Shown: positions 1 to 64,000 of the stretch, one piece after another
Numbering within the stretch: the stretch's first letter is position 1
Layout: every line of letters begins with the position of its first letter
IMG/VR virus record: IMGVR_UViG_3300027804_000049
Coordinates: 50,611 to 114,610 of that record
Length of the DNA stretch: 64,000 nt
Source: a virus
Strand: one strand, 5' to 3'
Program-made: the position numbers and the translations under genes
Notes under the pieces: model-generated
What the model saw: the letters and a program-made list of their open reading frames with translations, nothing else
What the model was told of the DNA's origin: nothing
The model's database searches: none

Positions 1-890
1 CCATGAAGACGCTTGGACATTGCCTCTGCGACTTCAGACATGTTGTTGATTGTGCTGCCCGCTGTGTATCCAGGAATGTCAGCGCCAGCCGTAATAGCTA
101 CGGTAGCCGCTGAAGTCTGGAGTGATGGGCGGCGATCCGCTGGAGCTTCAATTACTTCAGTAACTGTAGCTTCAGTCTCGTTTGCGGCGGCGGTCACTGG
201 TGCCTCCTGCTCCTTCTGCTCATTTTGAGCAACTTGGGTTGTTTCTGGGGTAGCTGAAACTTCGATTTCAGCTGATGCTGCAACAGGTTCTGTCGCAACT
301 TCTGCAGCTGGTGCCTCTACGTTTTCAGTTGGTTCTGCTGAAAGTTCGGCTTCTGGAGTTACCTCGGCCACTGCTTCCGCAGGAGTTTCTTCTGCAACAG
401 CAGCTTCTGCAGCTGGTGTTACTTCAGTAGCAGCAACTTCTTGAGTTGCTACAGGTGTTTCTGCTGGGGTTGAAAACTCAGATGCCTCTTCCACAGTAGT
501 TGACGCTTCGGCCATTGGCTTATCCTCTTCTTTTTCTTCTTTCATAACTGGAGCAGCAGGAGCCTCTTCAGGCATTTCCTTCTCCTCTTTATTACTGTCA
601 GAATCGGTTTCGCCTTCAGGCATTTCTTCCTTCATTTCGTCACCCTTAACACGCATTGCGGCTTCAGCGGCGCGTGCAGCAAGCTCTTGAGCTTGTGCCT
701 CACGACGAGAAATTTCACCACGTACTGTGTCAAGCATGTCTGCCAATGAGGTCATGGCGTCTACTGTCTGCGGAGATGGATCCTCCTTTTCAACCGTTTC
801 AAATTCGCTGACGATAGCACTCTGTAACTCAACAAGCTTTTCAGCGTCGAGTTCAGAAAGCTGGTCTAGCATTTCTTTTATACGGTCCAC
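1..890 (-). CDS. Major capsid protein with long N-terminal scaffold-like region (5' part only; runs off window)
   Basis: Not in the ORF track because it is truncated. GTG at 890 after AGGAGG. Open frame MDRIKEMLDQLSEL...acidic A/E/P/T region...VAITAGADIPGYTAGSTINNMSEVAEAMSKRLH. Lies directly downstream of the protease gene. Confidence 0.75.
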   Translation of the reverse strand, partial: MDRIKEMLDQLSELDAEKLVELQSAIVSEFETVEKEDPSPQTVDAMTSLADMLDTVRGEISRREAQAQELAARAAEAAMRVKGDEMKEEMPEGETDSDSNKEEKEMPEEAPAAPVMKEEKEEDKPMAEASTTVEEASEFSTPAETPVATQEVAATEVTPAAEAAVAEETPAEAVAEVTPEAELSAEPTENVEAPAAEVATEPVAASAEIEVSATPETTQVAQNEQKEQEAPVTAAANETEATVTEVIEAPADRRPSLQTSAATVAITAGADIPGYTAGSTINNMSEVAEAMSKRLH

Positions 891-1018
891 TGTCCCTCCT
901 CCGGGCCAGTCATGATGAACAAGATTTGTTAGTTCATCTCGCTAATCAGTCCAAGGCCGAGGGACTCTACGCGGGTTGCGTGGAGGCACTCTACCTGGAT
1001 TGAATAATACATTATATT

Positions 1019-4000
1019 TTAAGTTAAGAGTCGGAGAAGCTTGCTCAATTCTGAGGAAATCTCAGCTTGAGAGAAATAATCTCCACCTGACATAAACGAC
1101 TTGAGTCCTGTAGTCGCCTCATCAGCCTCGTCCTTTCCTATCTTTTCTTCTACCCTTGGGATCATATCTTCGATAAGACCTTTTAAGGCCGGAGGAAGAT
1201 CGCTGTAGCGGATCTTCTCCGTGTCGCTTCCAAACGGCAATGGGAGATTTGCAATGGTCTCTCCCAAGGCTCTTGCCGAGGTGCGAATATTTTCTATTGA
1301 GTCTGGGTTAAGTGCACGGGTATCAATTCTGTCAACTATGGAGATAACGTCGCCTGCGGCTCTCGCTGCCTCCATGTAGTTTCCAGCGTTGTCAAGGTTT
1401 TCGGCCTTTTCAATTTTGTCGACTACCTTGTCAAGTCCAACGTCGCCAAGGTCCTGCTTTATACGAGCTAGAACTTGACGAAACTTACCTTTTGCATCAC
1501 GCGGCTGAGTCTTGCCAGGCACGTACTTACCTGCCTGAACGTCTGTTACTTCTGCGAACTCAGCCGCTGATGCTTTTCCCAAATCGTTTTGCTCCTCGTT
1601 TGAATAAGCCATTCCAGCGGTCTCAAGAGACGCTATCATTGCGATGCGCTCGCGTAGATAGGCCACCTCTTCACCAAGTTCTTGGCTTGATAACGATTTC
1701 CATTTATCTGGAATTAAGTCTGGACGGTCAAGTTGACGAGCGCGCTTCATGATGTGGCGTCTAACAGCCGCACGCTTGCCTGGCTTTGATCTTCCGTAAG
1801 CTTGAATTGAATCCTTCAAGGAGTCGATGTTTGTAATGGGGTATGAACCGTCTTTAAGAGCGTAACCTTTCTTAGCAAGTTTCTGACGTCTCTCTCGGGA
1901 GATGTAGCCAAACTCGTCATCAAACTTTTGTACTCCAAAAACTCTAGAATACAAGGCATCTGCACGAGCGGAAAGCTCTGCGGCATGTGCCTCCTTAAGA
2001 GCTGTGAAGCGCTCACGAGCAACGTCCGCTTTTGATGAAAGTTCAGCTTGTTCTAACTGCTCCAGTTTTTGTATACGAGAGGTCAAATCTGCGATTGGAT
2101 CTGCCTTCATGCGTGCAAGAACTCCTGCGCCAGCCGCAACAAGTGCCATAACCGCACCTGAGGCAACGCGAGCACGGGCAATAGGGAACCCTGGAACGTT
2201 TACCTGGCAAACCGCTACAAGCTCAAGTTTACCGTTAATTGGACGCCAATCACCAGAAGGTGCAGACGCACGAACTGCGCGAACCTGCTCCGGTGTAGTT
2301 CCTGGACGTAAAGCTCCTGATACCCAGATACCAAAGGCATCTTCTCCAGTATGAACGTCCGCAAAGGCAGACGCGGTGTCATCGTAGTGACGCACCGCCT
2401 CATGAGCGGAAGCCTCAAGTGAGGCATGTCCGCCTGCTAGAGTTAGTTGTCCAACAGGAACGTCTGTTCCGTCGTCTGTGCGAACTACACCTGTATGAAA
2501 ATACGCGTAGTTGCTTCTTGAACGTGGTGGCTTTGTGCCAAATGACATTCCGATATGATCTACATGCCACGCTGCAATATGACCAAATACACGACCTTCG
2601 TCGTCAACGGTCAATGGAGTTGGCTTGTCGAGTTGCGGATTGTCAAACCACGAACGCGGTGGTACGACTGGGATTGATCCTGCCACTAAGCCACAAGCGA
2701 CAAGCGCTGAAGCCTCTACAGGATCCATCTCGTCGACATATACGCCGTCCGGGATCACTGTTTCCTCCTGATTCTCGTCTTCGACGAGGTAGATTTGGCA
2801 CTCTTGGAATGCCGGTTTTGGTACGAGTGTCACTGCCATAACTCGCGCATGCGTAATCACAAGTTTGTCAGCTCCAATCTTACCACTGTCTTTTTCAGCC
2901 AGTTCAGGCACTTCTTGACTTGCCTCGAACTGGTCGAGATCCGCAGAAACTCCACGGATAAAACCATTACTTATTAAACGCTCTGCTTCCTTACCATATT
3001 CTCCAGAGTCAAATACGCCGTGCGCGTTTCCAATTCCACCTTCTACACGTTCCATGTGATCAATACGTCCAATTACAACTGATCCATTGTGTCCTTCGCC
3101 AGTTTCAATTTGCCACATCAATGGCAAAGGTAATTCACGAATTTCTATTGCACCTTTCTTAAAGGTACGTCCATCGCCAGTTTCAATCTCCTCTGGAATT
3201 ACAAGAGGAATCTTAAACTTTGCACCTTCTGCTGTTGTCGTCTCTTCTTCAAGATGCCCTGCTGCAGTAAGAACTCGTCTACGAGCATCTGCCGCTCGAG
3301 CAGAAAGAATAGATGATTGAAGAATCTCATCTACAGAAAGTAGTCCGCGCTTCTTTTTACCAATGTTGTTTTTGCTTCCTGGCCAGGTACCTGTCATCTC
3401 CTTGTGACGAAGAGCGCAGTAGCCTTTCGCGCGAGGACCCATGTACTTCTTAAGGTTGCGATAACAACGCGTCCAATCACCTGGAGTATTCCAACGAATC
3501 TTTATAACTCCGCCTTTACCGATTGTCCAGTAGCGACGTAAGTTTTCTGCATTTCCTCTATTGCGATCTAAGCCACCAGCTGCGGTTAGGAACATTCCAT
3601 TTTTACCATTCCAAAGGACTGTAATAAACTCAAAATCCTTTACAGATGCAGTTACTGGAGCTATTCCATCAACTTGCTCAATGACTGTTTTAAGAGATGC
3701 ACCATCAAGAGGAACTACAGGAGGCGGAGTTGCAGACTTCATATCAGCAAGTATTCGCTCGTCACGCACCCATTTTTTATCCTTGCGAATATAAGTCATC
3801 GCATCAGTTGAGGTAGAGCTAGCTGGGACTAATGACACTAGCTCATAAACAGCGCTAGGGTCCGTATCTGAAACAACTGCAAAAAACACAGGTTGTACGT
3901 CAGATGTTTCAGGTGATATCTCCTTAGACTCACCTGGAGAAACGGCGCTTGTGATGGGTTGATAATACATTTTGTTTGGGTAGTAATATTCGCCGTCTGA

Positions 4001-5644
4001 ACCTTTAACCTTCTTGTTTAAGAAACTTGCAAGAGCTGGGTGTTTATATGGATCAAGCTTAAGCTTAACTCCAGTTAATTTCTCTAGCTCTTTAAGATAA
4101 GGACTCTTTGAAACTTTTTCTATCTGATTTTTTCCAGTAATAACCTTTGGGCCAGATCCGTCCGAGCGAGACTCAAACCCTTCTGTCTTATTTGCATCAA
4201 ATGCGTCACGTTGAGATTTTACCCAGCCTGGCCAATCACCAAGTACTTTTCCCATATCTTCAGAAGTCATTGCTGGAAGAGTTCCAGGAATCTTAGCTCC
4301 GGGACGATCGATAGGAACGCGAGGTTCACCAAGAATACCTGACGTGTTAAGGGGAGTTATATCTACAGGCGCAGTTTTTTGAGCGCTAACTGAAGACTCT
4401 GGTTCTGTTGCAGTCGCAGGAACATCTACTACATCTCCTGAATCAAGTTGTACTCTAACACTTTGCTTTTCAGGATCAATTGCTACTATGTTACCAGATC
4501 CGCGTTCGGCGTCTCCACCAACAACTACACGTGATCCTTGCTTTGAAAATCTTCCGGTTTTATCGCGTACTTGTTTTGCAGCTTTTTCAGACCTTTCCTC
4601 GGGAGTGTAGTCTCCGTCTCCTTCGGTTTCGCCTTCAGCGGCAGCTATAAGCGAGTCAATAAATTCTAAGTCTAACTCGTTAGCTGCAGCTGCAAATAAC
4701 TCGGCTTCCTCTTCATCAATGTCAAAAACTGAAACTGGTCTAAATGGATCTTCTTGGAAGCAGGCGCTTAAAAAGAACGCAGACTCTGCATCAATTTCAA
4801 TGTGAACCTTTTCTACTGAAAGACTCTCTTCGTCGTCTAGCGCCATGTCATAGCTAGCAAGGTCTTGGTTTACATCATCTAATGTGTTCCAAGTTCCTCC
4901 GTCCCAGACTTTAACGTCGTAGTTCTCATCAATCTTGTATAGGCGATCAATTCCAGAGCCGTCCATACGCATACGAGCAATAAACTCAACTGCTTCTAAA
5001 TTATGCTCAAACGCGCCTAAGTCCGTAGGGTATCGGGTGTTAACTGCATAATCAAACTCGTCCTCTTGGTATGAGCTGTCTGCGTATCCATCTGCGCTTA
5101 ATGACTTTTTGTTTTCTCTTTCAACGATGGCACGCGCCCATCTCCACGCGGTGTCGCCACCCCAGAGAGCCCACGCAATACGCCCATTTGACGGAAAACC
5201 GTCTTCTCCTGGCGAGTAACCTTTTGCCTTCTTATCAATCTCATGACGAGGGAAATACTTTGCAATATGACGGACCTTTTCAATTCCAATTTGTCCTCCT
5301 CTTGAAAGAGTGCGGGCTGTGTTAAGACCTACTGGAGTTCCTCCGCGCTTGTGCTCCTTGCGCCACTCAAGAGCTTTATTTGCCTCCTCTTGAGCGCCTT
5401 TAGGAATTGTGTATAAACGACGAGCGCCACCCAATATACTTACGTCTAATGTAGTAAGTGCGGCACTAGCTAATTCAAGTTGGGAGTCAGTAATATCTAG
5501 ATCTTCATCGCTCCATGTAGCAGAGGCAGTTAATGAAGATAAAGCTCCTTGATTAACAACTAAGTTTTCCTCAGAGTTAATCACAACACCTTGGGTGTCG
5601 TTTGAAAAAAGAACAAGAGGTCCGCTTTTTCCTACTACATTCAT
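1019..5644 (-). CDS. Multidomain capsid maturation (prohead) protease fusion, 1541 aa
   Basis: Core ETGDGRTF..LPLPLMWQ..GHNGSVVIGRI..GVSADLD..AVTLVPKPAF followed by the GRVFGHIAAW..SGDWR domain typical of actinophage head proteases. Extra modules GRIAWALWGGD, LRRYW..KIRWNTPGDWTRC and DGSYPI. Position between portal and capsid gene. Confidence 0.8.
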   Translation of the reverse strand: MNVVGKSGPLVLFSNDTQGVVINSEENLVVNQGALSSLTASATWSDEDLDITDSQLELASAALTTLDVSILGGARRLYTIPKGAQEEANKALEWRKEHKRGGTPVGLNTARTLSRGGQIGIEKVRHIAKYFPRHEIDKKAKGYSPGEDGFPSNGRIAWALWGGDTAWRWARAIVERENKKSLSADGYADSSYQEDEFDYAVNTRYPTDLGAFEHNLEAVEFIARMRMDGSGIDRLYKIDENYDVKVWDGGTWNTLDDVNQDLASYDMALDDEESLSVEKVHIEIDAESAFFLSACFQEDPFRPVSVFDIDEEEAELFAAAANELDLEFIDSLIAAAEGETEGDGDYTPEERSEKAAKQVRDKTGRFSKQGSRVVVGGDAERGSGNIVAIDPEKQSVRVQLDSGDVVDVPATATEPESSVSAQKTAPVDITPLNTSGILGEPRVPIDRPGAKIPGTLPAMTSEDMGKVLGDWPGWVKSQRDAFDANKTEGFESRSDGSGPKVITGKNQIEKVSKSPYLKELEKLTGVKLKLDPYKHPALASFLNKKVKGSDGEYYYPNKMYYQPITSAVSPGESKEISPETSDVQPVFFAVVSDTDPSAVYELVSLVPASSTSTDAMTYIRKDKKWVRDERILADMKSATPPPVVPLDGASLKTVIEQVDGIAPVTASVKDFEFITVLWNGKNGMFLTAAGGLDRNRGNAENLRRYWTIGKGGVIKIRWNTPGDWTRCYRNLKKYMGPRAKGYCALRHKEMTGTWPGSKNNIGKKKRGLLSVDEILQSSILSARAADARRRVLTAAGHLEEETTTAEGAKFKIPLVIPEEIETGDGRTFKKGAIEIRELPLPLMWQIETGEGHNGSVVIGRIDHMERVEGGIGNAHGVFDSGEYGKEAERLISNGFIRGVSADLDQFEASQEVPELAEKDSGKIGADKLVITHARVMAVTLVPKPAFQECQIYLVEDENQEETVIPDGVYVDEMDPVEASALVACGLVAGSIPVVPPRSWFDNPQLDKPTPLTVDDEGRVFGHIAAWHVDHIGMSFGTKPPRSRSNYAYFHTGVVRTDDGTDVPVGQLTLAGGHASLEASAHEAVRHYDDTASAFADVHTGEDAFGIWVSGALRPGTTPEQVRAVRASAPSGDWRPINGKLELVAVCQVNVPGFPIARARVASGAVMALVAAGAGVLARMKADPIADLTSRIQKLEQLEQAELSSKADVARERFTALKEAHAAELSARADALYSRVFGVQKFDDEFGYISRERRQKLAKKGYALKDGSYPITNIDSLKDSIQAYGRSKPGKRAAVRRHIMKRARQLDRPDLIPDKWKSLSSQELGEEVAYLRERIAMIASLETAGMAYSNEEQNDLGKASAAEFAEVTDVQAGKYVPGKTQPRDAKGKFRQVLARIKQDLGDVGLDKVVDKIEKAENLDNAGNYMEAARAAGDVISIVDRIDTRALNPDSIENIRTSARALGETIANLPLPFGSDTEKIRYSDLPPALKGLIEDMIPRVEEKIGKDEADEATTGLKSFMSGGDYFSQAEISSELSKLLRLLT

Positions 5645-6591
5645 GCCTGCTCTTTTCCTGTCTCATCAGTGACTGGTCCGCCCGCAATCCATGCATCGCA
5701 TGTGCGCGAGGCGGCACACTTAAAGTCAAGGGCCTCGCAATATCCTAATTCGCCTTGAACCACCACGTCATAGGAATCTTCAACGTTTCCGCCGCCTTGC
5801 TGTAGGCCTTGGGCAATACAGTCCTTCATCTTAGAGGTAATAATAAACGCAGCACAGTTACCACATCTGCTTGTTTTAGCATCTTCAATAGAAACGCTCC
5901 AACGAGTTGCCTTTTTCTGCCAAAACTCGTCGTTAGGCTCCTGTGGATTTAATGGGCCATAACCAATGTTGTCAATTGCGTTTTGGCGGTTTTTAAGATT
6001 TAGTTGAATATCCTGAGTTGCAGGAGGGCAGGCGTCTCCCTCTGCTGCCGCAACAACTGGCTCTTCAGACTTTTCTCCATCGAGGTACTTAACAAGATAA
6101 TCATAAGGTCCGTTTGGATCAACTGACCCTAGCGTTGCAAACATGAGCTCAGTCATGCCATCAGCTGTAATTTTTTGGTCAGGGTCCTCGCTTGAAAGTT
6201 GATCATACAAATCTGGATAATCTGCAAACACCTGATCAATTTCATCGTAGGTTTTAACGTCCATTTGTTGGCGACTATCACTATAACTTGCCTCTCGTAC
6301 TCTTTTAAGTTGTACCTTTTCAGAGTCTGTGGCAAGTTTTAAGCTCGACTCTTCAAAGGGTTTTGAGAATCTAAAATTTCTTAAGTTGAATGTGGCAATG
6401 TCAAGAAGATACTCAATGTCTAGATCTTGTCCTTCCTTGACCTTACTCATAACAAGGTTTACTCTTTTTACTGGGTCAAAGATTTGACGTTCCTTATCTT
6501 CAAAGACATAGACAAATTTTTTGCTATCTGCAGCTATAGAAAACACATGAGTGCCATCACTCAAATCGTAAGCTCTAATTACCTTTACCAT
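5641..6591 (-). CDS. Head-module protein with C-terminal Cys-rich domain
   Basis: 316 aa; CPPATQD..GYGPLNP..RCGNCAAF..GYCEALDFKCAASRTCDAW; overlaps the protease start. Confidence 0.7.
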   Translation of the reverse strand: MVKVIRAYDLSDGTHVFSIAADSKKFVYVFEDKERQIFDPVKRVNLVMSKVKEGQDLDIEYLLDIATFNLRNFRFSKPFEESSLKLATDSEKVQLKRVREASYSDSRQQMDVKTYDEIDQVFADYPDLYDQLSSEDPDQKITADGMTELMFATLGSVDPNGPYDYLVKYLDGEKSEEPVVAAAEGDACPPATQDIQLNLKNRQNAIDNIGYGPLNPQEPNDEFWQKKATRWSVSIEDAKTSRCGNCAAFIITSKMKDCIAQGLQQGGGNVEDSYDVVVQGELGYCEALDFKCAASRTCDAWIAGGPVTDETGKEQA

Positions 6592-6602
6592 AGTGTCTCT
6601 CC

Positions 6603-9600
6603 TTAGTCCCAGTACTCTAGATCCATTACGTTTTCAAGTGCCTTGTATTCGTTGGTGCCTTTAGTTGTAAGAGATTTTAAGCGCGCAGTCATAGCGTCCT
6701 TAAAGGCATCATAAGTTCCCCACTTTTCAATGATCTTATCCATTTCAAAACCTTTAGGTTGATATAAGGGGTTATTAAGATTTCTTACAATCTTGTCTGT
6801 TTCATTCTTATAAATCTTTATCATACCTTCTTGCCCAATGCGACGTAGCATCACTGGAATGTGCTCAAGGTACACATCTGCTTCTTGTATTGTTCCACCT
6901 TGGAAATATTCCTCTATAGAAGTAGTGTCTTTCTTAAGCTCACCAACTGTGTTATCAACTGGGAATATGCGAAGCTTATTGGTTACTTGATCAAATGCTA
7001 CCATCCAGTTTCCATCATGTCTATCTTGGTTGTTTCCAAGCATATCAAGTATTGACATTCTAATTAAGTCTTCCGGTGCATCAAGAGAAGTTACAAACGT
7101 AACTGGATTAGAAACGTTTACATCTTCACCTCTTGCGTTTTTTACTCCCTTACGAAACGCTGTTGATGCGTTGACTGCTTCATTTACTAATGGAATCACA
7201 GATCCTGCACGGCTCATCACAACCATGTTGCGGTCATTTCTTCCTACTCGCACATCGTGGATACCTTGCATCCCTGCTGCCTTTAGTAGTATTGATGCCT
7301 CAAGCTCAGTTACTCCTGCATCTGTGTCTGAAAAATTAGAAACAAAGTTATCATTTTTCACGTAAAAGACTTGCCCGCTTGCGATATGTGTTACTTCAAA
7401 TGTAGCATTTACTCCAGACTCGACACCACTGAGCTGGCGAGCGCTAAATCCAGAGTCTTTTAGCTTTGTGCCACTGCCGCCTACGTCATCAAAAAAGTCT
7501 TGTACTCTCAGTTGAGAAAGCACCTCTGCAGAGTTAAACGGATCTGAGTATCCATGGTCAGCTATGTATTCGTTCGTAAGACCTTCACGTAAGCGAAAAA
7601 CATCATCTAATGGCATACTTCTGTCTTTGTCTAAAATCTGTTGACTTATATAGTCATTAAGAGCATTTTTTGCACTTGGAGACAAAGTAGCAAGTGATCT
7701 ATTGTTTCTTATAACGTCGCGTATTTGGCTGTAGTAAGGGGAAACTTGTGGGCTATTTCTAAAGGCGTCTGACTCAATTACAGCAATGCCATCTGAGGAA
7801 ACATTGGGTATGTTTTGCTTAGACTTAACACGTTTTTCAGCATTTCCTATTTGACTATTGTTTGCTGCTTGAACTTGTTCTTTAGCAGTAGGCTCTAGGT
7901 TTTTAGTTCCGTTCCAGCTTTCACTTATCAGTACTCTTTTACCTAGCCAGTCATTAGCGCCTGGACGCCAACCTACGCGTGCAAATTCCATAGGAGTTGG
8001 CACCCTAGACATATCATATTCACCATTTGGCAATTTAGCTGCTTTAAGTTTTTCAACTAAAATTTCAACGTCACTTTCTTCTTCTTTATTTCTTACTTGT
8101 CTTCTAAAGTCTGACATGTTTATAATTTCTGCACTATTTTTCCAGTTAAATCCACTTAGTGCCCAGACAAATCCGCCTTGGTATTCTCTTCCACCTGCAG
8201 CGTAGACTTCTACTTTTTTAATCCCGTTTGCAATGTACCAATTTTCTGTGTAACGATTAAACGCAGTTGCAAATCCTGTCTTTTTACGACCAACTCTGAG
8301 ATACTGATTTTTAGCGTATGAGTCTGCTATTACAACGTTTCCATTTTCATCTACCTTTTTCTTTACTACCAGGTAGCGCTGTATCTCACCTACGGCTGTA
8401 CCAGACACATCTCTTACTACCATACTTGTATTTATTGTGTAATCAAATCTTCCATTTGCTATCTCTTCTTCAGTAGCTCCTGAAAGTGGCGTAACATTAG
8501 TACTTAAATTGTTAATTGATAATGAAAATAATTCTCCGCCAAATGTGACACCTTCGCGAACTCCGTATATGTCGCCAACTATCTCTGTTAGACGATCTTT
8601 TGCCTCACGAGATGCAGCAGCGTCACCTTCATTAAGTATACGTGAAAAAGTGGAGACTTGTTCTTCCAAACTTTTTAGTGATATGCGCTCATTAGCAGCT
8701 TTTGCAATTTCTGCATCCCGTGAGCCCCAGGCTGAAAAATCAGATTGAACTGCATCTTTATTTGTGCGGTCTTTGATGTAGTCAGGAATGGTGCTATCAT
8801 CATTAACTCCAGCAGTCTCGCCTGAGCGAGCTATGCGCGGAGGCGCTGCTACAGGCGCATCAAGGCGTTCTTGAACATCTCTTGCAGACGGCTGTGATTC
8901 TGCTTCTACTACTGTAGGAGCTTTTCCACTTGCATCTGAAATTGCAAGCACCTTTGACGCAGAACGCACCGCGGTGCTTCCATCATCAAATCTAATACGT
9001 AAGTACTCTGGATCGTTTTGTACTGCTACAACAGTTCCAACTTGTCCGTCCTTTAATGCTTTAACGCGCGCGCCTTTACCAACCACAGCACCATCGCGAT
9101 CTCTAGTGGTGTTGTTTGGAGAGTACCCTGGTTCTTTAGGTCCTGGGTACACGTACTGTGGAGCTGCAGGAGCTGCAGGAGCTGCAGGAGCTTCAGGTTC
9201 AGGAGTTGCAGGAGTTTCTTCTTCTTTTTCTTCCGCATCAACGTTTGTTTGATAGATGCTTTCACGCTCTTGAGGAGTAAGATCTCTCCAGCCAGCTTGG
9301 CCAGCTCCTCTTGGATCTGAGAACCAGTCTTGTGAAACTGTAAGCTTTGTAATCGAACCATCGCGTGCAATATAAAGGTCTTCCCATGGATCAACGTATG
9401 CAAGTGATCCGTCAGAAGGTAGATACGAAATTACGTTAATTCCGCTTGGAAATAAGTCGTTTCCAATGTCATAAAAATCTTTTATTGCATCAATGTTATC
9501 ATTAAACATATTTGCTACTTGAGGTGACTCAGGTACTTGAGCTGGCTCGGGTGCTTCTTCAAAGTCATTTGATTCTCTGCTAATTCGCTCTAATACATCA

Positions 9601-11792
9601 TTTGTATTGATGCCTTGTAATTGAAGTGCGTCACGAATTCCTTCGACTGGAACTTCGTATGTTCCTGTGTCGAGATTATCTGGATTATAGATTAAAAATA
9701 CAGATCCTGATCCGTCTGTAATTGCAATCTCAAATTGCTCAAGCAAATCTGCTGTAATAAACTCTCGCGCGATGTACTCTGGATTGTCAGAGTATCCATT
9801 TTCATCCAAGTCCGCAACGCTTGGCTCATACGGATTAGGATCAATAGCATAGTAGTCAGTGTTACCACCAAAATCATTTGGAATATTGTAAATTAACTCA
9901 CCTGGAAGAGGGCTTTGCTCGCCTGCGCTGTCATCTCTCTCTAGAGGGTTTGCTGCCTTTTGCTCTATCTCTTCTGGTGTTGATGATTCCTTAATTTGAG
10001 AGATTTCTTCAAATATGTCATCAATTAACGCTTGTTCATCTGGGTCTGGTTTTCCGCCCGCTGCGTCATGTAACTTGTTTAGGTTGTTGCGATTCCCATT
10101 AACTGCGTCATAAGCATTTGCAATAACGCGATTAGGATCTCCACCTGCTAAAAATATTGCGTTATATAAAGCTTCAGCTGGAACAAATTCGTCACCTTTA
10201 TTAAATTCTAGCTGTCCTGCCCCGCTACCATTTGCGCGTCCTGCAGCAGGGGCAGGAGAGTCGACAACATCATCAACTTCTTCAAGTTCTAGTAACTCAC
10301 CGTCATCGCCAATGCTTGACTCAATAATTTCGTTAAAAATCGCATCGTCTCTGTCGCCAATTAACGCTTGAGTAAGCGCGACACTGAGTTGAGGAAGTGT
10401 GTACTTCACCGCTAGACGGTCTGGGTCGTCTGTAAAGTCTGTTGATTCTTCGTCAACGCGACCATCAGGCTCAAAGTCAACTGTGCGTAATTGAAATGCG
10501 CCGCTAGGAACATCAAACTCATTGAAAAGTGCAGGAGCATTAGGTGCGCTAAGATTTTGTGGAATTACAGCTTTAGGCTCTCCATCTTGAGCTTTAACAC
10601 TTTCCTTAAACTTGTCATAGTCAGGCGAGTCCTTCTCTGCAAGAGATTGTGCCTCTGCCCATGATTCAACATCTCCAACCTTGTCACCAGTATTTCCGTC
10701 CTTATCAAGACGATGAAGTGCAAAGCCAGACTCATTTGGAATTAGCTTATAATCATCATCAGATGTGAAAGACCCATCGTCCTGTTTTGTCCATCCTGTA
10801 GGCGCATCAACCTTTGTCTTAAGTAGGTCGTCAAGAGTTGGAATATCTTTAGAGGAAGCTTCCTTTGCGGTTGGCTTACGGGTTGATGGCTCTCTACTTA
10901 TCTTTTCTCTCTTTAAAGTTTCTTTTGATATACGCGCCTTAACTGGAGTGGCATTAGCGCTTTCAATCGAGTAAATTCCGTCTGGTATCGTGTTATCTCC
11001 ACGAACTTCAATATAACCTGCATTAACTATTTCCTTACCTTCAAATATTGAATATCCACTATTAGCATTTATACCAACAAAATTTCCTGCCGCATTTCCA
11101 ATATCTCCATTAGGAAGTCTAAAGTTAAAGTTAAGTCCTCGACCCATTTCGACCCAACGTCCATAACGGTCACGCCACTGCAATGCAACACGCGCACGAC
11201 GGGCCACACTTGAGTTTCCACTTGAAAAACCAAATGCAGCTACTAAAGTTTTAATTGGACTATCATCAATCTTAAAGAATGAAGAAACCGCTCCTGCCAG
11301 TGTAACGCGTAAGCGAGCAAATGCGTGGCGACGTTGAATTGATCCTGGCTCAAGCGAGTGAGCGGTTGCAATTAAAGGACGAACTGAGTTATCAATAGAC
11401 GGATCTGACGAAAGCCATTGAGCGTATCTTTCTTGAGCAATATCACTTGATGCAGTTACATTTAATAAGGACCTAGGGTGGCCAATTGGTAGTAGGTCAA
11501 TATTAGATGAATACTCGTATGCCTTAAACGTATCTTGATGTGCTGTAATAAACTTTGCAACCTCGCGAAGTACGCCAAGCTCGCGTGACTTATCTGACAA
11601 CGATGAAAGACTGGCATTTGCGCGATTCATAACTGTAAGCGCATTGCGAGGAATAACTCGACGCTCAATTGGAGTGTTCTTATTTGCCTCTGCTACAAGA
11701 GATAAAACCTTTTTACGAAGAGATAAAGGTTTATATCCCTTTGGGTAGATTGCCTTACGATCTACCATCTTACTTATTAACTCTTCGTACAT
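6603..11792 (-). CDS. Large polyvalent virion-associated protein (KOW/SH3-like, GNAT-like, C-terminal HipA/PI3K-like kinase)
   Basis: 1729 aa. Kinase motifs FYVK, NQDRHDGNW, FPVDN. GNAT-like KTGFATAF..GIKKVEVYA..GGFVWALSGF. Duplicated internal domain. Inside the head operon. Confidence 0.65.
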   Translation of the reverse strand: MYEELISKMVDRKAIYPKGYKPLSLRKKVLSLVAEANKNTPIERRVIPRNALTVMNRANASLSSLSDKSRELGVLREVAKFITAHQDTFKAYEYSSNIDLLPIGHPRSLLNVTASSDIAQERYAQWLSSDPSIDNSVRPLIATAHSLEPGSIQRRHAFARLRVTLAGAVSSFFKIDDSPIKTLVAAFGFSSGNSSVARRARVALQWRDRYGRWVEMGRGLNFNFRLPNGDIGNAAGNFVGINANSGYSIFEGKEIVNAGYIEVRGDNTIPDGIYSIESANATPVKARISKETLKREKISREPSTRKPTAKEASSKDIPTLDDLLKTKVDAPTGWTKQDDGSFTSDDDYKLIPNESGFALHRLDKDGNTGDKVGDVESWAEAQSLAEKDSPDYDKFKESVKAQDGEPKAVIPQNLSAPNAPALFNEFDVPSGAFQLRTVDFEPDGRVDEESTDFTDDPDRLAVKYTLPQLSVALTQALIGDRDDAIFNEIIESSIGDDGELLELEEVDDVVDSPAPAAGRANGSGAGQLEFNKGDEFVPAEALYNAIFLAGGDPNRVIANAYDAVNGNRNNLNKLHDAAGGKPDPDEQALIDDIFEEISQIKESSTPEEIEQKAANPLERDDSAGEQSPLPGELIYNIPNDFGGNTDYYAIDPNPYEPSVADLDENGYSDNPEYIAREFITADLLEQFEIAITDGSGSVFLIYNPDNLDTGTYEVPVEGIRDALQLQGINTNDVLERISRESNDFEEAPEPAQVPESPQVANMFNDNIDAIKDFYDIGNDLFPSGINVISYLPSDGSLAYVDPWEDLYIARDGSITKLTVSQDWFSDPRGAGQAGWRDLTPQERESIYQTNVDAEEKEEETPATPEPEAPAAPAAPAAPQYVYPGPKEPGYSPNNTTRDRDGAVVGKGARVKALKDGQVGTVVAVQNDPEYLRIRFDDGSTAVRSASKVLAISDASGKAPTVVEAESQPSARDVQERLDAPVAAPPRIARSGETAGVNDDSTIPDYIKDRTNKDAVQSDFSAWGSRDAEIAKAANERISLKSLEEQVSTFSRILNEGDAAASREAKDRLTEIVGDIYGVREGVTFGGELFSLSINNLSTNVTPLSGATEEEIANGRFDYTINTSMVVRDVSGTAVGEIQRYLVVKKKVDENGNVVIADSYAKNQYLRVGRKKTGFATAFNRYTENWYIANGIKKVEVYAAGGREYQGGFVWALSGFNWKNSAEIINMSDFRRQVRNKEEESDVEILVEKLKAAKLPNGEYDMSRVPTPMEFARVGWRPGANDWLGKRVLISESWNGTKNLEPTAKEQVQAANNSQIGNAEKRVKSKQNIPNVSSDGIAVIESDAFRNSPQVSPYYSQIRDVIRNNRSLATLSPSAKNALNDYISQQILDKDRSMPLDDVFRLREGLTNEYIADHGYSDPFNSAEVLSQLRVQDFFDDVGGSGTKLKDSGFSARQLSGVESGVNATFEVTHIASGQVFYVKNDNFVSNFSDTDAGVTELEASILLKAAGMQGIHDVRVGRNDRNMVVMSRAGSVIPLVNEAVNASTAFRKGVKNARGEDVNVSNPVTFVTSLDAPEDLIRMSILDMLGNNQDRHDGNWMVAFDQVTNKLRIFPVDNTVGELKKDTTSIEEYFQGGTIQEADVYLEHIPVMLRRIGQEGMIKIYKNETDKIVRNLNNPLYQPKGFEMDKIIEKWGTYDAFKDAMTARLKSLTTKGTNEYKALENVMDLEYWD

Positions 11793-13186
11793 TAGCTATA
11801 TTTTTTCTTTGGAAGCAGATCTGCATCTTGCGAGTCATAAAGATCTGTTGCAAGTTCATATGCTCTACTAAATGGAACGTCTCCGTCACGAACACCGCGT
11901 AGCCATGCACCGCGCAACGCAGGAATTATCTCGTAGCCAAGACCGGAGTACTCTGCCATCGAGTAAATTGCATGCTCTGGAGAACCGTATTCATCAAGTG
12001 ACTTTAATGCAACCTGCATAAGCTCATGCTGCATCATTGAAGCCTCTGCCCTTGAGGACTTTGGATGTGCCTTTGGTAAAAGATCATTGTCCTGCTTGTA
12101 ATTTGGATTTGCAGGAGACCCTGAGCGTAAAAGTTTTAGAAACGCGTTAACGCGAGCCATGGCCCAGCCGTCGCGAGTCATGCCTGGTCTATGGCTAGAT
12201 GAAAATGCGCCTGACCCTCTGCGATACACTGCCTTTAACATTGGTAACGTTGCCTTACGTCCTGGCTTTGCGTTCTTGTTGTGCTCTACTATCTTTTTAC
12301 GAAGTGAATTTTCTGTTTTTTGTGAGAATACAATTTTCTTTCCACCTGAGGCTGATCCCTTTGGATTTTTCTTTGATCCGTAGATGCGGTCTTTTTTAGG
12401 AGCGCGGCGCGATGCTGCAAGTGAGCTGTCCGCTGCATCAACAGGAACACAGTTTGGAACCATGTTTCCGTTCTTGCCCTTCTTCATTCCGACTTGCTTG
12501 TATCCGTCCCAACAAGGGCTCTTTCCAGCTGCAATTAAGGCGTTGTACTCTTCGTATGAGCTTAGATCATCAAATGCCTCATTAAAGGCATCAACGCTTG
12601 CCGTATCTTTACTGCCTGCGGTAACAACTCCGTCAGGAATCAACGCGAAGCGGCAGTAGCCTTCTGGCTCAACCTCGGCGGCAATAATCTTACACTCGCT
12701 GCCGCCAACATATAAAATACAGTTGGCGCACTTAACGCCAATCTCCTTGTTTTCATTATTAGCGGCAGATTCATATCCTGCCCAAACACCTGTGTCATCA
12801 GAGTTAAACTTTCCATATTTTTGAGTAATTTCAATAAGCGCGTCGGCAAGATCTTGCTCCTCAGGAACAACAATTCCTGCAGCTAATAAAGCGTCCTCCT
12901 GCTCAATCTTAAATGTTTCATACATCTCGTCGCGAGCGTGATCGTCGTAGTCTTCGCTATACACGTTTATCGACTTCATACGCATTGGACACATACATGT
13001 AATTGGGCAAGGGCATTGACCTGACGGACAATTTTCGCATGAACAGTCGTTTTCATCGCAGTAAAGGCAGTCATCAACAGCTGCCTGTTCGTCCATATCA
13101 GACGAGTCTTCATTTATCTTTGAATAAAGATCTGCCATACGTAGCAAAAGCTCAGCTGCTTCTTGCTTGGTGTTATCGTCATGCAT
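11792..13186 (-). CDS. Multimodular head-associated protein
   Basis: Probable start ATG 13186 after GAGGT (ORF track starts at 13201). Modules: Cys-rich N-term, KCANC..CKII..GYCRF, PCWDGY..VPNCVP, LKAVYRRGSGAF..WAMARVNAFL. Confidence 0.7.
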   Translation of the reverse strand: MHDDNTKQEAAELLLRMADLYSKINEDSSDMDEQAAVDDCLYCDENDCSCENCPSGQCPCPITCMCPMRMKSINVYSEDYDDHARDEMYETFKIEQEDALLAAGIVVPEEQDLADALIEITQKYGKFNSDDTGVWAGYESAANNENKEIGVKCANCILYVGGSECKIIAAEVEPEGYCRFALIPDGVVTAGSKDTASVDAFNEAFDDLSSYEEYNALIAAGKSPCWDGYKQVGMKKGKNGNMVPNCVPVDAADSSLAASRRAPKKDRIYGSKKNPKGSASGGKKIVFSQKTENSLRKKIVEHNKNAKPGRKATLPMLKAVYRRGSGAFSSSHRPGMTRDGWAMARVNAFLKLLRSGSPANPNYKQDNDLLPKAHPKSSRAEASMMQHELMQVALKSLDEYGSPEHAIYSMAEYSGLGYEIIPALRGAWLRGVRDGDVPFSRAYELATDLYDSQDADLLPKKKYS

Positions 13187-14870
13187 TTGGAGGTACCTCA
13201 TTTGGGGGAGTTGCTTGCTCTGGTGTTGCTGGTGTTGCTGGTGTTTGTTGTGCTGCCTGCTCTAAGATTTGTTCAATCTCTGGTGGAACTGGCGCTATGG
13301 ATTGTGCCTGTTGAACTTCGCGAAGCTTATTCATAAGTTCAGGTGATACTGCACTTATCATCTGCTCGGTAAGCTCTGGTGATATTGAACCCTTTTCTAT
13401 CAAAAGACGAAGTGCTAGTTCCTTTGACTCTGGAGCATCAGAGCTTGCAAAACCGTGAGCGCGTCTCCAGGCATCAAATGAAACTGCCATGCGATCAAAC
13501 CCGGAGTCTGCGTCTGCAGCTCTATCATTACGTGTTGCAACTTGAGATGGGTCATACCAGAGACAGACGCGCTTAACGTCTTCCTCTCTAAAACCTGCAG
13601 AGATGAGCGCGGGACGAAGATACATAACTGTCAACGCGTCAACAATGATAAGCATCATTGGCTCAATGTGCGCCTTATATAGTGCCTCATCAATTTGTAA
13701 GGCATTGGAGTATTTAACGTTGGCTAAACCTGTAACAACATCCTTTGGCACGTCTAGACCTTGAAGGATACGCTCTAACACACGGTCAGCGCGTTGCGCA
13801 AGTGATGGGTCAAACGATCTTTCAAACTTAAACTGCTTGATTCTGTCACCAAGCTCTGCAGGACCGCGAATGATAAGAGGAACAACTGCGGATGCAGAAT
13901 CCTCGTCACGAATTGGAGTAGTCATTGCATCAATGAGTTGATCTTCAAACTCGTCAGCTGCCTCCTCGGCAGTCATGCCAGGACTTAACTCGTTCTCATC
14001 ATCATAAGGATAATCTGGGTCTGGACTTGCTGCAACTGAAAGTCCATCTGGCAAATAAAGAGCGCCAGCGTTAAGTCGTGAGCGTGCGGTTGCTCTAAAG
14101 GTACGATTTAGAAGTAGAAGCTCTGCGCAAAGATCGAGTAGACCGCGCATGCTCGAATCTGCTTCCTCGGAGTAACGTGGGTGAGCTCTCCAAATGCGTC
14201 CAACAAAACTTGTATTTGGAAGCTTTAATGCGGCAGCTGCGTTTTTGCCGCCTGATGTAACAACGTCACGACGTGGAATTATTAGATATTGATTACGTGC
14301 ATCAACTTGAAGCTCGTCTGTTGAGCGAATATCCCAGCTTTCAGGAACACCCGTTCCTTTACGTGCAGGGAATTGAACAAGATAGCACTCACCTGAAACC
14401 GATAGGTTTAGGGCTGCATCTCGTAATAGTCCAGCCTGTCCGCCGTATGCAGAGTCTAATCGCGCTAACGCGCGCTCTGCAGCAGCAGCTAATCTCTGAT
14501 CAACAACATCACTGTTGTTTACAGGGACAGGCGACTCCGCGGGATTATCAACCGCGGCTGCATAAAGACGAATACGTGAAACAACTGATGCAACAAGGTT
14601 AAATGCATACTTAACTTCGCCAATGGCGTCATAGTACTCCCAGGCTTCACTCTGCCAATCAGAGGATCCGCCTGTTCTACGTTGCTTAAATCTTTCAACC
14701 TCGCCCTTATCATTTATGGCGATTTGTACTGCCGCTGCAGTTATAGGTCGCGGAGCAGAGTATGGTAATGATTGCGCGTATGACATATCAGAAATGACAA
14801 CGGGAGTTGTTACATTACGTTGTGGTCTTTGATTACGAGGAGGAAATTCCTCGCGACGAAAAATTGCCAC
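13179..14870 (-). CDS. Portal protein
   Basis: 563 aa; WQSEAWEYYDAIGEVKY..SRIRLY, GRIWRAHP, ARSRLNAG as in actinophage portals; between TerL and head genes. Confidence 0.88.
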   Translation of the reverse strand: MAIFRREEFPPRNQRPQRNVTTPVVISDMSYAQSLPYSAPRPITAAAVQIAINDKGEVERFKQRRTGGSSDWQSEAWEYYDAIGEVKYAFNLVASVVSRIRLYAAAVDNPAESPVPVNNSDVVDQRLAAAAERALARLDSAYGGQAGLLRDAALNLSVSGECYLVQFPARKGTGVPESWDIRSTDELQVDARNQYLIIPRRDVVTSGGKNAAAALKLPNTSFVGRIWRAHPRYSEEADSSMRGLLDLCAELLLLNRTFRATARSRLNAGALYLPDGLSVAASPDPDYPYDDENELSPGMTAEEAADEFEDQLIDAMTTPIRDEDSASAVVPLIIRGPAELGDRIKQFKFERSFDPSLAQRADRVLERILQGLDVPKDVVTGLANVKYSNALQIDEALYKAHIEPMMLIIVDALTVMYLRPALISAGFREEDVKRVCLWYDPSQVATRNDRAADADSGFDRMAVSFDAWRRAHGFASSDAPESKELALRLLIEKGSISPELTEQMISAVSPELMNKLREVQQAQSIAPVPPEIEQILEQAAQQTPATPATPEQATPPNEVPPNA

Positions 14871-14911
14871 TTATAAAACTCCTGTCATTAAGATAACGGA
14901 ACGCATTAACA

Positions 14912-15223
14912 TTACCTGTCAAGTCGTGCGGTTATTAAGCCTGCTAGCGCAGACAGGGCAAATATACACCCTATTAGGAATACCGTACTTGGAAAAAACG
15001 CGTAAAAAACCATAGTTGGAAGTGCGATCCAAAGGGATATACACCACTCACAGGTAAACAGGTATCCGATTGAGCTTGAGTGCGCAGGTTTCTTACTAAA
15101 GACCCAGTCACGCACGGGTTCGAATATTGTGTCAATTATTACCAGGCGCGTTAGGCGATAAACCAAGAGCGCAAGCACGACGAAGTGAAGGGCTGACATA
15201 TTTTCTATTTCATATAGGTTCAT
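14912..15223 (-). CDS. DUF1360-like membrane protein
   Basis: YRLTRLVIIDTIFEPVR..LFTCEWCISLW; hydrophobic; next to portal. Confidence 0.7.
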   Translation of the reverse strand: MNLYEIENMSALHFVVLALLVYRLTRLVIIDTIFEPVRDWVFSKKPAHSSSIGYLFTCEWCISLWIALPTMVFYAFFPSTVFLIGCIFALSALAGLITARLDR

Positions 15224-15603
15224 GATGTTGGGTCCTTTATTGAGTCCATTGTTTTATAAGGGCTAAATGACCGTAGGCGACTGCCACAGGTACATCCTTG
15301 CACGTGCTTAAATGCAACTATCTTCCCAGATACGGTAAGCGCCTGGGAGTCAAGTTTTTTATCTCCGGACCAGTTTAGATCCGCGAGTCGTTCTGAGAAT
15401 ATAAGGCGAGGTCCTCCTGAGGCGTCTGCCGCAACAACAAGGACCATGCTTGAATCATCCTGCATAACTATCGTTCTTACTCTCTCAAGATAGCGGCCTC
15501 CGTTTGGAACCTTACTTGAGGTTGTTGCTTCCTTAAAATCTTCCATTACGTTTGCGGGGATTGCAACTATCGTGGATGGAAAGAAGTCATGGATAATCTT
15601 CAT
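15220..15603 (-). CDS. Hypothetical protein
   Basis: 127-aa ORF with 4-nt overlaps to both neighbours; C-terminal GCTCGS. Confidence 0.7.
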   Translation of the reverse strand: MKIIHDFFPSTIVAIPANVMEDFKEATTSSKVPNGGRYLERVRTIVMQDDSSMVLVVAADASGGPRLIFSERLADLNWSGDKKLDSQALTVSGKIVAFKHVQGCTCGSRLRSFSPYKTMDSIKDPTS

Positions 15604-16088
15604 ACTGTAAGCGCCCGATCTACTCTACGTTTCATTGCTCGATAGGTAACGCCTGAGACGCGGGCGAGCTCTGAGACCGTGACTCCCTTTAGGTATAGGT
15701 TCTTGGCGAGACTTGAAAGTTCGTGATTGGCATTAAATGAGGCTGAGGCTGGTGACGTGCGGGAACGATAACGTCTTGCCAGCGGTGATAATCTTGCGAT
15801 GCGTAACTGCTCATCAATTGGGATTCCTGGACTCTTAGGACGAATACGTCTTATACGTGGCGCCTTAAGAGGCACGTGGGGAATAGGTGAGATTGAGGTT
15901 TGATTCTTTACGTTGCGAACTGCCCAGGAACGTATAGTTGATCGCGTCTTTATGGGAGTAAAGGCATTTGCAATTGATTGATATGACCAGCCTACTGCAA
16001 CAAGCTCTTGAACTCTAAAACACAAGGCGTCCTTTGTAAGTGTTATGAGCAGATCTCTCTCGCTTTTAGGCAGTAGCGGTGCGGCCAT
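15600..16088 (-). CDS. Tandem HTH DNA-binding protein
   Basis: GWSYQSIANAF and GVTVSELARVSGVTYRAMKRRV. Confidence 0.65.
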   Translation of the reverse strand: MAAPLLPKSERDLLITLTKDALCFRVQELVAVGWSYQSIANAFTPIKTRSTIRSWAVRNVKNQTSISPIPHVPLKAPRIRRIRPKSPGIPIDEQLRIARLSPLARRYRSRTSPASASFNANHELSSLAKNLYLKGVTVSELARVSGVTYRAMKRRVDRALTV

Positions 16089-16146
16089 GGAGTTACCTTA
16101 ACACGCGCTCGTCAAAGCGTGTACAAACTGCTCGGTGTTTTGTACT

Positions 16147-17553
16147 TTATCGTACACGAAACCCACCTTTTCCTCCGCGAAAGGAAGGAAGCTTTCTTGA
16201 GGCAAGAGACTTTGCAGTTATATGTCCGCCAAGGAATCCTGCAGGAGGCTTAATAAGAAGCGCGGTTAATGCGTGAACAAGTGCATCAACTCGATCTGGA
16301 GATCTTGATGTTTCACCAGGGATCCAGGTTGTCATCTGACTCTCAAGCTCTGGAAGATAGTTAATATGGTGAACACGATTTTGCTCGTAGGCAAGAGTCA
16401 CTGGCTCTGCACGTAGTGCCTTGCCATACTTTGAGTGAACCTCTAATACCTTTACGTTTGGGTCAATGGTATTTATTGCATTACGAACTAAGGCGCCACC
16501 TTGATTTACTTCCGCTACAACGGGGCAACCCCACTTGCGTGCCATTTGCACAACCTTGTTTGCCCAAACATCAGGAGATCCGTGAACTGTTGCGTCCTCA
16601 AGGATCCAGGAGTTACGCTTGTATAAATCGCGCTCGCCTGTTGATGCGCAAACAACAATTCCGCACTCATCGCGCGGATTCTCTGCAACCGATGGGTCAA
16701 CGCCAATTACGCGTAGTGGAGCTCCAATTGGAAGTTGCGTCTCACGACCGCGATCTATAAGTTCAATTGTCCAAAGAGCTCCTTCAATATCTGAAAGCAT
16801 CTCTCCGTAGAGTTCCTGTTGCGCAAGACGTGTTCCTTCATATACACCCATAATTGCACTTATATATGACTCAGATAGGTTTCCACGGTTATCCATGGTT
16901 GAGCCTTTGGTAACGATTACCTTGTCTGGCTGCTTCTTACTTTCATTTATAAGTTGATATAGAAGTGGAACGCGCTTAGGTGTCGTCGTGATTAAGATCT
17001 TTGGCTTTAACCCAAGACGTGTACCAACGCGTAAGTTATCAAACGCAGTCATACCTGCCGCGTCGGGAGTTTGACGCCAGGCGGCAACCTCATCACCCCA
17101 GGCATGCGTGAATTGAGGACCGCGAAGCGAGTCAGGCTCGTCTGCTGTGAAGAGCGTTGCGGTGTTTCCATTAGGCCAAGTAAGACGACGCTTTGAAGGT
17201 TCGTAGTGCGGGCGCTCGCTTGGTGGCGTGATATTTATGATTCCTGATTCGCCTTCTACGATAACGTCACGAACGTCTGCGGCGGTACGCGCAACGAGCG
17301 CGAAGCGAAGTTGTCCTTTATTCGTATACCTTGCCTGCTCTCTTACCCACTCTGCTGCAAGGCGCGTCTTACCAAAACCGCGACCTGCAAGTACAAGCCA
17401 GATGTTCCAGTCATCACCTACGGGAGACTGCTGCTCAGGACGACCCCAAAACGACCAGTCCCAAGGAAGGGTCTCTTGATCAAGTCCACTTAATATCGCA
17501 TCACGTTCCTCCTCGGAAAGTATTGCGATCTGCTCGGCTATGCTTTTGCCCAT
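16147..17553 (-). CDS. terL: Terminase large subunit
   Basis: Walker A AGRGFGKT, LRGPQF..WGDE Walker B, TTTP, nuclease VIGVDP and SPDRVDA. Start probably ATG 17553 (TACTAT-N6-ATG). Confidence 0.95.
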   Translation of the reverse strand: MGKSIAEQIAILSEEERDAILSGLDQETLPWDWSFWGRPEQQSPVGDDWNIWLVLAGRGFGKTRLAAEWVREQARYTNKGQLRFALVARTAADVRDVIVEGESGIINITPPSERPHYEPSKRRLTWPNGNTATLFTADEPDSLRGPQFTHAWGDEVAAWRQTPDAAGMTAFDNLRVGTRLGLKPKILITTTPKRVPLLYQLINESKKQPDKVIVTKGSTMDNRGNLSESYISAIMGVYEGTRLAQQELYGEMLSDIEGALWTIELIDRGRETQLPIGAPLRVIGVDPSVAENPRDECGIVVCASTGERDLYKRNSWILEDATVHGSPDVWANKVVQMARKWGCPVVAEVNQGGALVRNAINTIDPNVKVLEVHSKYGKALRAEPVTLAYEQNRVHHINYLPELESQMTTWIPGETSRSPDRVDALVHALTALLIKPPAGFLGGHITAKSLASRKLPSFRGGKGGFRVR

Positions 17554-17818
17554 GTACAAATAGTACAATAAGATGCGCTTATTGATTTGTGTACAAAAAC
17601 GCAGATTCAGTACCTTAAGGTTAAGTGCCTTGGACGTGAGAAAGCGCCCTGCATTACGGGAGCGCTTTGCGAAAACGTCTCCAACATTTTTTACAATTTT
17701 TCATATTTTTCTGTTTTCTGTCAAGAGCATAAGGCATTGCCTCTACAAAAAATTGTTTTGTAGATTGTTCCAAAGGTATAGTTGCTTGCTTATTAGTTGC
17801 TTTGTCTTAGAAATACTT

Positions 17819-17849
17819 CAGGCTAGCACCTTTGTAAGATGCTAGCCTG
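17819..17849 (-). terminator. Hairpin, probable terminator
   Basis: CAGGCTAGCA-N11-TGCTAGCCTG after the 17867 gene. Confidence 0.55.
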
Positions 17850-17866
17850 TGACTAGTAGATGTATG

Positions 17867-18382
17867 TTAGTTCAAGTTAATCTCTACGTTGTTGTCACCT
17901 TCAAACAACTTGGTGAATGTGTCAGCGTCAACGTTGCCAGTTGCATTAAGTCCTTTGTCAACCTGGAACTTAGTGACTGCTAGTTTTGTAAGATCACCTA
18001 GCCAGCCATCACGATCTGCGTACGCTTCGTTGTAGCCAAGCTCAACAAGGCGACGTTGTACGTGATGAACGGTTAAGCTCTTACGTGCAAACTTGTTCTT
18101 GTAGACACAGTTGCTGAGAAACACTGAGTCCTTTTCACCAGAGGAAACAACGTGGTGTGAACTTGCCTTAGGCTTATTAACCTTTGGCTGTTCAACAACT
18201 TCTACCGCAACCGCAGGTTCAGGTTCAGGTTCAGGTTCAGGTTCAGGTTCAGGAACTACAACTACAACAGGTTCAGGTTCAGGTTCAGGTACTACTTCTA
18301 CTGAAGTTGGTTCTACCTCAACAGGAGCTGGTGCCGCAGCATCAACTTCTAGCTCAGTAGGTTGAATGTTTTCTTCGCTCAT
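17867..18382 (-). CDS. Peptidoglycan-binding domain protein with PE-repeat N-terminus
   Basis: VHHVQRRLVELGY..DGWLGDLTKLAVTKFQVDKGLNATGNVD (PG_binding_1 pattern); (PE)n. Confidence 0.8.
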   Translation of the reverse strand: MSEENIQPTELEVDAAAPAPVEVEPTSVEVVPEPEPEPVVVVVPEPEPEPEPEPEPAVAVEVVEQPKVNKPKASSHHVVSSGEKDSVFLSNCVYKNKFARKSLTVHHVQRRLVELGYNEAYADRDGWLGDLTKLAVTKFQVDKGLNATGNVDADTFTKLFEGDNNVEINLN

Positions 18383-18408
18383 GGATTTAATATAATCCTA
18401 TCTCGTGA

Positions 18409-18972
18409 TTATGACTTAGGGAACAGCGGCAGCCACTTGGTTATTGAAGGCTCCTCCGCACTACCGTCATAGGCATTTGGTCCTAGTCCCCATGAGCCCC
18501 AGTCAGTTCCACCTTTTGTCATGTGGAATGTAACCTTTGCATTAGTTACTGGGTCAAACAGGTCTGTGTTAGCCGCAAGGTTAAACTTCTCACGACGATC
18601 TACACCAAGGCTTCCAATCATGTTGACCTGGAATATGCCGTATGAATTGTCGCCTGTTCTCACATTGTCATTGTGAGCTATAGGTCGACCATTACTCTCC
18701 CGCATGGCAACTGCCCATGCTAGCTTTAGGGCTTGGCCCTTGAAGCCTACCGCACGAAGTAGCTCTATAAGCTCGTCCTGCGTTAGCTTCCTTACGCCCT
18801 CTAATCTTTCAAGAGGGTTTCCCTTTACAAGCTCGTACTTATGAGCTGGTATTGGTGTTTGTGCGTATTGTACCGTCGCATTTGATGACAAGGCTGTCAC
18901 CGCAAAGATACCGATTGTTAGTGCTGTTATATAGGCTACGGACGTCATTGCTAGTCCACGTAAAGTGAGCAA
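18409..18972 (-). CDS. Lysozyme-like / lytic transglycosylase with N-terminal anchor
   Basis: AWAVAMRESNG..SYGIFQVNM..LFDPVTNAK..WGSW; TTG start after AAGGAGG. Confidence 0.8.
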   Translation of the reverse strand: MLTLRGLAMTSVAYITALTIGIFAVTALSSNATVQYAQTPIPAHKYELVKGNPLERLEGVRKLTQDELIELLRAVGFKGQALKLAWAVAMRESNGRPIAHNDNVRTGDNSYGIFQVNMIGSLGVDRREKFNLAANTDLFDPVTNAKVTFHMTKGGTDWGSWGLGPNAYDGSAEEPSITKWLPLFPKS

Positions 18973-19203
18973 CGCTAGTTCGCCTCCTTCTTAGGTTAGG
19001 GATGGGATAACTCAATGCAGCCACCGCATTAAGCTTCTTGCTACCCTGCAGCTTCTCAGATTTGTGTCTGTCCTCTACCACTTGCACAGGGTTGGAGATA
19101 TTAAGGTGCGTTAATAAAATAAACGTGCCTCCGTCTCTCCGTATTGAACTTACTGGTAAACTATACCATAATGAAAGTAAAACTTGACCCAAAGTAGGCA
19201 GTT

Positions 19204-19494
19204 TTACTTATTTTTCTTCTTGGCCTTTTCTTCCTCTGCCTTTAGCATTTGAGCTTCAATTTTAAGAAGAAGAGGAGTAAATAGCCTCGCTAGGGATTCA
19301 ACATCACCTTGGACTTTTGCCTCATTCCGTTTCATGCGGCGAACACCTTTTTGTGCCGCGGTAATGAGTGGGCTGTCATGTACTACACCGTATAGTGGCA
19401 CTATGACCACCTCCTCTCGTTCTGATGGGTTAATTATATCATCAGAAGGGGGGTCTTGTAAACCCCCCTCGAGAGGAGGCTGGTACCAACTCAT
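19204..19494 (-). CDS. Hypothetical protein
   Basis: 96-aa ORF. Confidence 0.55.
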   Translation of the reverse strand: MSWYQPPLEGGLQDPPSDDIINPSEREEVVIVPLYGVVHDSPLITAAQKGVRRMKRNEAKVQGDVESLARLFTPLLLKIEAQMLKAEEEKAKKKNK

Positions 19495-19507
19495 AGGTAA
19501 ACCTACC

Positions 19508-19660
19508 TTAGTCCCTTTGAGACAGGCAGGCCATTGCGACCGAGGTTAACCCTAGGGCTAGGACCAACGTGCCTTTAGAAGGGTCCAGAAGGGCGATAAG
19601 AACCGCTAGAATAGAGCTGGCGGCTGATACCACGGCTGGCCACACAATGTTACGTAACAC
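19508..19660 (-). CDS. Small two-TM membrane protein (50 aa)
   Basis: Manual translation MLRNIVWPAVVSAASSILAVLIALLDPSKGTLVLALGLTSVAMACLSQRD. Confidence 0.55.
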   Translation of the reverse strand: MLRNIVWPAVVSAASSILAVLIALLDPSKGTLVLALGLTSVAMACLSQRD

Positions 19661-19672
19661 GGGGTCTAGACC

Positions 19673-19852
19673 TTACTTGCTCTTTCGGGTCTTACCCTTA
19701 AGGCGATCTGAGGTGTTACGGATTGGTGTGCCTGAGTCTGAGATGAGCTTACGAGCCTTGCCGTATGTAATGCCAAGCTCCTGGGCTACCTCAACTACGG
19801 ACTTGCCAGCTGTATAAAGTGCAGCTGCCTGTTGTGATGACGCTGTTGTCAT
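19673..19852 (-). CDS. Small HTH protein
   Basis: LYTAGKSVVEVAQELGITYGKARKLI; ATG 19852 after GAAAAGGA. Confidence 0.75.
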   Translation of the reverse strand: MTTASSQQAAALYTAGKSVVEVAQELGITYGKARKLISDSGTPIRNTSDRLKGKTRKSK

Positions 19853-19962
19853 TTGTTTTCCTTTTCTCGTTTTTTCCTGTTTATTTTTATTACCTTCGAG
19901 TGATAGTAATAAGACTCGCGACCGATCGATCAGATCGCGTGCCTCGTTGAGCAGACTACTGC

Positions 19963-20415
19963 TCAAGATTTATTTTTCTTTTCCGGTTTTGGAGGAACCT
20001 TCCCATGCTTGTTGCATAGCATCTTTCCTCCCCATGCGCTACGAGGTTTGACGTTTAGATCACAGTCAGTTCCATATCCTGCCGCATAGCAACGAACTCT
20101 GTCCTTGACAAGAATTGAATTGTTAATGGCAGCAATTGCGCGTTTGACAACTGAGTTGCTAATGGCAAATCCATTAGCCTCATGACAGGTCCAACACAGG
20201 TATTCATTTCTTCGATGTGCTGGATCTCTAAGTGCATTAGGTGCACCGCAGTTATCACAGTGTTGAATGTTCTTTCGAGTAAATACGATGTTTCGATAAT
20301 CTGATGCACAAATCAACTTGTCATCAAGTTCATAGACGAGTACGTTTGTGTCACCGCACAAGGAACAGGTGTCATAAACATAGATCTGTTCTCGTTGAAC
20401 AGTACCTCTTGTCAT
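19963..20415 (-). CDS. Cys-rich zinc-binding protein
   Basis: Multiple CxxC / CxxH pairs; GGAGGA RBS. Confidence 0.65.
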   Translation of the reverse strand: MTRGTVQREQIYVYDTCSLCGDTNVLVYELDDKLICASDYRNIVFTRKNIQHCDNCGAPNALRDPAHRRNEYLCWTCHEANGFAISNSVVKRAIAAINNSILVKDRVRCYAAGYGTDCDLNVKPRSAWGGKMLCNKHGKVPPKPEKKNKS

Positions 20416-20472
20416 TGATCCTCCGTAATCGTCCTTAGGAAAAACTATAATCCTTTTTCCTACGTTTGTAAA

Positions 20473-20748
20473 CTATTGAATCGGGTGAACTACGCCAAGG
20501 AGCGTTTGGTTCGCGGCAGATGCCTTGTTGAACTCTTTTTCCGCCATGTGGTCATAGGTTGCCGCGATAAGAATAGCAGGAAGACAGAAGGCTATTAGCC
20601 CAGTCATTGATGCAAGGAAGTGAATCCAAGATCCACCTACCGCAAGCACTACCATCGCAATTGCCCATAATCCTGACATTACCTTAAGTGAGAACGAGAT
20701 ACGACGGAATTGAAATCCGCGTCTACGAAGTTCCTTTGCTGTTTTCAT
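20473..20748 (-). CDS. Membrane protein
   Basis: Two hydrophobic helices; AAGGAG RBS. Confidence 0.65.
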   Translation of the reverse strand: MKTAKELRRRGFQFRRISFSLKVMSGLWAIAMVVLAVGGSWIHFLASMTGLIAFCLPAILIAATYDHMAEKEFNKASAANQTLLGVVHPIQ

Positions 20749-20758
20749 TTTTATCTCC

Positions 20759-20920
20759 TTAGTTTAGAGTTGCGATTCCAATAATTGTGCAAAGAACAAC
20801 TGCAAGAAGTGCAGGCCATGGGCCGCTTGCTAGATTCTCATCTGCCGAGTCTTTAATGTTACCTAAAAAATCTGAAACTTCATCCATGCAATTACCGAAG
20901 AAATCTGATACTGAGTTCAT
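20759..20920 (-). CDS. Small membrane protein (53 aa)
   Basis: MNSVSDFFGNCMDEVSDFLGN..PALLAVVLCTIIGIATLN; GAAAGGGG RBS downstream of cassette promoter. Confidence 0.6.
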   Translation of the reverse strand: MNSVSDFFGNCMDEVSDFLGNIKDSADENLASGPWPALLAVVLCTIIGIATLN

Positions 20921-21000
20921 TTTGAGCCCCTTTCGTGAGCTTGTCGTTGGTACTATTATATCAGGAAGATCCCGGATATTGGCTATATCCGACTAATATT

Positions 21001-21069
21001 TTAGAATTTACAGCCAGGACAATCAGAGCGTAGGCAGTCACCGCATATTACTTTATTGTCTTTTTCCAT
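21001..21069 (-). CDS. 22-aa CxxC-CxxC microprotein
   Basis: MEKDNKVICGDCLRSDCPGCKF with its own promoter (21091) and RBS GAAAGGGA. Confidence 0.6.
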   Translation of the reverse strand: MEKDNKVICGDCLRSDCPGCKF

Positions 21070-21116
21070 TTTAGTCCCTTTCCTGAGCTTGGTACTATTA
21101 TATCAGGTAGGTCAGG

Positions 21117-21243
21117 AAAATAAAGGAAGCCAGGTGGGAATGGGACCACCTGGCTCCTTGGAAAGGGTGTCTACAACTTGAACGAATTGGAGGTACGTCC
21201 AAGGAGACCCTTGGCATAAGGTATGAACGGACCTTTGCCAAGT
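21117..21243 (-). ncRNA. Candidate small structured RNA ending in intrinsic terminator
   Basis: Promoter variant at 21245-21260; stems CTTGGCA/TGCCAAG and CTCCTTGGA/TCCAAGGAG; terminator 21125-21157 plus U tract. Confidence 0.5.
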
Positions 21244-21255
21244 AGGATAATTATA

Positions 21256-22188
21256 TCATACCCACGAGAATAAACGAACCTCTTCATAGACCGTACCTAC
21301 AACCTCGCTCCAAATTTGCGGTGTGTGGTCAAAAGGTTGATACCCACCAGCTCCTCCGATGAGGACTCGGCCTTGAGCATATGTGTTGGCAATTTGACCT
21401 ACGACCTTAGCCGCATACTTGTATCCAGGGTAATCGAAGTTAAGGGTTGACAACGGATCTGAAATGTGAGCATCAGCTCCAGTAGCCAACAACACAACAT
21501 CTGGTTGGATCTTGTGTGATAGCTCAGCAACTTGATCTACCGCATCGCGAAATGCATCATCACCGGAGCCTGGATCTAACGCCCAGTTATAAATACCGAA
21601 CGAAGGCTTATGTCCATCAAGACCTGTACCTGGAAAAATCACAGAGTCGTGAATCGAGCATGTAACAATATCTCTTGAGCTGGCAAGTAGATTCTCAACG
21701 CCATCACCATGATGCGCATCCCAGTCGATATACATAACCTTCATGCCATTACGATGAAATTCCTTTGCAGCCCAAGCCATGTCGTTAAACACGCAAAATC
21801 CTGAGCTGTGATTACGTTGAGCATGGTGCTTAGCTCCCTGAGGATTAAAGCCAACCTTTAAGTCACCCGCAAGCATTTTTTCTGTAAGACGAACTGTTCC
21901 GGCAAACATGTGTAATGCGACCTTACCCTTGTGGGTATCGTCTGGTCTCCATTCACCGCAATGCCCAAGGTCAAGAACCTTTGAAACATATTCCTTATCG
22001 TGAATGGACTCTACGTGAGCTCTATCCGTATCAAGGATGTCTGGTTTTATAATGACGACGTCGTGGTTTTCCTGCAACATCTGTGTTGCATACTTTGCAC
22101 GAACCGGATTTGTTGGATGCTCGAAATCTGAGCTACCAAGTTTCCAATCAAGATACACATCGTCGTATGAGATATGTAGCTTAGTCAT
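21256..22188 (-). CDS. Zn-dependent histone deacetylase family (AcuC-like) deacetylase
   Basis: GAKHHA..SGFCVFND, IDWDAHHGDG, SIH..FPGTG, GADAH..DPL, GGY. Confidence 0.92.
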   Translation of the reverse strand: MTKLHISYDDVYLDWKLGSSDFEHPTNPVRAKYATQMLQENHDVVIIKPDILDTDRAHVESIHDKEYVSKVLDLGHCGEWRPDDTHKGKVALHMFAGTVRLTEKMLAGDLKVGFNPQGAKHHAQRNHSSGFCVFNDMAWAAKEFHRNGMKVMYIDWDAHHGDGVENLLASSRDIVTCSIHDSVIFPGTGLDGHKPSFGIYNWALDPGSGDDAFRDAVDQVAELSHKIQPDVVLLATGADAHISDPLSTLNFDYPGYKYAAKVVGQIANTYAQGRVLIGGAGGYQPFDHTPQIWSEVVGTVYEEVRLFSWV

Positions 22189-22693
22189 TTAACTTCAACT
22201 CCCTTAGATATTTCTCAAAGCTTTGATTTATCAAGACAGCGCTTGAACGCTTTGTCCGCATTAGCTCAATAGCTTGCTCAGCTGTATAGCCTTCAAGCAT
22301 GAGAACAATTCCCATAGTTAAGCCAGATCTATTGATTCCAGCTTGACATCTAACAAGAACATTCTTGCCAGACTTCCACTGTTCGTGTGCATATTTAGCC
22401 GCACGCATTAGTGTAGCCTCATCAAAGCTGGAGTTGTCATCGTAAAATCCGTAACGAACTTCCTCGACAAACCAGTCAACTGGTCGTGCCCATGCATAGA
22501 GCGTGACGACTACCTCGAAATCGTTTTTTGTTATTGCACGAGGACCTAATGTGTTGGCCTCGTAATCAATCGTGTCAAAATCATCTGTTCCACCAAGCCA
22601 AAGCCCTGAAAGGATCTCGCTCCATAGAGGAAAGTTCCAGTCAATTTCGTGCTGCGGTGCAGCACCAAGTTCCTCTGTACTGTAAGTTGCCAT
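22181..22693 (-). CDS. Dual-specificity protein phosphatase
   Basis: P-loop VRCQAGINRSG; GLWLG. True start near 22693/22699 after GAAAGGA; the ORF-track extension runs through the tRNA. Confidence 0.88.
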   Translation of the reverse strand: MATYSTEELGAAPQHEIDWNFPLWSEILSGLWLGGTDDFDTIDYEANTLGPRAITKNDFEVVVTLYAWARPVDWFVEEVRYGFYDDNSSFDEATLMRAAKYAHEQWKSGKNVLVRCQAGINRSGLTMGIVLMLEGYTAEQAIELMRTKRSSAVLINQSFEKYLRELKLND

Positions 22694-22771
22694 TGTCATG
22701 CGTCCTTTCGAATCGGTGGGACAGGGTCCCCATAGGTCTATTATATCAGGTTTGTAAACAACTCTAAAACA

Positions 22772-22847
22772 TGGAGCGGACGACGGGGGTCGAACCCGCG
22801 ACCTGAACCTTGGCAAGGTTCCGCGCTACCAACTGCGCTACGTCCGC
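22772..22847 (-). tRNA. tRNA-Gly(GCC)
   Basis: GCGGACGTAGCGCAGTTGGTAGCGCGGAACCTTGCCAAGGTTCAGGTCGCGGGTTCGACCCCCGTCGTCCGCTCCA; full cloverleaf, encoded CCA. Confidence 0.97.
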
Positions 22848-23410
22848 TAGAACTTCTGGGACTTTATAACGATAGGTTCAGCTGAGTAAATATCCCACTT
22901 GATTGCAGCAGCTATCGCTTTTTTAATATTCTCTTCTGCTTGTTTCAGTGTCTTTGCTGGACCTAGAATCTCTAGAGCTCCAAGCACAACGTCTCCTCCT
23001 GAACCACCGTAATAAACATTACGAACATCTCTGTCCCAAGAGTAGTCTTCGAAAATCGGATATATGACACCACGCACTGCAACTAAAAACATTGAGTCAT
23101 GAGCTGCCGCATCTCCGTCCTCCTTCATGTCATAACCAGCTTCAATAAAAGCTCGCCGCATCTCTGGAACAAACTTTTTAGTCATAAAGGAATCTAAGTT
23201 TTCTGCGCTGTTCGGTGGTTTTGGTGGAGTCCAGCCAAACTGAAGAATGTTAGATCCACGACTTGCACCAGCTCCAGCAATTAGGTATGGTCCGTTTTCG
23301 ATGACCTTATGAGTTGCCATAGTTGTGTATCGACCTGACTCTTCAGAAGCTCTAGAGTCGCATCCAATAACACACCAACCATTGCCTTGAATCGCGGCAA
23401 GCGTAGTCAT
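22847..23410 (-). CDS. Ntn-hydrolase, proteasome beta/HslV-like peptidase
   Basis: N-terminal MTTL nucleophile Thr, DSRAS, conserved K, GSGG, DIYS. Confidence 0.8.
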   Translation of the reverse strand: MTTLAAIQGNGWCVIGCDSRASEESGRYTTMATHKVIENGPYLIAGAGASRGSNILQFGWTPPKPPNSAENLDSFMTKKFVPEMRRAFIEAGYDMKEDGDAAAHDSMFLVAVRGVIYPIFEDYSWDRDVRNVYYGGSGGDVVLGALEILGPAKTLKQAEENIKKAIAAAIKWDIYSAEPIVIKSQKF

Positions 23411-23481
23411 ATTTCTCCCCCAGGGTAGTGGCCTTACGCCTGGGCAAATGTATACCAGGCGCTTGGGCTACGTCTAAAATA

Positions 23482-23814
23482 TTATGCTGGGTCGATTATA
23501 CCGAGTGGCACAGTCACATTTGATGACTGAACCTCGCCATTAGGAAGATATCTTGCGAATCTTCCCATAGGTGTCTCGAGTCTTACCACTACTTTTGTGC
23601 GGTTTTTCGAGATTACAGTTGCATACTGCCCAACCATGTACCGCGTACCTGTAAGTTCATTAAACTTAACTCTATCACCAACGCCAAAGTCGGCAATGGT
23701 ACGAACATTCCTTACTGTCTTACGGCGGTCTTCAATAGCCTTTGCGATACTTTCGAGGTCAGCATCAAACTGCCCTTCGGCAATACTCGCAAGTAGGGTT
23801 GTCTTTGTTTCCAT
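23482..23814 (-). CDS. Hypothetical protein with SH3/KOW-like C-terminus
   Basis: FGVGDRVKF..ATVISKNRTKVVV; cassette promoter and AGGAGG. Confidence 0.7.
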   Translation of the reverse strand: METKTTLLASIAEGQFDADLESIAKAIEDRRKTVRNVRTIADFGVGDRVKFNELTGTRYMVGQYATVISKNRTKVVVRLETPMGRFARYLPNGEVQSSNVTVPLGIIDPA

Positions 23815-23849
23815 ATTGTTCCCCTCCTTTTGGGTAGGGTACTATTATA

Positions 23850-24032
23850 TCATACTTTTGACAGGAATGTAACATCTCCGGGGTAGAATCTTTTCCCGTG
23901 AAGGTCATCAACCAGCTTTAAGGCAAGAGCTACCGCTGCTGTCTCACTGGAACTGATGACCTCGAGTTCACGAGTATCGTCACTTGTGTTTCTAGCGTTA
24001 AGCCTTACCTTGTATCGGTAAGCTTTTGGCAT
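23850..24032 (-). CDS. Hypothetical protein
   Basis: 60 aa, coupled to upstream gene; TGA lies inside the promoter motif. Confidence 0.6.
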   Translation of the reverse strand: MPKAYRYKVRLNARNTSDDTRELEVISSSETAAVALALKLVDDLHGKRFYPGDVTFLSKV

Positions 24033-24277
24033 TAGGCATCAACCTCAGCTTTGAGGTATTGAATCCCTTCAGACTTTTGTGCCTCGTCTTGTTCCCACGG
24101 CAAACGTGTTCTATCAATATCAAGTAAGCTGTTGGTAAACATTACCGCAGTCTTCTTTGCAGCGCCCAATGTTGTATGGGCAGCATAACGTTCCTCGCCT
24201 GATGCGAGATCCTTTACCTTTACGAGCCACGCGGATTGCGGAGCTTTATTTTTGAGTAGAGTTGCTACTACACTCAT
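24032..24277 (-). CDS. Hypothetical protein
   Basis: 81 aa, promoter at 24311, GAGGA RBS. Confidence 0.65.
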   Translation of the reverse strand: MSVVATLLKNKAPQSAWLVKVKDLASGEERYAAHTTLGAAKKTAVMFTNSLLDIDRTRLPWEQDEAQKSEGIQYLKAEVDA

Positions 24278-24314
24278 CGTTTCCTCTTTTCTTTGTCTTT
24301 GTGTTATAAACCTA

Positions 24315-24632
24315 TTATATCAGGTCTTCGTCATCATCCGAATTAGAGCGAGATCGTACCTCTTCCTGTTGGTCCCACATCTCTTGGCGAAGAGCACGTT
24401 CGTACTCATCACCGCGATACGAGTTAGAACCAAAGGAGATGTCCTCATCTTGATGAAGCTTATCTAAGCTAAGAACCGCGGTGTGTCCTGAAGCTGCAAA
24501 CATGATTACGAGCTTTACGTCACCTTCGTTTGCATCATCAACTAAAGCTACCGCAAAGGGAAGTCCTGCGACACCATTGCGATGATAAGCTAGATCAAGT
24601 ATTTGTAATCTATCTGGGTCAACTCTTGTCAC
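24315..24632 (-). CDS. Hypothetical protein
   Basis: YHRNGVAG..FGSNSYRGD; stop inside the promoter motif. Confidence 0.7.
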   Translation of the reverse strand: MTRVDPDRLQILDLAYHRNGVAGLPFAVALVDDANEGDVKLVIMFAASGHTAVLSLDKLHQDEDISFGSNSYRGDEYERALRQEMWDQQEEVRSRSNSDDDEDLI

Positions 24633-24790
24633 GAGGCTTTCCTTTCAGCAGTACTTGGTCTTTTCTTTGTAATCGTGCAACCTTCAAGCTTTTGTCTTGC
24701 TATCCAGTCCTTAGCTGTTTTCTCATCAGAGAACTGACCTAGCCACTTGTCTCCTTGAAAGACGTTAACGAGTTTGTATAGATTACTCAT
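24629..24790 (-). CDS. Hypothetical 53-aa protein
   Basis: MSNLYKLVNVFQGDKWLGQFSDEKTAKDWI..; 4-nt overlaps both sides. Confidence 0.6.
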   Translation of the reverse strand: MSNLYKLVNVFQGDKWLGQFSDEKTAKDWIARQKLEGCTITKKRPSTAERKAS

Positions 24791-25446
24791 ATCGCAGCTC
24801 GATTCTTTTTAATGATTGGTTTGTAAGACTTACTACTCGCACCAAGAGCTGGAGTCATGTATCCGTATCTTACAAGACGGAAGCGTAGTGCTCCATGAGT
24901 GACGCCAAGCTTCTTAGCAAGATGATAAAGCGTAACCTTTTCCTGGCTATGAACTTTCCAAAGAAGAGCCGCATACTCTTCAGCCTCTTTGCGATATTTC
25001 GGAGAATGACTACGAACAAGTTGCGCAAAGGGTTGAAGCTCAAGTAAGCGAGCTAGACTCTGTGCATCTGGCTCGTAGGGTTCGTATTTGTACTTGATGA
25101 TAGTCTCTGTTGGGAGAGCTGGAATTGGAAATTCCTCAGGGAACATCTTGATTTGCTCAATTAAGTCCTGGCCAATGCTGACGTCGATTTGTCGAATTCG
25201 TTCTCTAGTCAAGTCTGTTGCATCCGCGATTGACTGTAAAGTCCAGCCCGCATGTCGTAGTGCAGCAATGTAGGAATTTCTCACCAAAGCATCACTCTCT
25301 TTCTCTCTGTGAAGAGAGGTGCCAAATGACTTAAGGATAAGTCTAACGTTTTCAGGTAAAACCTGATTGTTTAGTATCGCATGAGTTTCCTCAATGGAAA
25401 CGAGCTTGCTGAAGTCTTTTCGTGTTAGTCTCTGTGTTTGTGTCAT
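24787..25446 (-). CDS. Multi-HTH (sigma70 region 4-like) DNA-binding protein
   Basis: GWTLQSIADATDLTRERIRQI; VTLYHLAKKLGVTHGALRFRL; leaderless after TTTACT-N17-TATAAT. Confidence 0.75.
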   Translation of the reverse strand: MTQTQRLTRKDFSKLVSIEETHAILNNQVLPENVRLILKSFGTSLHREKESDALVRNSYIAALRHAGWTLQSIADATDLTRERIRQIDVSIGQDLIEQIKMFPEEFPIPALPTETIIKYKYEPYEPDAQSLARLLELQPFAQLVRSHSPKYRKEAEEYAALLWKVHSQEKVTLYHLAKKLGVTHGALRFRLVRYGYMTPALGASSKSYKPIIKKNRAAI

Positions 25447-25523
25447 GGATATATTATATCATACTTTCTTTAGAAAGTAAAATGAAGCTGGGCCACTTCT
25501 CCTTAGCCCAGCTCCAAGTGGTA

Positions 25524-25799
25524 CTACTTCTTAGGGAACTTCTTTTGTCCGCGTCTGATTGCAGACATGGTCGTTGAAGCTTCCTTTGTAGTGTTTACCT
25601 GAATCTTCTCACCTGTGGAGGTATTGAAGATCAGATAGTGTGAGCTATCCACCGCACGTAAAACCGCAAGGGTCTTACGCTTACGGAAGTAAGCTGGCTT
25701 GTAACCATTTGGAAGTTTGACTCCGCGAGCCAAGGGAGGAAGCTGCTCTATGCGAGTTCCAGGCTTGGCACGAGCTGGAGATTTGATCTTCGCAGTCAT
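25524..25799 (-). CDS. Basic hypothetical protein
   Basis: 91 aa; GACGAAAGGA RBS; terminator-like hairpin 25486-25513. Confidence 0.7.
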   Translation of the reverse strand: MTAKIKSPARAKPGTRIEQLPPLARGVKLPNGYKPAYFRKRKTLAVLRAVDSSHYLIFNTSTGEKIQVNTTKEASTTMSAIRRGQKKFPKK

Positions 25800-25880
25800 G
25801 GTGTCCTTTCGTCTTTTATGAGCGCCTTGCTCATACTTGCTTATCTATTATATACAGATAAGGCAAATCTGTAAAATCAG

Positions 25881-26081
25881 TTAGGACAGGGCGAGTGGGT
25901 TACACTCGGGTAGAACGTGAGTTCTCCATTCACGGATAATCCTGTCAAAGGTACCCGTATACCCAAACTCCTTAGCTCGAAGGAGAATGGCGTAGTCCGC
26001 AAGGGACTCAGCCCAAACCTCTTCATGGTCCTTTGAGTTTTGAGCGGAGCAGCTTACGCAGAAATCTTGTTTTGTTTCCAC
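25881..26081 (-). CDS. Hypothetical protein
   Basis: 66-aa ORF. Confidence 0.45.
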   Translation of the reverse strand: METKQDFCVSCSAQNSKDHEEVWAESLADYAILLRAKEFGYTGTFDRIIREWRTHVLPECNPLALS

Positions 26082-26180
26082 GATTGGTCCTTGATCTTTT
26101 GTTGTAGCTCGCGATTTGGCACGAGCGCCAGAAGAACGAGACCGAGCTCTTCCTCGGTAAGTTTAATTGTGTACTCAACA

Positions 26181-26363
26181 TTACTCACTTTGAGCCTCCT
26201 CTAATTCCTTAAGGAATACTTCAATGTCCTTCTTGATGAAGTAGAAAGCATTACCGCATGAGTAGCAATACGCCTCAGTCATAGGGATCTCTCGGCAAAA
26301 TGCGTCGATACCCGAGTGAATCAGGTCGGTGTTTTCGCAACCTTGCACTTGGCATTTTTTCAT
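26181..26363 (-). CDS. Small Cys-rich protein
   Basis: CQVQGC..CYSC; AACGACGAAAGGA RBS. Confidence 0.65.
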   Translation of the reverse strand: MKKCQVQGCENTDLIHSGIDAFCREIPMTEAYCYSCGNAFYFIKKDIEVFLKELEEAQSE

Positions 26364-26472
26364 TTTCGTCCTTTCGTCGTTTGATTTGGCAGCTCAGAGG
26401 ACCTACCGCAGACGACCGCTGTAGTGAGCGATGTTCCGCGTGCCCCTGAACTGTTAGTACTATTATATCAGG

Positions 26473-26685
26473 TTATGGAGTAAACTCTAATACTTTCTTT
26501 GCCCAGCTTGCGAGCTTTGGTTCAAACTTGTTTTTGTGGTGGCCGCATAGGTATAGGTCGCCGGAGTCGCCGGAGATCTTCCAAAGGGCACGGGCAACGC
26601 GGCACGCGTCACATTGGACATACTCAGAGAAGGTCGTTGGCTCCAAAGGAGCCTGAGCTTCAAGCACCGCACCTGTCTCACTCAT
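26473..26685 (-). CDS. Small zinc-binding protein (CxxC..CGHH)
   Basis: CDAC..LYLCGHH; similar to 50410 gene. Confidence 0.65.
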   Translation of the reverse strand: MSETGAVLEAQAPLEPTTFSEYVQCDACRVARALWKISGDSGDLYLCGHHKNKFEPKLASWAKKVLEFTP

Positions 26686-26689
26686 GAGA

Positions 26690-27013
26690 TTACTTTATCA
26701 CGTGAGAGAGATGGTTAAGAGTTTCAGTCACGAGACTTATTGCCTCGAAACTGTTTCCTCCGATATGCCACTCATAAAGCTCACTTAGTCCAGGTCTTCC
26801 GAACTCGTATCGCTTCCAATCGTAGATGGTTGCGATTTCTCCGGAGTCAAATTGGATTATCCACTCTGTGGTGACTTTATCACCCATTGAGAATAACTGT
26901 GGATCTCCGAAAACCTCGGTAAGTTTTTCACGAGTCGTTTGCACGTATCCCTGCAGTGAAGTTCCACTGGCATTGATTTCTGAATCTGCGAAAAAATTAT
27001 CTCCGAACTTCAT
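26690..27013 (-). CDS. Phage hypothetical protein
   Basis: GTSLQGY..VFGDP..DKVTTEW..TIYDWK..WHIGG; start after AAGGAGG. Confidence 0.7.
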   Translation of the reverse strand: MKFGDNFFADSEINASGTSLQGYVQTTREKLTEVFGDPQLFSMGDKVTTEWIIQFDSGEIATIYDWKRYEFGRPGLSELYEWHIGGNSFEAISLVTETLNHLSHVIK

Positions 27014-27023
27014 TTCATCCTCC

Positions 27024-27263
27024 TTAAGCTGAGAAAGCAAGAACGTAACCTTTATCCTGCTTTTCCCAAATTCTTTTGTTAGCGGCAAAGAGTGCTGCTT
27101 GCTCGTTTGAGAAGAGCTCAGTCTTCATTTGGCGATTGCGCTTTTCAGCCATTCCCCAAGATACAGTCATACGATTTTTAATGACTTCGATTTCATACAT
27201 CTTCTTCTTACCAATGAGTCCGCGATTTCCATCGCTCTCTTTTATTAGGCACCAGCGTTTCAT
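27024..27263 (-). CDS. WGR-domain protein
   Basis: KMYEI..VSWG..F..A..EKQDKGY pattern. Confidence 0.65.
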   Translation of the reverse strand: MKRWCLIKESDGNRGLIGKKKMYEIEVIKNRMTVSWGMAEKRNRQMKTELFSNEQAALFAANKRIWEKQDKGYVLAFSA

Positions 27264-27375
27264 TTTATGTCCTTTCGTCGTTTGCGGTGGGTGTTCCGCG
27301 TTAGTACTATTATATCAGGTTTAGAGCGAACTCGTAAACTTTTGTAAGATAAAGGCGCCTTTCGGCGCCCATATC

Positions 27376-27555
27376 TTAAGAATTGCGACTATTTACAAAG
27401 TTAGCAATAACGTCTGTTATCGCATCTTGTAGCGATTCTGTAAGCTCATCAATTTCAGTTTCATTAAGATCAACAGGATTTTCTTCCATATAATCAACCA
27501 TGTCCTGAAGCGCTTCAACTGTTATCGCGTGAACAACTATTTTGCTAGAGTCCAT
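27376..27555 (-). CDS. Acidic 59-aa protein
   Basis: MDSSKIVVHAITVEALQDMVDYMEENP..; own promoter and RBS; GGCGCC-GAAA-GGCGCC hairpin downstream. Confidence 0.65.
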   Translation of the reverse strand: MDSSKIVVHAITVEALQDMVDYMEENPVDLNETEIDELTESLQDAITDVIANFVNSRNS

Positions 27556-27612
27556 TTCCGTTCCTTTCGTCGTTGTAGTACTATTATATCATAATTCTAT
27601 TATAAAGTAAAC

Positions 27613-27660
27613 AAGAAATAAAGAAGCTGGCTACGCGGATCGGAGTACACGTAGCCAGCT
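27613..27660 (-). terminator. Intrinsic terminator
   Basis: AGCTGGCTACG..CGTAGCCAGCT followed on minus by TCTTTATTTCTT. Confidence 0.75.
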
Positions 27661-27670
27661 TTAAAATTAC

Positions 27671-27878
27671 TGGACGAGACAGTTTGCTCACAAAGGGCCT
27701 GATTCGCGCTTCACTTTTTGCGCAATACCACATGTCGATGAAGCTATGCGGTTTTAATCCTAACTTCCCTAAGTTAGTATTGCTCTGTCTTTTTCCTAGA
27801 TCCGGCTCGTCACCGTCAGCTTATCGGGAGTAGTTTCCCCATGGGATACCCTTATGCTCTAAGACCTAGTTAGTCCAT
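27671..27878 (-). ncRNA. Candidate ~210-nt multi-stem ncRNA
   Basis: Lies between a cassette promoter (27880) and a terminator; no credible ORF; at least 6 nested stems. Confidence 0.65.
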
Positions 27879-27939
27879 TGGTACTATTATATCATGCCCG
27901 TCAGGCTTTTAACATCATTTTCCTACAGGCTGGGTTAAA

Positions 27940-28137
27940 TTATTGTTTTGGAGTCTCTTCCCAGTCCGTCAGGTAGCGAGCCTCAAAGTCAGAGGCTGGC
28001 CTTTTGAGTCCAAGCTCCGCCATCTTTAGATAGCGGTCAACGTCTGCTCGCTTGCGGGCTCTGAACTTTGAGATTCTTTCGCCCGTCTTGACATCTATAA
28101 TTTCCCACACGCCTGCTGCAACATTGCGATTACGCAT
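27940..28137 (-). CDS. Hypothetical protein
   Basis: MRNRNVAAGVWEIIDVKTGE..; coupled to DUF3846 stop. Confidence 0.6.
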   Translation of the reverse strand: MRNRNVAAGVWEIIDVKTGERISKFRARKRADVDRYLKMAELGLKRPASDFEARYLTDWEETPKQ

Positions 28138-28480
28138 ACACTTGCCGTCTAACTTTTTCGGCAAACTCCTGGAGCTGCACAACCCAAGCGTGAGAAAGCT
28201 CGATGGTCTCGCCTTCTTCGTCCGTGCCGCCTGTAAATACACAATCGCCTACAATGATATCGGTTTGACCAAATGAGCGTTCCCACATGTGCGTGCTGAT
28301 GATATTCACCGGTAAGCCCATGAGCTTGCCTTCGTCATTACACCAAAGTGTAAGATCTGGCTTCAAGCTTACCGCTTGAATTAGTCCACCTACCGTGCCT
28401 GAAAGCTGATTGTACTCGTCGGTGGAAAGATCAAGTACCTCAGTTGTTAAGTCTGTATTTACCCGTAGCCCTGTTTTCAT
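28130..28480 (-). CDS. DUF3846-like protein
   Basis: VGGLIQAV..WCNDEGKLMGLPVN..IVGDCVFTG. Confidence 0.8.
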   Translation of the reverse strand: MKTGLRVNTDLTTEVLDLSTDEYNQLSGTVGGLIQAVSLKPDLTLWCNDEGKLMGLPVNIISTHMWERSFGQTDIIVGDCVFTGGTDEEGETIELSHAWVVQLQEFAEKVRRQVYA

Positions 28481-28659
28481 TTAGCTAACTCCACTTCTGG
28501 AAACCACTTCAATAAAGTTTGAAGTAGGTGGTCGTAGTCGCCTGCAGTCATTTCCGCAGTGAACGCGGAAACCTCGTCGCGTCGTCCTTGCTTTTCTAGT
28601 TCACGGCGTCCTGCGCCAATTATAGCGAAGGCGTTGCCATCTGTAATGCTAATTGCCAT
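28477..28659 (-). CDS. Phage hypothetical protein
   Basis: DGNAFAIIG..EMTAGDYDHLLQT; ACGAAAGGA RBS. Confidence 0.7.
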   Translation of the reverse strand: MAISITDGNAFAIIGAGRRELEKQGRRDEVSAFTAEMTAGDYDHLLQTLLKWFPEVELAK

Positions 28660-28679
28660 TGGGTGTCCTTTCGTAGATT

Positions 28680-28817
28680 CTAACCCTTGTGCCAACAGGT
28701 GCAGCCGCAAGGAAAAGAGGAGCCATTATTTCTTGGGCAGTAGTCGTGTTCGTCCTCTGTGCAAGAACCGCACTTAGGATGCACTACTGTCTTGCCTTCA
28801 AGTTTAGTTATTTTCAT
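28680..28817 (-). CDS. Leaderless Cys/His-rich microprotein
   Basis: ATG 7 nt after TATAAT; CGSC..H..C..CGCTCWH. Confidence 0.6.
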   Translation of the reverse strand: MKITKLEGKTVVHPKCGSCTEDEHDYCPRNNGSSFPCGCTCWHKG

Positions 28818-28830
28818 AGGTACTATTATA

Positions 28831-29082
28831 TCAGGAAGAGCTTGGATATTGCAGACCTCGTGAAGCAAGTCTTTCGCCAGCTTCGTTTAGTGACGTGATA
28901 ATTTCAAACACGTCCATTCCGGTGTCCCAACTATCAAACATAGAGACTGCTACGTCCCAGTGTTCGTTTGTGTATTCCTCGCCGGTGTTGCTTTCAACGT
29001 CTTCTTTTGTGAACCATTGAATCATAATCTCTGAGTTTGGGTCCTCCTGTTGGAGAGCCGCAAGTACTGTTGATACTTTCAT
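28831..29082 (-). CDS. Hypothetical protein
   Basis: 83 aa; cassette promoter and RBS; stop in next motif. Confidence 0.7.
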   Translation of the reverse strand: MKVSTVLAALQQEDPNSEIMIQWFTKEDVESNTGEEYTNEHWDVAVSMFDSWDTGMDVFEIITSLNEAGERLASRGLQYPSSS

Positions 29083-29132
29083 TGGGTGTCCTTTCGTTGT
29101 CGTTAATAGTCGTTAATACTATTATATCAGGA

Positions 29133-29315
29133 TTATCCTACTTGGAGTAGCTCATTGCACAATCCGCACCAATACGAGTCTCCGAGTGTGCTTGACTCGT
29201 CATACTCATGAAGTATTTCTTCAGTAGGGTGTTTGCAATTTTCAGTAGAGATATGAAGGCAGATACGCTCGCCTCTTATGGCGCATGTCGAACAGACTAT
29301 AAGCATAGTTTCCAC
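29133..29315 (-). CDS. Small Cys-rich protein
   Basis: CSTC..C.H..CKH..CGLC. Confidence 0.55.
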   Translation of the reverse strand: METMLIVCSTCAIRGERICLHISTENCKHPTEEILHEYDESSTLGDSYWCGLCNELLQVG

Positions 29316-29339
29316 CCTTCCGTCGTTGGTACTATTATA

Positions 29340-29540
29340 TCAGGAATCGAGTACACTCGCAAGATCTTCGTAAAGATCTTCAATGACAGTTCCATGCTCC
29401 ATGATGACCTTTTCAAACTTGTCATCCATATCGGAAACCTCATCAGGGAGAATCTTGTTTGATGGCATCACATAGATGACATCTCCTGGAGAAAGAATCC
29501 ACCAGTCACCGTTCTCGTTGGCTACATATAAACTATTCAT
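29340..29540 (-). CDS. Hypothetical acidic protein
   Basis: 66 aa; AGGAG RBS; stop in motif. Confidence 0.65.
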   Translation of the reverse strand: MNSLYVANENGDWWILSPGDVIYVMPSNKILPDEVSDMDDKFEKVIMEHGTVIEDLYEDLASVLDS

Positions 29541-29706
29541 TGTCGTCTCCTAGTGGATACAGATAGTTGCCAAGGTCAATACCGCAACCAGTTTTGATGA
29601 TAATCTCACCGGAGTCGTCTATGACTACAGTCGAGCCGTTGAGTCTTTCATCGACCCATTTCTTGAGATGCTCTAGGGTTTGGATGTCTTCTACCTTGAG
29701 TTCCAT
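29533..29706 (-). CDS. Hypothetical 57-aa protein
   Basis: MELKVEDIQTLEHLKKWVDERLNG..; cassette promoter and RBS. Confidence 0.65.
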   Translation of the reverse strand: MELKVEDIQTLEHLKKWVDERLNGSTVVIDDSGEIIIKTGCGIDLGNYLYPLGDDNE

Positions 29707-29736
29707 GTTTGTCCTTTCGTCGTTGGTACTATTATA

Positions 29737-30642
29737 TCAGGAATTGGAGACTAGATACAGCTTGTCCACGACCTCTTTGAGCGAGATATACGCCTTCCCA
29801 AGGGTTTGGGTCAGGCTGGACACGGTCCCGCCTTGTGAGAGGGACTGAGTGGCCTTCGTTGCCACCGCCACAGCTGAGTTGCTGGTGCCAAGTGTTATGA
29901 GCTTGCGCCCCGTCAAATCCTGGGTCGTCCAGCGCCCGTGAGCATACAGGTCAAGGTCTTGCCCGCCGTTGCTTGATGGCATCACCGGAGTGACCCAACC
30001 GGCCACGCCGCGCATGCTATAACGAACGTCCGTCGCACCTACTGATATAACCTCAGGGGTACAGGCTGGGTAATCGACCTTTACCTTGTTCCCGCCGTTG
30101 CCTGCGGAGGCAACTACCGCGACGCCTGTGCCCGTCAACTTCTTAACTGTTGCCTGGAAGCTAGCCTCGATGGGGCATCCCACATCTGAGTAAGACCGTC
30201 CAACGGAAAGTGATACCGCACCGACGTTGAGTCGGGCCGCATTCGCATCTACCCAGTCCATTGCCTGTTGAACTGATCTCATCGTGTAGCTATTGGCAAA
30301 GCCTTTGGCGGACATGCCGACGATACGTATGAACACAATGCGAACCGTAGGATCAACCTGAACGGCAACCGAATACATCTGAGAACCGTGATGCATAGCT
30401 CTATCCTTCACGTCCTGGTATCTAACGTGAGCTGCACCTGGCCCGTTCATAAACTTTTGTCCATTAGGGCATGTGCCATACTCGATGATACACACTTCCT
30501 CAACGAGAGTTGACTTGACCCAGTCAAGCTCGGTGTTAATTCCAGAGTCGATAATCACCAACGTCTTTTGTGCGTTGGCGCTCGCTGGTGAAATTACAAG
30601 TGCGGCAAGCGATACTACAAGTAGTGCTACTATCTTTTTCAT
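29737..30642 (-). CDS. Secreted subtilisin-like S8 serine protease
   Basis: Signal peptide; IIDSG (Asp), HGSQM (His), SAGN oxyanion, GTSNS (Ser). Confidence 0.85.
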   Translation of the reverse strand: MKKIVALLVVSLAALVISPASANAQKTLVIIDSGINTELDWVKSTLVEEVCIIEYGTCPNGQKFMNGPGAAHVRYQDVKDRAMHHGSQMYSVAVQVDPTVRIVFIRIVGMSAKGFANSYTMRSVQQAMDWVDANAARLNVGAVSLSVGRSYSDVGCPIEASFQATVKKLTGTGVAVVASAGNGGNKVKVDYPACTPEVISVGATDVRYSMRGVAGWVTPVMPSSNGGQDLDLYAHGRWTTQDLTGRKLITLGTSNSAVAVATKATQSLSQGGTVSSLTQTLGKAYISLKEVVDKLYLVSNS

Positions 30643-30715
30643 GATGTCCTTTCGTAGTTAGGTTTAGCTCCGGAGTAGACGCCTTTGACGGAAGGACTGT
30701 CTACTCCGGAAGTTG

Positions 30716-32518
30716 TTAGGCAGCGTTCTTGCTGCCAATCTTTGTAAGTGCGTTTGCCGCAGCAGTACCAATTCTGATTGCCGCGTCTGCAGGATCCATA
30801 ACGTCGGAAAGTAGAACTGCGTTTGTGCCTCGTGTAAGGTCCATTGCGTCATGCAGATATGGACTCTTACAAAATGGTAACCACAGAACTGCAACACCTT
30901 TGTCATCGCATTCCTTAAGCCAATGCTTAGCGTGTTCAGTCTCAACGGAAGTGTAGCGCGCGTCACTTACTACTACGAGCAAGCGTGCACCATTTCCATA
31001 GAGTAAGTTTAAAGAACCATCAAGTGCCTTAAACGCCTTATCGAACTTCTCAGTTGAATCAGGCGCAGTGTACACATTGATTTGATCAAGATGTTGTCCT
31101 GGCTTTAGAGTAGGAAATACATCCTGCCCAAAGTAAACCATTGCCGCACGAGCTTGAACTCGACGTGCTGCCTCTGACATTGCCCAGGCAGTGACTGCCA
31201 TAGGGTTCATAGCACTGCCCATTGAACCTGAGATATCAACCATGACGCCAACAGTAAGTGTTGGGTCATCAGTGTGCTTGCGCACAGTGCGACGCCATGG
31301 ATTGGCTGCCTGCATTGAACCTTGAGCTTTATACGCAGCATTTTGTACAATGGCACGAGTGCGTAAACGTCCAGGTGGAAGTATGGACTGAATCTCGTGT
31401 TCATCACGCTCACGATACTTTGCCTTCTCAAGCATCTGTGCAATCTTGACTGCGGCAGCTCTTTCCTTTGCCTCAGGTTTACGAATCTTCTCAAGACGAG
31501 AGTTGCTGCCATTAGTGTTGCCTGCCTCAGAAGTATCCTTGAATATCTCATCTGCGACCTTCTTGTGCTCACGATCTTGGCGGGCAGCCTTTGTGCGAAC
31601 TTCAACTTCTTCTTTCCACTCTTCAGACTGCTGTTGATCCTGAGCGTCATCTGCTACAGCAATGGCAATCGTGTCAATTGCATCTTCGATTTCCTTGATG
31701 ATCTCTGAAAGTACTGCGATAATCATTTTTACATCTGCTTTTGAAGGAGCGTCAAGTTCCTCGCCGCGTTCCTTTGCAAGGTCACGTAGAATCTGATCCC
31801 ACTCACGAGCAAGATCATATAAAGGTAGAGGGTTAAGCGCATTTTCAATACCTTGAAAGCGACGCCATACACTTTGCAACTTTTCAAATGTATCCGCACC
31901 TAGAAAGTCAATGACAACTGTGTTGATGCCAACGACATCATCTGCGTCAAGTGAACCTGCGTCAACGCGGGCGCTGATAAGAGCAGAGATAAGGGCAATA
32001 GATCTAATAGTGTCTGCCTTCTCGATATTTTCACTTATGTCGTGAAGTACAAGATCAAGCACCATAGAGCGAATGAAAATTCTATTCATTGGAAAGTTAG
32101 TGACGCCAAGGCGCTCAATGCGAGATTCCTCGAGAGACATGAAGGCATTAAACTCATGAGGAGTTAATTCCTTACTCGCCATTGACAAGTCCATCTTTGA
32201 GTAGCGAGCGTGCAGTGCCTCATGAAAGATAGCACCTGCTGCCTTTGGCCAATCAAAGAGTGAATCGCGATCTGAAAGATCACCTATCATTGAAGGGATA
32301 ACACCCTTACCAAATGCTAAGTCAACATTAACCTCGACTTCAGCTAAAGCTGGATTGTAGCATGCAGGGGCTGGACCTCCAGCGCCTGGGCCTACGTATG
32401 CCACAACGTCAGAGCGTCCTGCCCATGTGTTTACCAAGGAGCCAATCTGAGCTCCAAGGGGTAGCCACTCTGGTGGCGTTTGTTTCGCGCGGGTCGCGGA
32501 TACCTTTATGTGTCCCAT
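30716..32518 (-). CDS. vWA domain protein with N-terminal HExxH (CobT/CbbO-like)
   Basis: HEALH..LEESRIE; MIDAS VDISGSM, T, VVSD. Confidence 0.85.
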   Translation of the reverse strand: MGHIKVSATRAKQTPPEWLPLGAQIGSLVNTWAGRSDVVAYVGPGAGGPAPACYNPALAEVEVNVDLAFGKGVIPSMIGDLSDRDSLFDWPKAAGAIFHEALHARYSKMDLSMASKELTPHEFNAFMSLEESRIERLGVTNFPMNRIFIRSMVLDLVLHDISENIEKADTIRSIALISALISARVDAGSLDADDVVGINTVVIDFLGADTFEKLQSVWRRFQGIENALNPLPLYDLAREWDQILRDLAKERGEELDAPSKADVKMIIAVLSEIIKEIEDAIDTIAIAVADDAQDQQQSEEWKEEVEVRTKAARQDREHKKVADEIFKDTSEAGNTNGSNSRLEKIRKPEAKERAAAVKIAQMLEKAKYRERDEHEIQSILPPGRLRTRAIVQNAAYKAQGSMQAANPWRRTVRKHTDDPTLTVGVMVDISGSMGSAMNPMAVTAWAMSEAARRVQARAAMVYFGQDVFPTLKPGQHLDQINVYTAPDSTEKFDKAFKALDGSLNLLYGNGARLLVVVSDARYTSVETEHAKHWLKECDDKGVAVLWLPFCKSPYLHDAMDLTRGTNAVLLSDVMDPADAAIRIGTAAANALTKIGSKNAA

Positions 32519-32612
32519 AGTTTGTCCTTCCGTCAGTAGGTACTATTATATCAGGAAATGGAGGAGGTCCCTGACACCCATGACAGGGACCTCACTCTTC
32601 ACGCCAAGGGGA

Positions 32613-33608
32613 TTAGATCTTGGCTGGTCGGCACTCTTCACCGAACACCCTGGTGAACACATCCGCAACGACGGGGCGGTCGAGTTCAGGTGCTGCAGCG
32701 ATGATGTTCGCAATAGCGAACTTAGTGCCGAAGGTTTTTGAGATATCGCGGAACGCGAGTAGCTCACGCATTTGTGGTGCCCAACCACATTCACCAGATT
32801 GTTGGCGACGTGATAGGTTTTGAGCAACTACAACTATCTGTTGTGGCGCTCCAAGCTTTTTAGCAAGCATGAAGTCAGTTGACATCTCAACTTGAAGTAC
32901 GAAGCGAGATAGTAAAGCTTCTGAAAGTCTTACTCCAGGAGCATTTGGATTTGTAGCAGCGATGACATAGAAGCCTTCCTTGGCTTTGATGGTACCGCGC
33001 TCTGGATTGGCAGTGATAGTTAACTCATTAGTTCCATCCATAAGTGAATAGACACCGGAGAGAACCTTTGGATCAATGAGACCAATCTCATCAATGAACA
33101 GTGGGCGACCTTCCTCGGCAGCTTTGACAAGTGGACCATCGACCCACTCGAATCCACCTGAAGGAGTTTGGACGTATCCACCAATGAAGTCTGCAAGTTC
33201 AGCATCACCTGTACCAAGTACAGAGATTACATTTGAAAACGCTGCTTGCACAAGTGCAGTCTTACCACAACCTGGAGCACCATAAAGCAAGACGAATTGC
33301 ATCTCTTGATGCGCCTTACGTAGAACTTGCACGTCATCGTGCTCACCCCACTTGCGGGCATGATACTTCTCGCCATTAGGGCGAATGTATGTCTCGTCAC
33401 CGACGAGTGCATCTGCTGACACTACAGGGACCACTTTCTTGGCTGCCGCACGAACGATAACCTTACCCTGAGGTGCAACCATTGATTTAAGTTCAGAGGA
33501 CAGATCCTCATGGAGATTCTGACCTGCTGCCTTTAAGAATAAATCGCTAAGTTTAGGTGACGCGCCTGGCGCCATCGAATCTAGCTTATCTAATACTATT
33601 GTTGACAT
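32613..33608 (-). CDS. MoxR-family AAA+ ATPase (CbbQ/NorQ/CobS-like)
   Basis: GAPGCGKT, WVDGPL, FIDE, AATNP, LSEALLSRF. Confidence 0.9.
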   Translation of the reverse strand: MSTIVLDKLDSMAPGASPKLSDLFLKAAGQNLHEDLSSELKSMVAPQGKVIVRAAAKKVVPVVSADALVGDETYIRPNGEKYHARKWGEHDDVQVLRKAHQEMQFVLLYGAPGCGKTALVQAAFSNVISVLGTGDAELADFIGGYVQTPSGGFEWVDGPLVKAAEEGRPLFIDEIGLIDPKVLSGVYSLMDGTNELTITANPERGTIKAKEGFYVIAATNPNAPGVRLSEALLSRFVLQVEMSTDFMLAKKLGAPQQIVVVAQNLSRRQQSGECGWAPQMRELLAFRDISKTFGTKFAIANIIAAAPELDRPVVADVFTRVFGEECRPAKI

Positions 33609-33635
33609 GTGGGTGTTTTCCTTTCGTCGTTGTTG

Positions 33636-34091
33636 TTAAGCGAATAACTTATCGCCGAAGCCTAAGGCTTTGCGAACACGGGTGATGCGACCTAGAACCT
33701 TGTAAGGGGTTCTTGAGTTGCGGATGTCTTCAAGATCTGCCAGTGATACCTCAACCACAAGTGGCTGCTTGAACAGCTTATAACTGTGACTATCAAGACG
33801 TGAGACTATAGTCTCAAGAAATGCTAGGCGAGATTCTGTAACTGATTTAGTATCCTCAAGAGAATACTTTTTGAAGTTTCCAAATTCATCCTTTGCAAGA
33901 ACTGGAAGCGCATATGTCTTCCACCCCCTACGCGGGTGAAGGCTGGAAATTTGGCGGCGATACATCGTAGCGGGTACGTTGCGACCATCGCTGGTAAGCC
34001 CATCTGGAGTTAGAAGCATTTGGTACGTTTGAACACCAAGGCGAAACTCCATGTATAAGGCACTACCTATAACCTTGTCTTTATCCAACAT
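33636..34091 (-). CDS. Hypothetical protein
   Basis: 151 aa; cassette promoter and RBS. Confidence 0.7.
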   Translation of the reverse strand: MLDKDKVIGSALYMEFRLGVQTYQMLLTPDGLTSDGRNVPATMYRRQISSLHPRRGWKTYALPVLAKDEFGNFKKYSLEDTKSVTESRLAFLETIVSRLDSHSYKLFKQPLVVEVSLADLEDIRNSRTPYKVLGRITRVRKALGFGDKLFA

Positions 34092-34144
34092 GGGTGTATC
34101 CTTTCGTCGTTTGAAGTACTATTATATCAGGTAAATCTTTAGAG

Positions 34145-34223
34145 ATACGCAGGGGACCGGAATTGTTTCCGACCCTCTAGAGTCTTAAGTCGTTCAGGTG
34201 ACCACCGGGTCGACCCTGCGTAT
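34145..34223 (-). ncRNA. Candidate ~80-nt multi-hairpin RNA
   Basis: Starts right after the 34224 promoter; 10-bp closing stem ATACGCAGGG/CCCTGCGTAT enclosing three hairpins. Confidence 0.55.
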
Positions 34224-34281
34224 AGTACTATTATATCAGGCTAGAGTGCGCTCGTTTACCATACTACCTGATATAATAGTA
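34224..34281. promoter_or_regulatory. Back-to-back divergent cassette promoters
   Basis: AGTACTATTATATCAGG (leftward) and CCTGATATAATAGTA (rightward) 26 nt apart. Confidence 0.8.
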
Positions 34282-34335
34282 TTACGGGAAACCAACCGGC
34301 CAACCGAAGACACAGAGACGAAGGGTAGGGACCAA

Positions 34336-34668
34336 ATGTCCAGCACCGCAATTCGTACCACAGTGACCGAGGTCACTGTTACAAAGACAGTGCGCCACCT
34401 TAATAAGAGCGTGGATGCAACTGTCAAGGCGTTTGCCAAAACCAAAGAGGACTTGAAAGTTCTCGAGGCACAGAAGAAAGCTCTTGAAGAGCAGATTCGC
34501 AATTTGATGGACGGCGCTTCAGTCGGATACATTGATGGAGTAAAGCGTGTTGAGATTCTTGACCGCAAGCTCACCAAGGTCGACCGCAAGAAGCTTCAGG
34601 AAGCTTATCCAGAAGCATACGAGGCGACTCTTAAAACAACTGAATATACAATTGTTGACGCTGAATAA
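34336..34668 (+). CDS. Coiled-coil phage protein (resembles YqaJ C-terminal-like region)
   Basis: Start after the inverted promoter; VDRKKLQEAYPEAY. Confidence 0.65.
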   Translation: MSSTAIRTTVTEVTVTKTVRHLNKSVDATVKAFAKTKEDLKVLEAQKKALEEQIRNLMDGASVGYIDGVKRVEILDRKLTKVDRKKLQEAYPEAYEATLKTTEYTIVDAE

Positions 34669-34682
34669 TCTCAGCTAAAACT

Positions 34683-34718
34683 AAGAGACCCCTGGCGAAA
34701 GCCAGGGGTTTTCTTTTT
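34683..34718 (+). terminator. Intrinsic terminator
   Basis: ACCCCTGGC-GAAA-GCCAGGGGT followed by TTTCTTTTT. Confidence 0.85.
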
Positions 34719-34723
34719 ACTTC

Positions 34724-34948
34724 TTACTCTCCGGGGTTTATAACACCTGACGCGCAATCAAGACAGACAAGCCAAACGTCTTCTTCGTCTTCAATGCAGA
34801 TAACGCAGGGAAAGAACTTTCGCATTTCAAACCCAACCGCAACATCACAATTAGCGCACTGCGCATCAATTAGAAACTCTGACAATCCTTCAGAGCCAGT
34901 TGCACGCACTGCATCTGGAGTCTCCGCTACGTATAGCTCAATTGCCAT
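34724..34948 (-). CDS. Small zinc-binding protein
   Basis: CANC..CLDC. Confidence 0.6.
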   Translation of the reverse strand: MAIELYVAETPDAVRATGSEGLSEFLIDAQCANCDVAVGFEMRKFFPCVICIEDEEDVWLVCLDCASGVINPGE

Positions 34949-34967
34949 ACGTCAAACCGTAATTGGT

Positions 34968-35660
34968 TTATACGTCTCCAACTAGGTTACGGATCTTCCT
35001 TTGCAGGAGATTAAGCTCGGCCTTGGTTGCTGCAAGCTCTTCCTGTAGGGAAGATGTTCGCTCTGCAACGAGCTTTTCAATTAGGTAATCAATCACGGGG
35101 CTTTTTGATAGTTCCTCGTTGGATTGAGTAATCTCTTGCTTAATGATCTTCCTGTTTTTAGAGTTTCGAACTCCAGGCTTACGTCCACTTGTGTCTGTAA
35201 GTATGATTCCTGGGACTGCTTCAGTAATGGTTCTCTCTGGAACCTCACCTGCAGGAGCCCACCAAAGGACTGCCTGTAAGGCTCTAACCTTTAAGCCATT
35301 GGCTCTAACAACGCGTTCCTGTTGCGTTTCAGCTCGATTAGAAATTCTACCTTGCTTATTAAGTTCTAGTAAGTAAAGTCGAACTTGATTTACATCGAGT
35401 GATTTGCCAAGCTTAGTTTCAATAAGCTTAGCTATTTCTATAGTGGTAAGTGGTTGAGCACTTTCCTCAAGAATTATAGCTATCAAATCAAGAAGCAAAA
35501 CCTTATCGCTCTTAGCTTGCTCGATATGCCTCCTGAGCTTTTCAGGAAGTGATCTGCGAATCGGAGTTGTCTCCTGTTCATTGGTAGCCTGCAATATTGG
35601 TTGACTCGATGAGAGTTCAACCGGAGTAGTGAATCTTGCTATGTGTTTTATTTTTGGCAT
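34968..35660 (-). CDS. Putative winged-helix protein with C-terminal coiled coil
   Basis: PLTTIEIAKLI..LDVNQVRLYLLELNKQGRI; leaderless start (TATAAT-N7-ATG). Confidence 0.55.
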   Translation of the reverse strand: MPKIKHIARFTTPVELSSSQPILQATNEQETTPIRRSLPEKLRRHIEQAKSDKVLLLDLIAIILEESAQPLTTIEIAKLIETKLGKSLDVNQVRLYLLELNKQGRISNRAETQQERVVRANGLKVRALQAVLWWAPAGEVPERTITEAVPGIILTDTSGRKPGVRNSKNRKIIKQEITQSNEELSKSPVIDYLIEKLVAERTSSLQEELAATKAELNLLQRKIRNLVGDV

Positions 35661-35843
35661 GAGATCAATTATAACAGGAAAGGTGCTCAAAACTCGGCAA
35701 GGCTAAAAGATGTTTTAGGGGTTTTGGAGGCTTTAGCCCGGAGACTTCTTAATTCTTACACAGAAGTAAATTTTTGCAACTTGCAAAAATTCTACAGGCC
35801 ATTTTGACAAAAGTACAATTACGGAACAAAACGGACACTGCAG

Positions 35844-36638
35844 CTAAGCATCAAGCTGGAACTTCCGTGTACGTTCGCCAAGAAGTTGTAAGCTAGCTCG
35901 ATCGGGAATTCCGCTTGCGTCAGCTCCAACCCGTCCGGTGATTCGTTGCCAGCGTGCATAGGCGCTCTTAGTTTGTCCGTCGAACATGTCAGGAGTTTCC
36001 CCTATGAGACCCGTCACCTGTTTTAGGGCAAGCTGTACCAGACCGATGTCCTTGTTACGTCGTCCAGACGTTACCCGTCTCACGTCCAGTATAGGGGCAG
36101 GCTGACCCGTCTCTTGTTTTATTGTTGGGGCAGGCTGCACTCTCGCAAACGCGAGAATCTCATGCCCGTCACGTATCCGTCTAAATACACCCCGCAGGCT
36201 GGGGTCCGATTTGGCAAGCCCGCTTGACACATCACCTTCGATGGTTCCGACCAGGCCTGCGGTCTCCCACTCCCTAACGTCAGCTACCAGGCCAACATGC
36301 ATAACCTGAAAAGGCGAGCCCGTTGCAAACGTAAAGAACACGATGTCACCAGGCTGGGGTTTTTCTACGACCCGTCTGGTCTTTATAAACTCAGCAAGCC
36401 CGCTGGCTGGGTATGTCACACTTGGAATGATTAAGCCTGCATCATGAAACACGCAGTCAATAAACGCACCCGCCCATGTTACTCCTGAGTAACCGACGCG
36501 CTCGGAGAACTCTACCCGTCCTCCTTGAGAGAGCTGGCCTAACCAGGCTGTTGCCGTCTCTAGTTGTTTAGGCGGCTCAGGCTGCGTAGTGCGTAAGAAG
36601 AACTTTTTCCAATTGGTTAACAAGTGTCTCTGCCTCAT
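35844..36638 (-). CDS. CHAP-like amidase plus PG-binding domain, catalytic Cys apparently absent
   Basis: WAGAFI (vs usual WCxxF), PQPGDIVFF, HVGLV, TIEGD; C-terminal VQLAL..FDGQTKSAYARWQ; start unclear. Confidence 0.6.
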   Translation of the reverse strand: MRQRHLLTNWKKFFLRTTQPEPPKQLETATAWLGQLSQGGRVEFSERVGYSGVTWAGAFIDCVFHDAGLIIPSVTYPASGLAEFIKTRRVVEKPQPGDIVFFTFATGSPFQVMHVGLVADVREWETAGLVGTIEGDVSSGLAKSDPSLRGVFRRIRDGHEILAFARVQPAPTIKQETGQPAPILDVRRVTSGRRNKDIGLVQLALKQVTGLIGETPDMFDGQTKSAYARWQRITGRVGADASGIPDRASLQLLGERTRKFQLDA

Positions 36639-36759
36639 TTGCTCTAGCCGTTAGGCGAATATGCTCTTCACGAGTTGCAGCAAGCTCAACGTCATTGATA
36701 AGTTTAGCCGCATGTTCACGCATTAAGAACAGGGTCTCCTCAAGCTGGGTTACTGTCAT
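36577..36759 (-). CDS. Hypothetical helical protein
   Basis: 60-aa ORF. Confidence 0.55.
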   Translation of the reverse strand: MTVTQLEETLFLMREHAAKLINDVELAATREEHIRLTARANEAETLVNQLEKVLLTHYAA

Positions 36760-37666
36760 CGCCTGTGATCTCCTGTGCGTCTTCTATATTTGAGTTGTCA
36801 CTTGCCGTCACTGGGTCTAACGCTCGATCAACGATCTCTCCTGCAACGATAAGAGCGCCCGCCTTCAATCGCTCGAGTCTCTCGGCGATGATTACAGACG
36901 CTGGCCTGTCGTTAGTTAAAACCGTCGCGTCTAACTCTATACCGCCACGGACTCCCGCGCGATCTAGAATCTCCGTAGAGGCTTTTAATCTTACTGGCTC
37001 ACTAGTTGCGTATTGCATTAACTCCTCGAGAGCATCAACTGCATATGGAGCGGATTGAACTAACTTCTTACGAGCACGCTCAATCTCGTCGGACGGTCTC
37101 TTGGCAACATGGCGGAGATGAACACGACACATTCCGGAGTCCTTAGGGCGGCCCGAGGTCCAGAGCATACAGCGAATGCCGTCATCTTTAATATACGTGC
37201 AGCGAGTTGGAAGCGCGGTTGGTCTTCTCTTCTCGGTGGCAATTGGATTATCTTGCTCAGCCATCCACATCTTGGTGGCACCAAGGACCCAGGTAGGAAC
37301 TAGGTTGTCCGAGGCAGGCTCTGCAATTAGGTCCATGCCTGAAAGGTAGTCTGAGTTGATGTTGCCTGGATCAACCATGATCGGTTTCTTCTCCGCAAGA
37401 GACAGGAGCCGTCTCTGCTTGACCATGTCCTTTGAGCGGGCCATGATGAGACCCGTCGGTACACCGTTTGAAGCGTAGACCGTGTCCCAGCCAAGTTGGT
37501 TGGATCTTAGGATGGATCTGTTTTCAAAGGTATCCTCACAGACACCGCGCTCTGACTCGATGATTCCAAGTGAGCCGAGGTCCGGGCGAAGGTTTACACC
37601 TTCCTCAAGAATTAAAAAATCAGGAGCGTCTTCGCTATCCTGTGATGCAAGTTCTTTGCTGCTCAT
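36740..37666 (-). CDS. Putative terminase small subunit-like protein
   Basis: RCT..G.RC..CRVH..ARKKL..A..L..SEPVRLKASTEILDRAG as in actinophage TerS-like proteins. Confidence 0.45.
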   Translation of the reverse strand: MSSKELASQDSEDAPDFLILEEGVNLRPDLGSLGIIESERGVCEDTFENRSILRSNQLGWDTVYASNGVPTGLIMARSKDMVKQRRLLSLAEKKPIMVDPGNINSDYLSGMDLIAEPASDNLVPTWVLGATKMWMAEQDNPIATEKRRPTALPTRCTYIKDDGIRCMLWTSGRPKDSGMCRVHLRHVAKRPSDEIERARKKLVQSAPYAVDALEELMQYATSEPVRLKASTEILDRAGVRGGIELDATVLTNDRPASVIIAERLERLKAGALIVAGEIVDRALDPVTASDNSNIEDAQEITGDDSNPA

Positions 37667-37757
37667 AGTTCAATTGTACACAGGGGAAGAAAAAGAGACA
37701 GTCTCCAACTCGGGGGAGAGGATTAGAGCTGGAGACTGCCTGTTCTAGTTTTGGGGC

Positions 37758-37943
37758 TTAAGCTTTCTTTCCGAAAGCGGTATCGCTTGGGTTTAGGTAG
37801 CGAAGAATTACTGGAAGGATAGCCGCGAGGCCAGCCTTAGCAATGTCCGCTGGATCGGTAACACCAGCCATGTATACTGCAATTCCTGCGGCAAGAAATG
37901 AACGTGCCCAGGATGCTGCCATAGCTTTTAGTTCTTTTGACAT
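37758..37943 (-). CDS. Putative holin
   Basis: 61 aa, 2 TM, SWARSFLAA..LPVILRYLNPSDTAFG. Confidence 0.65.
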   Translation of the reverse strand: MSKELKAMAASWARSFLAAGIAVYMAGVTDPADIAKAGLAAILPVILRYLNPSDTAFGKKA

Positions 37944-38070
37944 GTAGTCTCCTTTTGAGTCAAGGGGTTGACTCGAGGAAATTCTACACGGGTGTTGGAA
38001 AGTTTATTTGGGAAGTCGAATCAGAAACCCGCGCTTTTAAGGCATGTAGAAACAGTACTAGTAAACTGCT

Positions 38071-38343
38071 TCAAACACTTGCGGGAAGTATGGGATCCTC
38101 TCCGTTTATCACGTCAATGGCTCTGCGCAATCCCAGGGTATAAAGCGAGTCATCATTGGGCACTTCCGTCTCCCAGGTATCCATCATTTTTGATAACTCA
38201 GCAGAGAGATACTCTTGCCACTTATCAAAGGCAGTGAATATCACAAGCTCAAGTTCGCCGGGGTGGACTGGTGGATCATTTAGTTGTTTAGAGATTTGAG
38301 AGTAAAGCTCAAGAGCAATTACGTCTTTCTTCTTTGGTGTCAT
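38071..38343 (-). CDS. Hypothetical protein
   Basis: 90 aa, coupled. Confidence 0.65.
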   Translation of the reverse strand: MTPKKKDVIALELYSQISKQLNDPPVHPGELELVIFTAFDKWQEYLSAELSKMMDTWETEVPNDDSLYTLGLRRAIDVINGEDPILPASV

Positions 38344-38552
38344 TTTTTCTCCTTATTTTTAGTAGCGGTCACATCCTTGGGCTTCCATGACTTATTACAT
38401 GAACACCCACATATCCATAACTTATCAAACCACGCGATTTCATGAGCGCAGTTATTGTGAATTCCCTCCTGGCAAAAACCACAGGGCTTTTCTCGGTGGA
38501 TAATCTCTCGAGTGCCAAACCACTCGTTGTGATTATTAGGTTCCTTACTCAA
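38340..38552 (-). CDS. Small Cys/His-rich protein
   Basis: CGFC..H..C..WICGCSC. Confidence 0.65.
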   Translation of the reverse strand: MSKEPNNHNEWFGTREIIHREKPCGFCQEGIHNNCAHEIAWFDKLWICGCSCNKSWKPKDVTATKNKEKK

Positions 38553-39258
38553 CGCGCAACACCGTCCCCTTGTGATGAAGAAGCTTTACCTGAGGATCCA
38601 GCATTATCTTAAATCCGGCCTCCTTGGCATTTTCACACCAGGCATAGTCCTCACCCATGTTTACCTCGAAACCAATTTCCTCCTGCCAAAGTATGTGACG
38701 AATCTTGAACCAGGGGCGAGGTATCTTTTCAAAGACACCTTGCTTCATTGCAACAAAACCAAAACCAACGCCGCCAACCTCAATGGGATCCCAGTCCAGC
38801 AGTAGATCCTTCTTGTTAGTTTTTTGAGGTCGCCCGTCCTTATCTGGAAAGTTCACCGCGATGGTTCCGTTAGGGTGAGTCTGGTAGACGCCAGAGATGA
38901 TTTCATGCTCTGACTCATAGATCTTCATAAACTGTTCAGGCGTCCACTCAATATCTGAGTCGATCCAAAAGATCTTCCTGTAGGTGTATTTTCCACCGCC
39001 AATGTCTCTAGTCTTCCAGTTATGTCCATAAGAATCGGTTGCAACCATCTCACGAGTACTGGGGATAAATGATCCGGACTTATGAAGCAGGTGGTATGAG
39101 ATCCCCCTCTCATTAAGAACGCGGGTAGTCGCAACTAAGCTCGTCACATACTCAGGCACAAACGAAAACGCAGGTGTCGCAATCAGGACGTCATAGTGAA
39201 CTACATCCGCCTTGACCATGGGAAGCTCGTTTATGTGACTCACACCGCGACTCTGCAA
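38545..39258 (-). CDS. GT-A fold glycosyltransferase-like protein
   Basis: IATP, FWIDSD, GVGFGF, GEDYAWC, LDPQVKLLH. Confidence 0.75.
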   Translation of the reverse strand: MQSRGVSHINELPMVKADVVHYDVLIATPAFSFVPEYVTSLVATTRVLNERGISYHLLHKSGSFIPSTREMVATDSYGHNWKTRDIGGGKYTYRKIFWIDSDIEWTPEQFMKIYESEHEIISGVYQTHPNGTIAVNFPDKDGRPQKTNKKDLLLDWDPIEVGGVGFGFVAMKQGVFEKIPRPWFKIRHILWQEEIGFEVNMGEDYAWCENAKEAGFKIMLDPQVKLLHHKGTVLRVE

Positions 39259-39761
39259 TCATCACAAAGCAACGCATCAAACCCAGTCGCATAATCTGCG
39301 CTATACCCATTTTGAGTCACAGGCACGGGAGTAACCCGTTTATCAGAGGAACCGCAACGTGCACACTGTAATGAAACAATCCACTCAACCTGACGCCCAG
39401 CTTCAAGGCAGGCAGAGATTCCACGGGTTAATGCATGCATCGGTCCTGCGCCCTCAGTCTTACGTAGGAACATTCTTGTGTCCTCTGCCTCAAGGACAGG
39501 AGTGATCTTCTTGCAAGGGCACATCATGGCACTGGGCTTACACACAAGTATTCCGTTGTAGGTTGTGTGCTTACTTACCGCATGACCACAGACGCAAACC
39601 CGTCTATCCCTCTTGGTCTTACTCTTGCGTGTAAGTTTTTTATCTACCTCTCGAGCTTCCTCGACAGATATTCCCATAGCCTCAAGGGCATTTTCACTAG
39701 ACACTAAACCACATCCAGCCAAACGAAACCCAGCAATACGAAAGCATAGCCGCGATGGCAT
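39240..39761 (-). CDS. Cys-rich zinc-binding protein
   Basis: CVCGH, CPC, CARC, CDDC; true start probably near 39703. Confidence 0.6.
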   Translation of the reverse strand: MPSRLCFRIAGFRLAGCGLVSSENALEAMGISVEEAREVDKKLTRKSKTKRDRRVCVCGHAVSKHTTYNGILVCKPSAMMCPCKKITPVLEAEDTRMFLRKTEGAGPMHALTRGISACLEAGRQVEWIVSLQCARCGSSDKRVTPVPVTQNGYSADYATGFDALLCDDCRVAV

Positions 39762-39949
39762 AAAGCATTCTACTCATCATTTTGTTCTCGTTCTTCACTG
39801 GCCAAGCATAGAAAAACAGAATCCCAGCCGCGATAGTTCCTAGTATCAAAGCAATCAAAACTCCAGTATCTCTCATGTAAAATTCCTCTCTGTGTACTCG
39901 GGTTAAACCTTCCTGTAATTATATAACTATTTCTACTGAAAAGTACAAC

Positions 39950-40310
39950 CATACTCAACCATAGTTCAACTATAATTCATAATTCTTTAATACTCAACTA
40001 TATTTATCGTCGCCCCTAGGAGAAACTCCTTACACGTATACTAAATATAGTAGAGTATTAAAGAATTAAGATATACAGAATATTATAAATATGGGGCTTA
40101 CTAGGTCGTTTTGAACTTTTTGAATTACTTTTTTGACCTAGTATGTCTCCAATAGCCTACTAGGTCTCTTTGACGTTTTCGAACTACTTTTCTTACCTAG
40201 TATGTCAAGAAGGTGCCGTCTCCTTCGTCACCTAATAATAAACCCCGAGATCTTCGTTTATATAATAGCAATATAGTTGAGCGTGGTTGACTATTATAAG
40301 TGGTTGAGCA
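39950..40310. repeat. AT-rich non-coding region with inverted and direct repeats (origin-like)
   Basis: 27-bp IR 39980-40006/40042-40068; 49-bp DR 40099-40147/40158-40206; TCAACYA iterations. Confidence 0.8.
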
Positions 40311-40403
40311 TTATAAATATACAAACAATTATATCTTTTTTCGCCCTAAAATCACCGCTTTCAAAGCCTCATCGCGCTCCCATTTACAGGTTAAGATTTC
40401 ATC

Positions 40404-40661
40404 ATGTTATCTCGTGGAGCGTCAGGAGTACCAAACTACTCGCCACATGCTCAGGCGATGTTGCGCCTTACAGCTTGCTCTACTACTCTGCGCTCTCTAA
40501 TTCTTAACCTTGAGGATCCTCAGGAGGAAGATCTTCGCGTTAATCTTCTCATATCCTGTGACGAGGTAATAAATCAAGCAAATCAGCTCTACCTTCAAAT
40601 CTCAGAGATGACTTGGAAAGAACTTGATAGACGTAATCACCCCTCATCTGATAACGCATAA
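40404..40661 (+). CDS. Hypothetical protein
   Basis: 85-aa ORF. Confidence 0.45.
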   Translation: MLSRGASGVPNYSPHAQAMLRLTACSTTLRSLILNLEDPQEEDLRVNLLISCDEVINQANQLYLQISEMTWKELDRRNHPSSDNA

Positions 40662-40699
40662 CCTTAATCATTTTCCCAATAGCAAGATAGAATAGCAAC

Positions 40700-41284
40700 A
40701 TGGCTCGCATACTAGGAACAATCGCCAGCTCTATCTTCGAAGACCTTGGCGACTTTGAGTCTATTGCTACTGTAAGCGTTGGTAGCGGTGGCACTTCAAC
40801 TATCACTTTTAGTTCTATACCTGCCACTTTTACGCATTTGCAGATTAGAGCATTTGTGCAAACAGACCGTGGTACTTTTGGAGTTGACGGTATGGGGTTG
40901 CAAATTAATGGAAGTGCAGGAACGAATTACGCCTATCATTATTTAAGAGGCAGTGGCTCTGCCGTTGCTGCTGCTGCTGTTACATCAGCAAGTTCAATTG
41001 CTGAACTTAGCACAGTCGGCTGTGGAACAACCACTGGTGGAACTTTTGGTATTAGCATTATAGATATTTTAGATTATGCAAACACCGACAAATACAAAAC
41101 AATACGTAACTTAAACGGTGCTGATGTTAATGGATTAGTAGGAGGCGTTGGTGGATTTATTTCTTTAGTATCTGGTCTATGGATGCAAACAAATGCAATT
41201 ACTTCTTTAGTTTTTAATCCTAACTCTGGAACGAATTTCACTCAATACTCCTACTTCGCCCTCTACGGAATACGGAGCGCATAA
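40700..41284 (+). CDS. Putative tail/virion protein (paralog 1 of trio)
   Basis: MARILG leader; FESIAT..ITFSSIP..ILDYANTDKYKT..ALYGI. Confidence 0.7.
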   Translation: MARILGTIASSIFEDLGDFESIATVSVGSGGTSTITFSSIPATFTHLQIRAFVQTDRGTFGVDGMGLQINGSAGTNYAYHYLRGSGSAVAAAAVTSASSIAELSTVGCGTTTGGTFGISIIDILDYANTDKYKTIRNLNGADVNGLVGGVGGFISLVSGLWMQTNAITSLVFNPNSGTNFTQYSYFALYGIRSA

Positions 41285-41775
41285 TGCCTATAACTTATGA
41301 ACCGATAGCAACAGCAACTGCTTCAGGTAGCCAATCAGAAATTCTTTTTACTAATATTAGTCAGTCTTATACTGACCTTGTAGTGGTTGTGCAAGCAACC
41401 GAAAGCGGCTCAGATGGAATGGATATGAGAGTCGGTAATGGCTCAATAGATTCAGGAAATAATTACTCTTTCACAGTATTAAGAGGTCAGAGTGGTTCTG
41501 CTTCTTCATACAGAGTGACCAATTATTCAGCGATGGAAATAGGGCAAGTAAATACAACTCAAAGCATACACATAGCACACATTCTGAATTATTCAAACAC
41601 AACTACCTACAAAACTTTTTTAGCAAGAGAAAATAATGTAGATGTCAGAGTGGCGGGAAGAGTTGGTCTATGGCGTAGCACTTCCGCTATAAATCAAATT
41701 AATTTTAAGAATGGCAGCAATGTTAATCACACGGCTGGCTCAACCTTCACCCTCTACGGAATAAAAAGTGCGTGA
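41284..41775 (+). CDS. Putative tail/virion protein (paralog 2)
   Basis: YEPIAT..YTDL..NYSNTTTYKT..TLYGIKSA. Confidence 0.7.
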   Translation: MPITYEPIATATASGSQSEILFTNISQSYTDLVVVVQATESGSDGMDMRVGNGSIDSGNNYSFTVLRGQSGSASSYRVTNYSAMEIGQVNTTQSIHIAHILNYSNTTTYKTFLARENNVDVRVAGRVGLWRSTSAINQINFKNGSNVNHTAGSTFTLYGIKSA

Positions 41776-41808
41776 CCTTATGACAACTAATTTTAGAAAG
41801 GCGGCATA

Positions 41809-42318
41809 ATGGCTAACACATATACGGCAATAGCCACTGTAACTGTGGATAGTGGTGGGGCTGCAACAATGGCTTTTAGTTCTATACCTGCAACTTATAC
41901 TGACCTAAACATTGTGGCCTCTCTTAGAACAACTGCAAATGATGGCTACCAATCTGTAACTGTAAATTTCAATGGCAGTCCTACGTATTCATTGAGGCGT
42001 TTATACAACACAGGTTCTGACTCTGCTAATGCTGACTACTGGGCTATTGCCCCCGCTGATAGCGCATCCCTTATGACTGCTAGTACATATGGCAGTCTAT
42101 CTATTTATTTACCCAACTACACAAGTTCAGCAAATAAATCAGCAAGCGTTGATGTTGTAGTGGAAAACAATGTTTCAGGTGGTGTGTCTTGGCAGGGACT
42201 GAATGCTGGATTAGCAACACTTACAAGCGCAATTACTACTATTACACTTGCGCCATATGGCGGAAATAATTTCAAGCAATACTCCACCGCCACCCTATAC
42301 GGAATCAAAAACTCATAA
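41809..42318 (+). CDS. Putative tail/virion protein (paralog 3)
   Basis: YTAIAT..FSSIPATYTDL..YLPNY..TLYGIKNS. Confidence 0.7.
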   Translation: MANTYTAIATVTVDSGGAATMAFSSIPATYTDLNIVASLRTTANDGYQSVTVNFNGSPTYSLRRLYNTGSDSANADYWAIAPADSASLMTASTYGSLSIYLPNYTSSANKSASVDVVVENNVSGGVSWQGLNAGLATLTSAITTITLAPYGGNNFKQYSTATLYGIKNS

Positions 42319-42330
42319 GAAAGGAAAACA

Positions 42331-42558
42331 ATGCCAACCAAACTAATCGTAGATTGCTCAACTGGAGTGACCACAGAGGTAGAACTAACTGCCGAAGAGA
42401 TTGCCCAGCGCGAGGCAGATGCAGCAGCCTACGCTGTAGCAGAAGCAGAACGTCTTGCAGCGGCTGAGTCACTTGCTGCGCTCAAAGCTTCAGCCAAGGC
42501 CAAGTTAATTGCAGGCCAGCCCTTAACGGCTGAGGAAGCAGACACGCTCGTTATTTAA
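42331..42558 (+). CDS. Small protein following the tail trio (possible assembly chaperone)
   Basis: IVDCSTG..ELTAEEIAQ..AKAKL..LTAEEA. Confidence 0.6.
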   Translation: MPTKLIVDCSTGVTTEVELTAEEIAQREADAAAYAVAEAERLAAAESLAALKASAKAKLIAGQPLTAEEADTLVI

Positions 42559-42646
42559 TACTTTCTTGCATTTGTCTTGCATTTGATTGTCATTTACAGG
42601 AAGATAGTATAGAATAGCACACGGGGAGATTCCATAAGGAGTCTAG

Positions 42647-45600
42647 TTGTCGTCTCGTCATCGCGCTCGTAAACTTGCGCTCGCTACTTTTCTTGCCGCG
42701 GGCTCTAGCCTTTCTTTTTTAACACCTTCTCTTGCGACGGAGTCAACTTCTCAACCTTCGCCTTCGCCCTCTGCAGATCCAACTCCGCAGCCATCTTCAG
42801 AGCCGTCTCCCACTTCAACCTCGTCTCCAACTCCAACACCCTCCGCTTCAACGGAGCCGACGCCCACACCCACCCCAGAACAATCCCAGACCCAAGCGAG
42901 TACAACGCAAACAACATCTCCAGAGTCGTCATCTTCTACTCCCCCAAGTCCTCAAGAAAGTCCGTCTCCTCAAACATCTTCGTCAAGCTCGACAGAATCA
43001 AATAGCTCGCAGCAAGGGCCGTCAACACAAGACCAAACACAAACAAGCTCAACTTCTTCATCCTCAGATTCTATTACGCCTGTCCCGGTAACGACCCCTA
43101 CAACTCCTCCACCTCCTCCTACAAACCAGGATCTCGTCAACCAAGCACAGACAACTCTTACCGCCCAAAGTGTAATACTCACCGAGGTTTCTAACACCTC
43201 TGCCTCCCTTCCCGCCCCTGCTCCCTCTACAACAACTGCGGCGATTACTACTGCTCAAACGGCTATTCAAGATGCTCAAACGGCTACCACCGAGGCACAA
43301 ACTGCTATTACTACCCAAACTACCGCCGAGGCAGCAGTTACCACCGCTCAAACAAATTTGACCCAATCACAGGAAAATACAGCTACTGCCGAAACAAATT
43401 TAACTCAAGCTCAAACAACTCTCACCGCCGCTCAAGCAGCGGTCACAACTCAAACACAGGTTGTTACGCAGGTAACTGAAACATTGACCCAGGCGCAGAC
43501 AACTCTCACTGAGGCAACGACTGCGGTCACAACTCAAACAGCAGTTGTAACTCAGGCAACCACCGAGGCGCAACAGGCACAGGCAGCTGCGGATGCAGCA
43601 AACACAAGTACAAGCGTTACTCACACCGAGACATTTGCAAATAATACGATTAACAACTCGTCTGGAACTGGCGCGGTCGCAATCACGGTTGGAACATCTC
43701 CCGTATCAACTACATCTCAAAATGGAGTATCGATCGGCGGAAACTGGACTACAGGCAATTCAAACGCAGTCTCCGGATCCGCGCTTATTCTTATGAGTCC
43801 TTCCGCTGAAACTACAATTCAATTTCTTAATACATCAAATACAACCGTCTCCCAGGTTGAGTTTGGCGTCTACGCAAAGAACGGTGATGGCACTGCTACA
43901 ACTAAATATACGGACGGAACAACATCAACGTTTACTATTGAAAATAACGTAGGAACTCAAAACGGTCAGTCAAATACAACGTACACTCATACCGAGACCG
44001 TTGTAGCTCCACAGGGCAAGAAGATTCACGAGATTGTAATTGCGCCTGACTGGGATTACTACGTTATTGACAACATAAAGGTAACGACAACCACACAAAC
44101 ATCTGATCCTTCATTGATTGCCACGGCTCAACAAGCGCAGGCAGTTGTTGCTTCCGAGACCCAAACTCTAACAACTCTTCAAACCCAAGAGGCAACCGCC
44201 CAAACTGCGGTAACTCAGGCGCAAACAGTTGTAACCAATGAGACCCAAACATTAACAACTCTTCAGGCAGTTGAAACTCAAAAGGCCAATGACGTTTCCA
44301 CCGCACAAACTGCGGTGACGCAAGCACAAACCCAGGAGGCTCAGGCAGCCGTTACGGTAGTTCAAGCACAGGAGACTCTCGCCTCCGCAGAGCAGGCAGC
44401 AACAACTGCAATCACACAGATGCAGGAAAAGGTAGAAATTGCAACGCAGGCGGTCACCGTTGCGGACGTTCACGTTGACCTTGATGTTGCGCAAAAAAAT
44501 ATTAACACCCAAACTCAAACTGCAACTGCAAACAACACTCTAACGCAGGCAGCTCCAATTATTCAGGACGCGCAGGCAGCGGTTGATACCGCCCGCGTAA
44601 TTGCGGTTGCGGCATCACAGGCAGTTACAGACGCGATGACTCAAAATGCAACTGCACCAACTGTCACGCAAGCACAAGCTCAAGTTACGACATCAACAAC
44701 AGCAGTTGCCTCTGCACAGGAAAACGTTACGTCCGCTCAAGCAACTGTCTCGATTGAGCAAACTCAGGTTGCTAGTGCACAAACTGCGCTCGCGACTGCG
44801 CAAACGGTAGTTGATTCACAAACAACTCCAGGTGTTGATGCGACCGTCTATAACAACCTTGGATATAACAACGTACCGCCGCTTCCTGCAGATGATCGCA
44901 TCATCGCAGAGACCACGGTTAACAACATTCAATTTAACTGGGGATCAGGCGCTGTCTTAGGAACCTTATCCGAGGACGTTGCGGTTAAGTTTACCGCGCA
45001 ACTAACTGCACCCGTCACAGGCACCATTCAATTTTATGCGCCTGCAGATGACGGAACGATACTGCAGCTTGATGGAAATACCGTTATCAATGATTGGTAT
45101 GACAAGGGTGGCGGTGGCACTATTCACTCCTACACGGTCAATGCCAATGATCCGATGGATATGACCTTTTGGTTTTATGAAAACGGCGGTGGCGCAAACG
45201 TAACCCTGATGTGGAACCTTAATAATGGTCAAGGCTGGGTTGCGGTTCCTGCAAGTGCATTTACACAAACCGCCGCGTCCTTAGAGCAAATACAAGCATT
45301 GTCAGATGCAAATAACACATTGACCCTAGAGCTTCAACAACTTGCGGTTGCGCAAACAAACTTAACGAGTGCGCAGTCAACTCTTACAAGCACGCAGACA
45401 AGTTTAACAAGCGCACAGACAACTCTTACAGATTCCCAGGATGCAGACGCAGCTGTTGTTGACGCATCACTTGCCGTGACGGCTGCGATTAACGCAATCA
45501 ACGTTGCAGAGACATATACCAATTCACTAAGCTCAGATATTCATGCGGTCCTAACTCCAACCATCACGGAGTCTACAGCTCAGGACGGATCAGTTACACT

Positions 45601-47005
45601 TACCGTTACCGCGCCAACAGGGTATGAGCCTAACACCTGGTTTTACCAGGTTGTTACCTCAAACCCAGATGCTCAAAATCCATATGCTAACGGAACCTGG
45701 AATACATTAGGAGCTCCAGCATCATTTATGATTACAGGTTTATCAAATGGAGTTACCTATACAGTTCGCGTTGCTCACTGGAACGGTGACGTAAGCAGCT
45801 ACACTGAAGCTACCGTTACACCAATTTCAACAACAACAACACCTATCTACGTTCCAGAGACTCCGTATACTCCAGAACCAGAACCAACTCCAGAACCAGA
45901 ACCAACTCCAGAACCAGAACCAGAGCCAGAGCCTGAAGAAGAAGAAGAAGAAGAAGAAGAAGAAGAAGAAGAAGAATCTGAAGAGGAAAAGCCTGAAGAC
46001 GAAGAAGAGTCTGAAGAGTCTGAAGAGTCTGAAGACGACGAAGAATCAGACAGTGAAGATGAAGAGTCTACTCCTGAGGACGACGAGTCTGAGCCAGACG
46101 TTGAAGACTCTGAAACAGAAACTCAACCAGACGAAGAAGACCTTGACCCACAAACACCAGAAGACCCCCAGACAGACCCAGAAACAGAGCAACCAGAAGA
46201 ACCGGTAGACTCAGAAGAAGAAGAGGAATCACCAGAAGAAGAGCAAGAAGACGACGAAGAACCAGTAGCACCTGAACCTCCTAAGGAAGAGACAAAACCT
46301 AACGAGCCAGATACTACACCAAAAGAAGAAAAAGTAAACAACCTTCAGGACGCTCTTAAGGACGGAACCGTCTCAAAGGCAGAGGCAACCCAAATCATCG
46401 AGTCAATTACCTCTAAATCAGATACAGAGTTATCCTCAAGTGAACGCGCGGTTGTGGCAACAGTTTTGGTTGCTGCCTACGCGGCCGAGGGAGGAGCAGT
46501 TCCTGCAAGTGTTATGGCCGAGGCAGGAATTGCCGCAAAGGACCTTCCACCTGATACTCCAGTTGAGCTTACAAATGGTGTTGTGATAGTTGCGGAGGTT
46601 CAGGCAGCGTTCGAGGTTCTTGCAGATCCGGGAGAACTTGCTGCGGCGATATTTTCAGATCCAGGACAGGTACTAACAGCTCTCTCAAATCTTGGTGAAG
46701 ACATGTCCGAGGAGGAGCGTGAAGAATCACAAAAGGTTGTTGTTGCATCTGTAGTCGCGACTGGAGTTGCAGTTCAAGCAGCTGCAGCGGCTGCCACGAC
46801 TGCCGCGGCGGCAGCAGCATCAACATCATCTTCTAGTTCTAGCAGCTCTAGCTCGCGCTCATCATCTGGCGACTCAGGAGCTCCCGTTGGAAGAGAAGGT
46901 GGCACGAAGCGTCGCCCTAGCTCAAAGAATAAGCCTAAAGCCAAGAAGGCAGTTAAAAAGTCCGGTAGAATACGACGTAACCCCCTAAGGAGAAAAGCAA
47001 CATGA
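42647..47005 (+). CDS. Giant secreted surface protein (S/T/P stalk, TAQ coiled coil, PA14, FN3-like, acidic linker)
   Basis: Signal peptide; PA14 motif IQFNWGSG..ADDGTILQLDG..INDWYD..FYENGGGA; (PE)n and (GAA)14. Confidence 0.75.
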   Translation: MSSRHRARKLALATFLAAGSSLSFLTPSLATESTSQPSPSPSADPTPQPSSEPSPTSTSSPTPTPSASTEPTPTPTPEQSQTQASTTQTTSPESSSSTPPSPQESPSPQTSSSSSTESNSSQQGPSTQDQTQTSSTSSSSDSITPVPVTTPTTPPPPPTNQDLVNQAQTTLTAQSVILTEVSNTSASLPAPAPSTTTAAITTAQTAIQDAQTATTEAQTAITTQTTAEAAVTTAQTNLTQSQENTATAETNLTQAQTTLTAAQAAVTTQTQVVTQVTETLTQAQTTLTEATTAVTTQTAVVTQATTEAQQAQAAADAANTSTSVTHTETFANNTINNSSGTGAVAITVGTSPVSTTSQNGVSIGGNWTTGNSNAVSGSALILMSPSAETTIQFLNTSNTTVSQVEFGVYAKNGDGTATTKYTDGTTSTFTIENNVGTQNGQSNTTYTHTETVVAPQGKKIHEIVIAPDWDYYVIDNIKVTTTTQTSDPSLIATAQQAQAVVASETQTLTTLQTQEATAQTAVTQAQTVVTNETQTLTTLQAVETQKANDVSTAQTAVTQAQTQEAQAAVTVVQAQETLASAEQAATTAITQMQEKVEIATQAVTVADVHVDLDVAQKNINTQTQTATANNTLTQAAPIIQDAQAAVDTARVIAVAASQAVTDAMTQNATAPTVTQAQAQVTTSTTAVASAQENVTSAQATVSIEQTQVASAQTALATAQTVVDSQTTPGVDATVYNNLGYNNVPPLPADDRIIAETTVNNIQFNWGSGAVLGTLSEDVAVKFTAQLTAPVTGTIQFYAPADDGTILQLDGNTVINDWYDKGGGGTIHSYTVNANDPMDMTFWFYENGGGANVTLMWNLNNGQGWVAVPASAFTQTAASLEQIQALSDANNTLTLELQQLAVAQTNLTSAQSTLTSTQTSLTSAQTTLTDSQDADAAVVDASLAVTAAINAINVAETYTNSLSSDIHAVLTPTITESTAQDGSVTLTVTAPTGYEPNTWFYQVVTSNPDAQNPYANGTWNTLGAPASFMITGLSNGVTYTVRVAHWNGDVSSYTEATVTPISTTTTPIYVPETPYTPEPEPTPEPEPTPEPEPEPEPEEEEEEEEEEEEEESEEEKPEDEEESEESEESEDDEESDSEDEESTPEDDESEPDVEDSETETQPDEEDLDPQTPEDPQTDPETEQPEEPVDSEEEEESPEEEQEDDEEPVAPEPPKEETKPNEPDTTPKEEKVNNLQDALKDGTVSKAEATQIIESITSKSDTELSSSERAVVATVLVAAYAAEGGAVPASVMAEAGIAAKDLPPDTPVELTNGVVIVAEVQAAFEVLADPGELAAAIFSDPGQVLTALSNLGEDMSEEEREESQKVVVASVVATGVAVQAAAAAATTAAAAAASTSSSSSSSSSSRSSSGDSGAPVGREGGTKRRPSSKNKPKAKKAVKKSGRIRRNPLRRKAT

Positions 47006-47202
47006 TAGCACTACTAAAGGATATTTTTCGGGACCTTACCGATCAGGCCTGGACTTTTTTAGGAATGTTCGTTGCTTGGTTAGTTTTAGATGGGTCAGCA
47101 AGAACAATGACTGGCTATGCTATTGGAGCTACAACTGTCTTTTGGATTATCACCTATCCAATCCGTAACCCTAAGGAAGACGACTCCGCGGACGCTGACT
47201 AG
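47002..47202 (+). CDS. Small 2-TM membrane protein
   Basis: DQAWTFLGMFVAWLVLDGSAR; overlaps the giant gene stop. Confidence 0.7.
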   Translation: MIALLKDIFRDLTDQAWTFLGMFVAWLVLDGSARTMTGYAIGATTVFWIITYPIRNPKEDDSADAD

Positions 47203-47223
47203 TAGATAGGTTAGAATAACAAA

Positions 47224-48381
47224 ATGCCTATATTAGGAAGCTCGAGCTCAGGCGGTAAAGGATCCGTTCCAGGAACCCCAACAGTCGGAACTGCTACGGT
47301 AACAAATGATACTACCGTGTCCCTTACCTTTACAGCTCCATTTTCAAAGTTACCCATCACTTCCTACGCAGTAACGTCTAGTCCAAGCATTGCTCTTACA
47401 ACTACAGGAACTACATCGCCTCTTACAATTACAGGAACTTTTGTTTCTAATACCTCTTACACGTTTACTATCACTGCAACAAACGCAAATGGAACTTCTT
47501 CTGCCTCTTCTGCAAGTAATTCAGTCACACCTCTTTCATCATATACTTTGGCTTTAACTGCTACTACAACTCAAAACTGGACAGTTCCAAATGGAGTAAG
47601 TAAAATTGCAGTTTATGTAATTGGTGGCGGTGCTGGAGGAAATTCGGGAGGAGCAGGTACTACTGGATTTAGTAACGATTTCGGAAGTTTTTCTGTTTCA
47701 GGGGCAGGTGGTAATGGTGGACAAGGTTCTGGCGGTGTAGCATTTGCAGATTATGACGTAACTCCTGCAACAACATATAGCCTTACAGTTGGCGCAAAAG
47801 GTAATAGTAGTAATGCTGGAACAGCATCACAATTTGGAAATTTAGCAAATTCTGGCGCTGGAGGTGGAAGTGGTCCTAATTCAAATGTCGTAGGAGCAGT
47901 TACTGTTAATAAGGCAAATGCAGGAAATGGTGGTGGTAGTGTCACTGCGAGCAACCAAAATGGTAACTCCCAATTTGATTTGCAATCTGGAAATAACGGC
48001 AGTGGCGGAAGTTCACTCACATTTAATCAGTCTGGTTTAACATCATATCAACTAGGTGGTGGCGGTGGAGGTGGCGGAGGCGGTGGCGCTTCCAACACTT
48101 CTCAGTTTAGAAATGGCTCAAATGGAGGCTCTGGATCAAATTCTGCTGGAAATGGTGGCGCAGGTGGAATTGCAGTTGTAGAGGGCAATTCCAGTCCGTA
48201 TACAGCAATTGCTGGAAATGGTGGCGCAGGAAACGCTGCTAGTACATCAAACACTGCACACGGCGCAGGCGGTGGCGGTGGTGGCGGCGGAGGTGCTGCA
48301 AGATTTAATACTATTGCTACTGGTAGTGGTGGTAGTGGCGGTGCGGGAGCAAACGGAATAATTTATGTTTATACAAAATGA
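47224..48381 (+). CDS. FN3 plus glycine-rich virion/adhesin protein
   Basis: MPILGSS leader, FN3, WTVPNGV..VIGGG, poly-G, IIYVY end. Confidence 0.75.
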   Translation: MPILGSSSSGGKGSVPGTPTVGTATVTNDTTVSLTFTAPFSKLPITSYAVTSSPSIALTTTGTTSPLTITGTFVSNTSYTFTITATNANGTSSASSASNSVTPLSSYTLALTATTTQNWTVPNGVSKIAVYVIGGGAGGNSGGAGTTGFSNDFGSFSVSGAGGNGGQGSGGVAFADYDVTPATTYSLTVGAKGNSSNAGTASQFGNLANSGAGGGSGPNSNVVGAVTVNKANAGNGGGSVTASNQNGNSQFDLQSGNNGSGGSSLTFNQSGLTSYQLGGGGGGGGGGGASNTSQFRNGSNGGSGSNSAGNGGAGGIAVVEGNSSPYTAIAGNGGAGNAASTSNTAHGAGGGGGGGGGAARFNTIATGSGGSGGAGANGIIYVYTK

Positions 48382-48390
48382 GAATAAAAA

Positions 48391-48867
48391 ATGAATCATA
48401 TTGAAAATCATCCACAAGCATATTTAGACTCTAACTCAAAAGTTATTGCTGTTTATTTATTTAATTCTCATGAAAATGAGCTAATTAATGAAATAAAAAA
48501 TAATATAGGTGCAATTGAAGTAGTAGATTGTTGTGAATATGGAGATACTGGTGCAGGATCATATTTTTATAATAATGTTTTTTATCCATCTAAACCGTAT
48601 GAGTCTTGGATTTTTGATGAAGAAAATAAAAATTGGAAAGCACCAGTTGAAAAACCAAATGACTATAAAAAATATCAATGGGATGAAGATAGTAATTCGT
48701 GGATAGCTTTTATTCCAGAGCAACCATTTAATTCATGGATTTGGAATGAAGATATATGGTTATGGCAACCACCTATTCCATACCCTATTTTTGATCCAGA
48801 AGATCCACGGTATTATCAATGGAATGAAGAAATCTTAATTTGGGAAGAAATCCAGGTATCAGAGTAA
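48391..48867 (+). CDS. Trp/Pro-repeat partner protein of Gly-rich gene
   Basis: Repeats PYESW..W.AP / PFNSW..WQPP / YQW.E; AT-rich. Confidence 0.7.
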   Translation: MNHIENHPQAYLDSNSKVIAVYLFNSHENELINEIKNNIGAIEVVDCCEYGDTGAGSYFYNNVFYPSKPYESWIFDEENKNWKAPVEKPNDYKKYQWDEDSNSWIAFIPEQPFNSWIWNEDIWLWQPPIPYPIFDPEDPRYYQWNEEILIWEEIQVSE

Positions 48868-49015
48868 TATCTGGTATATAGTAGACCAAAGCGCACAAGG
48901 ACGAATCTTCCCTATATTAGGTATAACAACCCTAGCGCTTCAATTTCTCATTCTTTATAATTCACGTATATAATACTCCCCTACGCGTATTCCTGCGTAT
49001 ATAAGGAGAGTATAT

Positions 49016-49327
49016 ATGAAACGTCTTGTGACCTATGTCATTAACGTTGATGAAGAGTTGGCAGAGCCTGCCTTTATAAAGGCGCTCGATGTTATCAACT
49101 CGCATATGCCAAATGTCTTTATAAACAAGAAGACACTGCTTGTTGAGCCACATGACGACTACCGCGGCATCTACGCCAGCGTTGAGTTTGATTATCGCGA
49201 TATTGACGATGATAAAAAACGTAAGGCAAGCCAGGTCATCATTGACTCGGTGAAGGACCTCATTAAAATGCAGCTGTGGTATGTACCTACAGTGCAAATA
49301 ACCTCACAAATAGGAGATGTAAAGTGA
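49016..49327 (+). CDS. Hypothetical protein
   Basis: 103 aa, AAGGAG RBS. Confidence 0.65.
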   Translation: MKRLVTYVINVDEELAEPAFIKALDVINSHMPNVFINKKTLLVEPHDDYRGIYASVEFDYRDIDDDKKRKASQVIIDSVKDLIKMQLWYVPTVQITSQIGDVK

Positions 49328-49809
49328 AATCAAAAAGTCCAGACGAGCTTACGCAAAGATACGCTAAGAAGATAGAGCCTTTGCTAGATCTCGCCAAGCG
49401 CGCTTACGGTTTGAGAAATCAGGACACACCTGCGCACAGGGCAAGTACCAAGTACACTCAACTCGCCAAGGAGTACTATGAAAAAGGTGGCTCCCTTGTT
49501 TCCCTAGCTGACGAGCTTGGTGTTGCCTACTCCGGCCTGCGGCGAAGAATTTTCACATCTACCGTTGGCTCCGATACTCGTAAACCTCGTTCAAAGGCGA
49601 CTGAGGAAACCACATCTAAGGTGCTCACTGCCATTCTCAAGGCACGTGATACATCCAGTGAGAAATACCACGCCGAACTTTATAAGGCCTATCACGCAGG
49701 CGTTTCGATGGCAAAGATCTCCAAGGGACTTAAGCTTTCATCGTCCGCTCCTTTATACTATGCAATTCAACGTCACGAGATTCGCCTGAACGAGAAAAAG
49801 ACGCGTTAG
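49324..49809 (+). CDS. Tandem HTH DNA-binding protein
   Basis: GGSLVSLADELGVAYSGLRRRI; GVSMAKISKGL; GTG start after AGGAG. Confidence 0.7.
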   Translation: MKSKSPDELTQRYAKKIEPLLDLAKRAYGLRNQDTPAHRASTKYTQLAKEYYEKGGSLVSLADELGVAYSGLRRRIFTSTVGSDTRKPRSKATEETTSKVLTAILKARDTSSEKYHAELYKAYHAGVSMAKISKGLKLSSSAPLYYAIQRHEIRLNEKKTR

Positions 49810-50021
49810 TGGAAAACATAGTGAAGGACAGGAAGAGGTCCTTCCTGTCTAGGTTTTCATACTCTAAGGAATTAAAGCTTACTAAAAAGCATAACTACCT
49901 GCACGTTGGTTTTCAACTAAACAGGTTTGCCATAGGCTTTGATATTAGTCGTAATTTTTTAAGTATTGACCTGGTATTCTTTTGGATTACGTGGGAGCAT
50001 GCTAGTTTTAATGACGACTGA
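49809..50021 (+). CDS. Hypothetical protein
   Basis: 70 aa, coupled. Confidence 0.55.
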   Translation: MENIVKDRKRSFLSRFSYSKELKLTKKHNYLHVGFQLNRFAIGFDISRNFLSIDLVFFWITWEHASFNDD

Positions 50022-50170
50022 CACATTTGTGGAATACGTACTCGTCTGCTATATTTGTAACAAGCGCGTCTATGGGGTAGGAGAGTCACGTGATTCTCTT
50101 AGCCACGACAACGATTGTTACAACTGCAATACCCCTTGGGAAAAATTAATAGTTACACGAAAGGTAAGCG

Positions 50171-50401
50171 ATGGCAAAAAGGAAAGCTAGATCAACCGAG
50201 ATAACCAAGGAGCAAAATGATCGTATTGCATATACGGTCATCGAGCTTGATCCACTACGTGAAAAGATCGCGCGCTTACTACTTGCGCTTATTGGATTAC
50301 GTCACGTTCTTTTTATATCCGCTAAGGAGCCAATACAGATAGTTGACGTTGAGACAACACCTAAGAAAAGAAAGAAGTCTACACCTAAGAAAGCGGTTTA
50401 G
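50171..50401 (+). CDS. Hypothetical basic protein
   Basis: 76 aa, AAGGT RBS. Confidence 0.55.
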   Translation: MAKRKARSTEITKEQNDRIAYTVIELDPLREKIARLLLALIGLRHVLFISAKEPIQIVDVETTPKKRKKSTPKKAV

Positions 50402-50409
50402 AATACAGG

Positions 50410-50616
50410 GTGCCCTTAGTCTACGGTCCTGTATCTCCAATAGAGTCAGACCGTATCTGTGATCTTTGTCCTTACCTCGCGCGCGTTAAAGTTGAGTTAG
50501 CAGATAAGACAGTTTATTTTTGTGACATACACGCGTTTGTTCATTCAGATCTAATTTGGGAAAACGCGCTCGCGATCTATGACGCCGCGGATATTCTTCC
50601 ACCTAAGCCAGAGTAA
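50410..50616 (+). CDS. Small zinc-binding protein
   Basis: DRICDLC..FCDIH. Confidence 0.6.
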   Translation: MPLVYGPVSPIESDRICDLCPYLARVKVELADKTVYFCDIHAFVHSDLIWENALAIYDAADILPPKPE

Positions 50617-50629
50617 CTATAACTATTAA

Positions 50630-51466
50630 CTATATGGTGTAGACAAGTATCTGTCCACTAGAGCCTGAACCACCATTTCCACCATTTGCAGTTCCTGGCC
50701 CTGCTCCAGTAGTGTTTCCGCCCATTCCACCACCGCCTCCTGCTCCGCCTGCTCCTGGTTGACTTCCTGAATTACCATTATTTCCGCCATAAACTGTCCA
50801 TCCTTCAGCAGGTAAGGTATAAAACGCACCACCACCACTACCTCCACTACCTCCACCTACATTTCCACCATTTCCTCCGCCACCACCACCCCAACTATTT
50901 GTTCCACCTTCACCATAGTTGTTGCCAACAATAACGCTGCCACTGCCACCACCACCACCACCGCCAGGAGTATTATTAAATGTTGTAAGTCCTGCAGGTG
51001 CTCCTACTGGCCACGTAAAAGCATTAGCACTTCCTCCGGCATTACCACTTACTCCATTGCCAGTACCTCCACTAGCGCCACCATTTCCTGCGCTTCCACC
51101 AGAAACAAAGTTAAAATTAGCTGGGCCATTAGCAATGTTAGGGCTTACGTTTGATATGTTAGTTCCAAAACTTGTTGTTCCGCCACCACTACCACCAATA
51201 GTAACATTAAATGTTTGTCCAGAATTTACAGCGTAATCATAGAATCCAACCGTGCGGGACGCTGCACCACCATTGCCTCCAGCGCCTTTTGAATTATTAT
51301 TGCCTCTAGCACCGGCATTTCCGTTTCCTCCACCTCCTATTGCAACCACAGCTATCTTAGTTACGCCAGCTGAAACTGTGTAAGTGCCAGAACTATTAAA
51401 AGTTTGAGCTAGCTGATATGAAGGCTCAACAAAACCAGATGATACAGTTCCCAATATACGCGCCAT
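50630..51466 (-). CDS. Glycine-rich virion/adhesin protein
   Basis: MARILGTVSSG..QTFNSSGTYTV..GQILVY. Confidence 0.75.
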   Translation of the reverse strand: MARILGTVSSGFVEPSYQLAQTFNSSGTYTVSAGVTKIAVVAIGGGGNGNAGARGNNNSKGAGGNGGAASRTVGFYDYAVNSGQTFNVTIGGSGGGTTSFGTNISNVSPNIANGPANFNFVSGGSAGNGGASGGTGNGVSGNAGGSANAFTWPVGAPAGLTTFNNTPGGGGGGGSGSVIVGNNYGEGGTNSWGGGGGGNGGNVGGGSGGSGGGAFYTLPAEGWTVYGGNNGNSGSQPGAGGAGGGGGMGGNTTGAGPGTANGGNGGSGSSGQILVYTI

Positions 51467-51511
51467 AGTTCCCTTATTCTATACGAACTTTTCCCCCGCC
51501 CTGAGGGCTAA

Positions 51512-52363
51512 TTACTTAATATAAACAACAACTTTTCCAGTAGCACCATTTCCACCAGCACCAACTCCGCCCCCTGACTCAGTTCCACCGCCACCGCCAC
51601 CGCCTCCAGTGCCAGCAGTTCCTGCACTTCCTGCTCCGCCTGCTGCAGCGTTGCTTGTAAAAGCATCATTGAAGTTTGGATTAGCCCCAGCACCGCCACT
51701 TCCACCACCAGAAGTTCCTCCAGCACCACCATTTCCAACGGAATTGTTATTGTACCCTCCGTCATAATAGGCTCCATAGGCTCCTCCGCCGCCACCTCCG
51801 CCGCCACCAGCAGTAAGAGATGCTATGAAGCCAATGCTGTTAAAGTTTTCAGTATTTCCACTGTTTCCAGCACTTCCAGCATTTCCATTAATTCTACCCA
51901 CTGGCCTTGATGTAGTTCCACGAATTCCTCCAGAGCCACCACTTAAAGTAGTTCCTCCTGAAACATTTACAGATGCGTTTCCACCATTTCCACCAGCAGC
52001 TCCAGCAGAGGTGCTATTTCCTCCGTTTGCAGTAACAATATTTCCAAATAAAGATTGACCTCCAGCATTACCTCCAACACCAGCGCCACCAGAAGCCCCA
52101 GCAGAACCTACTGTTACGGTGTAGTTAGCGCCTCCTGTAACATCATAGTCTACGAGTACTCCAACACCGCCTCCTCCACCGCCATTTCCTACATCAAAAA
52201 ATCCCCCTGAACCAGTTCCACCACCACCTCCTCCGATAACATATACAGCAATCTTAGTCTTACCAGCTGGTACGGTGTATGCTCCACTAGTATTAAATGT
52301 CTGACTTAATTCATAAACTTGTTCAACAAAACCAGATGATACAGTTCCAAGTATGCGCGCCAT
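51512..52363 (-). CDS. Glycine-rich virion/adhesin protein
   Basis: MARILGTVSSG..QTFNTSGAYTVP..GKVVVY. Confidence 0.75.
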   Translation of the reverse strand: MARILGTVSSGFVEQVYELSQTFNTSGAYTVPAGKTKIAVYVIGGGGGGTGSGGFFDVGNGGGGGGVGVLVDYDVTGGANYTVTVGSAGASGGAGVGGNAGGQSLFGNIVTANGGNSTSAGAAGGNGGNASVNVSGGTTLSGGSGGIRGTTSRPVGRINGNAGSAGNSGNTENFNSIGFIASLTAGGGGGGGGGAYGAYYDGGYNNNSVGNGGAGGTSGGGSGGAGANPNFNDAFTSNAAAGGAGSAGTAGTGGGGGGGGTESGGGVGAGGNGATGKVVVYIK

Positions 52364-52411
52364 AGTTCCCCAATTCTATCCTAATATCAATCTACTGACC
52401 AAAATGAAAAC

Positions 52412-52431
52412 GGACCCGCTTTCGCGGGCCC
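52412..52431 (-). terminator. Intrinsic terminator
   Basis: GGGCCCGC-GAAA-GCGGGTCC then GTTTTCATTTT on minus. Confidence 0.7.
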
Positions 52432-52449
52432 GTCCTCTATTAAATTGTA

Positions 52450-53610
52450 CTACTTAACAGGTGCAAACTTAAACTTTGCAGCCTTTACGTTGTAGCGTGC
52501 CTTTAACTTAGCAAGAGCCTTATCCGCTGCAGTCTTTGCGGCGGTCATATCAGCAATTGCCTTATCAAAGGAAGCCTTAGCATCTGCCATTGCCTTTGCA
52601 GCAACGTCAGCTGCAGCAACTGCCTTTACAGACTCTGCGGCGATTGCATCAGCTACTGCCTTTGCCTTATCGGCATCTGCGCTTGCCTTTGCGGCCAAAG
52701 CATCAGCCTTAGCCTTTGCATCTGCATCCGCCATTGCCTTCTTGGTCGCGTCATGCGCGGCTTTTTCAGCGGCCAATGCAGCGTTAGCTGTAGCCAATTG
52801 AGCAGCTAGATCATTTAACGGTGTCAATGCAGCAACGGTTGAAACCGGAGCGGCAAGACCTAATACAGCATTAGCAACAGTTGCGGTCATAACAACGGTA
52901 ATTGAAGATCCTGCAGCTGGTGCAAGAACTGCCAACTCAGCGTTGCCAAGTCCTACGGTTGCAGTCTCAACTGCGGTTGTAAGTGTTGCGGTGTTTGTAC
53001 CAGTTGCGGCGACAGCTGCGCCTGCAACTGTTGCATTAACTGCAAGGCCAGAGACCTTGTTACCGAACACGTCAACTGCACTTACGACATACTTTGCAAT
53101 AGTCCCTACTGCAGCTGCAGAAGGTGAAACTAGTGAAATTGCATTTGCAGCTCCAGCAGTTCCCTTTAAGTAGATCGTGTTTGTCACACCGAGGTTTGAA
53201 ACAGTAACGGTACCCGCTGCGGTCGTTGTAGTGAACGCATACACGGTTGCGGTTGTTCCTGTTCCTGTAGCTACGGCGAGTGCTTGAACTCCGTCAGCTG
53301 CACGAACACGTGCACCTGCTGGATTATCAAGAGCAGCAACGAGCTTAATAGCTCCCGTTGCGGTGAAAGTAACGACTGTACCTGTATCAACTGTTGCAAC
53401 AAGACGGACTACGTCTGCCTCGTCAACTGTGTTATCCGCAGGTACTGTTACGGCAGCAGGGGCAGCGGCTGTGGTTGCATTTGAACCAGCGGCTGCAGCT
53501 CCTACCTTTACTGATAGGGTCATGTCCGCTGCCTTAGCAGGTGCAGTTGTAACTACACCAAATGCAAGGGCAAGAGAACATGCCATAGCGATCTTACGTA
53601 CTAACTTCAT
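52450..53610 (-). CDS. Secreted Ala/Thr-rich surface (S-layer-like) protein
   Basis: Signal peptide ending PAKA; beta-rich A/T/V body; AKA coiled coil; basic C-terminal tail. Confidence 0.65.
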   Translation of the reverse strand: MKLVRKIAMACSLALAFGVVTTAPAKAADMTLSVKVGAAAAGSNATTAAAPAAVTVPADNTVDEADVVRLVATVDTGTVVTFTATGAIKLVAALDNPAGARVRAADGVQALAVATGTGTTATVYAFTTTTAAGTVTVSNLGVTNTIYLKGTAGAANAISLVSPSAAAVGTIAKYVVSAVDVFGNKVSGLAVNATVAGAAVAATGTNTATLTTAVETATVGLGNAELAVLAPAAGSSITVVMTATVANAVLGLAAPVSTVAALTPLNDLAAQLATANAALAAEKAAHDATKKAMADADAKAKADALAAKASADADKAKAVADAIAAESVKAVAAADVAAKAMADAKASFDKAIADMTAAKTAADKALAKLKARYNVKAAKFKFAPVK

Positions 53611-53636
53611 TTGTCTCCTAAATTGACAATAGATAG

Positions 53637-53768
53637 CTACTGTTTAGCAGCTAGGTGTTTGTCCTCACAAAGGCGTGCTAGTGACGTGACAACAAACGTC
53701 TTGCCACATATTTCACATTGCCATCGTGACAGTTTTTCATTTGAAAAACCGTAGTCTAGCGTTGACAT
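53637..53768 (-). CDS. 43-aa zinc-finger-like protein
   Basis: WQCEICGKTFVVTSLARLCEDKH. Confidence 0.6.
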   Translation of the reverse strand: MSTLDYGFSNEKLSRWQCEICGKTFVVTSLARLCEDKHLAAKQ

Positions 53769-53801
53769 GAGTCTACGCTCGCTCCTGGTTAACTCCAATC
53801 A

Positions 53802-53972
53802 TTAAGAAATCCACGTGCTGACTTTTTGATAACGGAAGTTACTAGTTGATTCATGATCCGCTCGTTCGAGGTACTCACTCATATTCGCGCTCACAAAGGC
53901 AGACCCGGATGTCTCCAAGTAAGCATTTAAGTACGAGATTTTGGTATCTACGATTCCTGCGGTTACTTTCAT
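53802..53972 (-). CDS. Hypothetical 56-aa protein
   Basis: MKVTAGIVDTKISYLNAY..; AGGAG RBS. Confidence 0.5.
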   Translation of the reverse strand: MKVTAGIVDTKISYLNAYLETSGSAFVSANMSEYLERADHESTSNFRYQKVSTWIS

Positions 53973-54019
53973 GTCTCTCCTAGAATAGGTTTATAGCCTC
54001 TCCCAGTAGCAGGACAATT

Positions 54020-54307
54020 CTATCTTATATCTTTATTTTTTACCGAGTTTCTCATGCGCCGAATTCTTGACCTTTCGCGCTCGGTAGTTCCTCCCCAAAT
54101 GCCTAACTCCTTGTTTTCAATAGCCCACTCACGACAAGCTCCAATAAGCATACAGGACTCACATACCTTTTTGGCGGTATCAGTCTCCCAACGAGCGGAT
54201 CCTCTTTCTAGAAAAAATGCCTCTGGATCTGTGCTCGCACAATTTGGAGTTCCGGTGTTAAAGAACGTAGGGTACCTAGTTGATATTTTTATGTCTAATG
54301 ATTCCAT
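54020..54307 (-). CDS. whiB: WhiB-family transcription factor
   Basis: C..DPEAFF..AKKVCESC....C..GIWGGTTERER. Confidence 0.93.
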   Translation of the reverse strand: MESLDIKISTRYPTFFNTGTPNCASTDPEAFFLERGSARWETDTAKKVCESCMLIGACREWAIENKELGIWGGTTERERSRIRRMRNSVKNKDIR

Positions 54308-54352
54308 GGATAAACCATATACAAAAGGCTAATTCTTGTAAACTGTAAATCT

Positions 54353-55036
54353 TTAGTTCACATTTCTTCTTTTTTCCCACTCGATAAGATCATGTGGAAA
54401 ATCAAAATCCTCCGTCCAATCATCTATCTCGACGTATTTATCGTTATTAAACGTCTGCTCGTAGTTCTTATTAACATTTGCATTTCCACTTGTTAGGTAG
54501 CGAAACAGTGACCATCCACCTGTTGTTGTGTTGGTTGATGCAAGAACATCTAGCGCTCGTTGAAACACATTGTGATGCTCCGGGTCCAATGAAAATGAAA
54601 AGATCTCCTTACACGTCTTTCCCGTAATCCTTGACTCTTTAGTTCGACAAAAACACCTCCAGGCGTCCTCATGCGTCATTATCGTATGAACAGCCTCATT
54701 GGTAAAATAAACGTCTCCATAGACAAGTATCGTTCTTTTATCGGTATCCCACAGACTTGTCGACGATAAAAACTTATCCATCTCTCTCCAAGGACGCGGT
54801 TTTGTTGCAGGATACACAAATTCCATTAGCCTATCAGGAATAAATAACTGCGCTCGCGGTATCAAATATCTTTCATCACTTCCTACAACGATAACGTCAT
54901 CTGTATATCGTAGATATTGTCTAACTGTTCTGTCAATAAGTCTTTCGCCTTCAACCTCAATAAGGTGTTTTGGACTGCTTCTAAAGTTACTCCAACGTGT
55001 TCCGTCACCTGCTGCTAAAATTAATACCCGCGTCAT
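54353..55036 (-). CDS. Nucleotidyltransferase (NTP_transferase family)
   Basis: ILAAGDGTRW..PKHL..GERLIDRT..YGDVYF..DFD. Confidence 0.8.
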   Translation of the reverse strand: MTRVLILAAGDGTRWSNFRSSPKHLIEVEGERLIDRTVRQYLRYTDDVIVVGSDERYLIPRAQLFIPDRLMEFVYPATKPRPWREMDKFLSSTSLWDTDKRTILVYGDVYFTNEAVHTIMTHEDAWRCFCRTKESRITGKTCKEIFSFSLDPEHHNVFQRALDVLASTNTTTGGWSLFRYLTSGNANVNKNYEQTFNNDKYVEIDDWTEDFDFPHDLIEWEKRRNVN

Positions 55037-55040
55037 TTCT

Positions 55041-55331
55041 CTAATGTAACTTTATTCTCAACAAAGAGCGTCTTTGATCTTCGGTAGTCGCGCCCCACAC
55101 GCCATAAATCTCTGGAACCTTTAATGCGTGTTCAAGACATTTATCAACTACAGGGCATCTCTTGCAAATACTTACTGCCTTTCGTTCCTTTTTTCTTTTG
55201 GTTGTAGATCTTTCTCCATGCTCTAAAAAGAAAATGCTAGGATCCATCTTTGCGCACTCACCTTGATTTTGCCACTCCCACTCTTCTATAATTGGAGATA
55301 ATAAAGGTGGCTTGCGACTCGAGTAACTCAC
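55041..55331 (-). CDS. whiB: WhiB-family transcription factor (WhiB3-like)
   Basis: WEWQNQGEC..IFF..CKRCPVVDKCLEHAL..YGVWG. Confidence 0.92.
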   Translation of the reverse strand: MSYSSRKPPLLSPIIEEWEWQNQGECAKMDPSIFFLEHGERSTTKRKKERKAVSICKRCPVVDKCLEHALKVPEIYGVWGATTEDQRRSLLRIKLH

Positions 55332-55367
55332 AAGCAGAATTTTATACTTCTTATAATTAAAAGTAAA

Positions 55368-55541
55368 CTACCTTGAGGTAGAGTAAAACCCACTTCCCTT
55401 AAACTGTATGCCAGGAACAGTGTAGATCCGCTTAAGTAACGTCTGGCACTTGGGGCAGATCGGACTTCCCTCAGGATCAGTTAAAGGTCTTTGTATCGAG
55501 ATGTCGTGCTTGTTCTCGCATACGTAGTCATATACCGCCAC
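55368..55541 (-). CDS. FmdB-family zinc ribbon protein
   Basis: Manual translation MAVYDYVC..CPKC..IQFKGSGFYST. Confidence 0.8.
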   Translation of the reverse strand: MAVYDYVCENKHDISIQRPLTDPEGSPICPKCQTLLKRIYTVPGIQFKGSGFYSTSR

Positions 55542-57577
55542 TACTGATTATCCTTTATAAGTTTTACCTCACACGAGTCAGTGGTACAGTAACTTTCCCC
55601 AATAGCATCTGCTGCCATTCCTGCGTAGACTCCCGTAAAGTCAATCGGAAACAACTTCATTGTCGCCTCCTCATATTTATCTGCGGTGATCTGAGTGTAT
55701 GGCATCTGCGGATACACGAAGTTACCCTGCGGTAAAAATGATACGGTCTTTAGTTGGCCGTCATACATGTGTAATACGGTTCCGACGTGCTCTGCTTCCT
55801 TTTCACTATCAAATGATACGGTAACTGATACGGAGTTATCTGACCAGTACCTTTGCGCGGTTGCAGCAAGGTTCATCTTCTCAAAGATAGTTACGTCCTT
55901 CTCCGAGCGGCGTGCACCTGACTTAATCGGAAAGAAAACAACCGAGGTTGTATCTGGCGACTCTGACGCAGACTCAACACGATAGTTTGCCATCTTGAAT
56001 AGTGGAAGCATTGGATCTGAGTTTGCAAATCTTATTGCGCGGTCAAAGTACTCTCCACCGACCGTCCAGTGAACTCCTGGGCTTTCACCTGCAAGAATAG
56101 ACACTGTTCCTGATGGCTTAACCGTAGTCATCTTAATTGACTCGCGAATACCAAGCCACTCTGAATACGTGTTATCGTGCTGCTTAATACGCTTGTATCC
56201 TTCGTCCATCCATTCGCGAAGAACAGGTAAACCATTGCTATCTGCAAAGTTTGCAACACCAGATATAGAAGTCCCAATGCGGCGATTACGTTGCATGATG
56301 GCGTTTGTCTCTTCCCAGTGTGTAGGAAGCAGCGTTACTGTCTTTGCGTATAGATAAGCAAACTTAAGTGTGCGCTTAAAATCTTCAAGGTTATCGTGAC
56401 GATTTAGATATGTCTCAACAAGTGTGCAGCACTCGTATGACTCAAGGCTCTGCTCAGCGCAAGGATTGTACCCAGCTACTCGCCAGTCCTTATTGTTTAT
56501 TGGATCTGCAAGACGACCATACTTACGTGATACGTCCATCCAAATAACTCCAGGCTCACCGTTGCGGGCAATACCTTCTACAACTAATGATAGATCTTTT
56601 CCAACCTCGGTCTCAACTGAGTTGTTTGACATCCAACCCCAGCCAGGAGCTGATGAATCATATGAGTTACGCTCTGGAAAACGTTCTACATTTTTAAGAT
56701 TTAGGAAGTTGTCATCGTCTATGCGCCCGATAAGAAGCTCAGCAGAGCGCCTAACGTTGCCGCTAACAACACACACGCCAATGAGATTACCAATATCAGC
56801 GATGTCAGTACGCGTAATTTTTTCACCAGCTCGTCCTTTAAAGATTCTTCGTATGTGATTGTGTAATTTTTCTAACGGCTCTGACCCCGCCGCTGTACCC
56901 CCGAATGTTTTGATGGGCGTGCCTGCTGGGCGGATTTCTTTGTAATCAAATACTGGGCTTTTCGTATCCGCTCGTAGGTAGGAATTGATGAGTGATGCGA
57001 CGGACTCAACCCACCCTTCTCGGGTATCTGGGATGACATAGATATCTCCTTCCTGCGGTGAATAAATTGTAAAGTCTTTATCAGCACCTTTATCGTCAAA
57101 TCCTACACCAACTCCGAGCATGCTAGCTTCCATAAGAAATGCAAAAGGACGTGACGGGTTTTGTCTTGTCATCTCTGTAGTTGAAACAAACGCGCAGTTT
57201 TGTAATGCCGCTGAGTTTTTATGTTGGTTAACAAGAGGTGTACCCATAATCCATAGACCACGTCCAGGTGGTGTCCACTTTAAGTTAAACAGTCTATCAA
57301 ATGCCTCCTTGGCTGATGCCTGTGCCTTTGCATCATTCCACGGTAGACGTTGACTTTTACAGTGATCCTTTTGAATTGAGTACATGCCGTTTATTACTCT
57401 TTCACAAACGTCGACCCATGTTTCCTTGTGCCCGTCATCTTTTAATCTCGAGTACGTACGTAAAAACGTAATCTCACCTACGGAGTTTCCAGCCGCATCT
57501 GCATAACCAAATGGAGCTTTCTTACCTTTGTATCCTGCTACAAAATCTTCGCTTAACTTAAAAGACAGAAAACTCAC
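55541..57577 (-). CDS. nrdJ: Class II (B12-dependent) ribonucleotide reductase
   Basis: PPGRGLW, LQNC, GNVRRSA, NPCAEQ, TTVKPSGT, C-terminal CTTDSC. Confidence 0.93.
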   Translation of the reverse strand: MSFLSFKLSEDFVAGYKGKKAPFGYADAAGNSVGEITFLRTYSRLKDDGHKETWVDVCERVINGMYSIQKDHCKSQRLPWNDAKAQASAKEAFDRLFNLKWTPPGRGLWIMGTPLVNQHKNSAALQNCAFVSTTEMTRQNPSRPFAFLMEASMLGVGVGFDDKGADKDFTIYSPQEGDIYVIPDTREGWVESVASLINSYLRADTKSPVFDYKEIRPAGTPIKTFGGTAAGSEPLEKLHNHIRRIFKGRAGEKITRTDIADIGNLIGVCVVSGNVRRSAELLIGRIDDDNFLNLKNVERFPERNSYDSSAPGWGWMSNNSVETEVGKDLSLVVEGIARNGEPGVIWMDVSRKYGRLADPINNKDWRVAGYNPCAEQSLESYECCTLVETYLNRHDNLEDFKRTLKFAYLYAKTVTLLPTHWEETNAIMQRNRRIGTSISGVANFADSNGLPVLREWMDEGYKRIKQHDNTYSEWLGIRESIKMTTVKPSGTVSILAGESPGVHWTVGGEYFDRAIRFANSDPMLPLFKMANYRVESASESPDTTSVVFFPIKSGARRSEKDVTIFEKMNLAATAQRYWSDNSVSVTVSFDSEKEAEHVGTVLHMYDGQLKTVSFLPQGNFVYPQMPYTQITADKYEEATMKLFPIDFTGVYAGMAADAIGESYCTTDSCEVKLIKDNQ

Positions 57578-57665
57578 GTAAGGCTCCCTACTTATATAAT
57601 TGGTTTCTATTTAGAAATGCTGGTCAAATTATACTGATTTGTTGATTTATATAGTAATGAAACGC

Positions 57666-57893
57666 TTACCCGAACAGCGACTTAAATAACTCTTTACAGG
57701 TCGGACATACAGGGTACTTCTCAGGATCGCGGTGAGGAACCCACACCTTTCCGCATAGGGCAATAACCGGAGTTCCCTCAATAAGTGCTTTAGTCATCTC
57801 AACCTTGTTCACATAGTGAGCAAATACGTCATGGTCACCGTTACTGTTTGATGTTTTTTCCCTGGTATCTACATCTTCAACTACGTCGCTCAT
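57666..57893 (-). CDS. DUF3039 family protein
   Basis: FAHYV..GTPVIALCGKVWVP.RDP..PVCPTCKE; leaderless start 57893. Confidence 0.85.
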   Translation of the reverse strand: MSDVVEDVDTREKTSNSNGDHDVFAHYVNKVEMTKALIEGTPVIALCGKVWVPHRDPEKYPVCPTCKELFKSLFG

Positions 57894-57955
57894 GGCGCTA
57901 ATTATACTTATTTTGTTATATAGTGTCACCCTACCTAAGGATCCAAGGAGAGGTC

Positions 57956-58336
57956 ATGGCACTGCACAACCATATTCTTATCAACGGGCGTGTTCACAAC
58001 CCACCACAGGACATTGATGATGCTATTAAGTGGCTTCGTGAGCTTGTTGAAGCTATTGATATGAAGATCGTCCAAGGTCCCTTTGCCTCATACGTTGACA
58101 AGGAGGGTAATCGCGGTCTCACCGCTGCGGTGATGATTGAGACCTCTCACATCGCGTTTCACGTGTGGGACGAGGAAACGCCCGCGCTTTTGCAGTTTGA
58201 TCTTTACACCTGCTCAACGCTTCCTGTACCGACCGTCTTAAGAATGATTGATGAGTACATGGAGTTCGAGTCTTATAAATACGTTGTGTATGAAAGAACC
58301 AACGAGTTTAACGTTGTTGAAACTGGCAAGTTTTAA
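57956..58336 (+). CDS. speD: S-adenosylmethionine decarboxylase proenzyme
   Basis: GLTAAVMIETSHIAFHVWDE..QFDLYTCS; ATG after GGAGAGG. Confidence 0.8.
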   Translation: MALHNHILINGRVHNPPQDIDDAIKWLRELVEAIDMKIVQGPFASYVDKEGNRGLTAAVMIETSHIAFHVWDEETPALLQFDLYTCSTLPVPTVLRMIDEYMEFESYKYVVYERTNEFNVVETGKF

Positions 58337-59166
58337 TGTCACTCGCGGAGTTTAGCCAACAGGAGCTTGACTCCCTAAAAGGTAAGCGTGTCATGATTGC
58401 CACTCCTTGTTATGGCGGTCAACTTTCAGTTTACTACTTTAAGTCCTATCTCGATCTTATCTCCGAGTTTAGTAGCCGCGGTGTCGATTATGTACTTTCA
58501 ATGATCTCAAATGAAAGTCTTATCACGCGCGCTCGCAACACCATCGCATCAAACTTTCTTACCTACGAGGACGCAAAAGGTAAGCTAGACTATTTATTCT
58601 TTATTGACTCGGACATACAATTTCACCCACACGCGGCGTTACGCCTTTTACTTCACGACAAGGACGTTATTACCGCCTCGTATCCGATGAAGGTAATTGA
58701 CTTTTCCAACGTTGAAAATCAGGCGCTATCTGCCCAGGATCTTGCGACCAACACAACAAGCTATGCGATTAACCTTAAGTTTGATTCCGAGGAACAACGT
58801 GAAAAAGGTCAACTCCGTCTTAAGGACGGTCTATTAGAACTCGTTGACGGAGCCACAGGTTTTATGCTTATTAAGCGTAATGTTCTTGAGACGATGCGCG
58901 ATGTATTTCCAGAGCTTGCCTATTCAAATGACTCGATTGACGTAAAACTTGACGGAAGCAGCGAAATTAAAAAGGTTAATCACTACGCCTTCTTTGACAC
59001 GATGATTGATCCCAATGACAAGCGCTATCTCTCAGAGGACTACGCGTTTTGTCGTCGCTGGCAGTCTCTAGGAAATAAGGTCTGGCTTGATCCGTTTATT
59101 AAACTTAACCACGTTGGAAATCATATCTTCCAGGGGCGACCTTTAATTAAGGAAGAAAAGGCTTAA
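58336..59166 (+). CDS. GT-A fold glycosyltransferase-like protein
   Basis: IATPCYGG, ESLITRARN, FIDSD, TGFMLI, LSEDYAFC. Confidence 0.75.
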   Translation: MSLAEFSQQELDSLKGKRVMIATPCYGGQLSVYYFKSYLDLISEFSSRGVDYVLSMISNESLITRARNTIASNFLTYEDAKGKLDYLFFIDSDIQFHPHAALRLLLHDKDVITASYPMKVIDFSNVENQALSAQDLATNTTSYAINLKFDSEEQREKGQLRLKDGLLELVDGATGFMLIKRNVLETMRDVFPELAYSNDSIDVKLDGSSEIKKVNHYAFFDTMIDPNDKRYLSEDYAFCRRWQSLGNKVWLDPFIKLNHVGNHIFQGRPLIKEEKA

Positions 59167-59464
59167 ACTCCTTAAGTACAAAAGGCTTTGGCCTTGCACC
59201 CATAAAGCGTGATACCTCACTACCTTTTACAAATAGCAAGATCGTTGGTATTGAGTTTATGTGGTGACGGTGAACAAGGCTGATCTCCTCGTCCGCGTTG
59301 ATCTTTACGACCTTTATCTTACCCGCGCTCTCACTTTCAATCTCCTCAAGCACAGGCAACATTACCTTACAAGGGTTACACCAGTCTGCCCAAAAGTCAA
59401 CTATCACAGGTCCTTCAGACTCAAGTACCTCTGATACAAAATTACTCGCGGTGACAGTAATCAT
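59147..59464 (-). CDS. trxA: Thioredoxin
   Basis: VDFWADWCNPCK, SIPT. Confidence 0.9.
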   Translation of the reverse strand: MITVTASNFVSEVLESEGPVIVDFWADWCNPCKVMLPVLEEIESESAGKIKVVKINADEEISLVHRHHINSIPTILLFVKGSEVSRFMGARPKPFVLKEFKPFLP

Positions 59465-59466
59465 AT

Positions 59467-60321
59467 TTATCTTACGTAAACCAAAACCTGCCCAGAACCG
59501 CCAGCACTTCCATTTCGACTTCCACCGCTAGACCCATTAGGCATTACTTTTCCTCCACCACCTGCTCCACCACCACCTCCGCCAGTATTGCCAGAGCCAG
59601 CATTTCCACTATTACCAGCATTTGCATTGCTAAATTTTTGCGCTGACCCACCAGAACCACCGTTTCCTCCTCCGTTACCTCCACTAGAACCACCGCCGCC
59701 AGACCCAGTATTAAATCCTGCATTTTGAGTATTATTAATCATACCGCCGCCACCGCCACCGCCGCCACCACCGCCTGCTTGAACACCAGAAATATTATTA
59801 GTTATAAAATTAACCGTGTCACCACTAGCGCCAACTGATACTCCAGGGTCGCCATCACCGTCTGAGGTAGCACCTGAACCCGCTGTTCCGCCAATTGCCC
59901 CAGAACTACTTGATGCTTTTGTATTTATATTATTTGATGTAACAGTTCCACCACTACCACCAGAACCGCCAGCACTTCCATTAGAACTACCACCACTACT
60001 TCCTGATGCTAATGTAACTAAATTACCAAAAACAGTATTACCTGACCCAGCACCAATTGTTACTGTATAGGTTTGTGCAGGTGATACAGCATAGTCTTCA
60101 AATATGTAAGCAGCACCTCCGCCGCCACCACCGCCACCGCCCCATGGAACATTATTTACTGCATTAGAATTTCCACCAGAACCTCCAGCGCCTATCATTG
60201 CAACCGCCATTTGAGTTTTTCCAGCAGGTACGGTGTAAGTACCTGAAGCGTTAAATGTTTGTGATAAAGCATATTCAGGCTCAACATATCCAGATGATAC
60301 AGTTCCAAGTATGCGCGCCAC
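59467..60321 (-). CDS. Glycine-rich virion/adhesin protein
   Basis: MARILGTVSSG..LSQTFNASGTYTVP..SGQVLVYVR. Confidence 0.75.
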   Translation of the reverse strand: MARILGTVSSGYVEPEYALSQTFNASGTYTVPAGKTQMAVAMIGAGGSGGNSNAVNNVPWGGGGGGGGGAAYIFEDYAVSPAQTYTVTIGAGSGNTVFGNLVTLASGSSGGSSNGSAGGSGGSGGTVTSNNINTKASSSSGAIGGTAGSGATSDGDGDPGVSVGASGDTVNFITNNISGVQAGGGGGGGGGGGMINNTQNAGFNTGSGGGGSSGGNGGGNGGSGGSAQKFSNANAGNSGNAGSGNTGGGGGGAGGGGKVMPNGSSGGSRNGSAGGSGQVLVYVR

Positions 60322-60455
60322 TACTTTTCTCCTTTTACTATCTTCATCACAAGCATGTATGTTCCCAGAGCATTGATTCCTCCAGGCGCCTTTAGCAAGG
60401 GCTCTATCGTATCCTCAATTTCCCTTGCAAGTTTCTCTCTTATCTCTTCCTCCAC
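60321..60455 (-). CDS. Hypothetical 44-aa protein
   Basis: Leaderless GTG after TAAAAT; EEEIREKLAREIE.. Confidence 0.45.
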   Translation of the reverse strand: MEEEIREKLAREIEDTIEPLLKAPGGINALGTYMLVMKIVKGEK

Positions 60456-60553
60456 GTCCTAATTTTATCCTACAATACCTGCGGTGATAGTTTTACTTTT
60501 TATCCGTTACCCTTTACTATTATGCCACAATGACGTACTACGAAAGGAATAAC

Positions 60554-61639
60554 ATGTCCCGCTTTATTAAGTCCCTAGGTGCCTCTCTCATACTGGCGCT
60601 CGCATTTTCAAGCTCCGCCAGTGCATGGTGGTCAATTTCACTACACGCACGAGAGCGTCTTATACATGACGGAGAACTGCACGTAAACGCAAACTCGTAT
60701 TTCACGATCTCGGTAGACGAGCTTACCAAGCAAATCGAGGTTGGAGATAAGGTCGCGGTGATCAACTCCGGCGGAGTCATCGACAAGATCATCACCGTCA
60801 CGGAGTCAACTGACCTGTCTAATATCTACGCGGCCGGGATTCCCGAGTCTGGCGGAGTTAAGTATACAGACGCAGACGGAGTTATTCGTCTTGACGCAAT
60901 TAACCAAGGCGACATTATTTCGGTCTCAACACCTAACGGTGACGTAACTCTTAATGATAAGGTTGATCTAACTCAAGTTTCAGGTAGTAACCCTAACCCA
61001 GAGCCTTCAGGGACTCCGACTCCTGACTCAAGTACGTCGACCATAACTGCGGTGACGATTTCACAAGATAGCTCAACGTCTATAACTGTAACTCCTCCTG
61101 TTGCCGAGGAAGGAACAAGCGTATCCGTTCAGGTTATTACCGATGGACGCTCGCATACATCTGTTGGAACTGATAATACAGGTACCTCCGTTACCATCAC
61201 GGATATTCCTTCCAACTCAAACGTGACAGTTCAAACCACGGTTGTTGATAACTCAACAGGTACTACTACAGTTATCCAAAATCCAGTTGTTACAACACCT
61301 GTAATTGTAGTTGCTGCACCTGAGCCTGCGCGTAACGAGACGGTTGATAAGGCAACCATTACGCAACCTGAGGTTACGTCTCAAGGACAAGGATCAAACG
61401 GACATCGATCTGCTAATATACAGGTTCCGGAGATTCCAAACTTTGATCCAGCAAAGACAAACGTTCAGCTCGTTATTCGTGACAAGACAGGCGCTACCAC
61501 CGCGATGGGTCTTGGCGGAGAGGGTGGCGTTGTTACCGTTGACTGGCTCTCACCAACTGAGTCATATGAAATTACGGTTGTTATCCGCGATCTCGGGACA
61601 GGACGCGAAACGTCTATAGCAGGTAATCGCCTGCCATAG
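60554..61639 (+). CDS. Secreted beta-rich (Ig/FN3-like) protein
   Basis: ACGAAAGGA RBS; signal peptide MSRFIKS..SASA; T/S/V-rich domains. Confidence 0.65.
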   Translation: MSRFIKSLGASLILALAFSSSASAWWSISLHARERLIHDGELHVNANSYFTISVDELTKQIEVGDKVAVINSGGVIDKIITVTESTDLSNIYAAGIPESGGVKYTDADGVIRLDAINQGDIISVSTPNGDVTLNDKVDLTQVSGSNPNPEPSGTPTPDSSTSTITAVTISQDSSTSITVTPPVAEEGTSVSVQVITDGRSHTSVGTDNTGTSVTITDIPSNSNVTVQTTVVDNSTGTTTVIQNPVVTTPVIVVAAPEPARNETVDKATITQPEVTSQGQGSNGHRSANIQVPEIPNFDPAKTNVQLVIRDKTGATTAMGLGGEGGVVTVDWLSPTESYEITVVIRDLGTGRETSIAGNRLP

Positions 61640-61645
61640 ATAGAC

Positions 61646-61687
61646 AAAAAGAAAGACCGCGCTACCTTTCGCGCGGTCTTTTCTTTT
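61646..61687. terminator. Bidirectional terminator
   Basis: AAAGACCGCGC-TACCTTTC-GCGCGGTCTTT with A and T tracts between convergent genes. Confidence 0.85.
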
Positions 61688-61695
61688 GTTTAAGT

Positions 61696-62700
61696 TTATT
61701 GAACGTAGACTAAAACTTGCCCACTTGCACCAGACCCACCGGCAAATGAACCACCACCACCGCCACCTGGCCCGTTTCCAGTAGAACCAGGTCCGTTGTA
61801 CTGAACTTCCCCTACATTGGGATTATTATTATTTCCTCCACGAGAAGCGCCACCGCCACCATAAGGACTACCACCTGCTCCTCCTGATTTTGGCTGAAAC
61901 TGACTTTCAGCGTTATTCTGGCCTCTTCCACCAACTCCGCCACCGCCACCGCCGTGAGAAACTGCATTTGGCAGTCCAGCACCAAAACCAGAAGCATTTG
62001 TCAAAACTATGTTTCCGCCAGCTCCTCCAGCTCCTCCAGCAAGTGATGTGGTCCAAGCACCTTCTTCATTTGCAGCAAAATCTCGACCAGCATTTCCACC
62101 AGCGGCACCGCCGCCATTTCCGACTACAATACCAGAAGCATTTCCATTTCCAGAACTATTAATCAAATTTCCAAAACTACTTGTTCCTCCAGATCCACCA
62201 ACAGTAACAGTATAAGTCGTTCCTAGTGATGGACTATTTACAATAACTCCTGAAGCAAAACCACCAGCGCCTCCTACACCATTATTTGGTGCATTGCTGC
62301 CTCCGCTAACTGTATAAACAGCGTATTTCTGTGCTGTATTTGGAATAGTGTAATTTCCTGAAGCATTAAATGTTTGAGATAAAACAAACTCAGGGACAGC
62401 TGGAGTTACAGCGGCAGACGCAGAAGATGCTGCTCCTTGAACTCCGCTGGCACTTGCACTTACAGTAAACGTGTAAGAAGTTCCATTTGAAAGACCAGTA
62501 ACAACTAAAGGACTTGAAGAACCACTTGCGGTAAGTCCGCCAGGAGAGCTTGTAACGGTGTAGTTGACTGTGCCCTTACCTGTGTAGGCTGGTGGAGTAA
62601 AGCTTACTGTCGCCTGGGCGTTACCTTTAACTGCAGTAATTCCAGTAGGCTGGCCAGGTGCGCGGCCTGATTGTGATGCGCTACTGCCTAGTATAGGCAT
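61696..62700 (-). CDS. FN3 plus glycine-rich virion/adhesin protein
   Basis: MPILGSSASQSG, FN3, LSQTFNASG, SGQVLVYVQ. Confidence 0.75.
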   Translation of the reverse strand: MPILGSSASQSGRAPGQPTGITAVKGNAQATVSFTPPAYTGKGTVNYTVTSSPGGLTASGSSSPLVVTGLSNGTSYTFTVSASASGVQGAASSASAAVTPAVPEFVLSQTFNASGNYTIPNTAQKYAVYTVSGGSNAPNNGVGGAGGFASGVIVNSPSLGTTYTVTVGGSGGTSSFGNLINSSGNGNASGIVVGNGGGAAGGNAGRDFAANEEGAWTTSLAGGAGGAGGNIVLTNASGFGAGLPNAVSHGGGGGGVGGRGQNNAESQFQPKSGGAGGSPYGGGGASRGGNNNNPNVGEVQYNGPGSTGNGPGGGGGGSFAGGSGASGQVLVYVQ

Positions 62701-62762
62701 TTGCTTCCTTTCGCGCGGTCTTTTCTTTTCTTTTCTTTTCTTTTGTTTTATTCTAAACTAAA

Positions 62763-63998
62763 TTATCTTACGTAAACCAAAACCTGCCCAGAATATCCAT
62801 TACCACCTGCTGCTGGGTTTCCATAAATTCGAATTAGACTATTTCCAGTGGCTTGACCTGTTCCGCCGCCTCCGCCACCGCCACCGCCTCCACCAACAGC
62901 ATTTGCGCTACCTCCAACACCTCCATTACCATTACCTGGGTACCCGTATCTAGTGTTTCGTCCAGGGTCTCCGTAGCCAGGGTCTTCTCCAGACATATAT
63001 GCGCCACCACCACCGCTGCCTCCACCGTTATTATTTGTTCCACCGCTAGAGGAGTATCCACCATATCCAGACATCTGATTTCCTCCTCCACCACCGCCAG
63101 CGCCTGCTCCAGCATTCTTAGTTACAGAGCCTAAGCCAGTATAGTTATCAGTTATTGTTGCGTTTGCTCCATTTGCTCCATTATAAAGTCCTTGTGAACG
63201 GTCATATGTAAACCCACCAGCACCACCTGTTGCTCCAGCAGCAGTAGCGTTTACATAAGAAGATATGTTTGTAGAGTAATTTCCTGAAGTTCCTCCAGCG
63301 CCACCAGCAGTATGATTTCCAGCACCACCGCCATTGCCTCCATTTAGTGTTACTAAATTTGAAAATAAAGTTTGTCCACCAGCGTTACCAGCATTACTAC
63401 CAGATGATGCTGGAGAATTTACAGTATTTCCAGCATTCCCTGCTGCGCCAATTGTTACAGAGTATGTTTGTCCATTTGATATTGGGTATTCTTTAGCGCT
63501 AACGATATATCCGCCACCTGCACCTCCTCCACCCATTGGACCTTCTGACTGGCCAGTTTTTGCACTGTCAAAAGGAGAACCACCACCTCCACCTCCACCT
63601 GCACCTACAACAATTATAGCCATGTGGTTCTTACCAGATGGAACTGTGTAAGTTCCTGAAGCGTTAAATGTTTGCGATAAAGCGTATGCGGGAAGCGCTG
63701 GCGTAACAGAGGCAGAGGCTGATGACGCACTTCCTTGTACTCCAGCAGTTGTTGCACGTACAGTAAACGTGTAAGAAGTTCCATTTGAAAGACCAGTAAC
63801 AACTAAAGGACTTGAAGAACCAGATGCTGTAAACCCACCAGGGCTAGACGTTGCTGTGTAGTTGACCGTTCCCTTACCCGTGTAAGCAGGAACAGTAAAA
63901 GTAACAGTTGCCTGTGCATCACCTGCAGTTGCAGATACACTCGTAGGCTGGCCAGGTGCGCGGCCTGATTGTGATGCGCTACTGCCTAGTATAGGCAT
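62763..63998 (-). CDS. FN3 plus glycine-rich virion/adhesin protein
   Basis: MPILGSSASQSG, FN3, LSQTFNASG, SGQVLVYVR. Confidence 0.75.
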   Translation of the reverse strand: MPILGSSASQSGRAPGQPTSVSATAGDAQATVTFTVPAYTGKGTVNYTATSSPGGFTASGSSSPLVVTGLSNGTSYTFTVRATTAGVQGSASSASASVTPALPAYALSQTFNASGTYTVPSGKNHMAIIVVGAGGGGGGGSPFDSAKTGQSEGPMGGGGAGGGYIVSAKEYPISNGQTYSVTIGAAGNAGNTVNSPASSGSNAGNAGGQTLFSNLVTLNGGNGGGAGNHTAGGAGGTSGNYSTNISSYVNATAAGATGGAGGFTYDRSQGLYNGANGANATITDNYTGLGSVTKNAGAGAGGGGGGNQMSGYGGYSSSGGTNNNGGGSGGGGAYMSGEDPGYGDPGRNTRYGYPGNGNGGVGGSANAVGGGGGGGGGGGTGQATGNSLIRIYGNPAAGGNGYSGQVLVYVR

Positions 63999-64000
63999 TT

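Follow-up and report, generated by a model that had tools for sequence, protein, structure and literature searches.

Head proteins of an uncultured actinophage share a short motif at their junctions, which probably serves the phage's own prohead protease as recognition site; we infer that the head proteins are diced or trimmed there. The phage, whose hosts are freshwater Actinobacteria, has relatives numbering in the hundreds that mark their module joints in the same way. Its head-assembly operon occupies the first 17.5 kb of the window (the whole stretch of 64,000 nucleotides that was analysed) on the minus strand, in the order terminase, portal, p469, p1729, p316, a 1541-aa protease-scaffold fusion (p1541) and capsid protein. 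This order puts the protease gene between those for portal and capsid protein and links it to the scaffold. All peptides listed in an earlier, sequence-only reading of this DNA were found in the proteins stated. The sequences are best described by the consensus [L/I/V/M]-[T/V/I]-A-[A/S/C/G], often followed by G or A, and their logos fit Phi-x-A-[A/S/C/G], in which a hydrophobic P3, Ala at P1 and a small P1' depend on the assumed register of the cut.

In the six head proteins we counted 45 occurrences of [LVI].A[ASG] against 25.4 expected from shuffles (z=4.0), and none of 500 shuffles reached 45. Five permuted-order controls gave no excess in the same proteins (z -0.01 to 1.3), nor did the motif itself in the other 36 proteins of the window (z=0.9). 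Taken singly, only p1541 (15 vs 8.1 expected) and p469 (9 vs 2.0) reach significance, and p1729 with the loose motif does not (9 vs 7.5 expected). The sequence-only reading had pointed to two Ala-rich non-head proteins for comparison, and these show no significant excess either (42647: 13 vs 8.1, reached by 60 of 1000 shuffles; 52450: 5 vs 9.9). Head ORFs from 80 related metagenomic loci contain the loose motif at 1.5x, the 5-mer at 9.4x and the strict form, which was tuned on the very data set it was scored on, at 2.6x, with tail ORFs of the same phages at about 1.0x and thus without excess. One short motif is therefore common to capsid, portal, scaffold/protease and internal proteins, with no excess in non-head proteins. 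Proteins rich in Ala, Leu and Val could match a loose four-residue pattern through composition, as seen inside folded domains (p1541 606, 1076, 1124) and at the chance level of p1729. Such an origin is hardly credible and is rejected for the core sites, given that shuffles, permuted orders, Ala-rich controls and tail ORFs all lack the excess and that conservation at the sites greatly exceeds the 6.3/57 shown on average by random positions in the p1541 alignment.

Table 1 Features of the head operon and candidate motif sites (window coordinates).
Feature	Residues (aa)	Position	Strand	Remarks
p1541 (P0001), protease-scaffold polyprotein, 1541 aa		1019..5644	-	PHROG 859, 18402, 29860 matches; AF2 models
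Protease domain 1, assemblin/T4 gp21 fold	804-959	2768..3235	-	AF2 pLDDT 80-93
Protease-like domain 2, 'capsid maturation protease' core	985-1167	2144..2692	-	phrog_18402, E 3.7e-57
p1541 L-x-[AS]-[SA], cleavage doubtful	38-41	5522..5533	-	Leu 52/55; pLDDT~90 helix
p1541 LSAD, weaker site	182-185	5090..5101	-	29/57 homologues; start of pLDDT<50 stretch 183-205
p1541 (L)IAA-A	333-336	4637..4648	-	Ala at position 3 in 54/57; edge of pLDDT<50 stretch
p1541 ITSA, weaker site	564-567	3944..3955	-	30/57 homologues; within pLDDT<50 stretch 563-570
p1541 VTAS	664-667	3644..3655	-	36/57 homologues; pLDDT<50 linker
p1541 LTAA-GG	686-689	3578..3589	-	46/57 homologues
p1541 LTAA-G, just ahead of protease domain 1	792-795	3260..3271	-	motif in 38/57 homologues
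p1541 LVAC-G, just past protease domain 1	981-984	2693..2704	-	57/57 homologues
p1541 LVAA-GA, between domain 2 and scaffold coiled coil	1168-1171	2132..2143	-	
p1541 MIAS, weaker site, scaffold region/C-terminal domain boundary	1336-1339	1628..1639	-	24/57 homologues
p316 VVAA-A, joins N domain to Cys module B	179-182	6046..6057	-	
p469 LLAA-G, VTAG-S, LIAA-G, VDAA, LAAS-R	105, 193, 222, 254, 261	12410..12889	-	
p1729 LIAT-A	140-143	11364..11375	-	L/V/I - V/L/I - A(30/31) - S/A/T - A(30/31)
p1729 LVAA-F, end of putative N-terminal propeptide	183-186	11235..11246	-	A-A invariant, 31 sequences, gap-rich stretch
Portal ITAA-A, past variable N-terminus	43-46	14733..14744	-	
Capsid VTAA-A, ITAG-A	232-235, 266-269	84..197	-	end of low-complexity N-terminal delta-like region, about 265 aa

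The fusion protein p1541 is composed of N-terminal modules, protease domain 1, protease-like domain 2, a coiled-coil scaffold and a C-terminal domain. As a whole it has no match in Pfam or NCBIfam, and PHROG families annotated as maturation protease match it. We found 82 full-length homologues and aligned the 57 left once near-identical ones were removed. The alignment contains five conserved motif sites with variable flanks, the five permuted controls giving 0-1 each. Conservation is strong at 333, 686, 792, 981 and 1168 and moderate at 38, 664, 182, 564 and 1336. That the motif marks domain boundaries, as first read from the sequence, also holds across homologues: the core sites stand out as conserved islands against variable, low-pLDDT linkers, and BLAST HSP end-points, fusion/fission junctions and pLDDT<50 segments agree. 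AF2 models show pLDDT<50 segments at 182, 333, 564, 664, 686 and 792, and several sites form the C-terminal end of predicted helices; at 792-795 the helix end is followed by a pLDDT<50 stretch. The stretch with 981 and 1168 was left unfolded by AF2, so low pLDDT is uninformative there. The sequence RDKTGRF lies 24 aa past the 333-336 site, with a KOW/Tudor-like barrel, and the counterpart of 182-185 in Microbacterium phages is LTAS. The 1336 site is present in DSL-LC01 and four aligned Microbacterium phages, and BLAST HSP ends cluster there; after aa 1204 the 57-sequence alignment has no conserved motif peak. SLTAS at 38-41, one of the peptides first listed, is conserved, yet it lies inside a confidently modelled region and lacks support as a site. 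Matches at 606, 316, 976, 1076, 1124 and 1369 likewise lack support as sites, being in-domain or unconserved.

Modules of p1541, p469 and p316 recur elsewhere as ORFs of their own or fused in a different order, with the motif at every fused joint, and two Cys-rich modules (A and B) move among three different head proteins. Module B has about 18 different upstream partners, and in its fused contexts the motif is found <=20 aa upstream in 34/40, the remaining six having VDAS or VNAS; where module B opens an ORF the motif is absent (0/4). Stand-alone N-domain ORFs end in a stop codon, without the motif there. Module A is inserted at the p1541 686 site in three loci (L069, L075, L077), with LTAA/LLAA-G upstream and MQAA/VQAA-GG downstream, so that the motif is duplicated. 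The p469 sites bound module A and a basic RRAPKK module, HSP end-points fall at 100, 190, 220 and 260, and module permutations carry junction motifs. Judged by these sequences, p1541, p469 and p316 resemble diced polyproteins. Such extensive shuffling with the motif at the joints would also fit a by-product of DNA-level recombination joints, a reading that we regard as very unlikely. In the p1541 1168 site, an invariant A-L-x-A-A-G-A with Val as x in 55/57, every synonymous codon form is in use; at the amino-acid level the motif is degenerate (LTAA, ITAS, IVAA, MQAA) and hence implies no conserved nucleotide sequence, and the joints showed no conserved nucleotide word. The motif also occupies non-shuffled portal and capsid positions. 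Invariant residues are thus encoded by varying synonymous codons, which places selection at the level of the protein, and the data support a head-specific junction motif under such selection.

Sites in p1729 are confined to the first 190 residues, with chance level elsewhere. Together with 41 homologues (1500-3300 aa), p1729 contains the strict motif at 5.0x in the first 250 residues and at 0.80x in the bodies, the same as the reversed control. NVTAS at 112, also on the first list, is weakly conserved and lacks support as a site. Profile matches from Pfam, PHROGs and NCBIfam revealed no peptidase families in p1729. Because the motif is limited to the N-terminus and at chance in the body, p1729 is, judged by its sequence, apparently a single large protein that carries a propeptide at its N-terminus, and not a polyprotein. 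The sequence-only reading had extended the boundary motif to every head protein and taken the giant ORFs for polyproteins cut into about 15 products; this finds support for p1541, p469 and p316 but fails for p1729, and the count of about 15 is unsupported. The portal appears to have a single N-terminal site, [LMI]-T-A-A-A at 43-47 in 9/9 sequences covering these columns (10 aligned), including Microbacterium and Arthrobacter phages. In the capsid protein PVTAAA is a conserved island within an E/A/T/P/V-rich stretch, and AITAGADIPGY is nearly invariant in 46 sequences.

AF2 helices that end exactly at p1541 182-185, 333-336 and 792-795, often with Gly next as in Schellman caps, could instead indicate a structural joint, namely a helix C-cap or a hinge, by which fused modules could fold independently of each other in proteins that stay uncut. 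We consider this unlikely. The excess is lacking in tail proteins of these phages, and in portal and capsid protein the sites occupy Pro-rich or low-complexity stretches instead of following helices. A helix cap belonging to the upstream module ought to persist where that module ends in a stop codon, which it does not, and a joint leaves the limit to the first 190 aa of the giant proteins unexplained.

A prohead-type protease in the operon, also proposed from the sequence, was corroborated by modelling. The domain 1 model aligns with T4 gp21 (5jbl) at VIA-align Z 10.1 (rmsd 3.2, 121 aligned residues) and with the VZV protease at Z 9.3, on a background in which unrelated folds start from about Z 6. 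H852 and S900 show no variation among 49 sequences (A1 columns H213, S261) and are kept in gp10 of mycobacteriophage Cooper. Against Pfam Peptidase_S78 domain 1 scored 13.2 bits, below the cut-off of 21 (E 0.096). The core of domain 2 is common to 871 actinophage records (tblastn) and has S77, S80 and Mu-I as ESM Atlas neighbours; AF2 gave no fold for domain 2 and predicted a 55-residue helix directly C-terminal of it. Motif sites bracket each protease domain and precede the long helix. A-L-V-A-[C/A]-G comes after both domains, and A-L-V-A-C-G, 22 aa C-terminal of domain 1, has by sequence the position of a release site. The models thus support a motif-flanked protease of assemblin/gp21 fold encoded in the same operon. 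Another cutter, namely a host protease, domain 2 alone or a phage peptidase such as the Ntn-type one near 22.8 kb, seems rather unlikely. Domain 2 is the part common to the 871 actinophage genomes and is annotated as maturation protease, which speaks for it; domain 1, however, has the clan fold plus the invariant His and Ser, the motif fits the P3-hydrophobic rule of its protease clan (MEROPS clan SH: S21, S77, S78, S80), the sites bracket both domains, and a general host protease is hard to reconcile with the head specificity.

Related signatures are found in the cultured phage Cooper (34% identity), with ALVAS in gp10 at the counterparts of the p1541 981 and 1168 sites, SLTAAS in the portal and VTAASLTAAGG in the capsid protein. 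In T4, gp21 (S77) cuts L/I-x-E, and IPI-III and Alt carry capsid-targeting propeptides. T4 gp21 is the best structural match to domain 1, and as in T4 one short motif runs across capsid, portal-region, scaffold and internal proteins and a large enzyme-bearing internal protein has an N-terminal propeptide (here probably p1729). Unlike in T4, Ala and not Glu precedes the presumed cut; T4 substrates are separate small genes, whereas here they are apparent multi-module polyproteins, and a fusion of protease to scaffold is not known from T4.

The herpesvirus assemblin precursor (pUL26/pUL80a; MEROPS S21) resembles p1541 in the domain 1 fold (Z 7-9 to the VZV, PrV, HCMV and KSHV enzymes) and in a protease fused upstream of a coiled-coil scaffold. 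The likeness extends to the assemblin motif (V/L/I)-x-A↓S, with a hydrophobic residue two before Ala, then Ser/Ala, right past the protease domain; the assemblin R and M sites are YLQA-T and VQA-S (PMC4498786). In contrast to assemblin, p1541 belongs to a bacterial virus and has two tandem protease-like domains and about 800 aa of extra modules upstream of the protease; there is no motif near the scaffold C-terminus and hence no assemblin-like M site, and Ala, Gly and Cys are as common as Ser after Ala.

Many head and ejection proteins of SPN3US are processed at A-X-E, with several motifs per propeptide, and a single motif across many head proteins is a likeness to the phiKZ/SPN3US gp245 (S80) system (PMC10052503). 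P1 is Glu in those phages and, in the presumed register, Ala here; mapped SPN3US cuts, self-cleavage aside, all release N-terminal propeptides, whereas here the motif also separates apparently retained modules. Shared with HK97-type S78 systems (HK97 gp4; Omega gp14) are the portal-protease-capsid order, a long delta-like capsid N-terminus and weak Pfam S78 similarity. Omega gp14 has no significant similarity to P0001. N-terminal sequencing gave a delta domain of 155 aa in mycobacteriophage Omega (PMC3706429), which in translated gp15 corresponds to cleavage behind a basic residue (EEYR↓DLDR), unlike the Ala motif here. Giant multi-domain virion-associated proteins encoded beside head genes, fused to MuF in relatives such as Cooper (gp10), recall the polyvalent proteins, for which processing into separate units by an in-chain zinc metallopeptidase was proposed (Iyer et al. 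2017, PMC5512222); in the present phage the capsid maturation protease is the candidate cutter instead, and the joints share an explicit motif.

The literature on this phage group yielded no N-termini, virion masses or proteomics, and the cutting itself, the enzyme, the bond and the fate of the products are what we infer from the above. The cutter would be domain 1, possibly together with domain 2. Given the hydrophobic P3 in assemblin (V/L-x-A↓S) and T4 gp21 (L/I-x-E↓), the scissile bond is probably that after the first Ala. Cuts would follow co-assembly into the prohead, where the protease would free itself at LTAA-G, LVAC-G and LVAA-G. The portal would lose about 45 N-terminal aa, the capsid protein about 235-268 aa and p1729 about 143-186 aa, and p1541, p469 and p316 would be diced into free modules that are kept in the capsid or ejected.

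Six proteins of a tailed-phage head operon on the minus strand carry more copies of the motif [LVI]-x-A-[ASG] than their composition predicts. We counted 45 vs 25.4 expected by residue shuffling (z=4.0; 0 of 500 shuffles reached 45). Five permuted-order control patterns with identical residues gave z values of 0 to 1.3 in the same proteins, and the motif itself gave z=0.9 in the remaining 36 window proteins. The sequence-only reading had taken this motif for a prohead-protease site; all the peptides it listed were found in the window proteins, and the two Ala-rich non-head proteins it named for comparison indeed showed no significant excess (42647: 13 vs 8.1 expected, with 60 of 1000 shuffles reaching 13; 52450: 5 vs 9.9 expected). 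Tested singly, the 1541-aa and 469-aa proteins reach significance and no other head protein does; the count in the 1729-aa protein alone is at chance. Using de-duplicated ORF sets from related loci, with tail ORFs of the same phages as the comparison, enrichment in head ORFs was 1.5x for the loose [LVI].A[ASG], 2.6x for [LVIM][TVIL]A[ASG] and 9.4x for [LVIM][TVIL]A[ASC][GA], each vs ~1.0x in tail ORFs. Unbiased 4-mer enrichment in head ORFs was uninformative because their sequences are homologous and conserved domain words dominate.

Features of the head region (window positions unless a locus is named; P0001 and p1729 are the 1541-aa and 1729-aa proteins)
Feature	Position	Strand	Remark
Tailed-phage head operon	1-17568	-	
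Large terminase	16147-17568	-	
Portal	13179-14870	-	
469-aa protein	11792-13201	-	
1729-aa protein	6603-11792	-	
316-aa protein	5641-6591	-	
1541-aa protein	1019-5644	-	matches PHROG families annotated head maturation protease
Capsid protein	3-890	-	first 296 residues in window
Tandem protease-like domains	2144-3235	-	P0001 aa 804-1167
Cys module	12614-12889	-	C-x2-C ... GYC type
Cys module	5641-6045	-	C-x2-C ... GYC type
End of upstream ORF, overlapping protease start codon	5641-5660	-	also in homologous loci
R-D-x-x-G-[R/K/Q]-[F/W]	4567	-	P0001 aa 360-366
R-D-x-x-G-[R/K/Q]-[F/W]	1501	-	P0001 aa 1382-1388
R-D-x-x-G-[R/K/Q]-[F/W]	11174	-	p1729 aa 207-213
Three neighbouring 'capsid maturation protease' CDSs, DSL-LC01	L001 13998-18917		one ORF in window phage
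Cooper head genes with motif at homologous places	L088 4288-8950		

The closest deposited relative is Actinomycetia phage DSL-LC01, a lake-water assembly (57% identity for the 1541-aa protein), followed by ~190 kb Microbacterium phages (~45% identity) and also Arthrobacter phages. Full-length homologues of the 1541-aa protein, at 49-94% identity, are encoded at no fewer than 80 IMG/VR loci. The first CDS split in DSL-LC01, near window aa 600, resembles a frameshift or an assembly error; the second comes after an inserted copy of the Cys-rich module A. Regardless of its module content, the ORF upstream of the protease gene has the C-terminal sequence E-T-G-K-[K/E/N] or one close to it (such as E-Q-G-K-K), probably the translation of a conserved ribosome-binding or coupling sequence.

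Among 57 non-redundant aligned P0001 homologues, the motif sites form conservation islands within variable or gap-rich stretches, strongly at 333-336, 686-691, 792-796, 981-985 and 1168-1173 and more weakly at 38-41, 182-185, 564-567, 664-667 and 1336-1339. Five conserved motif sites lie in variable flanks, vs 0-1 for each permuted control, and random P0001 positions show the motif in 6 of the 57 sequences on average. At site 1168 the sequence L-V-A-A-G-A is invariant while every synonymous codon is in use, so selection is on the amino-acid sequence rather than the DNA. Similar islands are found in the other head proteins. The portal carries [L/M/I]-T-A-A-A downstream of a variable N-terminus in all nine sequences covering these columns (10 aligned), including Microbacterium and Arthrobacter phages. 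In the capsid protein, P-V-T-A-A-A is an island within a low-complexity E/A/T/P/V region and A-I-T-A-G-A-D-I-P-G-Y stands at the start of the conserved body. The low-complexity stretch (aa 150-230, ~80 residues before PVTAAA) varies in length among relatives. In the 1729-aa protein both Ala of [L/I]-[V/L/I/T]-A-A are invariant across 31 sequences and a second site is conserved at 140-144; NVTAS at position 112, also proposed as a boundary, is poorly conserved.

Module boundaries were located from the end-points of BLAST HSPs against all ORFs of related loci. These ends cluster at motif positions, namely at residues 100, 190, 220 and 260 of the 469-aa protein, 170-189 of the 316-aa protein, and 660-690 and 1330-1349 of the 1541-aa protein. 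Module A (469-aa protein residues ~105-193) occurs as a stand-alone ORF of 95 aa and, with the module order permuted, in 469-like proteins; in the protease protein it lies C-terminally (DSL-LC01 and locus L051) or internally (L069, L075 and L077). When inserted at site 686, it is preceded by LTAA or LLAA before G and followed by MQAA or VQAA before GG. The Cys-rich module B (316-aa protein residues ~184-314) follows at least ~18 distinct upstream partners or lies within 469-like proteins. Where the same ORF extends 40 or more residues upstream of module B, 34 of 40 distinct contexts carry [LVIM]-[TVILQS]-[AS]-[ASGC] within 20 residues of module B, and the other 6 carry V-D-A-S or V-N-A-S. None of the four ORFs beginning with module B has the motif, and stand-alone N domains of the 316-aa protein end in a stop codon with no motif there. 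Since the motif is present at fused joints and absent at ORF starts or stops, it is a property of the joint and of neither neighbour; such joint-only occurrence is what a putative processing site would predict.

The Cys modules are the most mobile cargo. The annotation of DSL-LC01 calls one of them a high-potential iron-sulfur protein, and a weak iron-oxidase match comes from NCBIfam (E 0.0077); metal or Fe-S domains within a capsid would be unusual, if true. A further element, R-D-x-x-G-[R/K/Q]-[F/W], occurs 112 times in head ORFs vs 3 times in tail ORFs of related loci, 59 of the 112 copies lying 16-30 residues downstream of a motif site. The six frames of the window hold only three copies, each 12-25 residues past such a site, and in P0001 the element is located before a KOW/Tudor-like small barrel. 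One possible role is that of a functional tag displayed by new N-termini.

The earlier proposal that all these long ORFs are polyproteins is supported for the 1541-, 469- and 316-aa proteins and fails for the 1729-aa protein, whose motif excess is N-terminal only. In a non-redundant set of 41 homologues (1500-3300 aa), an excess of the strict motif is confined to the first 250 residues, at 5.0-fold vs 0.80-fold in the remaining 90,000 residues, the same as the reversed control, and many of these giants have no site beyond residue 190. This distribution matches one large internal protein with a predicted N-terminal propeptide, not a diced one, and is likened to T4 Alt and SPN3US ejection proteins.

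The AF2 model of P0001 residues 640-1240 contains one confident domain, 804-959. Foldseek alone gave weak E-values (0.02) for the protease fold and VIA-align was needed; the best structural match is T4 gp21 (Z 10.1, rmsd 3.2 over 121 residues), and herpesvirus proteases score Z 7-9.3. His852 and Ser900 are invariant, and Pfam Peptidase_S78 matches the domain weakly. Residues 985-1167 are the most conserved part of P0001. Their PHROG match (E 3.7e-57) is to a family labelled head maturation protease, their language-model neighbours lie in the S77, S80 and Mu-I families, and they recur in 871 deposited actinophage genomes, where the usual annotation is capsid maturation protease or a MuF-protease fusion. 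AF2 gave no fold for this second domain in the 601-aa model (pLDDT 30-50), hhalign found no homology signal between the two domains with shallow profiles (Neff ~2), and searches of PDB sequences with the Cooper capsid protein or the protease region returned no match. A 55-residue helix directly follows the second domain, and we read it from the model as the putative scaffold part of P0001.

Sites 664, 686 and 792 fall in low-confidence segments at domain edges; low pLDDT at 981 and 1168 is uninformative and no linker evidence, because AF2 failed to fold that stretch. A second model (residues 1-700) assigns 182-185, 333-336, 564-567, 664-667 and 686-689 to low-pLDDT linkers or their edges, and 38-41 and 606-609 to the inside of confidently modelled structure. 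By pLDDT only, the originally proposed loose pattern marks boundaries at 4 of 7 sites vs 23% of residues, a marginal result (p~0.05 by our own estimate). From the first 700 aa a fold search identified a single module, the KOW/Tudor-like barrel (Z ~8), a common fold.

The pattern recurs in mycobacteriophage Cooper (Cluster B4). Its gp10 aligns across both protease domains (34% identity, E 4e-49) with A-L-V-A-S after each, residues 20-25 of its portal read S-L-T-A-A-S, and V-T-A-A-S-L-T-A-A-G-G stands immediately upstream of the conserved body in its capsid protein. Inspection of this one genome suggests that the putative cutting code extends to a large cultured group, the Cluster B mycobacteriophages.

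In T4, head proteins are processed at a shared motif, L/I-x-E. SPN3US uses a shared A-X-E motif (PMC10052503), and herpesvirus protease-scaffold fusions are cut at (V/L)-x-A|S/T (PMC4498786). For polyvalent virion proteins, processing by in-chain metallopeptidases has been proposed (PMC5512222). The delta domain of phage Omega is 155 aa by N-terminal sequencing (PMC3706429), which on translated gp15 maps the cut after Arg; this HK97-type cut differs from the putative Ala-type site of the window phage. Our literature search found no paper on this motif nor processing data for these phages, and the only mapped actinophage cleavage sites it found were those of Omega and LittleE (HK97-type, after Arg). 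Rosebush is covered by band-level mass spectrometry without peptide positions, and, according to a cryo-EM study of actinophage capsids, the place where the delta domain is cut is not currently predictable. The window phage differs from known systems in having a putatively cut Ala-type site in a phage, in a motif that would both separate retained modules and remove propeptides, and in its tandem protease-like domains.

Overall, a cleavage code is the best explanation of the motif and a probable one, judged from sequences and models. More tentatively, and with the odds somewhat against it, Phi-T-A-A joints may serve plug-and-play cargo with assemblin-like specificity across ~870 actinophages. 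A module with the motif on both sides could then enter a head polyprotein at any position, the protease-scaffold protein included, travel with this carrier into the prohead and be freed as an internal or ejected protein. Cutting would follow the herpesvirus assemblin rule, with Ala before the cut and a hydrophobic residue at P3, and this specificity would be common to the ~870 sequenced actinophage genomes with this protease core; such sharing would hint that A|S-type cutting is ancestral in the phage-herpesvirus protease lineage. Should the motif be cut, it would define what the capsid maturation protease recognises across a very large actinobacteriophage group that includes Cluster B mycobacteriophages, abundant freshwater phages and phages of Gordonia, Microbacterium and Arthrobacter. 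The mature forms of capsid, portal and internal proteins would become predictable from sequence, the loading of unrelated cargo modules into capsids as polyproteins would be explained, and phage and herpesvirus protease specificity would be connected.

Follow-up and report, generated by a model that had tools for sequence, protein, structure and literature searches.

The window analysed here, a 64-kb stretch of an 89%-complete viral record of 114.6 kb, contains an array of about 45 small genes lying under 21 near-identical promoter copies (Table 1). The region had been placed at positions 20949–34281 in a preliminary description; the array is real, but its true extent is wider and reaches from 19433 to 35676. 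Each unit carries one to six small ORFs, or an RNA, and the promoter copies are spaced 109 bp to 2.8 kb apart. For most of the cargo genes no family match was found. No paralogues were detected among the array proteins, indicating that unequal crossing-over did not duplicate cargo here. The homologue of the 600-aa gene in Actinomycetia phage DSL-LC01 bears the annotation 'cobalamin biosynthesis protein'.

Table 1. Predicted promoters and associated features along the array (window coordinates).
Feature	Position	Strand	Associated genes and remarks
Promoter TGTTATAAT	35663..35678	minus	ATG 7 nt past the -10; leaderless 230-aa gene (g00), 35660-34968
Sole plus-strand promoter	34267..34282	plus	Drives 110-aa gene, 34336-34668
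Bidirectional terminator	34685-34712		End of the unit with 110-aa gene 34336-34668
Promoter	34225..34240	minus	Transcript opens with conserved 79-nt RNA motif
Structured RNA, model R1	34143..34221	minus	At predicted transcript 5' end
Promoter and leader	34116..34131	minus	151-aa gene 34091-33636; AAA ATPase 33608-32613; joint at 34098-34131, where L009 has an additional 189-bp cassette
Hairpin (32566-32600) and promoter	32540..32555	minus	600-aa gene 32518-30716; S8 subtilase-like gene 30642-29737
Promoter and AACGACGAAAGGA leader	29726..29741	minus	Two small genes
Promoter and variant leader	29329..29344	minus	One small Cys-rich gene
Promoter and duplicated leader	29116..29131	minus	83-aa gene; L009 and L010 have an additional 145 bp ending 3 nt ahead of the promoter
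Promoter	28820..28835	minus	ATG 7 nt past the -10; leaderless 45-aa Cys-rich gene (layout retained in L009 and L019), then three genes including DUF3846
Promoter	27881..27896	minus	ORF-less transcript of ~255 nt, 27879 to ~27620, terminator at end
Terminator hairpin, promoter and leader	27578..27593	minus	59-aa gene, then terminator 27353-27370
Promoter, gene-specific leader hairpin and leader module	27304..27319	minus	WGR-domain gene 27263-27024 and two genes
Promoter and 90-nt leader	26457..26472	minus	Four small genes; L010 has a 411-bp cassette whose joint is leader module 26360-26383
Terminator and promoter	25448..25463	minus	ATG 6 nt past the -10; leaderless 219-aa gene, weak Sigma70_r4 match
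Variant promoter, discriminator AGGTT	24309..24324	minus	Two small genes
Promoter	23839..23854	minus	110-aa gene; HslV-like peptidase 23410-22847; tRNA-Gly 22772-22847
Promoter	22735..22750	minus	Dual-specificity phosphatase-like gene 22699-22181; histone-deacetylase-family gene 22188-21256
Variant promoter, TATCCT discriminator	21245..21260	minus	~140-nt unit ending at terminator 21126-21157
Terminator and promoter	21092..21107	minus	22-aa Cys-rich ORF
Promoter	20950..20965	minus	About six small genes, down to ~19200
Final array promoter	19428..19443	minus	TAACCC discriminator, TTTACA at -35, hairpin upstream; beyond the span first reported

Across the window, 21 copies of the word TGnTATAAT were counted, against about 2 expected; all lie within 19433–35676, 20 of them on the minus strand and a single one, at 34269, on the plus strand. 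The full 16-mer CCTGATATAATAGTAC is present in 10 exact copies, which become 13 when one mismatch is allowed and 16 with two (chance expectation 0.05; observed count matched by none of 100 shuffles), and its core TGATATAATAG in 17 exact copies, from 20953 to 34279. Scanning the whole record, two further TGnTATAAT were retrieved in the remaining 98 kb and no full 16-mer beyond the array, in agreement with the earlier observation of a repeated, almost wholly co-oriented motif missing from the rest of the window. Besides coding repeats, no repeated regulatory words were found elsewhere than in the array.

The motif corresponds to an extended -10 promoter, with CC at -17/-16 and an AGTAC discriminator and without a shared -35. 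These flanking bases had been regarded as conserved beyond what sigmaA needs; given their positions, they lie within, not beyond, the RNA polymerase footprint, and this part of the description is not maintained. On the other hand, the proposed coupling of promoter and ribosome-site modules ahead of small genes or RNAs was supported. Six exact copies of the leader AACGACGAAAGGA were counted, every one of them within the array and on its minus strand, and the leader's 9-nt core ACGAAAGGA followed by a start codon is found 10 times in the 16.3-kb array versus twice in the other 98 kb. About 10 promoters are followed by the leader module and ATG, while three or four drive RNAs. In three further units the ATG lies 6–7 nt past the -10, and their mRNAs would thus be leaderless; two of these three layouts are retained in relatives despite a differing discriminator. 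A strong hairpin within 70 nt upstream was detected for 6 of the 21 promoters.

The 79-nt RNA is a new conserved, covarying RNA (R1; 16 copies in 13 loci, with covariation at 14 of its 21 pairs), whose 5' end coincides with the predicted start site of the promoter at 34230. Rfam searches, at gathering scores or with E up to 1, left the array RNAs unmatched, R1 included, save for the tRNA-Gly. A hammerhead-like reading of R1 (CUGA...GAAA) was rejected, since its fold comprises two stems flanking an internal loop, and not three, and Rfam gave no match.

The host of the phage is probably a freshwater actinobacterium, as the nearest records are actinophages (Actinomycetia phage DSL-LC01, Microbacterium phages and Gordonia phages) and the genome carries three WhiB genes. 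When the 15-kb array was compared at the nucleotide level with 50,697 phage records, no match was obtained, and relatives were recognised at the protein level only. About 140 related IMG/VR phages (142 loci) share the layout, and the orthologous spacer between the ATPase and the 600-aa gene always contains a hairpin, a promoter and a ribosome site; promoter 32540..32555 has a positional orthologue in nearly all relatives. DSL-LC01 bears an array of its own. Promoters go unmentioned in the paper describing this phage, and nothing relevant was found in the literature on actinophage promoter arrays. In Microbacterium phage Pumpernickel, a distant relative that has been cultured, no such array was observed around the ATPase.

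The version of the promoter differs by lineage, even at orthologous positions: some versions are of the classic -35/-10 type and some carry a fixed upstream box, TCTAAAG. The AGTAC version seems to have arisen repeatedly, an appearance that is insecure because the ATPase tree was built as a quick version only. The TGT variant at the promoter of the 230-aa gene is retained in many relatives, across lineages, which argues against a wholesale homogenisation of the modules.

We propose that 19433–35676 forms the region of small, probably early, genes in a phage of 115–130 kb infecting freshwater actinobacteria, and that it is divided among some 21 short transcription units headed by one and the same form of promoter. 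The host primary sigma factor would read this putative extended -10 promoter, with transcription predicted to start ~7 nt past the -10. The transcript would then open in one of three ways: with the standard unstructured AACGACGAAAGGA and, 4–7 nt further on, ATG; with a structured leader particular to the cargo, ahead of the AACGACGAAAGGA module; or without any leader, AUG being at +1. Terminator hairpins ahead of about one third of the promoters would insulate the units. Early timing of the units is an inference, and no more than that can be said for the immediate-early host takeover suggested in the preliminary description. Finally, the identical modules of 16–50 nt may serve as homology for the deletion, insertion and movement of cassettes by general recombination, as has been proposed for the promoter-early stem-loops (PeSLs) of T4-type phages (PMC2839356, PMC4122927). 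We assign to this explanation as a whole a probability of roughly 0.65.

The comparison with relatives bears directly on the last step. Among 29 pure indels of at least 100 bp, 12–13 are bordered on either side by a module, a single module being present at the empty site, and the sequence shared at these joints measures 10–55 nt. In one case the product itself is informative: in the single module of L010, the left flank and TGT are those of the left module of L009 and the discriminator and leader those of the right one, placing the crossover within the promoter core. Gene order is shuffled as well among more distant relatives, with 93 of 640 gene placements out of order around a collinear three-gene core, and in comparisons with the same relative, indels and replacements are ~3–4 times as frequent in the array as in the structural block. 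Counting against the explanation, RecT and RecA were not found in the 89%-complete record.

Breakpoints fall at promoters far above random positions (left, 26 of 64; right, 28 of 66). This rate of ~40–50% is, however, similar to the share of gene starts bearing a promoter within the array (about 45%), so that the motif is not preferred over gene boundaries generally, and most of the pattern could be explained if selection retained viable joints, located at gene boundaries. The claim that units are gained, lost and shuffled at the motif is thus upheld by the module-flanked indels, the chimera and the altered gene order, but not as a preference for the motif itself, and a special recombination role for the promoter modules is likely but not proven.

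The same figures sustain a rival reading, in which the copies are promoters and nothing else, their uniformity reflecting selection that favours whichever promoter is strongest with the host polymerase and the module-flanked indels ordinary phage mosaicism at gene boundaries, with no role of the motif in recombination. It accounts for a conservation confined to positions -17 to -2, all within the polymerase footprint, for the near equality of the two rates, for the indels (several were seen) that break at ATGA start/stop overlaps without a module, and for a position-specific TGT variant that endures across lineages. We nevertheless consider it rather unlikely, since it does not provide for a chimeric module with its crossover in the promoter core, for 10–55 nt of common sequence at 12–13 joints, or for a plasticity several-fold that of the structural block.

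A further, unlikely reading is that the lineage versions of the promoter are more than a tuning to the host: conversion between modules, or a dedicated trans-acting protein, would keep them uniform within each genome, and they would serve as a compatibility code, with cassettes moving freely only between phages of a common version. In this reading the leader module and the 79-nt RNA would be additional swappable parts of a modular expression kit. A quite improbable alternative is that the 16-nt block doubles as an operator through which a phage or host protein silences the early units, as with the stoperators of Cluster A mycobacteriophages, asymmetric repeats to which the phage repressor binds, the lineage versions tracking the specificity of that protein. 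The uniform version within each lineage, orthologous positions included, would fit, as would the fixed TCTAAAG box, which has no known sigma contact, and the leaderless array protein with a weak Sigma70_r4/HTH match. Against this, neither a regulator such as a repressor nor dyad symmetry was found, promoter function explains the motif, the variable positions are those known to tune open-complex formation, and distant relatives have plain -35/-10 promoters in place of the motif. A last alternative, rejected as extremely improbable, would make the array a site-specific cassette system, integron-like or otherwise, or a set of promoters read by a phage-encoded polymerase or sigma factor; its one argument is the repeated co-oriented layout. 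It is contradicted by the presence of a separate promoter for every cassette, by a motif that is the canonical bacterial extended -10, and by searches of the 89%-complete record, in which no tyrosine integrase (PF00589), sigma region 2 or T7-type RNA polymerase turned up.

Beyond the locus itself, the ~140 genomes constitute a natural series in which the promoter at one and the same position has changed by drift among three forms, -35/-10, box-plus--10 and pure extended -10. From this series one could infer which promoters the uncultured actinobacteria of lakes prefer, and it could guide the design of strong promoters and leaders for use in actinobacteria. The conserved 5' RNA motif of 79 nt is a by-product of the analysis.

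Families of early promoters are found in the lytic phages T4, T5 and SPO1, in which near-consensus promoters for the host sigma factor cluster before small early genes. The array differs from them in a motif that is near-invariant over 16 nt and has its own version in each related lineage. As in integrons, to which it had been likened, small gene cassettes are lined up in one direction; the likeness ends there, as the record yielded neither a tyrosine integrase nor any attC-like site and each cassette has a promoter instead of one shared Pc.

Closer analogues are the two named in the preliminary description, which were the right ones. The start-associated sequences (SAS) of Cluster K mycobacteriophages are 13-nt asymmetric repeats located 3–7 bp ahead of start codons, with consensus GGGATAGGAGCCC (PMC3203893). 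Like them, the leader module is a short asymmetric repeat a few nt before the start codons of unrelated genes, combines a Shine-Dalgarno core with conserved bases unable to pair with 16S rRNA, and is confined to the non-structural part, in a single orientation and common to sub-lineages. It differs in sequence (AACGACGAAAGGA), in belonging to unrelated phages, in being usually coupled to a promoter 10–60 nt upstream, and in the lack of ESAS-type inverted repeats in the array.

The PeSLs, described in the T4-type phages RB49/phi1, T4/PST and KVP40/nt-1 (PMC2839356, PMC4122927), differ from the array in that a stem-loop stands at only 6 of the 21 copies here and is not part of each module, in that the promoter here is an extended -10 without a -35 or an AT-rich upstream element, and in that some units here are leaderless; phage group and host phylum are also unrelated, the nearest records here being actinophages and not T4-type myoviruses. 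In both systems, many copies of one strong host-type promoter (predicted, in the array) end in a ribosome site and start codon and cluster where the genome is plastic and its small genes lack a known function (21 of the 23 genome copies in 16 kb here), and genes differing between close relatives lie between two copies, where the other genome has a single, chimeric copy. Excised mini-circles are a further trait of the PeSLs. Gene gain, loss and reordering at promoter copies is already known for T4-type phages and is not a new mechanism. With the present array the PeSL idea, in which phage genes are shuffled along seams made of regulatory repeats, is carried beyond the T4-type phages: it now also covers freshwater actinophages of a large uncultured family whose promoters are built differently.

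The preliminary description had proposed an array of repeated promoter motifs, and this array is real and extends slightly beyond the reported span, since all 21 copies of the functional core TGnTATAAT in the window fall within a single block (see table) and just two further copies are present in the rest of the whole source record (114.6 kb, estimated completeness 89%). The source is an IMG/VR phage record, and the window corresponds to its positions 50611-114610. Twenty copies lie on the minus strand. The 16-mer CCTGATATAATAGTAC occurs in the window in 10 exact copies, or 16 when as many as two mismatches are tolerated (0.05 expected), and is absent outside the array block. A -35 hexamer common to the copies is missing for most promoters, the conserved block spanning positions -17 to -2 (CC, TG, one base, TATAAT, AGTAC). 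The flanks had been considered conserved beyond what sigma needs, but the whole block falls inside the promoter part contacted by the RNA polymerase holoenzyme, thus no conservation outside the footprint is left.

The 21 promoters precede about 45 small minus-strand genes and one divergent plus-strand gene. Downstream of about 10 promoters, at 10–60 nt, AACGACGAAAGGA or a 1–2-base variant is found, followed after 4–7 nt by an ATG. This leader module is specific to the array: ACGAAAGGA with a start codon was found 10 times in the 16.3-kb array and twice in the remaining 98 kb, and the 13-mer leader class six times and never, respectively, whereas plain AAGGA and GGAGG ribosome sites are in use everywhere. 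The actinobacterial 16S rRNA ends at the 3' side with ...CCUCCUUUCU; of the leader, only GAAAGGA can base-pair with it, whereas AACGAC, though conserved, cannot. At three promoters an ATG lies 6–7 nt past the -10, and their transcripts would open at the start codon, i.e., are predicted to be leaderless. Two of these three layouts were found again in relatives, even with a different discriminator, lending indirect support to a start site about 7 nt past the motif. In this phage and in the related loci L009, L010 and L018 the 230-aa gene g00 is predicted to lack a leader, and in L011–L017 (compared in L011, L013, L014 and L017) it is preceded by one that includes the ribosome-site module; expression of g00 thus appears to have switched naturally between the two modes. 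Three or four promoters head predicted RNAs with no ORF, and a strong hairpin immediately precedes 6 of the 21. One ORF-less predicted transcript of some 255 nt, equipped with a promoter and a terminator of its own, has recognisable homologues only in L009 and L010, limited to the first 180 nt.

Another predicted transcript has a structured RNA of 79 nt at its 5' end. The covariance model, for which eight copies were used, matched 16 copies in 13 related loci, with compensatory changes in 14 of 21 pairs and 88.8% of cells paired, compared with 39–51% when partners were slid. The core GGUGGUCACCUGAACG ... GGGUCGGAAACAAU did not vary in the first eight copies, and no match was retrieved in Rfam. 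It is a new conserved structured RNA at predicted transcript 5' ends, each copy beginning a few bases past a -10. Since either the leader module with unrelated genes or a terminator lies downstream, it would act as a mobile module, serving as leader or as small RNA.

An ATPase-based search of IMG/VR retrieved 142 loci, 80 of which were kept. A comparable array was present in nearly all related loci, the repeated word depending on the lineage, for example CCTGATATAATAGTAC in this phage, L009, L010, L020–23, L027 and L028; CCTGATATAATTAAC, CCTGATATAATTATCCTA, TCTAAAG-N4-5-TATAAT, GGGAYTGTATAAT or TCCAGAGTTTATATAAT in other lineages of the family; and ordinary TTGACA-N17-TAnnnT promoters in more distant loci. 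The Actinomycetia phage DSL-LC01 carries TTCTAAAGATGTTATAAT and ACGACGAAAGGACA, promoters not being mentioned in its paper, and no array was found around the ATPase of Pumpernickel, a distant cultured relative infecting Microbacterium. Every genome has a hairpin, a promoter and a ribosome site in the spacer that lies, at an orthologous position, between its ATPase and 600-aa genes, the promoter being invariably the genome's own version, as for g02 and the WGR gene g15; the leader module, unlike the promoter word, is common to different versions. A quick tree of the ATPase showed clustering of the versions (18 changes versus 38 with shuffled labels), with the AGTAC version in at least three places, although the well-supported branches require no more than one origin of it.

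The best explanation of these sequence patterns is that host-sigma promoters set in a row, each with a standard leader, would express many small, probably early, genes, while the repeated modules (promoter and/or leader) may also provide short homologies for loss, gain and movement of cassettes. According to the main rival, less probable but plausible, the motif is a promoter only and the joints are ordinary gene-boundary mosaicism. In 12 close-relative pairs chained by BLAST, homology broke at a promoter module at 26 of 64 left and 28 of 66 right boundaries, against 3.3 ± 1.8 and 3.0 ± 1.7 expected at random positions; however, there is no clear excess over a gene-boundary null, because about 45% of array gene starts have a promoter directly upstream. 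Several indels have their breakpoints in ATGA, at the overlap of a stop and a start codon. On the other side, in 12–13 of 29 pure indels (≥100 bp) the insert lies between two promoter/leader modules and the relative has one, with 10–55 nt shared at the joints, a junction signature that argues for modules as joints. The single module of L010 is visibly chimeric, with upstream flank and TGT from the left module of L009, discriminator and leader from its right module, and the intervening 255-bp cassette absent. The earlier expectation that relatives differ by breaks at the motif is therefore borne out by module-flanked indels and one chimera, but not by a clear excess over gene boundaries. Beyond the closest relatives genes have been reshuffled, 93 of 640 placements of homologues being out of order; orientation is nearly always kept, and the core formed by the 151-aa gene, the ATPase and the 600-aa gene is always collinear. 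Compared with one relative, the 16.6-kb array comprises 13 main blocks with at least 10 indels or replacements, versus about three in the 19.4-kb structural block.

Coordinates of features (window positions unless a locus or the genome is named)
Feature	Position	Strand	Remark
Array	19433-35676	mostly -
Plus-strand TGnTATAAT	34269	+
Promoters of predicted leaderless genes	35668; 28825; 25453		230 aa (g00, 35660 region); 45 aa; 219 aa
ORF-less RNA promoters	27886; 34230; 21250
ORF-less transcript	27620-27879	-
79-nt RNA	34221-34143	-	promoter 34230
79-nt RNA, some relatives	L009:9163-9241; L022:5224-5301; L018:3258-3334; L026:9021-9098 and 17858-17935; L011:13961-14040
Joint	34098-34131		L009 +189 bp
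Joint	26360-26383		within leader module; L010 +411 bp
Joint	27283-27306		L009 +344 bp
Joint	26477-26481		L009 +549 bp
WGR gene (g15)	27263-27024	-
WGR leader hairpin	27264-27303	-
Phosphatase-like/deacetylase-family genes	21256-22699	-
219-aa gene	24787-25446	-
WhiB-like genes	54065-54247; 55062-55274; genome 18089-18286	-
Extra sequence in close relative	G001:50180-52532		vs 10537-10585

Family matches among the array cargo were the AAA ATPase and its 600-aa partner (annotated as 'cobalamin biosynthesis protein' in DSL-LC01), an S8 subtilase-like protein, an HslV-like peptidase, DUF3846 and DUF7455 proteins, a WGR-domain protein, a dual-specificity phosphatase, a histone-deacetylase-family protein and, weakly, a Sigma70_r4 protein; the remaining array genes had none. 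Between promoter and ribosome site of the WGR gene lies a small hairpin with homologous leaders in about 18 loci, whose stems vary yet remain complementary among relatives, the promoter being each genome's own version. Dual-specificity phosphatase-like and histone-deacetylase-family genes overlap under one promoter. The leaderless 219-aa gene matched Sigma70_r4 weakly, at 24.5 bits against a cut-off of 24.1, and its product is a candidate regulator of a switch away from the array promoters.

A search of 50,697 phage records found no nucleotide relatives of the array. The ATPase shares 72% identity with its counterpart in DSL-LC01, whose genome comes from a lake metagenome, and 42–51% with ATPases from phages of Microbacterium and Gordonia. 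Three WhiB-like proteins are encoded in the record; among 14 control genomes, this family had a match only in Corynebacterium. ATPase relatives, WhiB-like proteins, leaderless starts and -35-less promoters together point to an actinobacterial host, likely of a low-GC freshwater lineage given the phage GC of about 45%. Sigma region 2, T7-type polymerase, RecT, RecA and tyrosine integrase were not found in the 89%-complete record. In one close relative, some 2.3 kb of additional sequence lies within the 1729-aa head-module gene region.

The analogy with an integron, also drawn in the preliminary description, fails on all defining features. Repeated promoters as seams of cassette shuffling have been described likewise for the promoter-early stem-loops (PeSLs) of T4-type phages (PMC2839356, PMC4122927), and the array leader resembles the start-associated sequences (SAS) of Cluster K mycobacteriophages (PMC3203893). 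The array belongs to neither family, since most of its copies, unlike PeSLs, have no stem-loop, its sequences differ from both, and the phages are unrelated.
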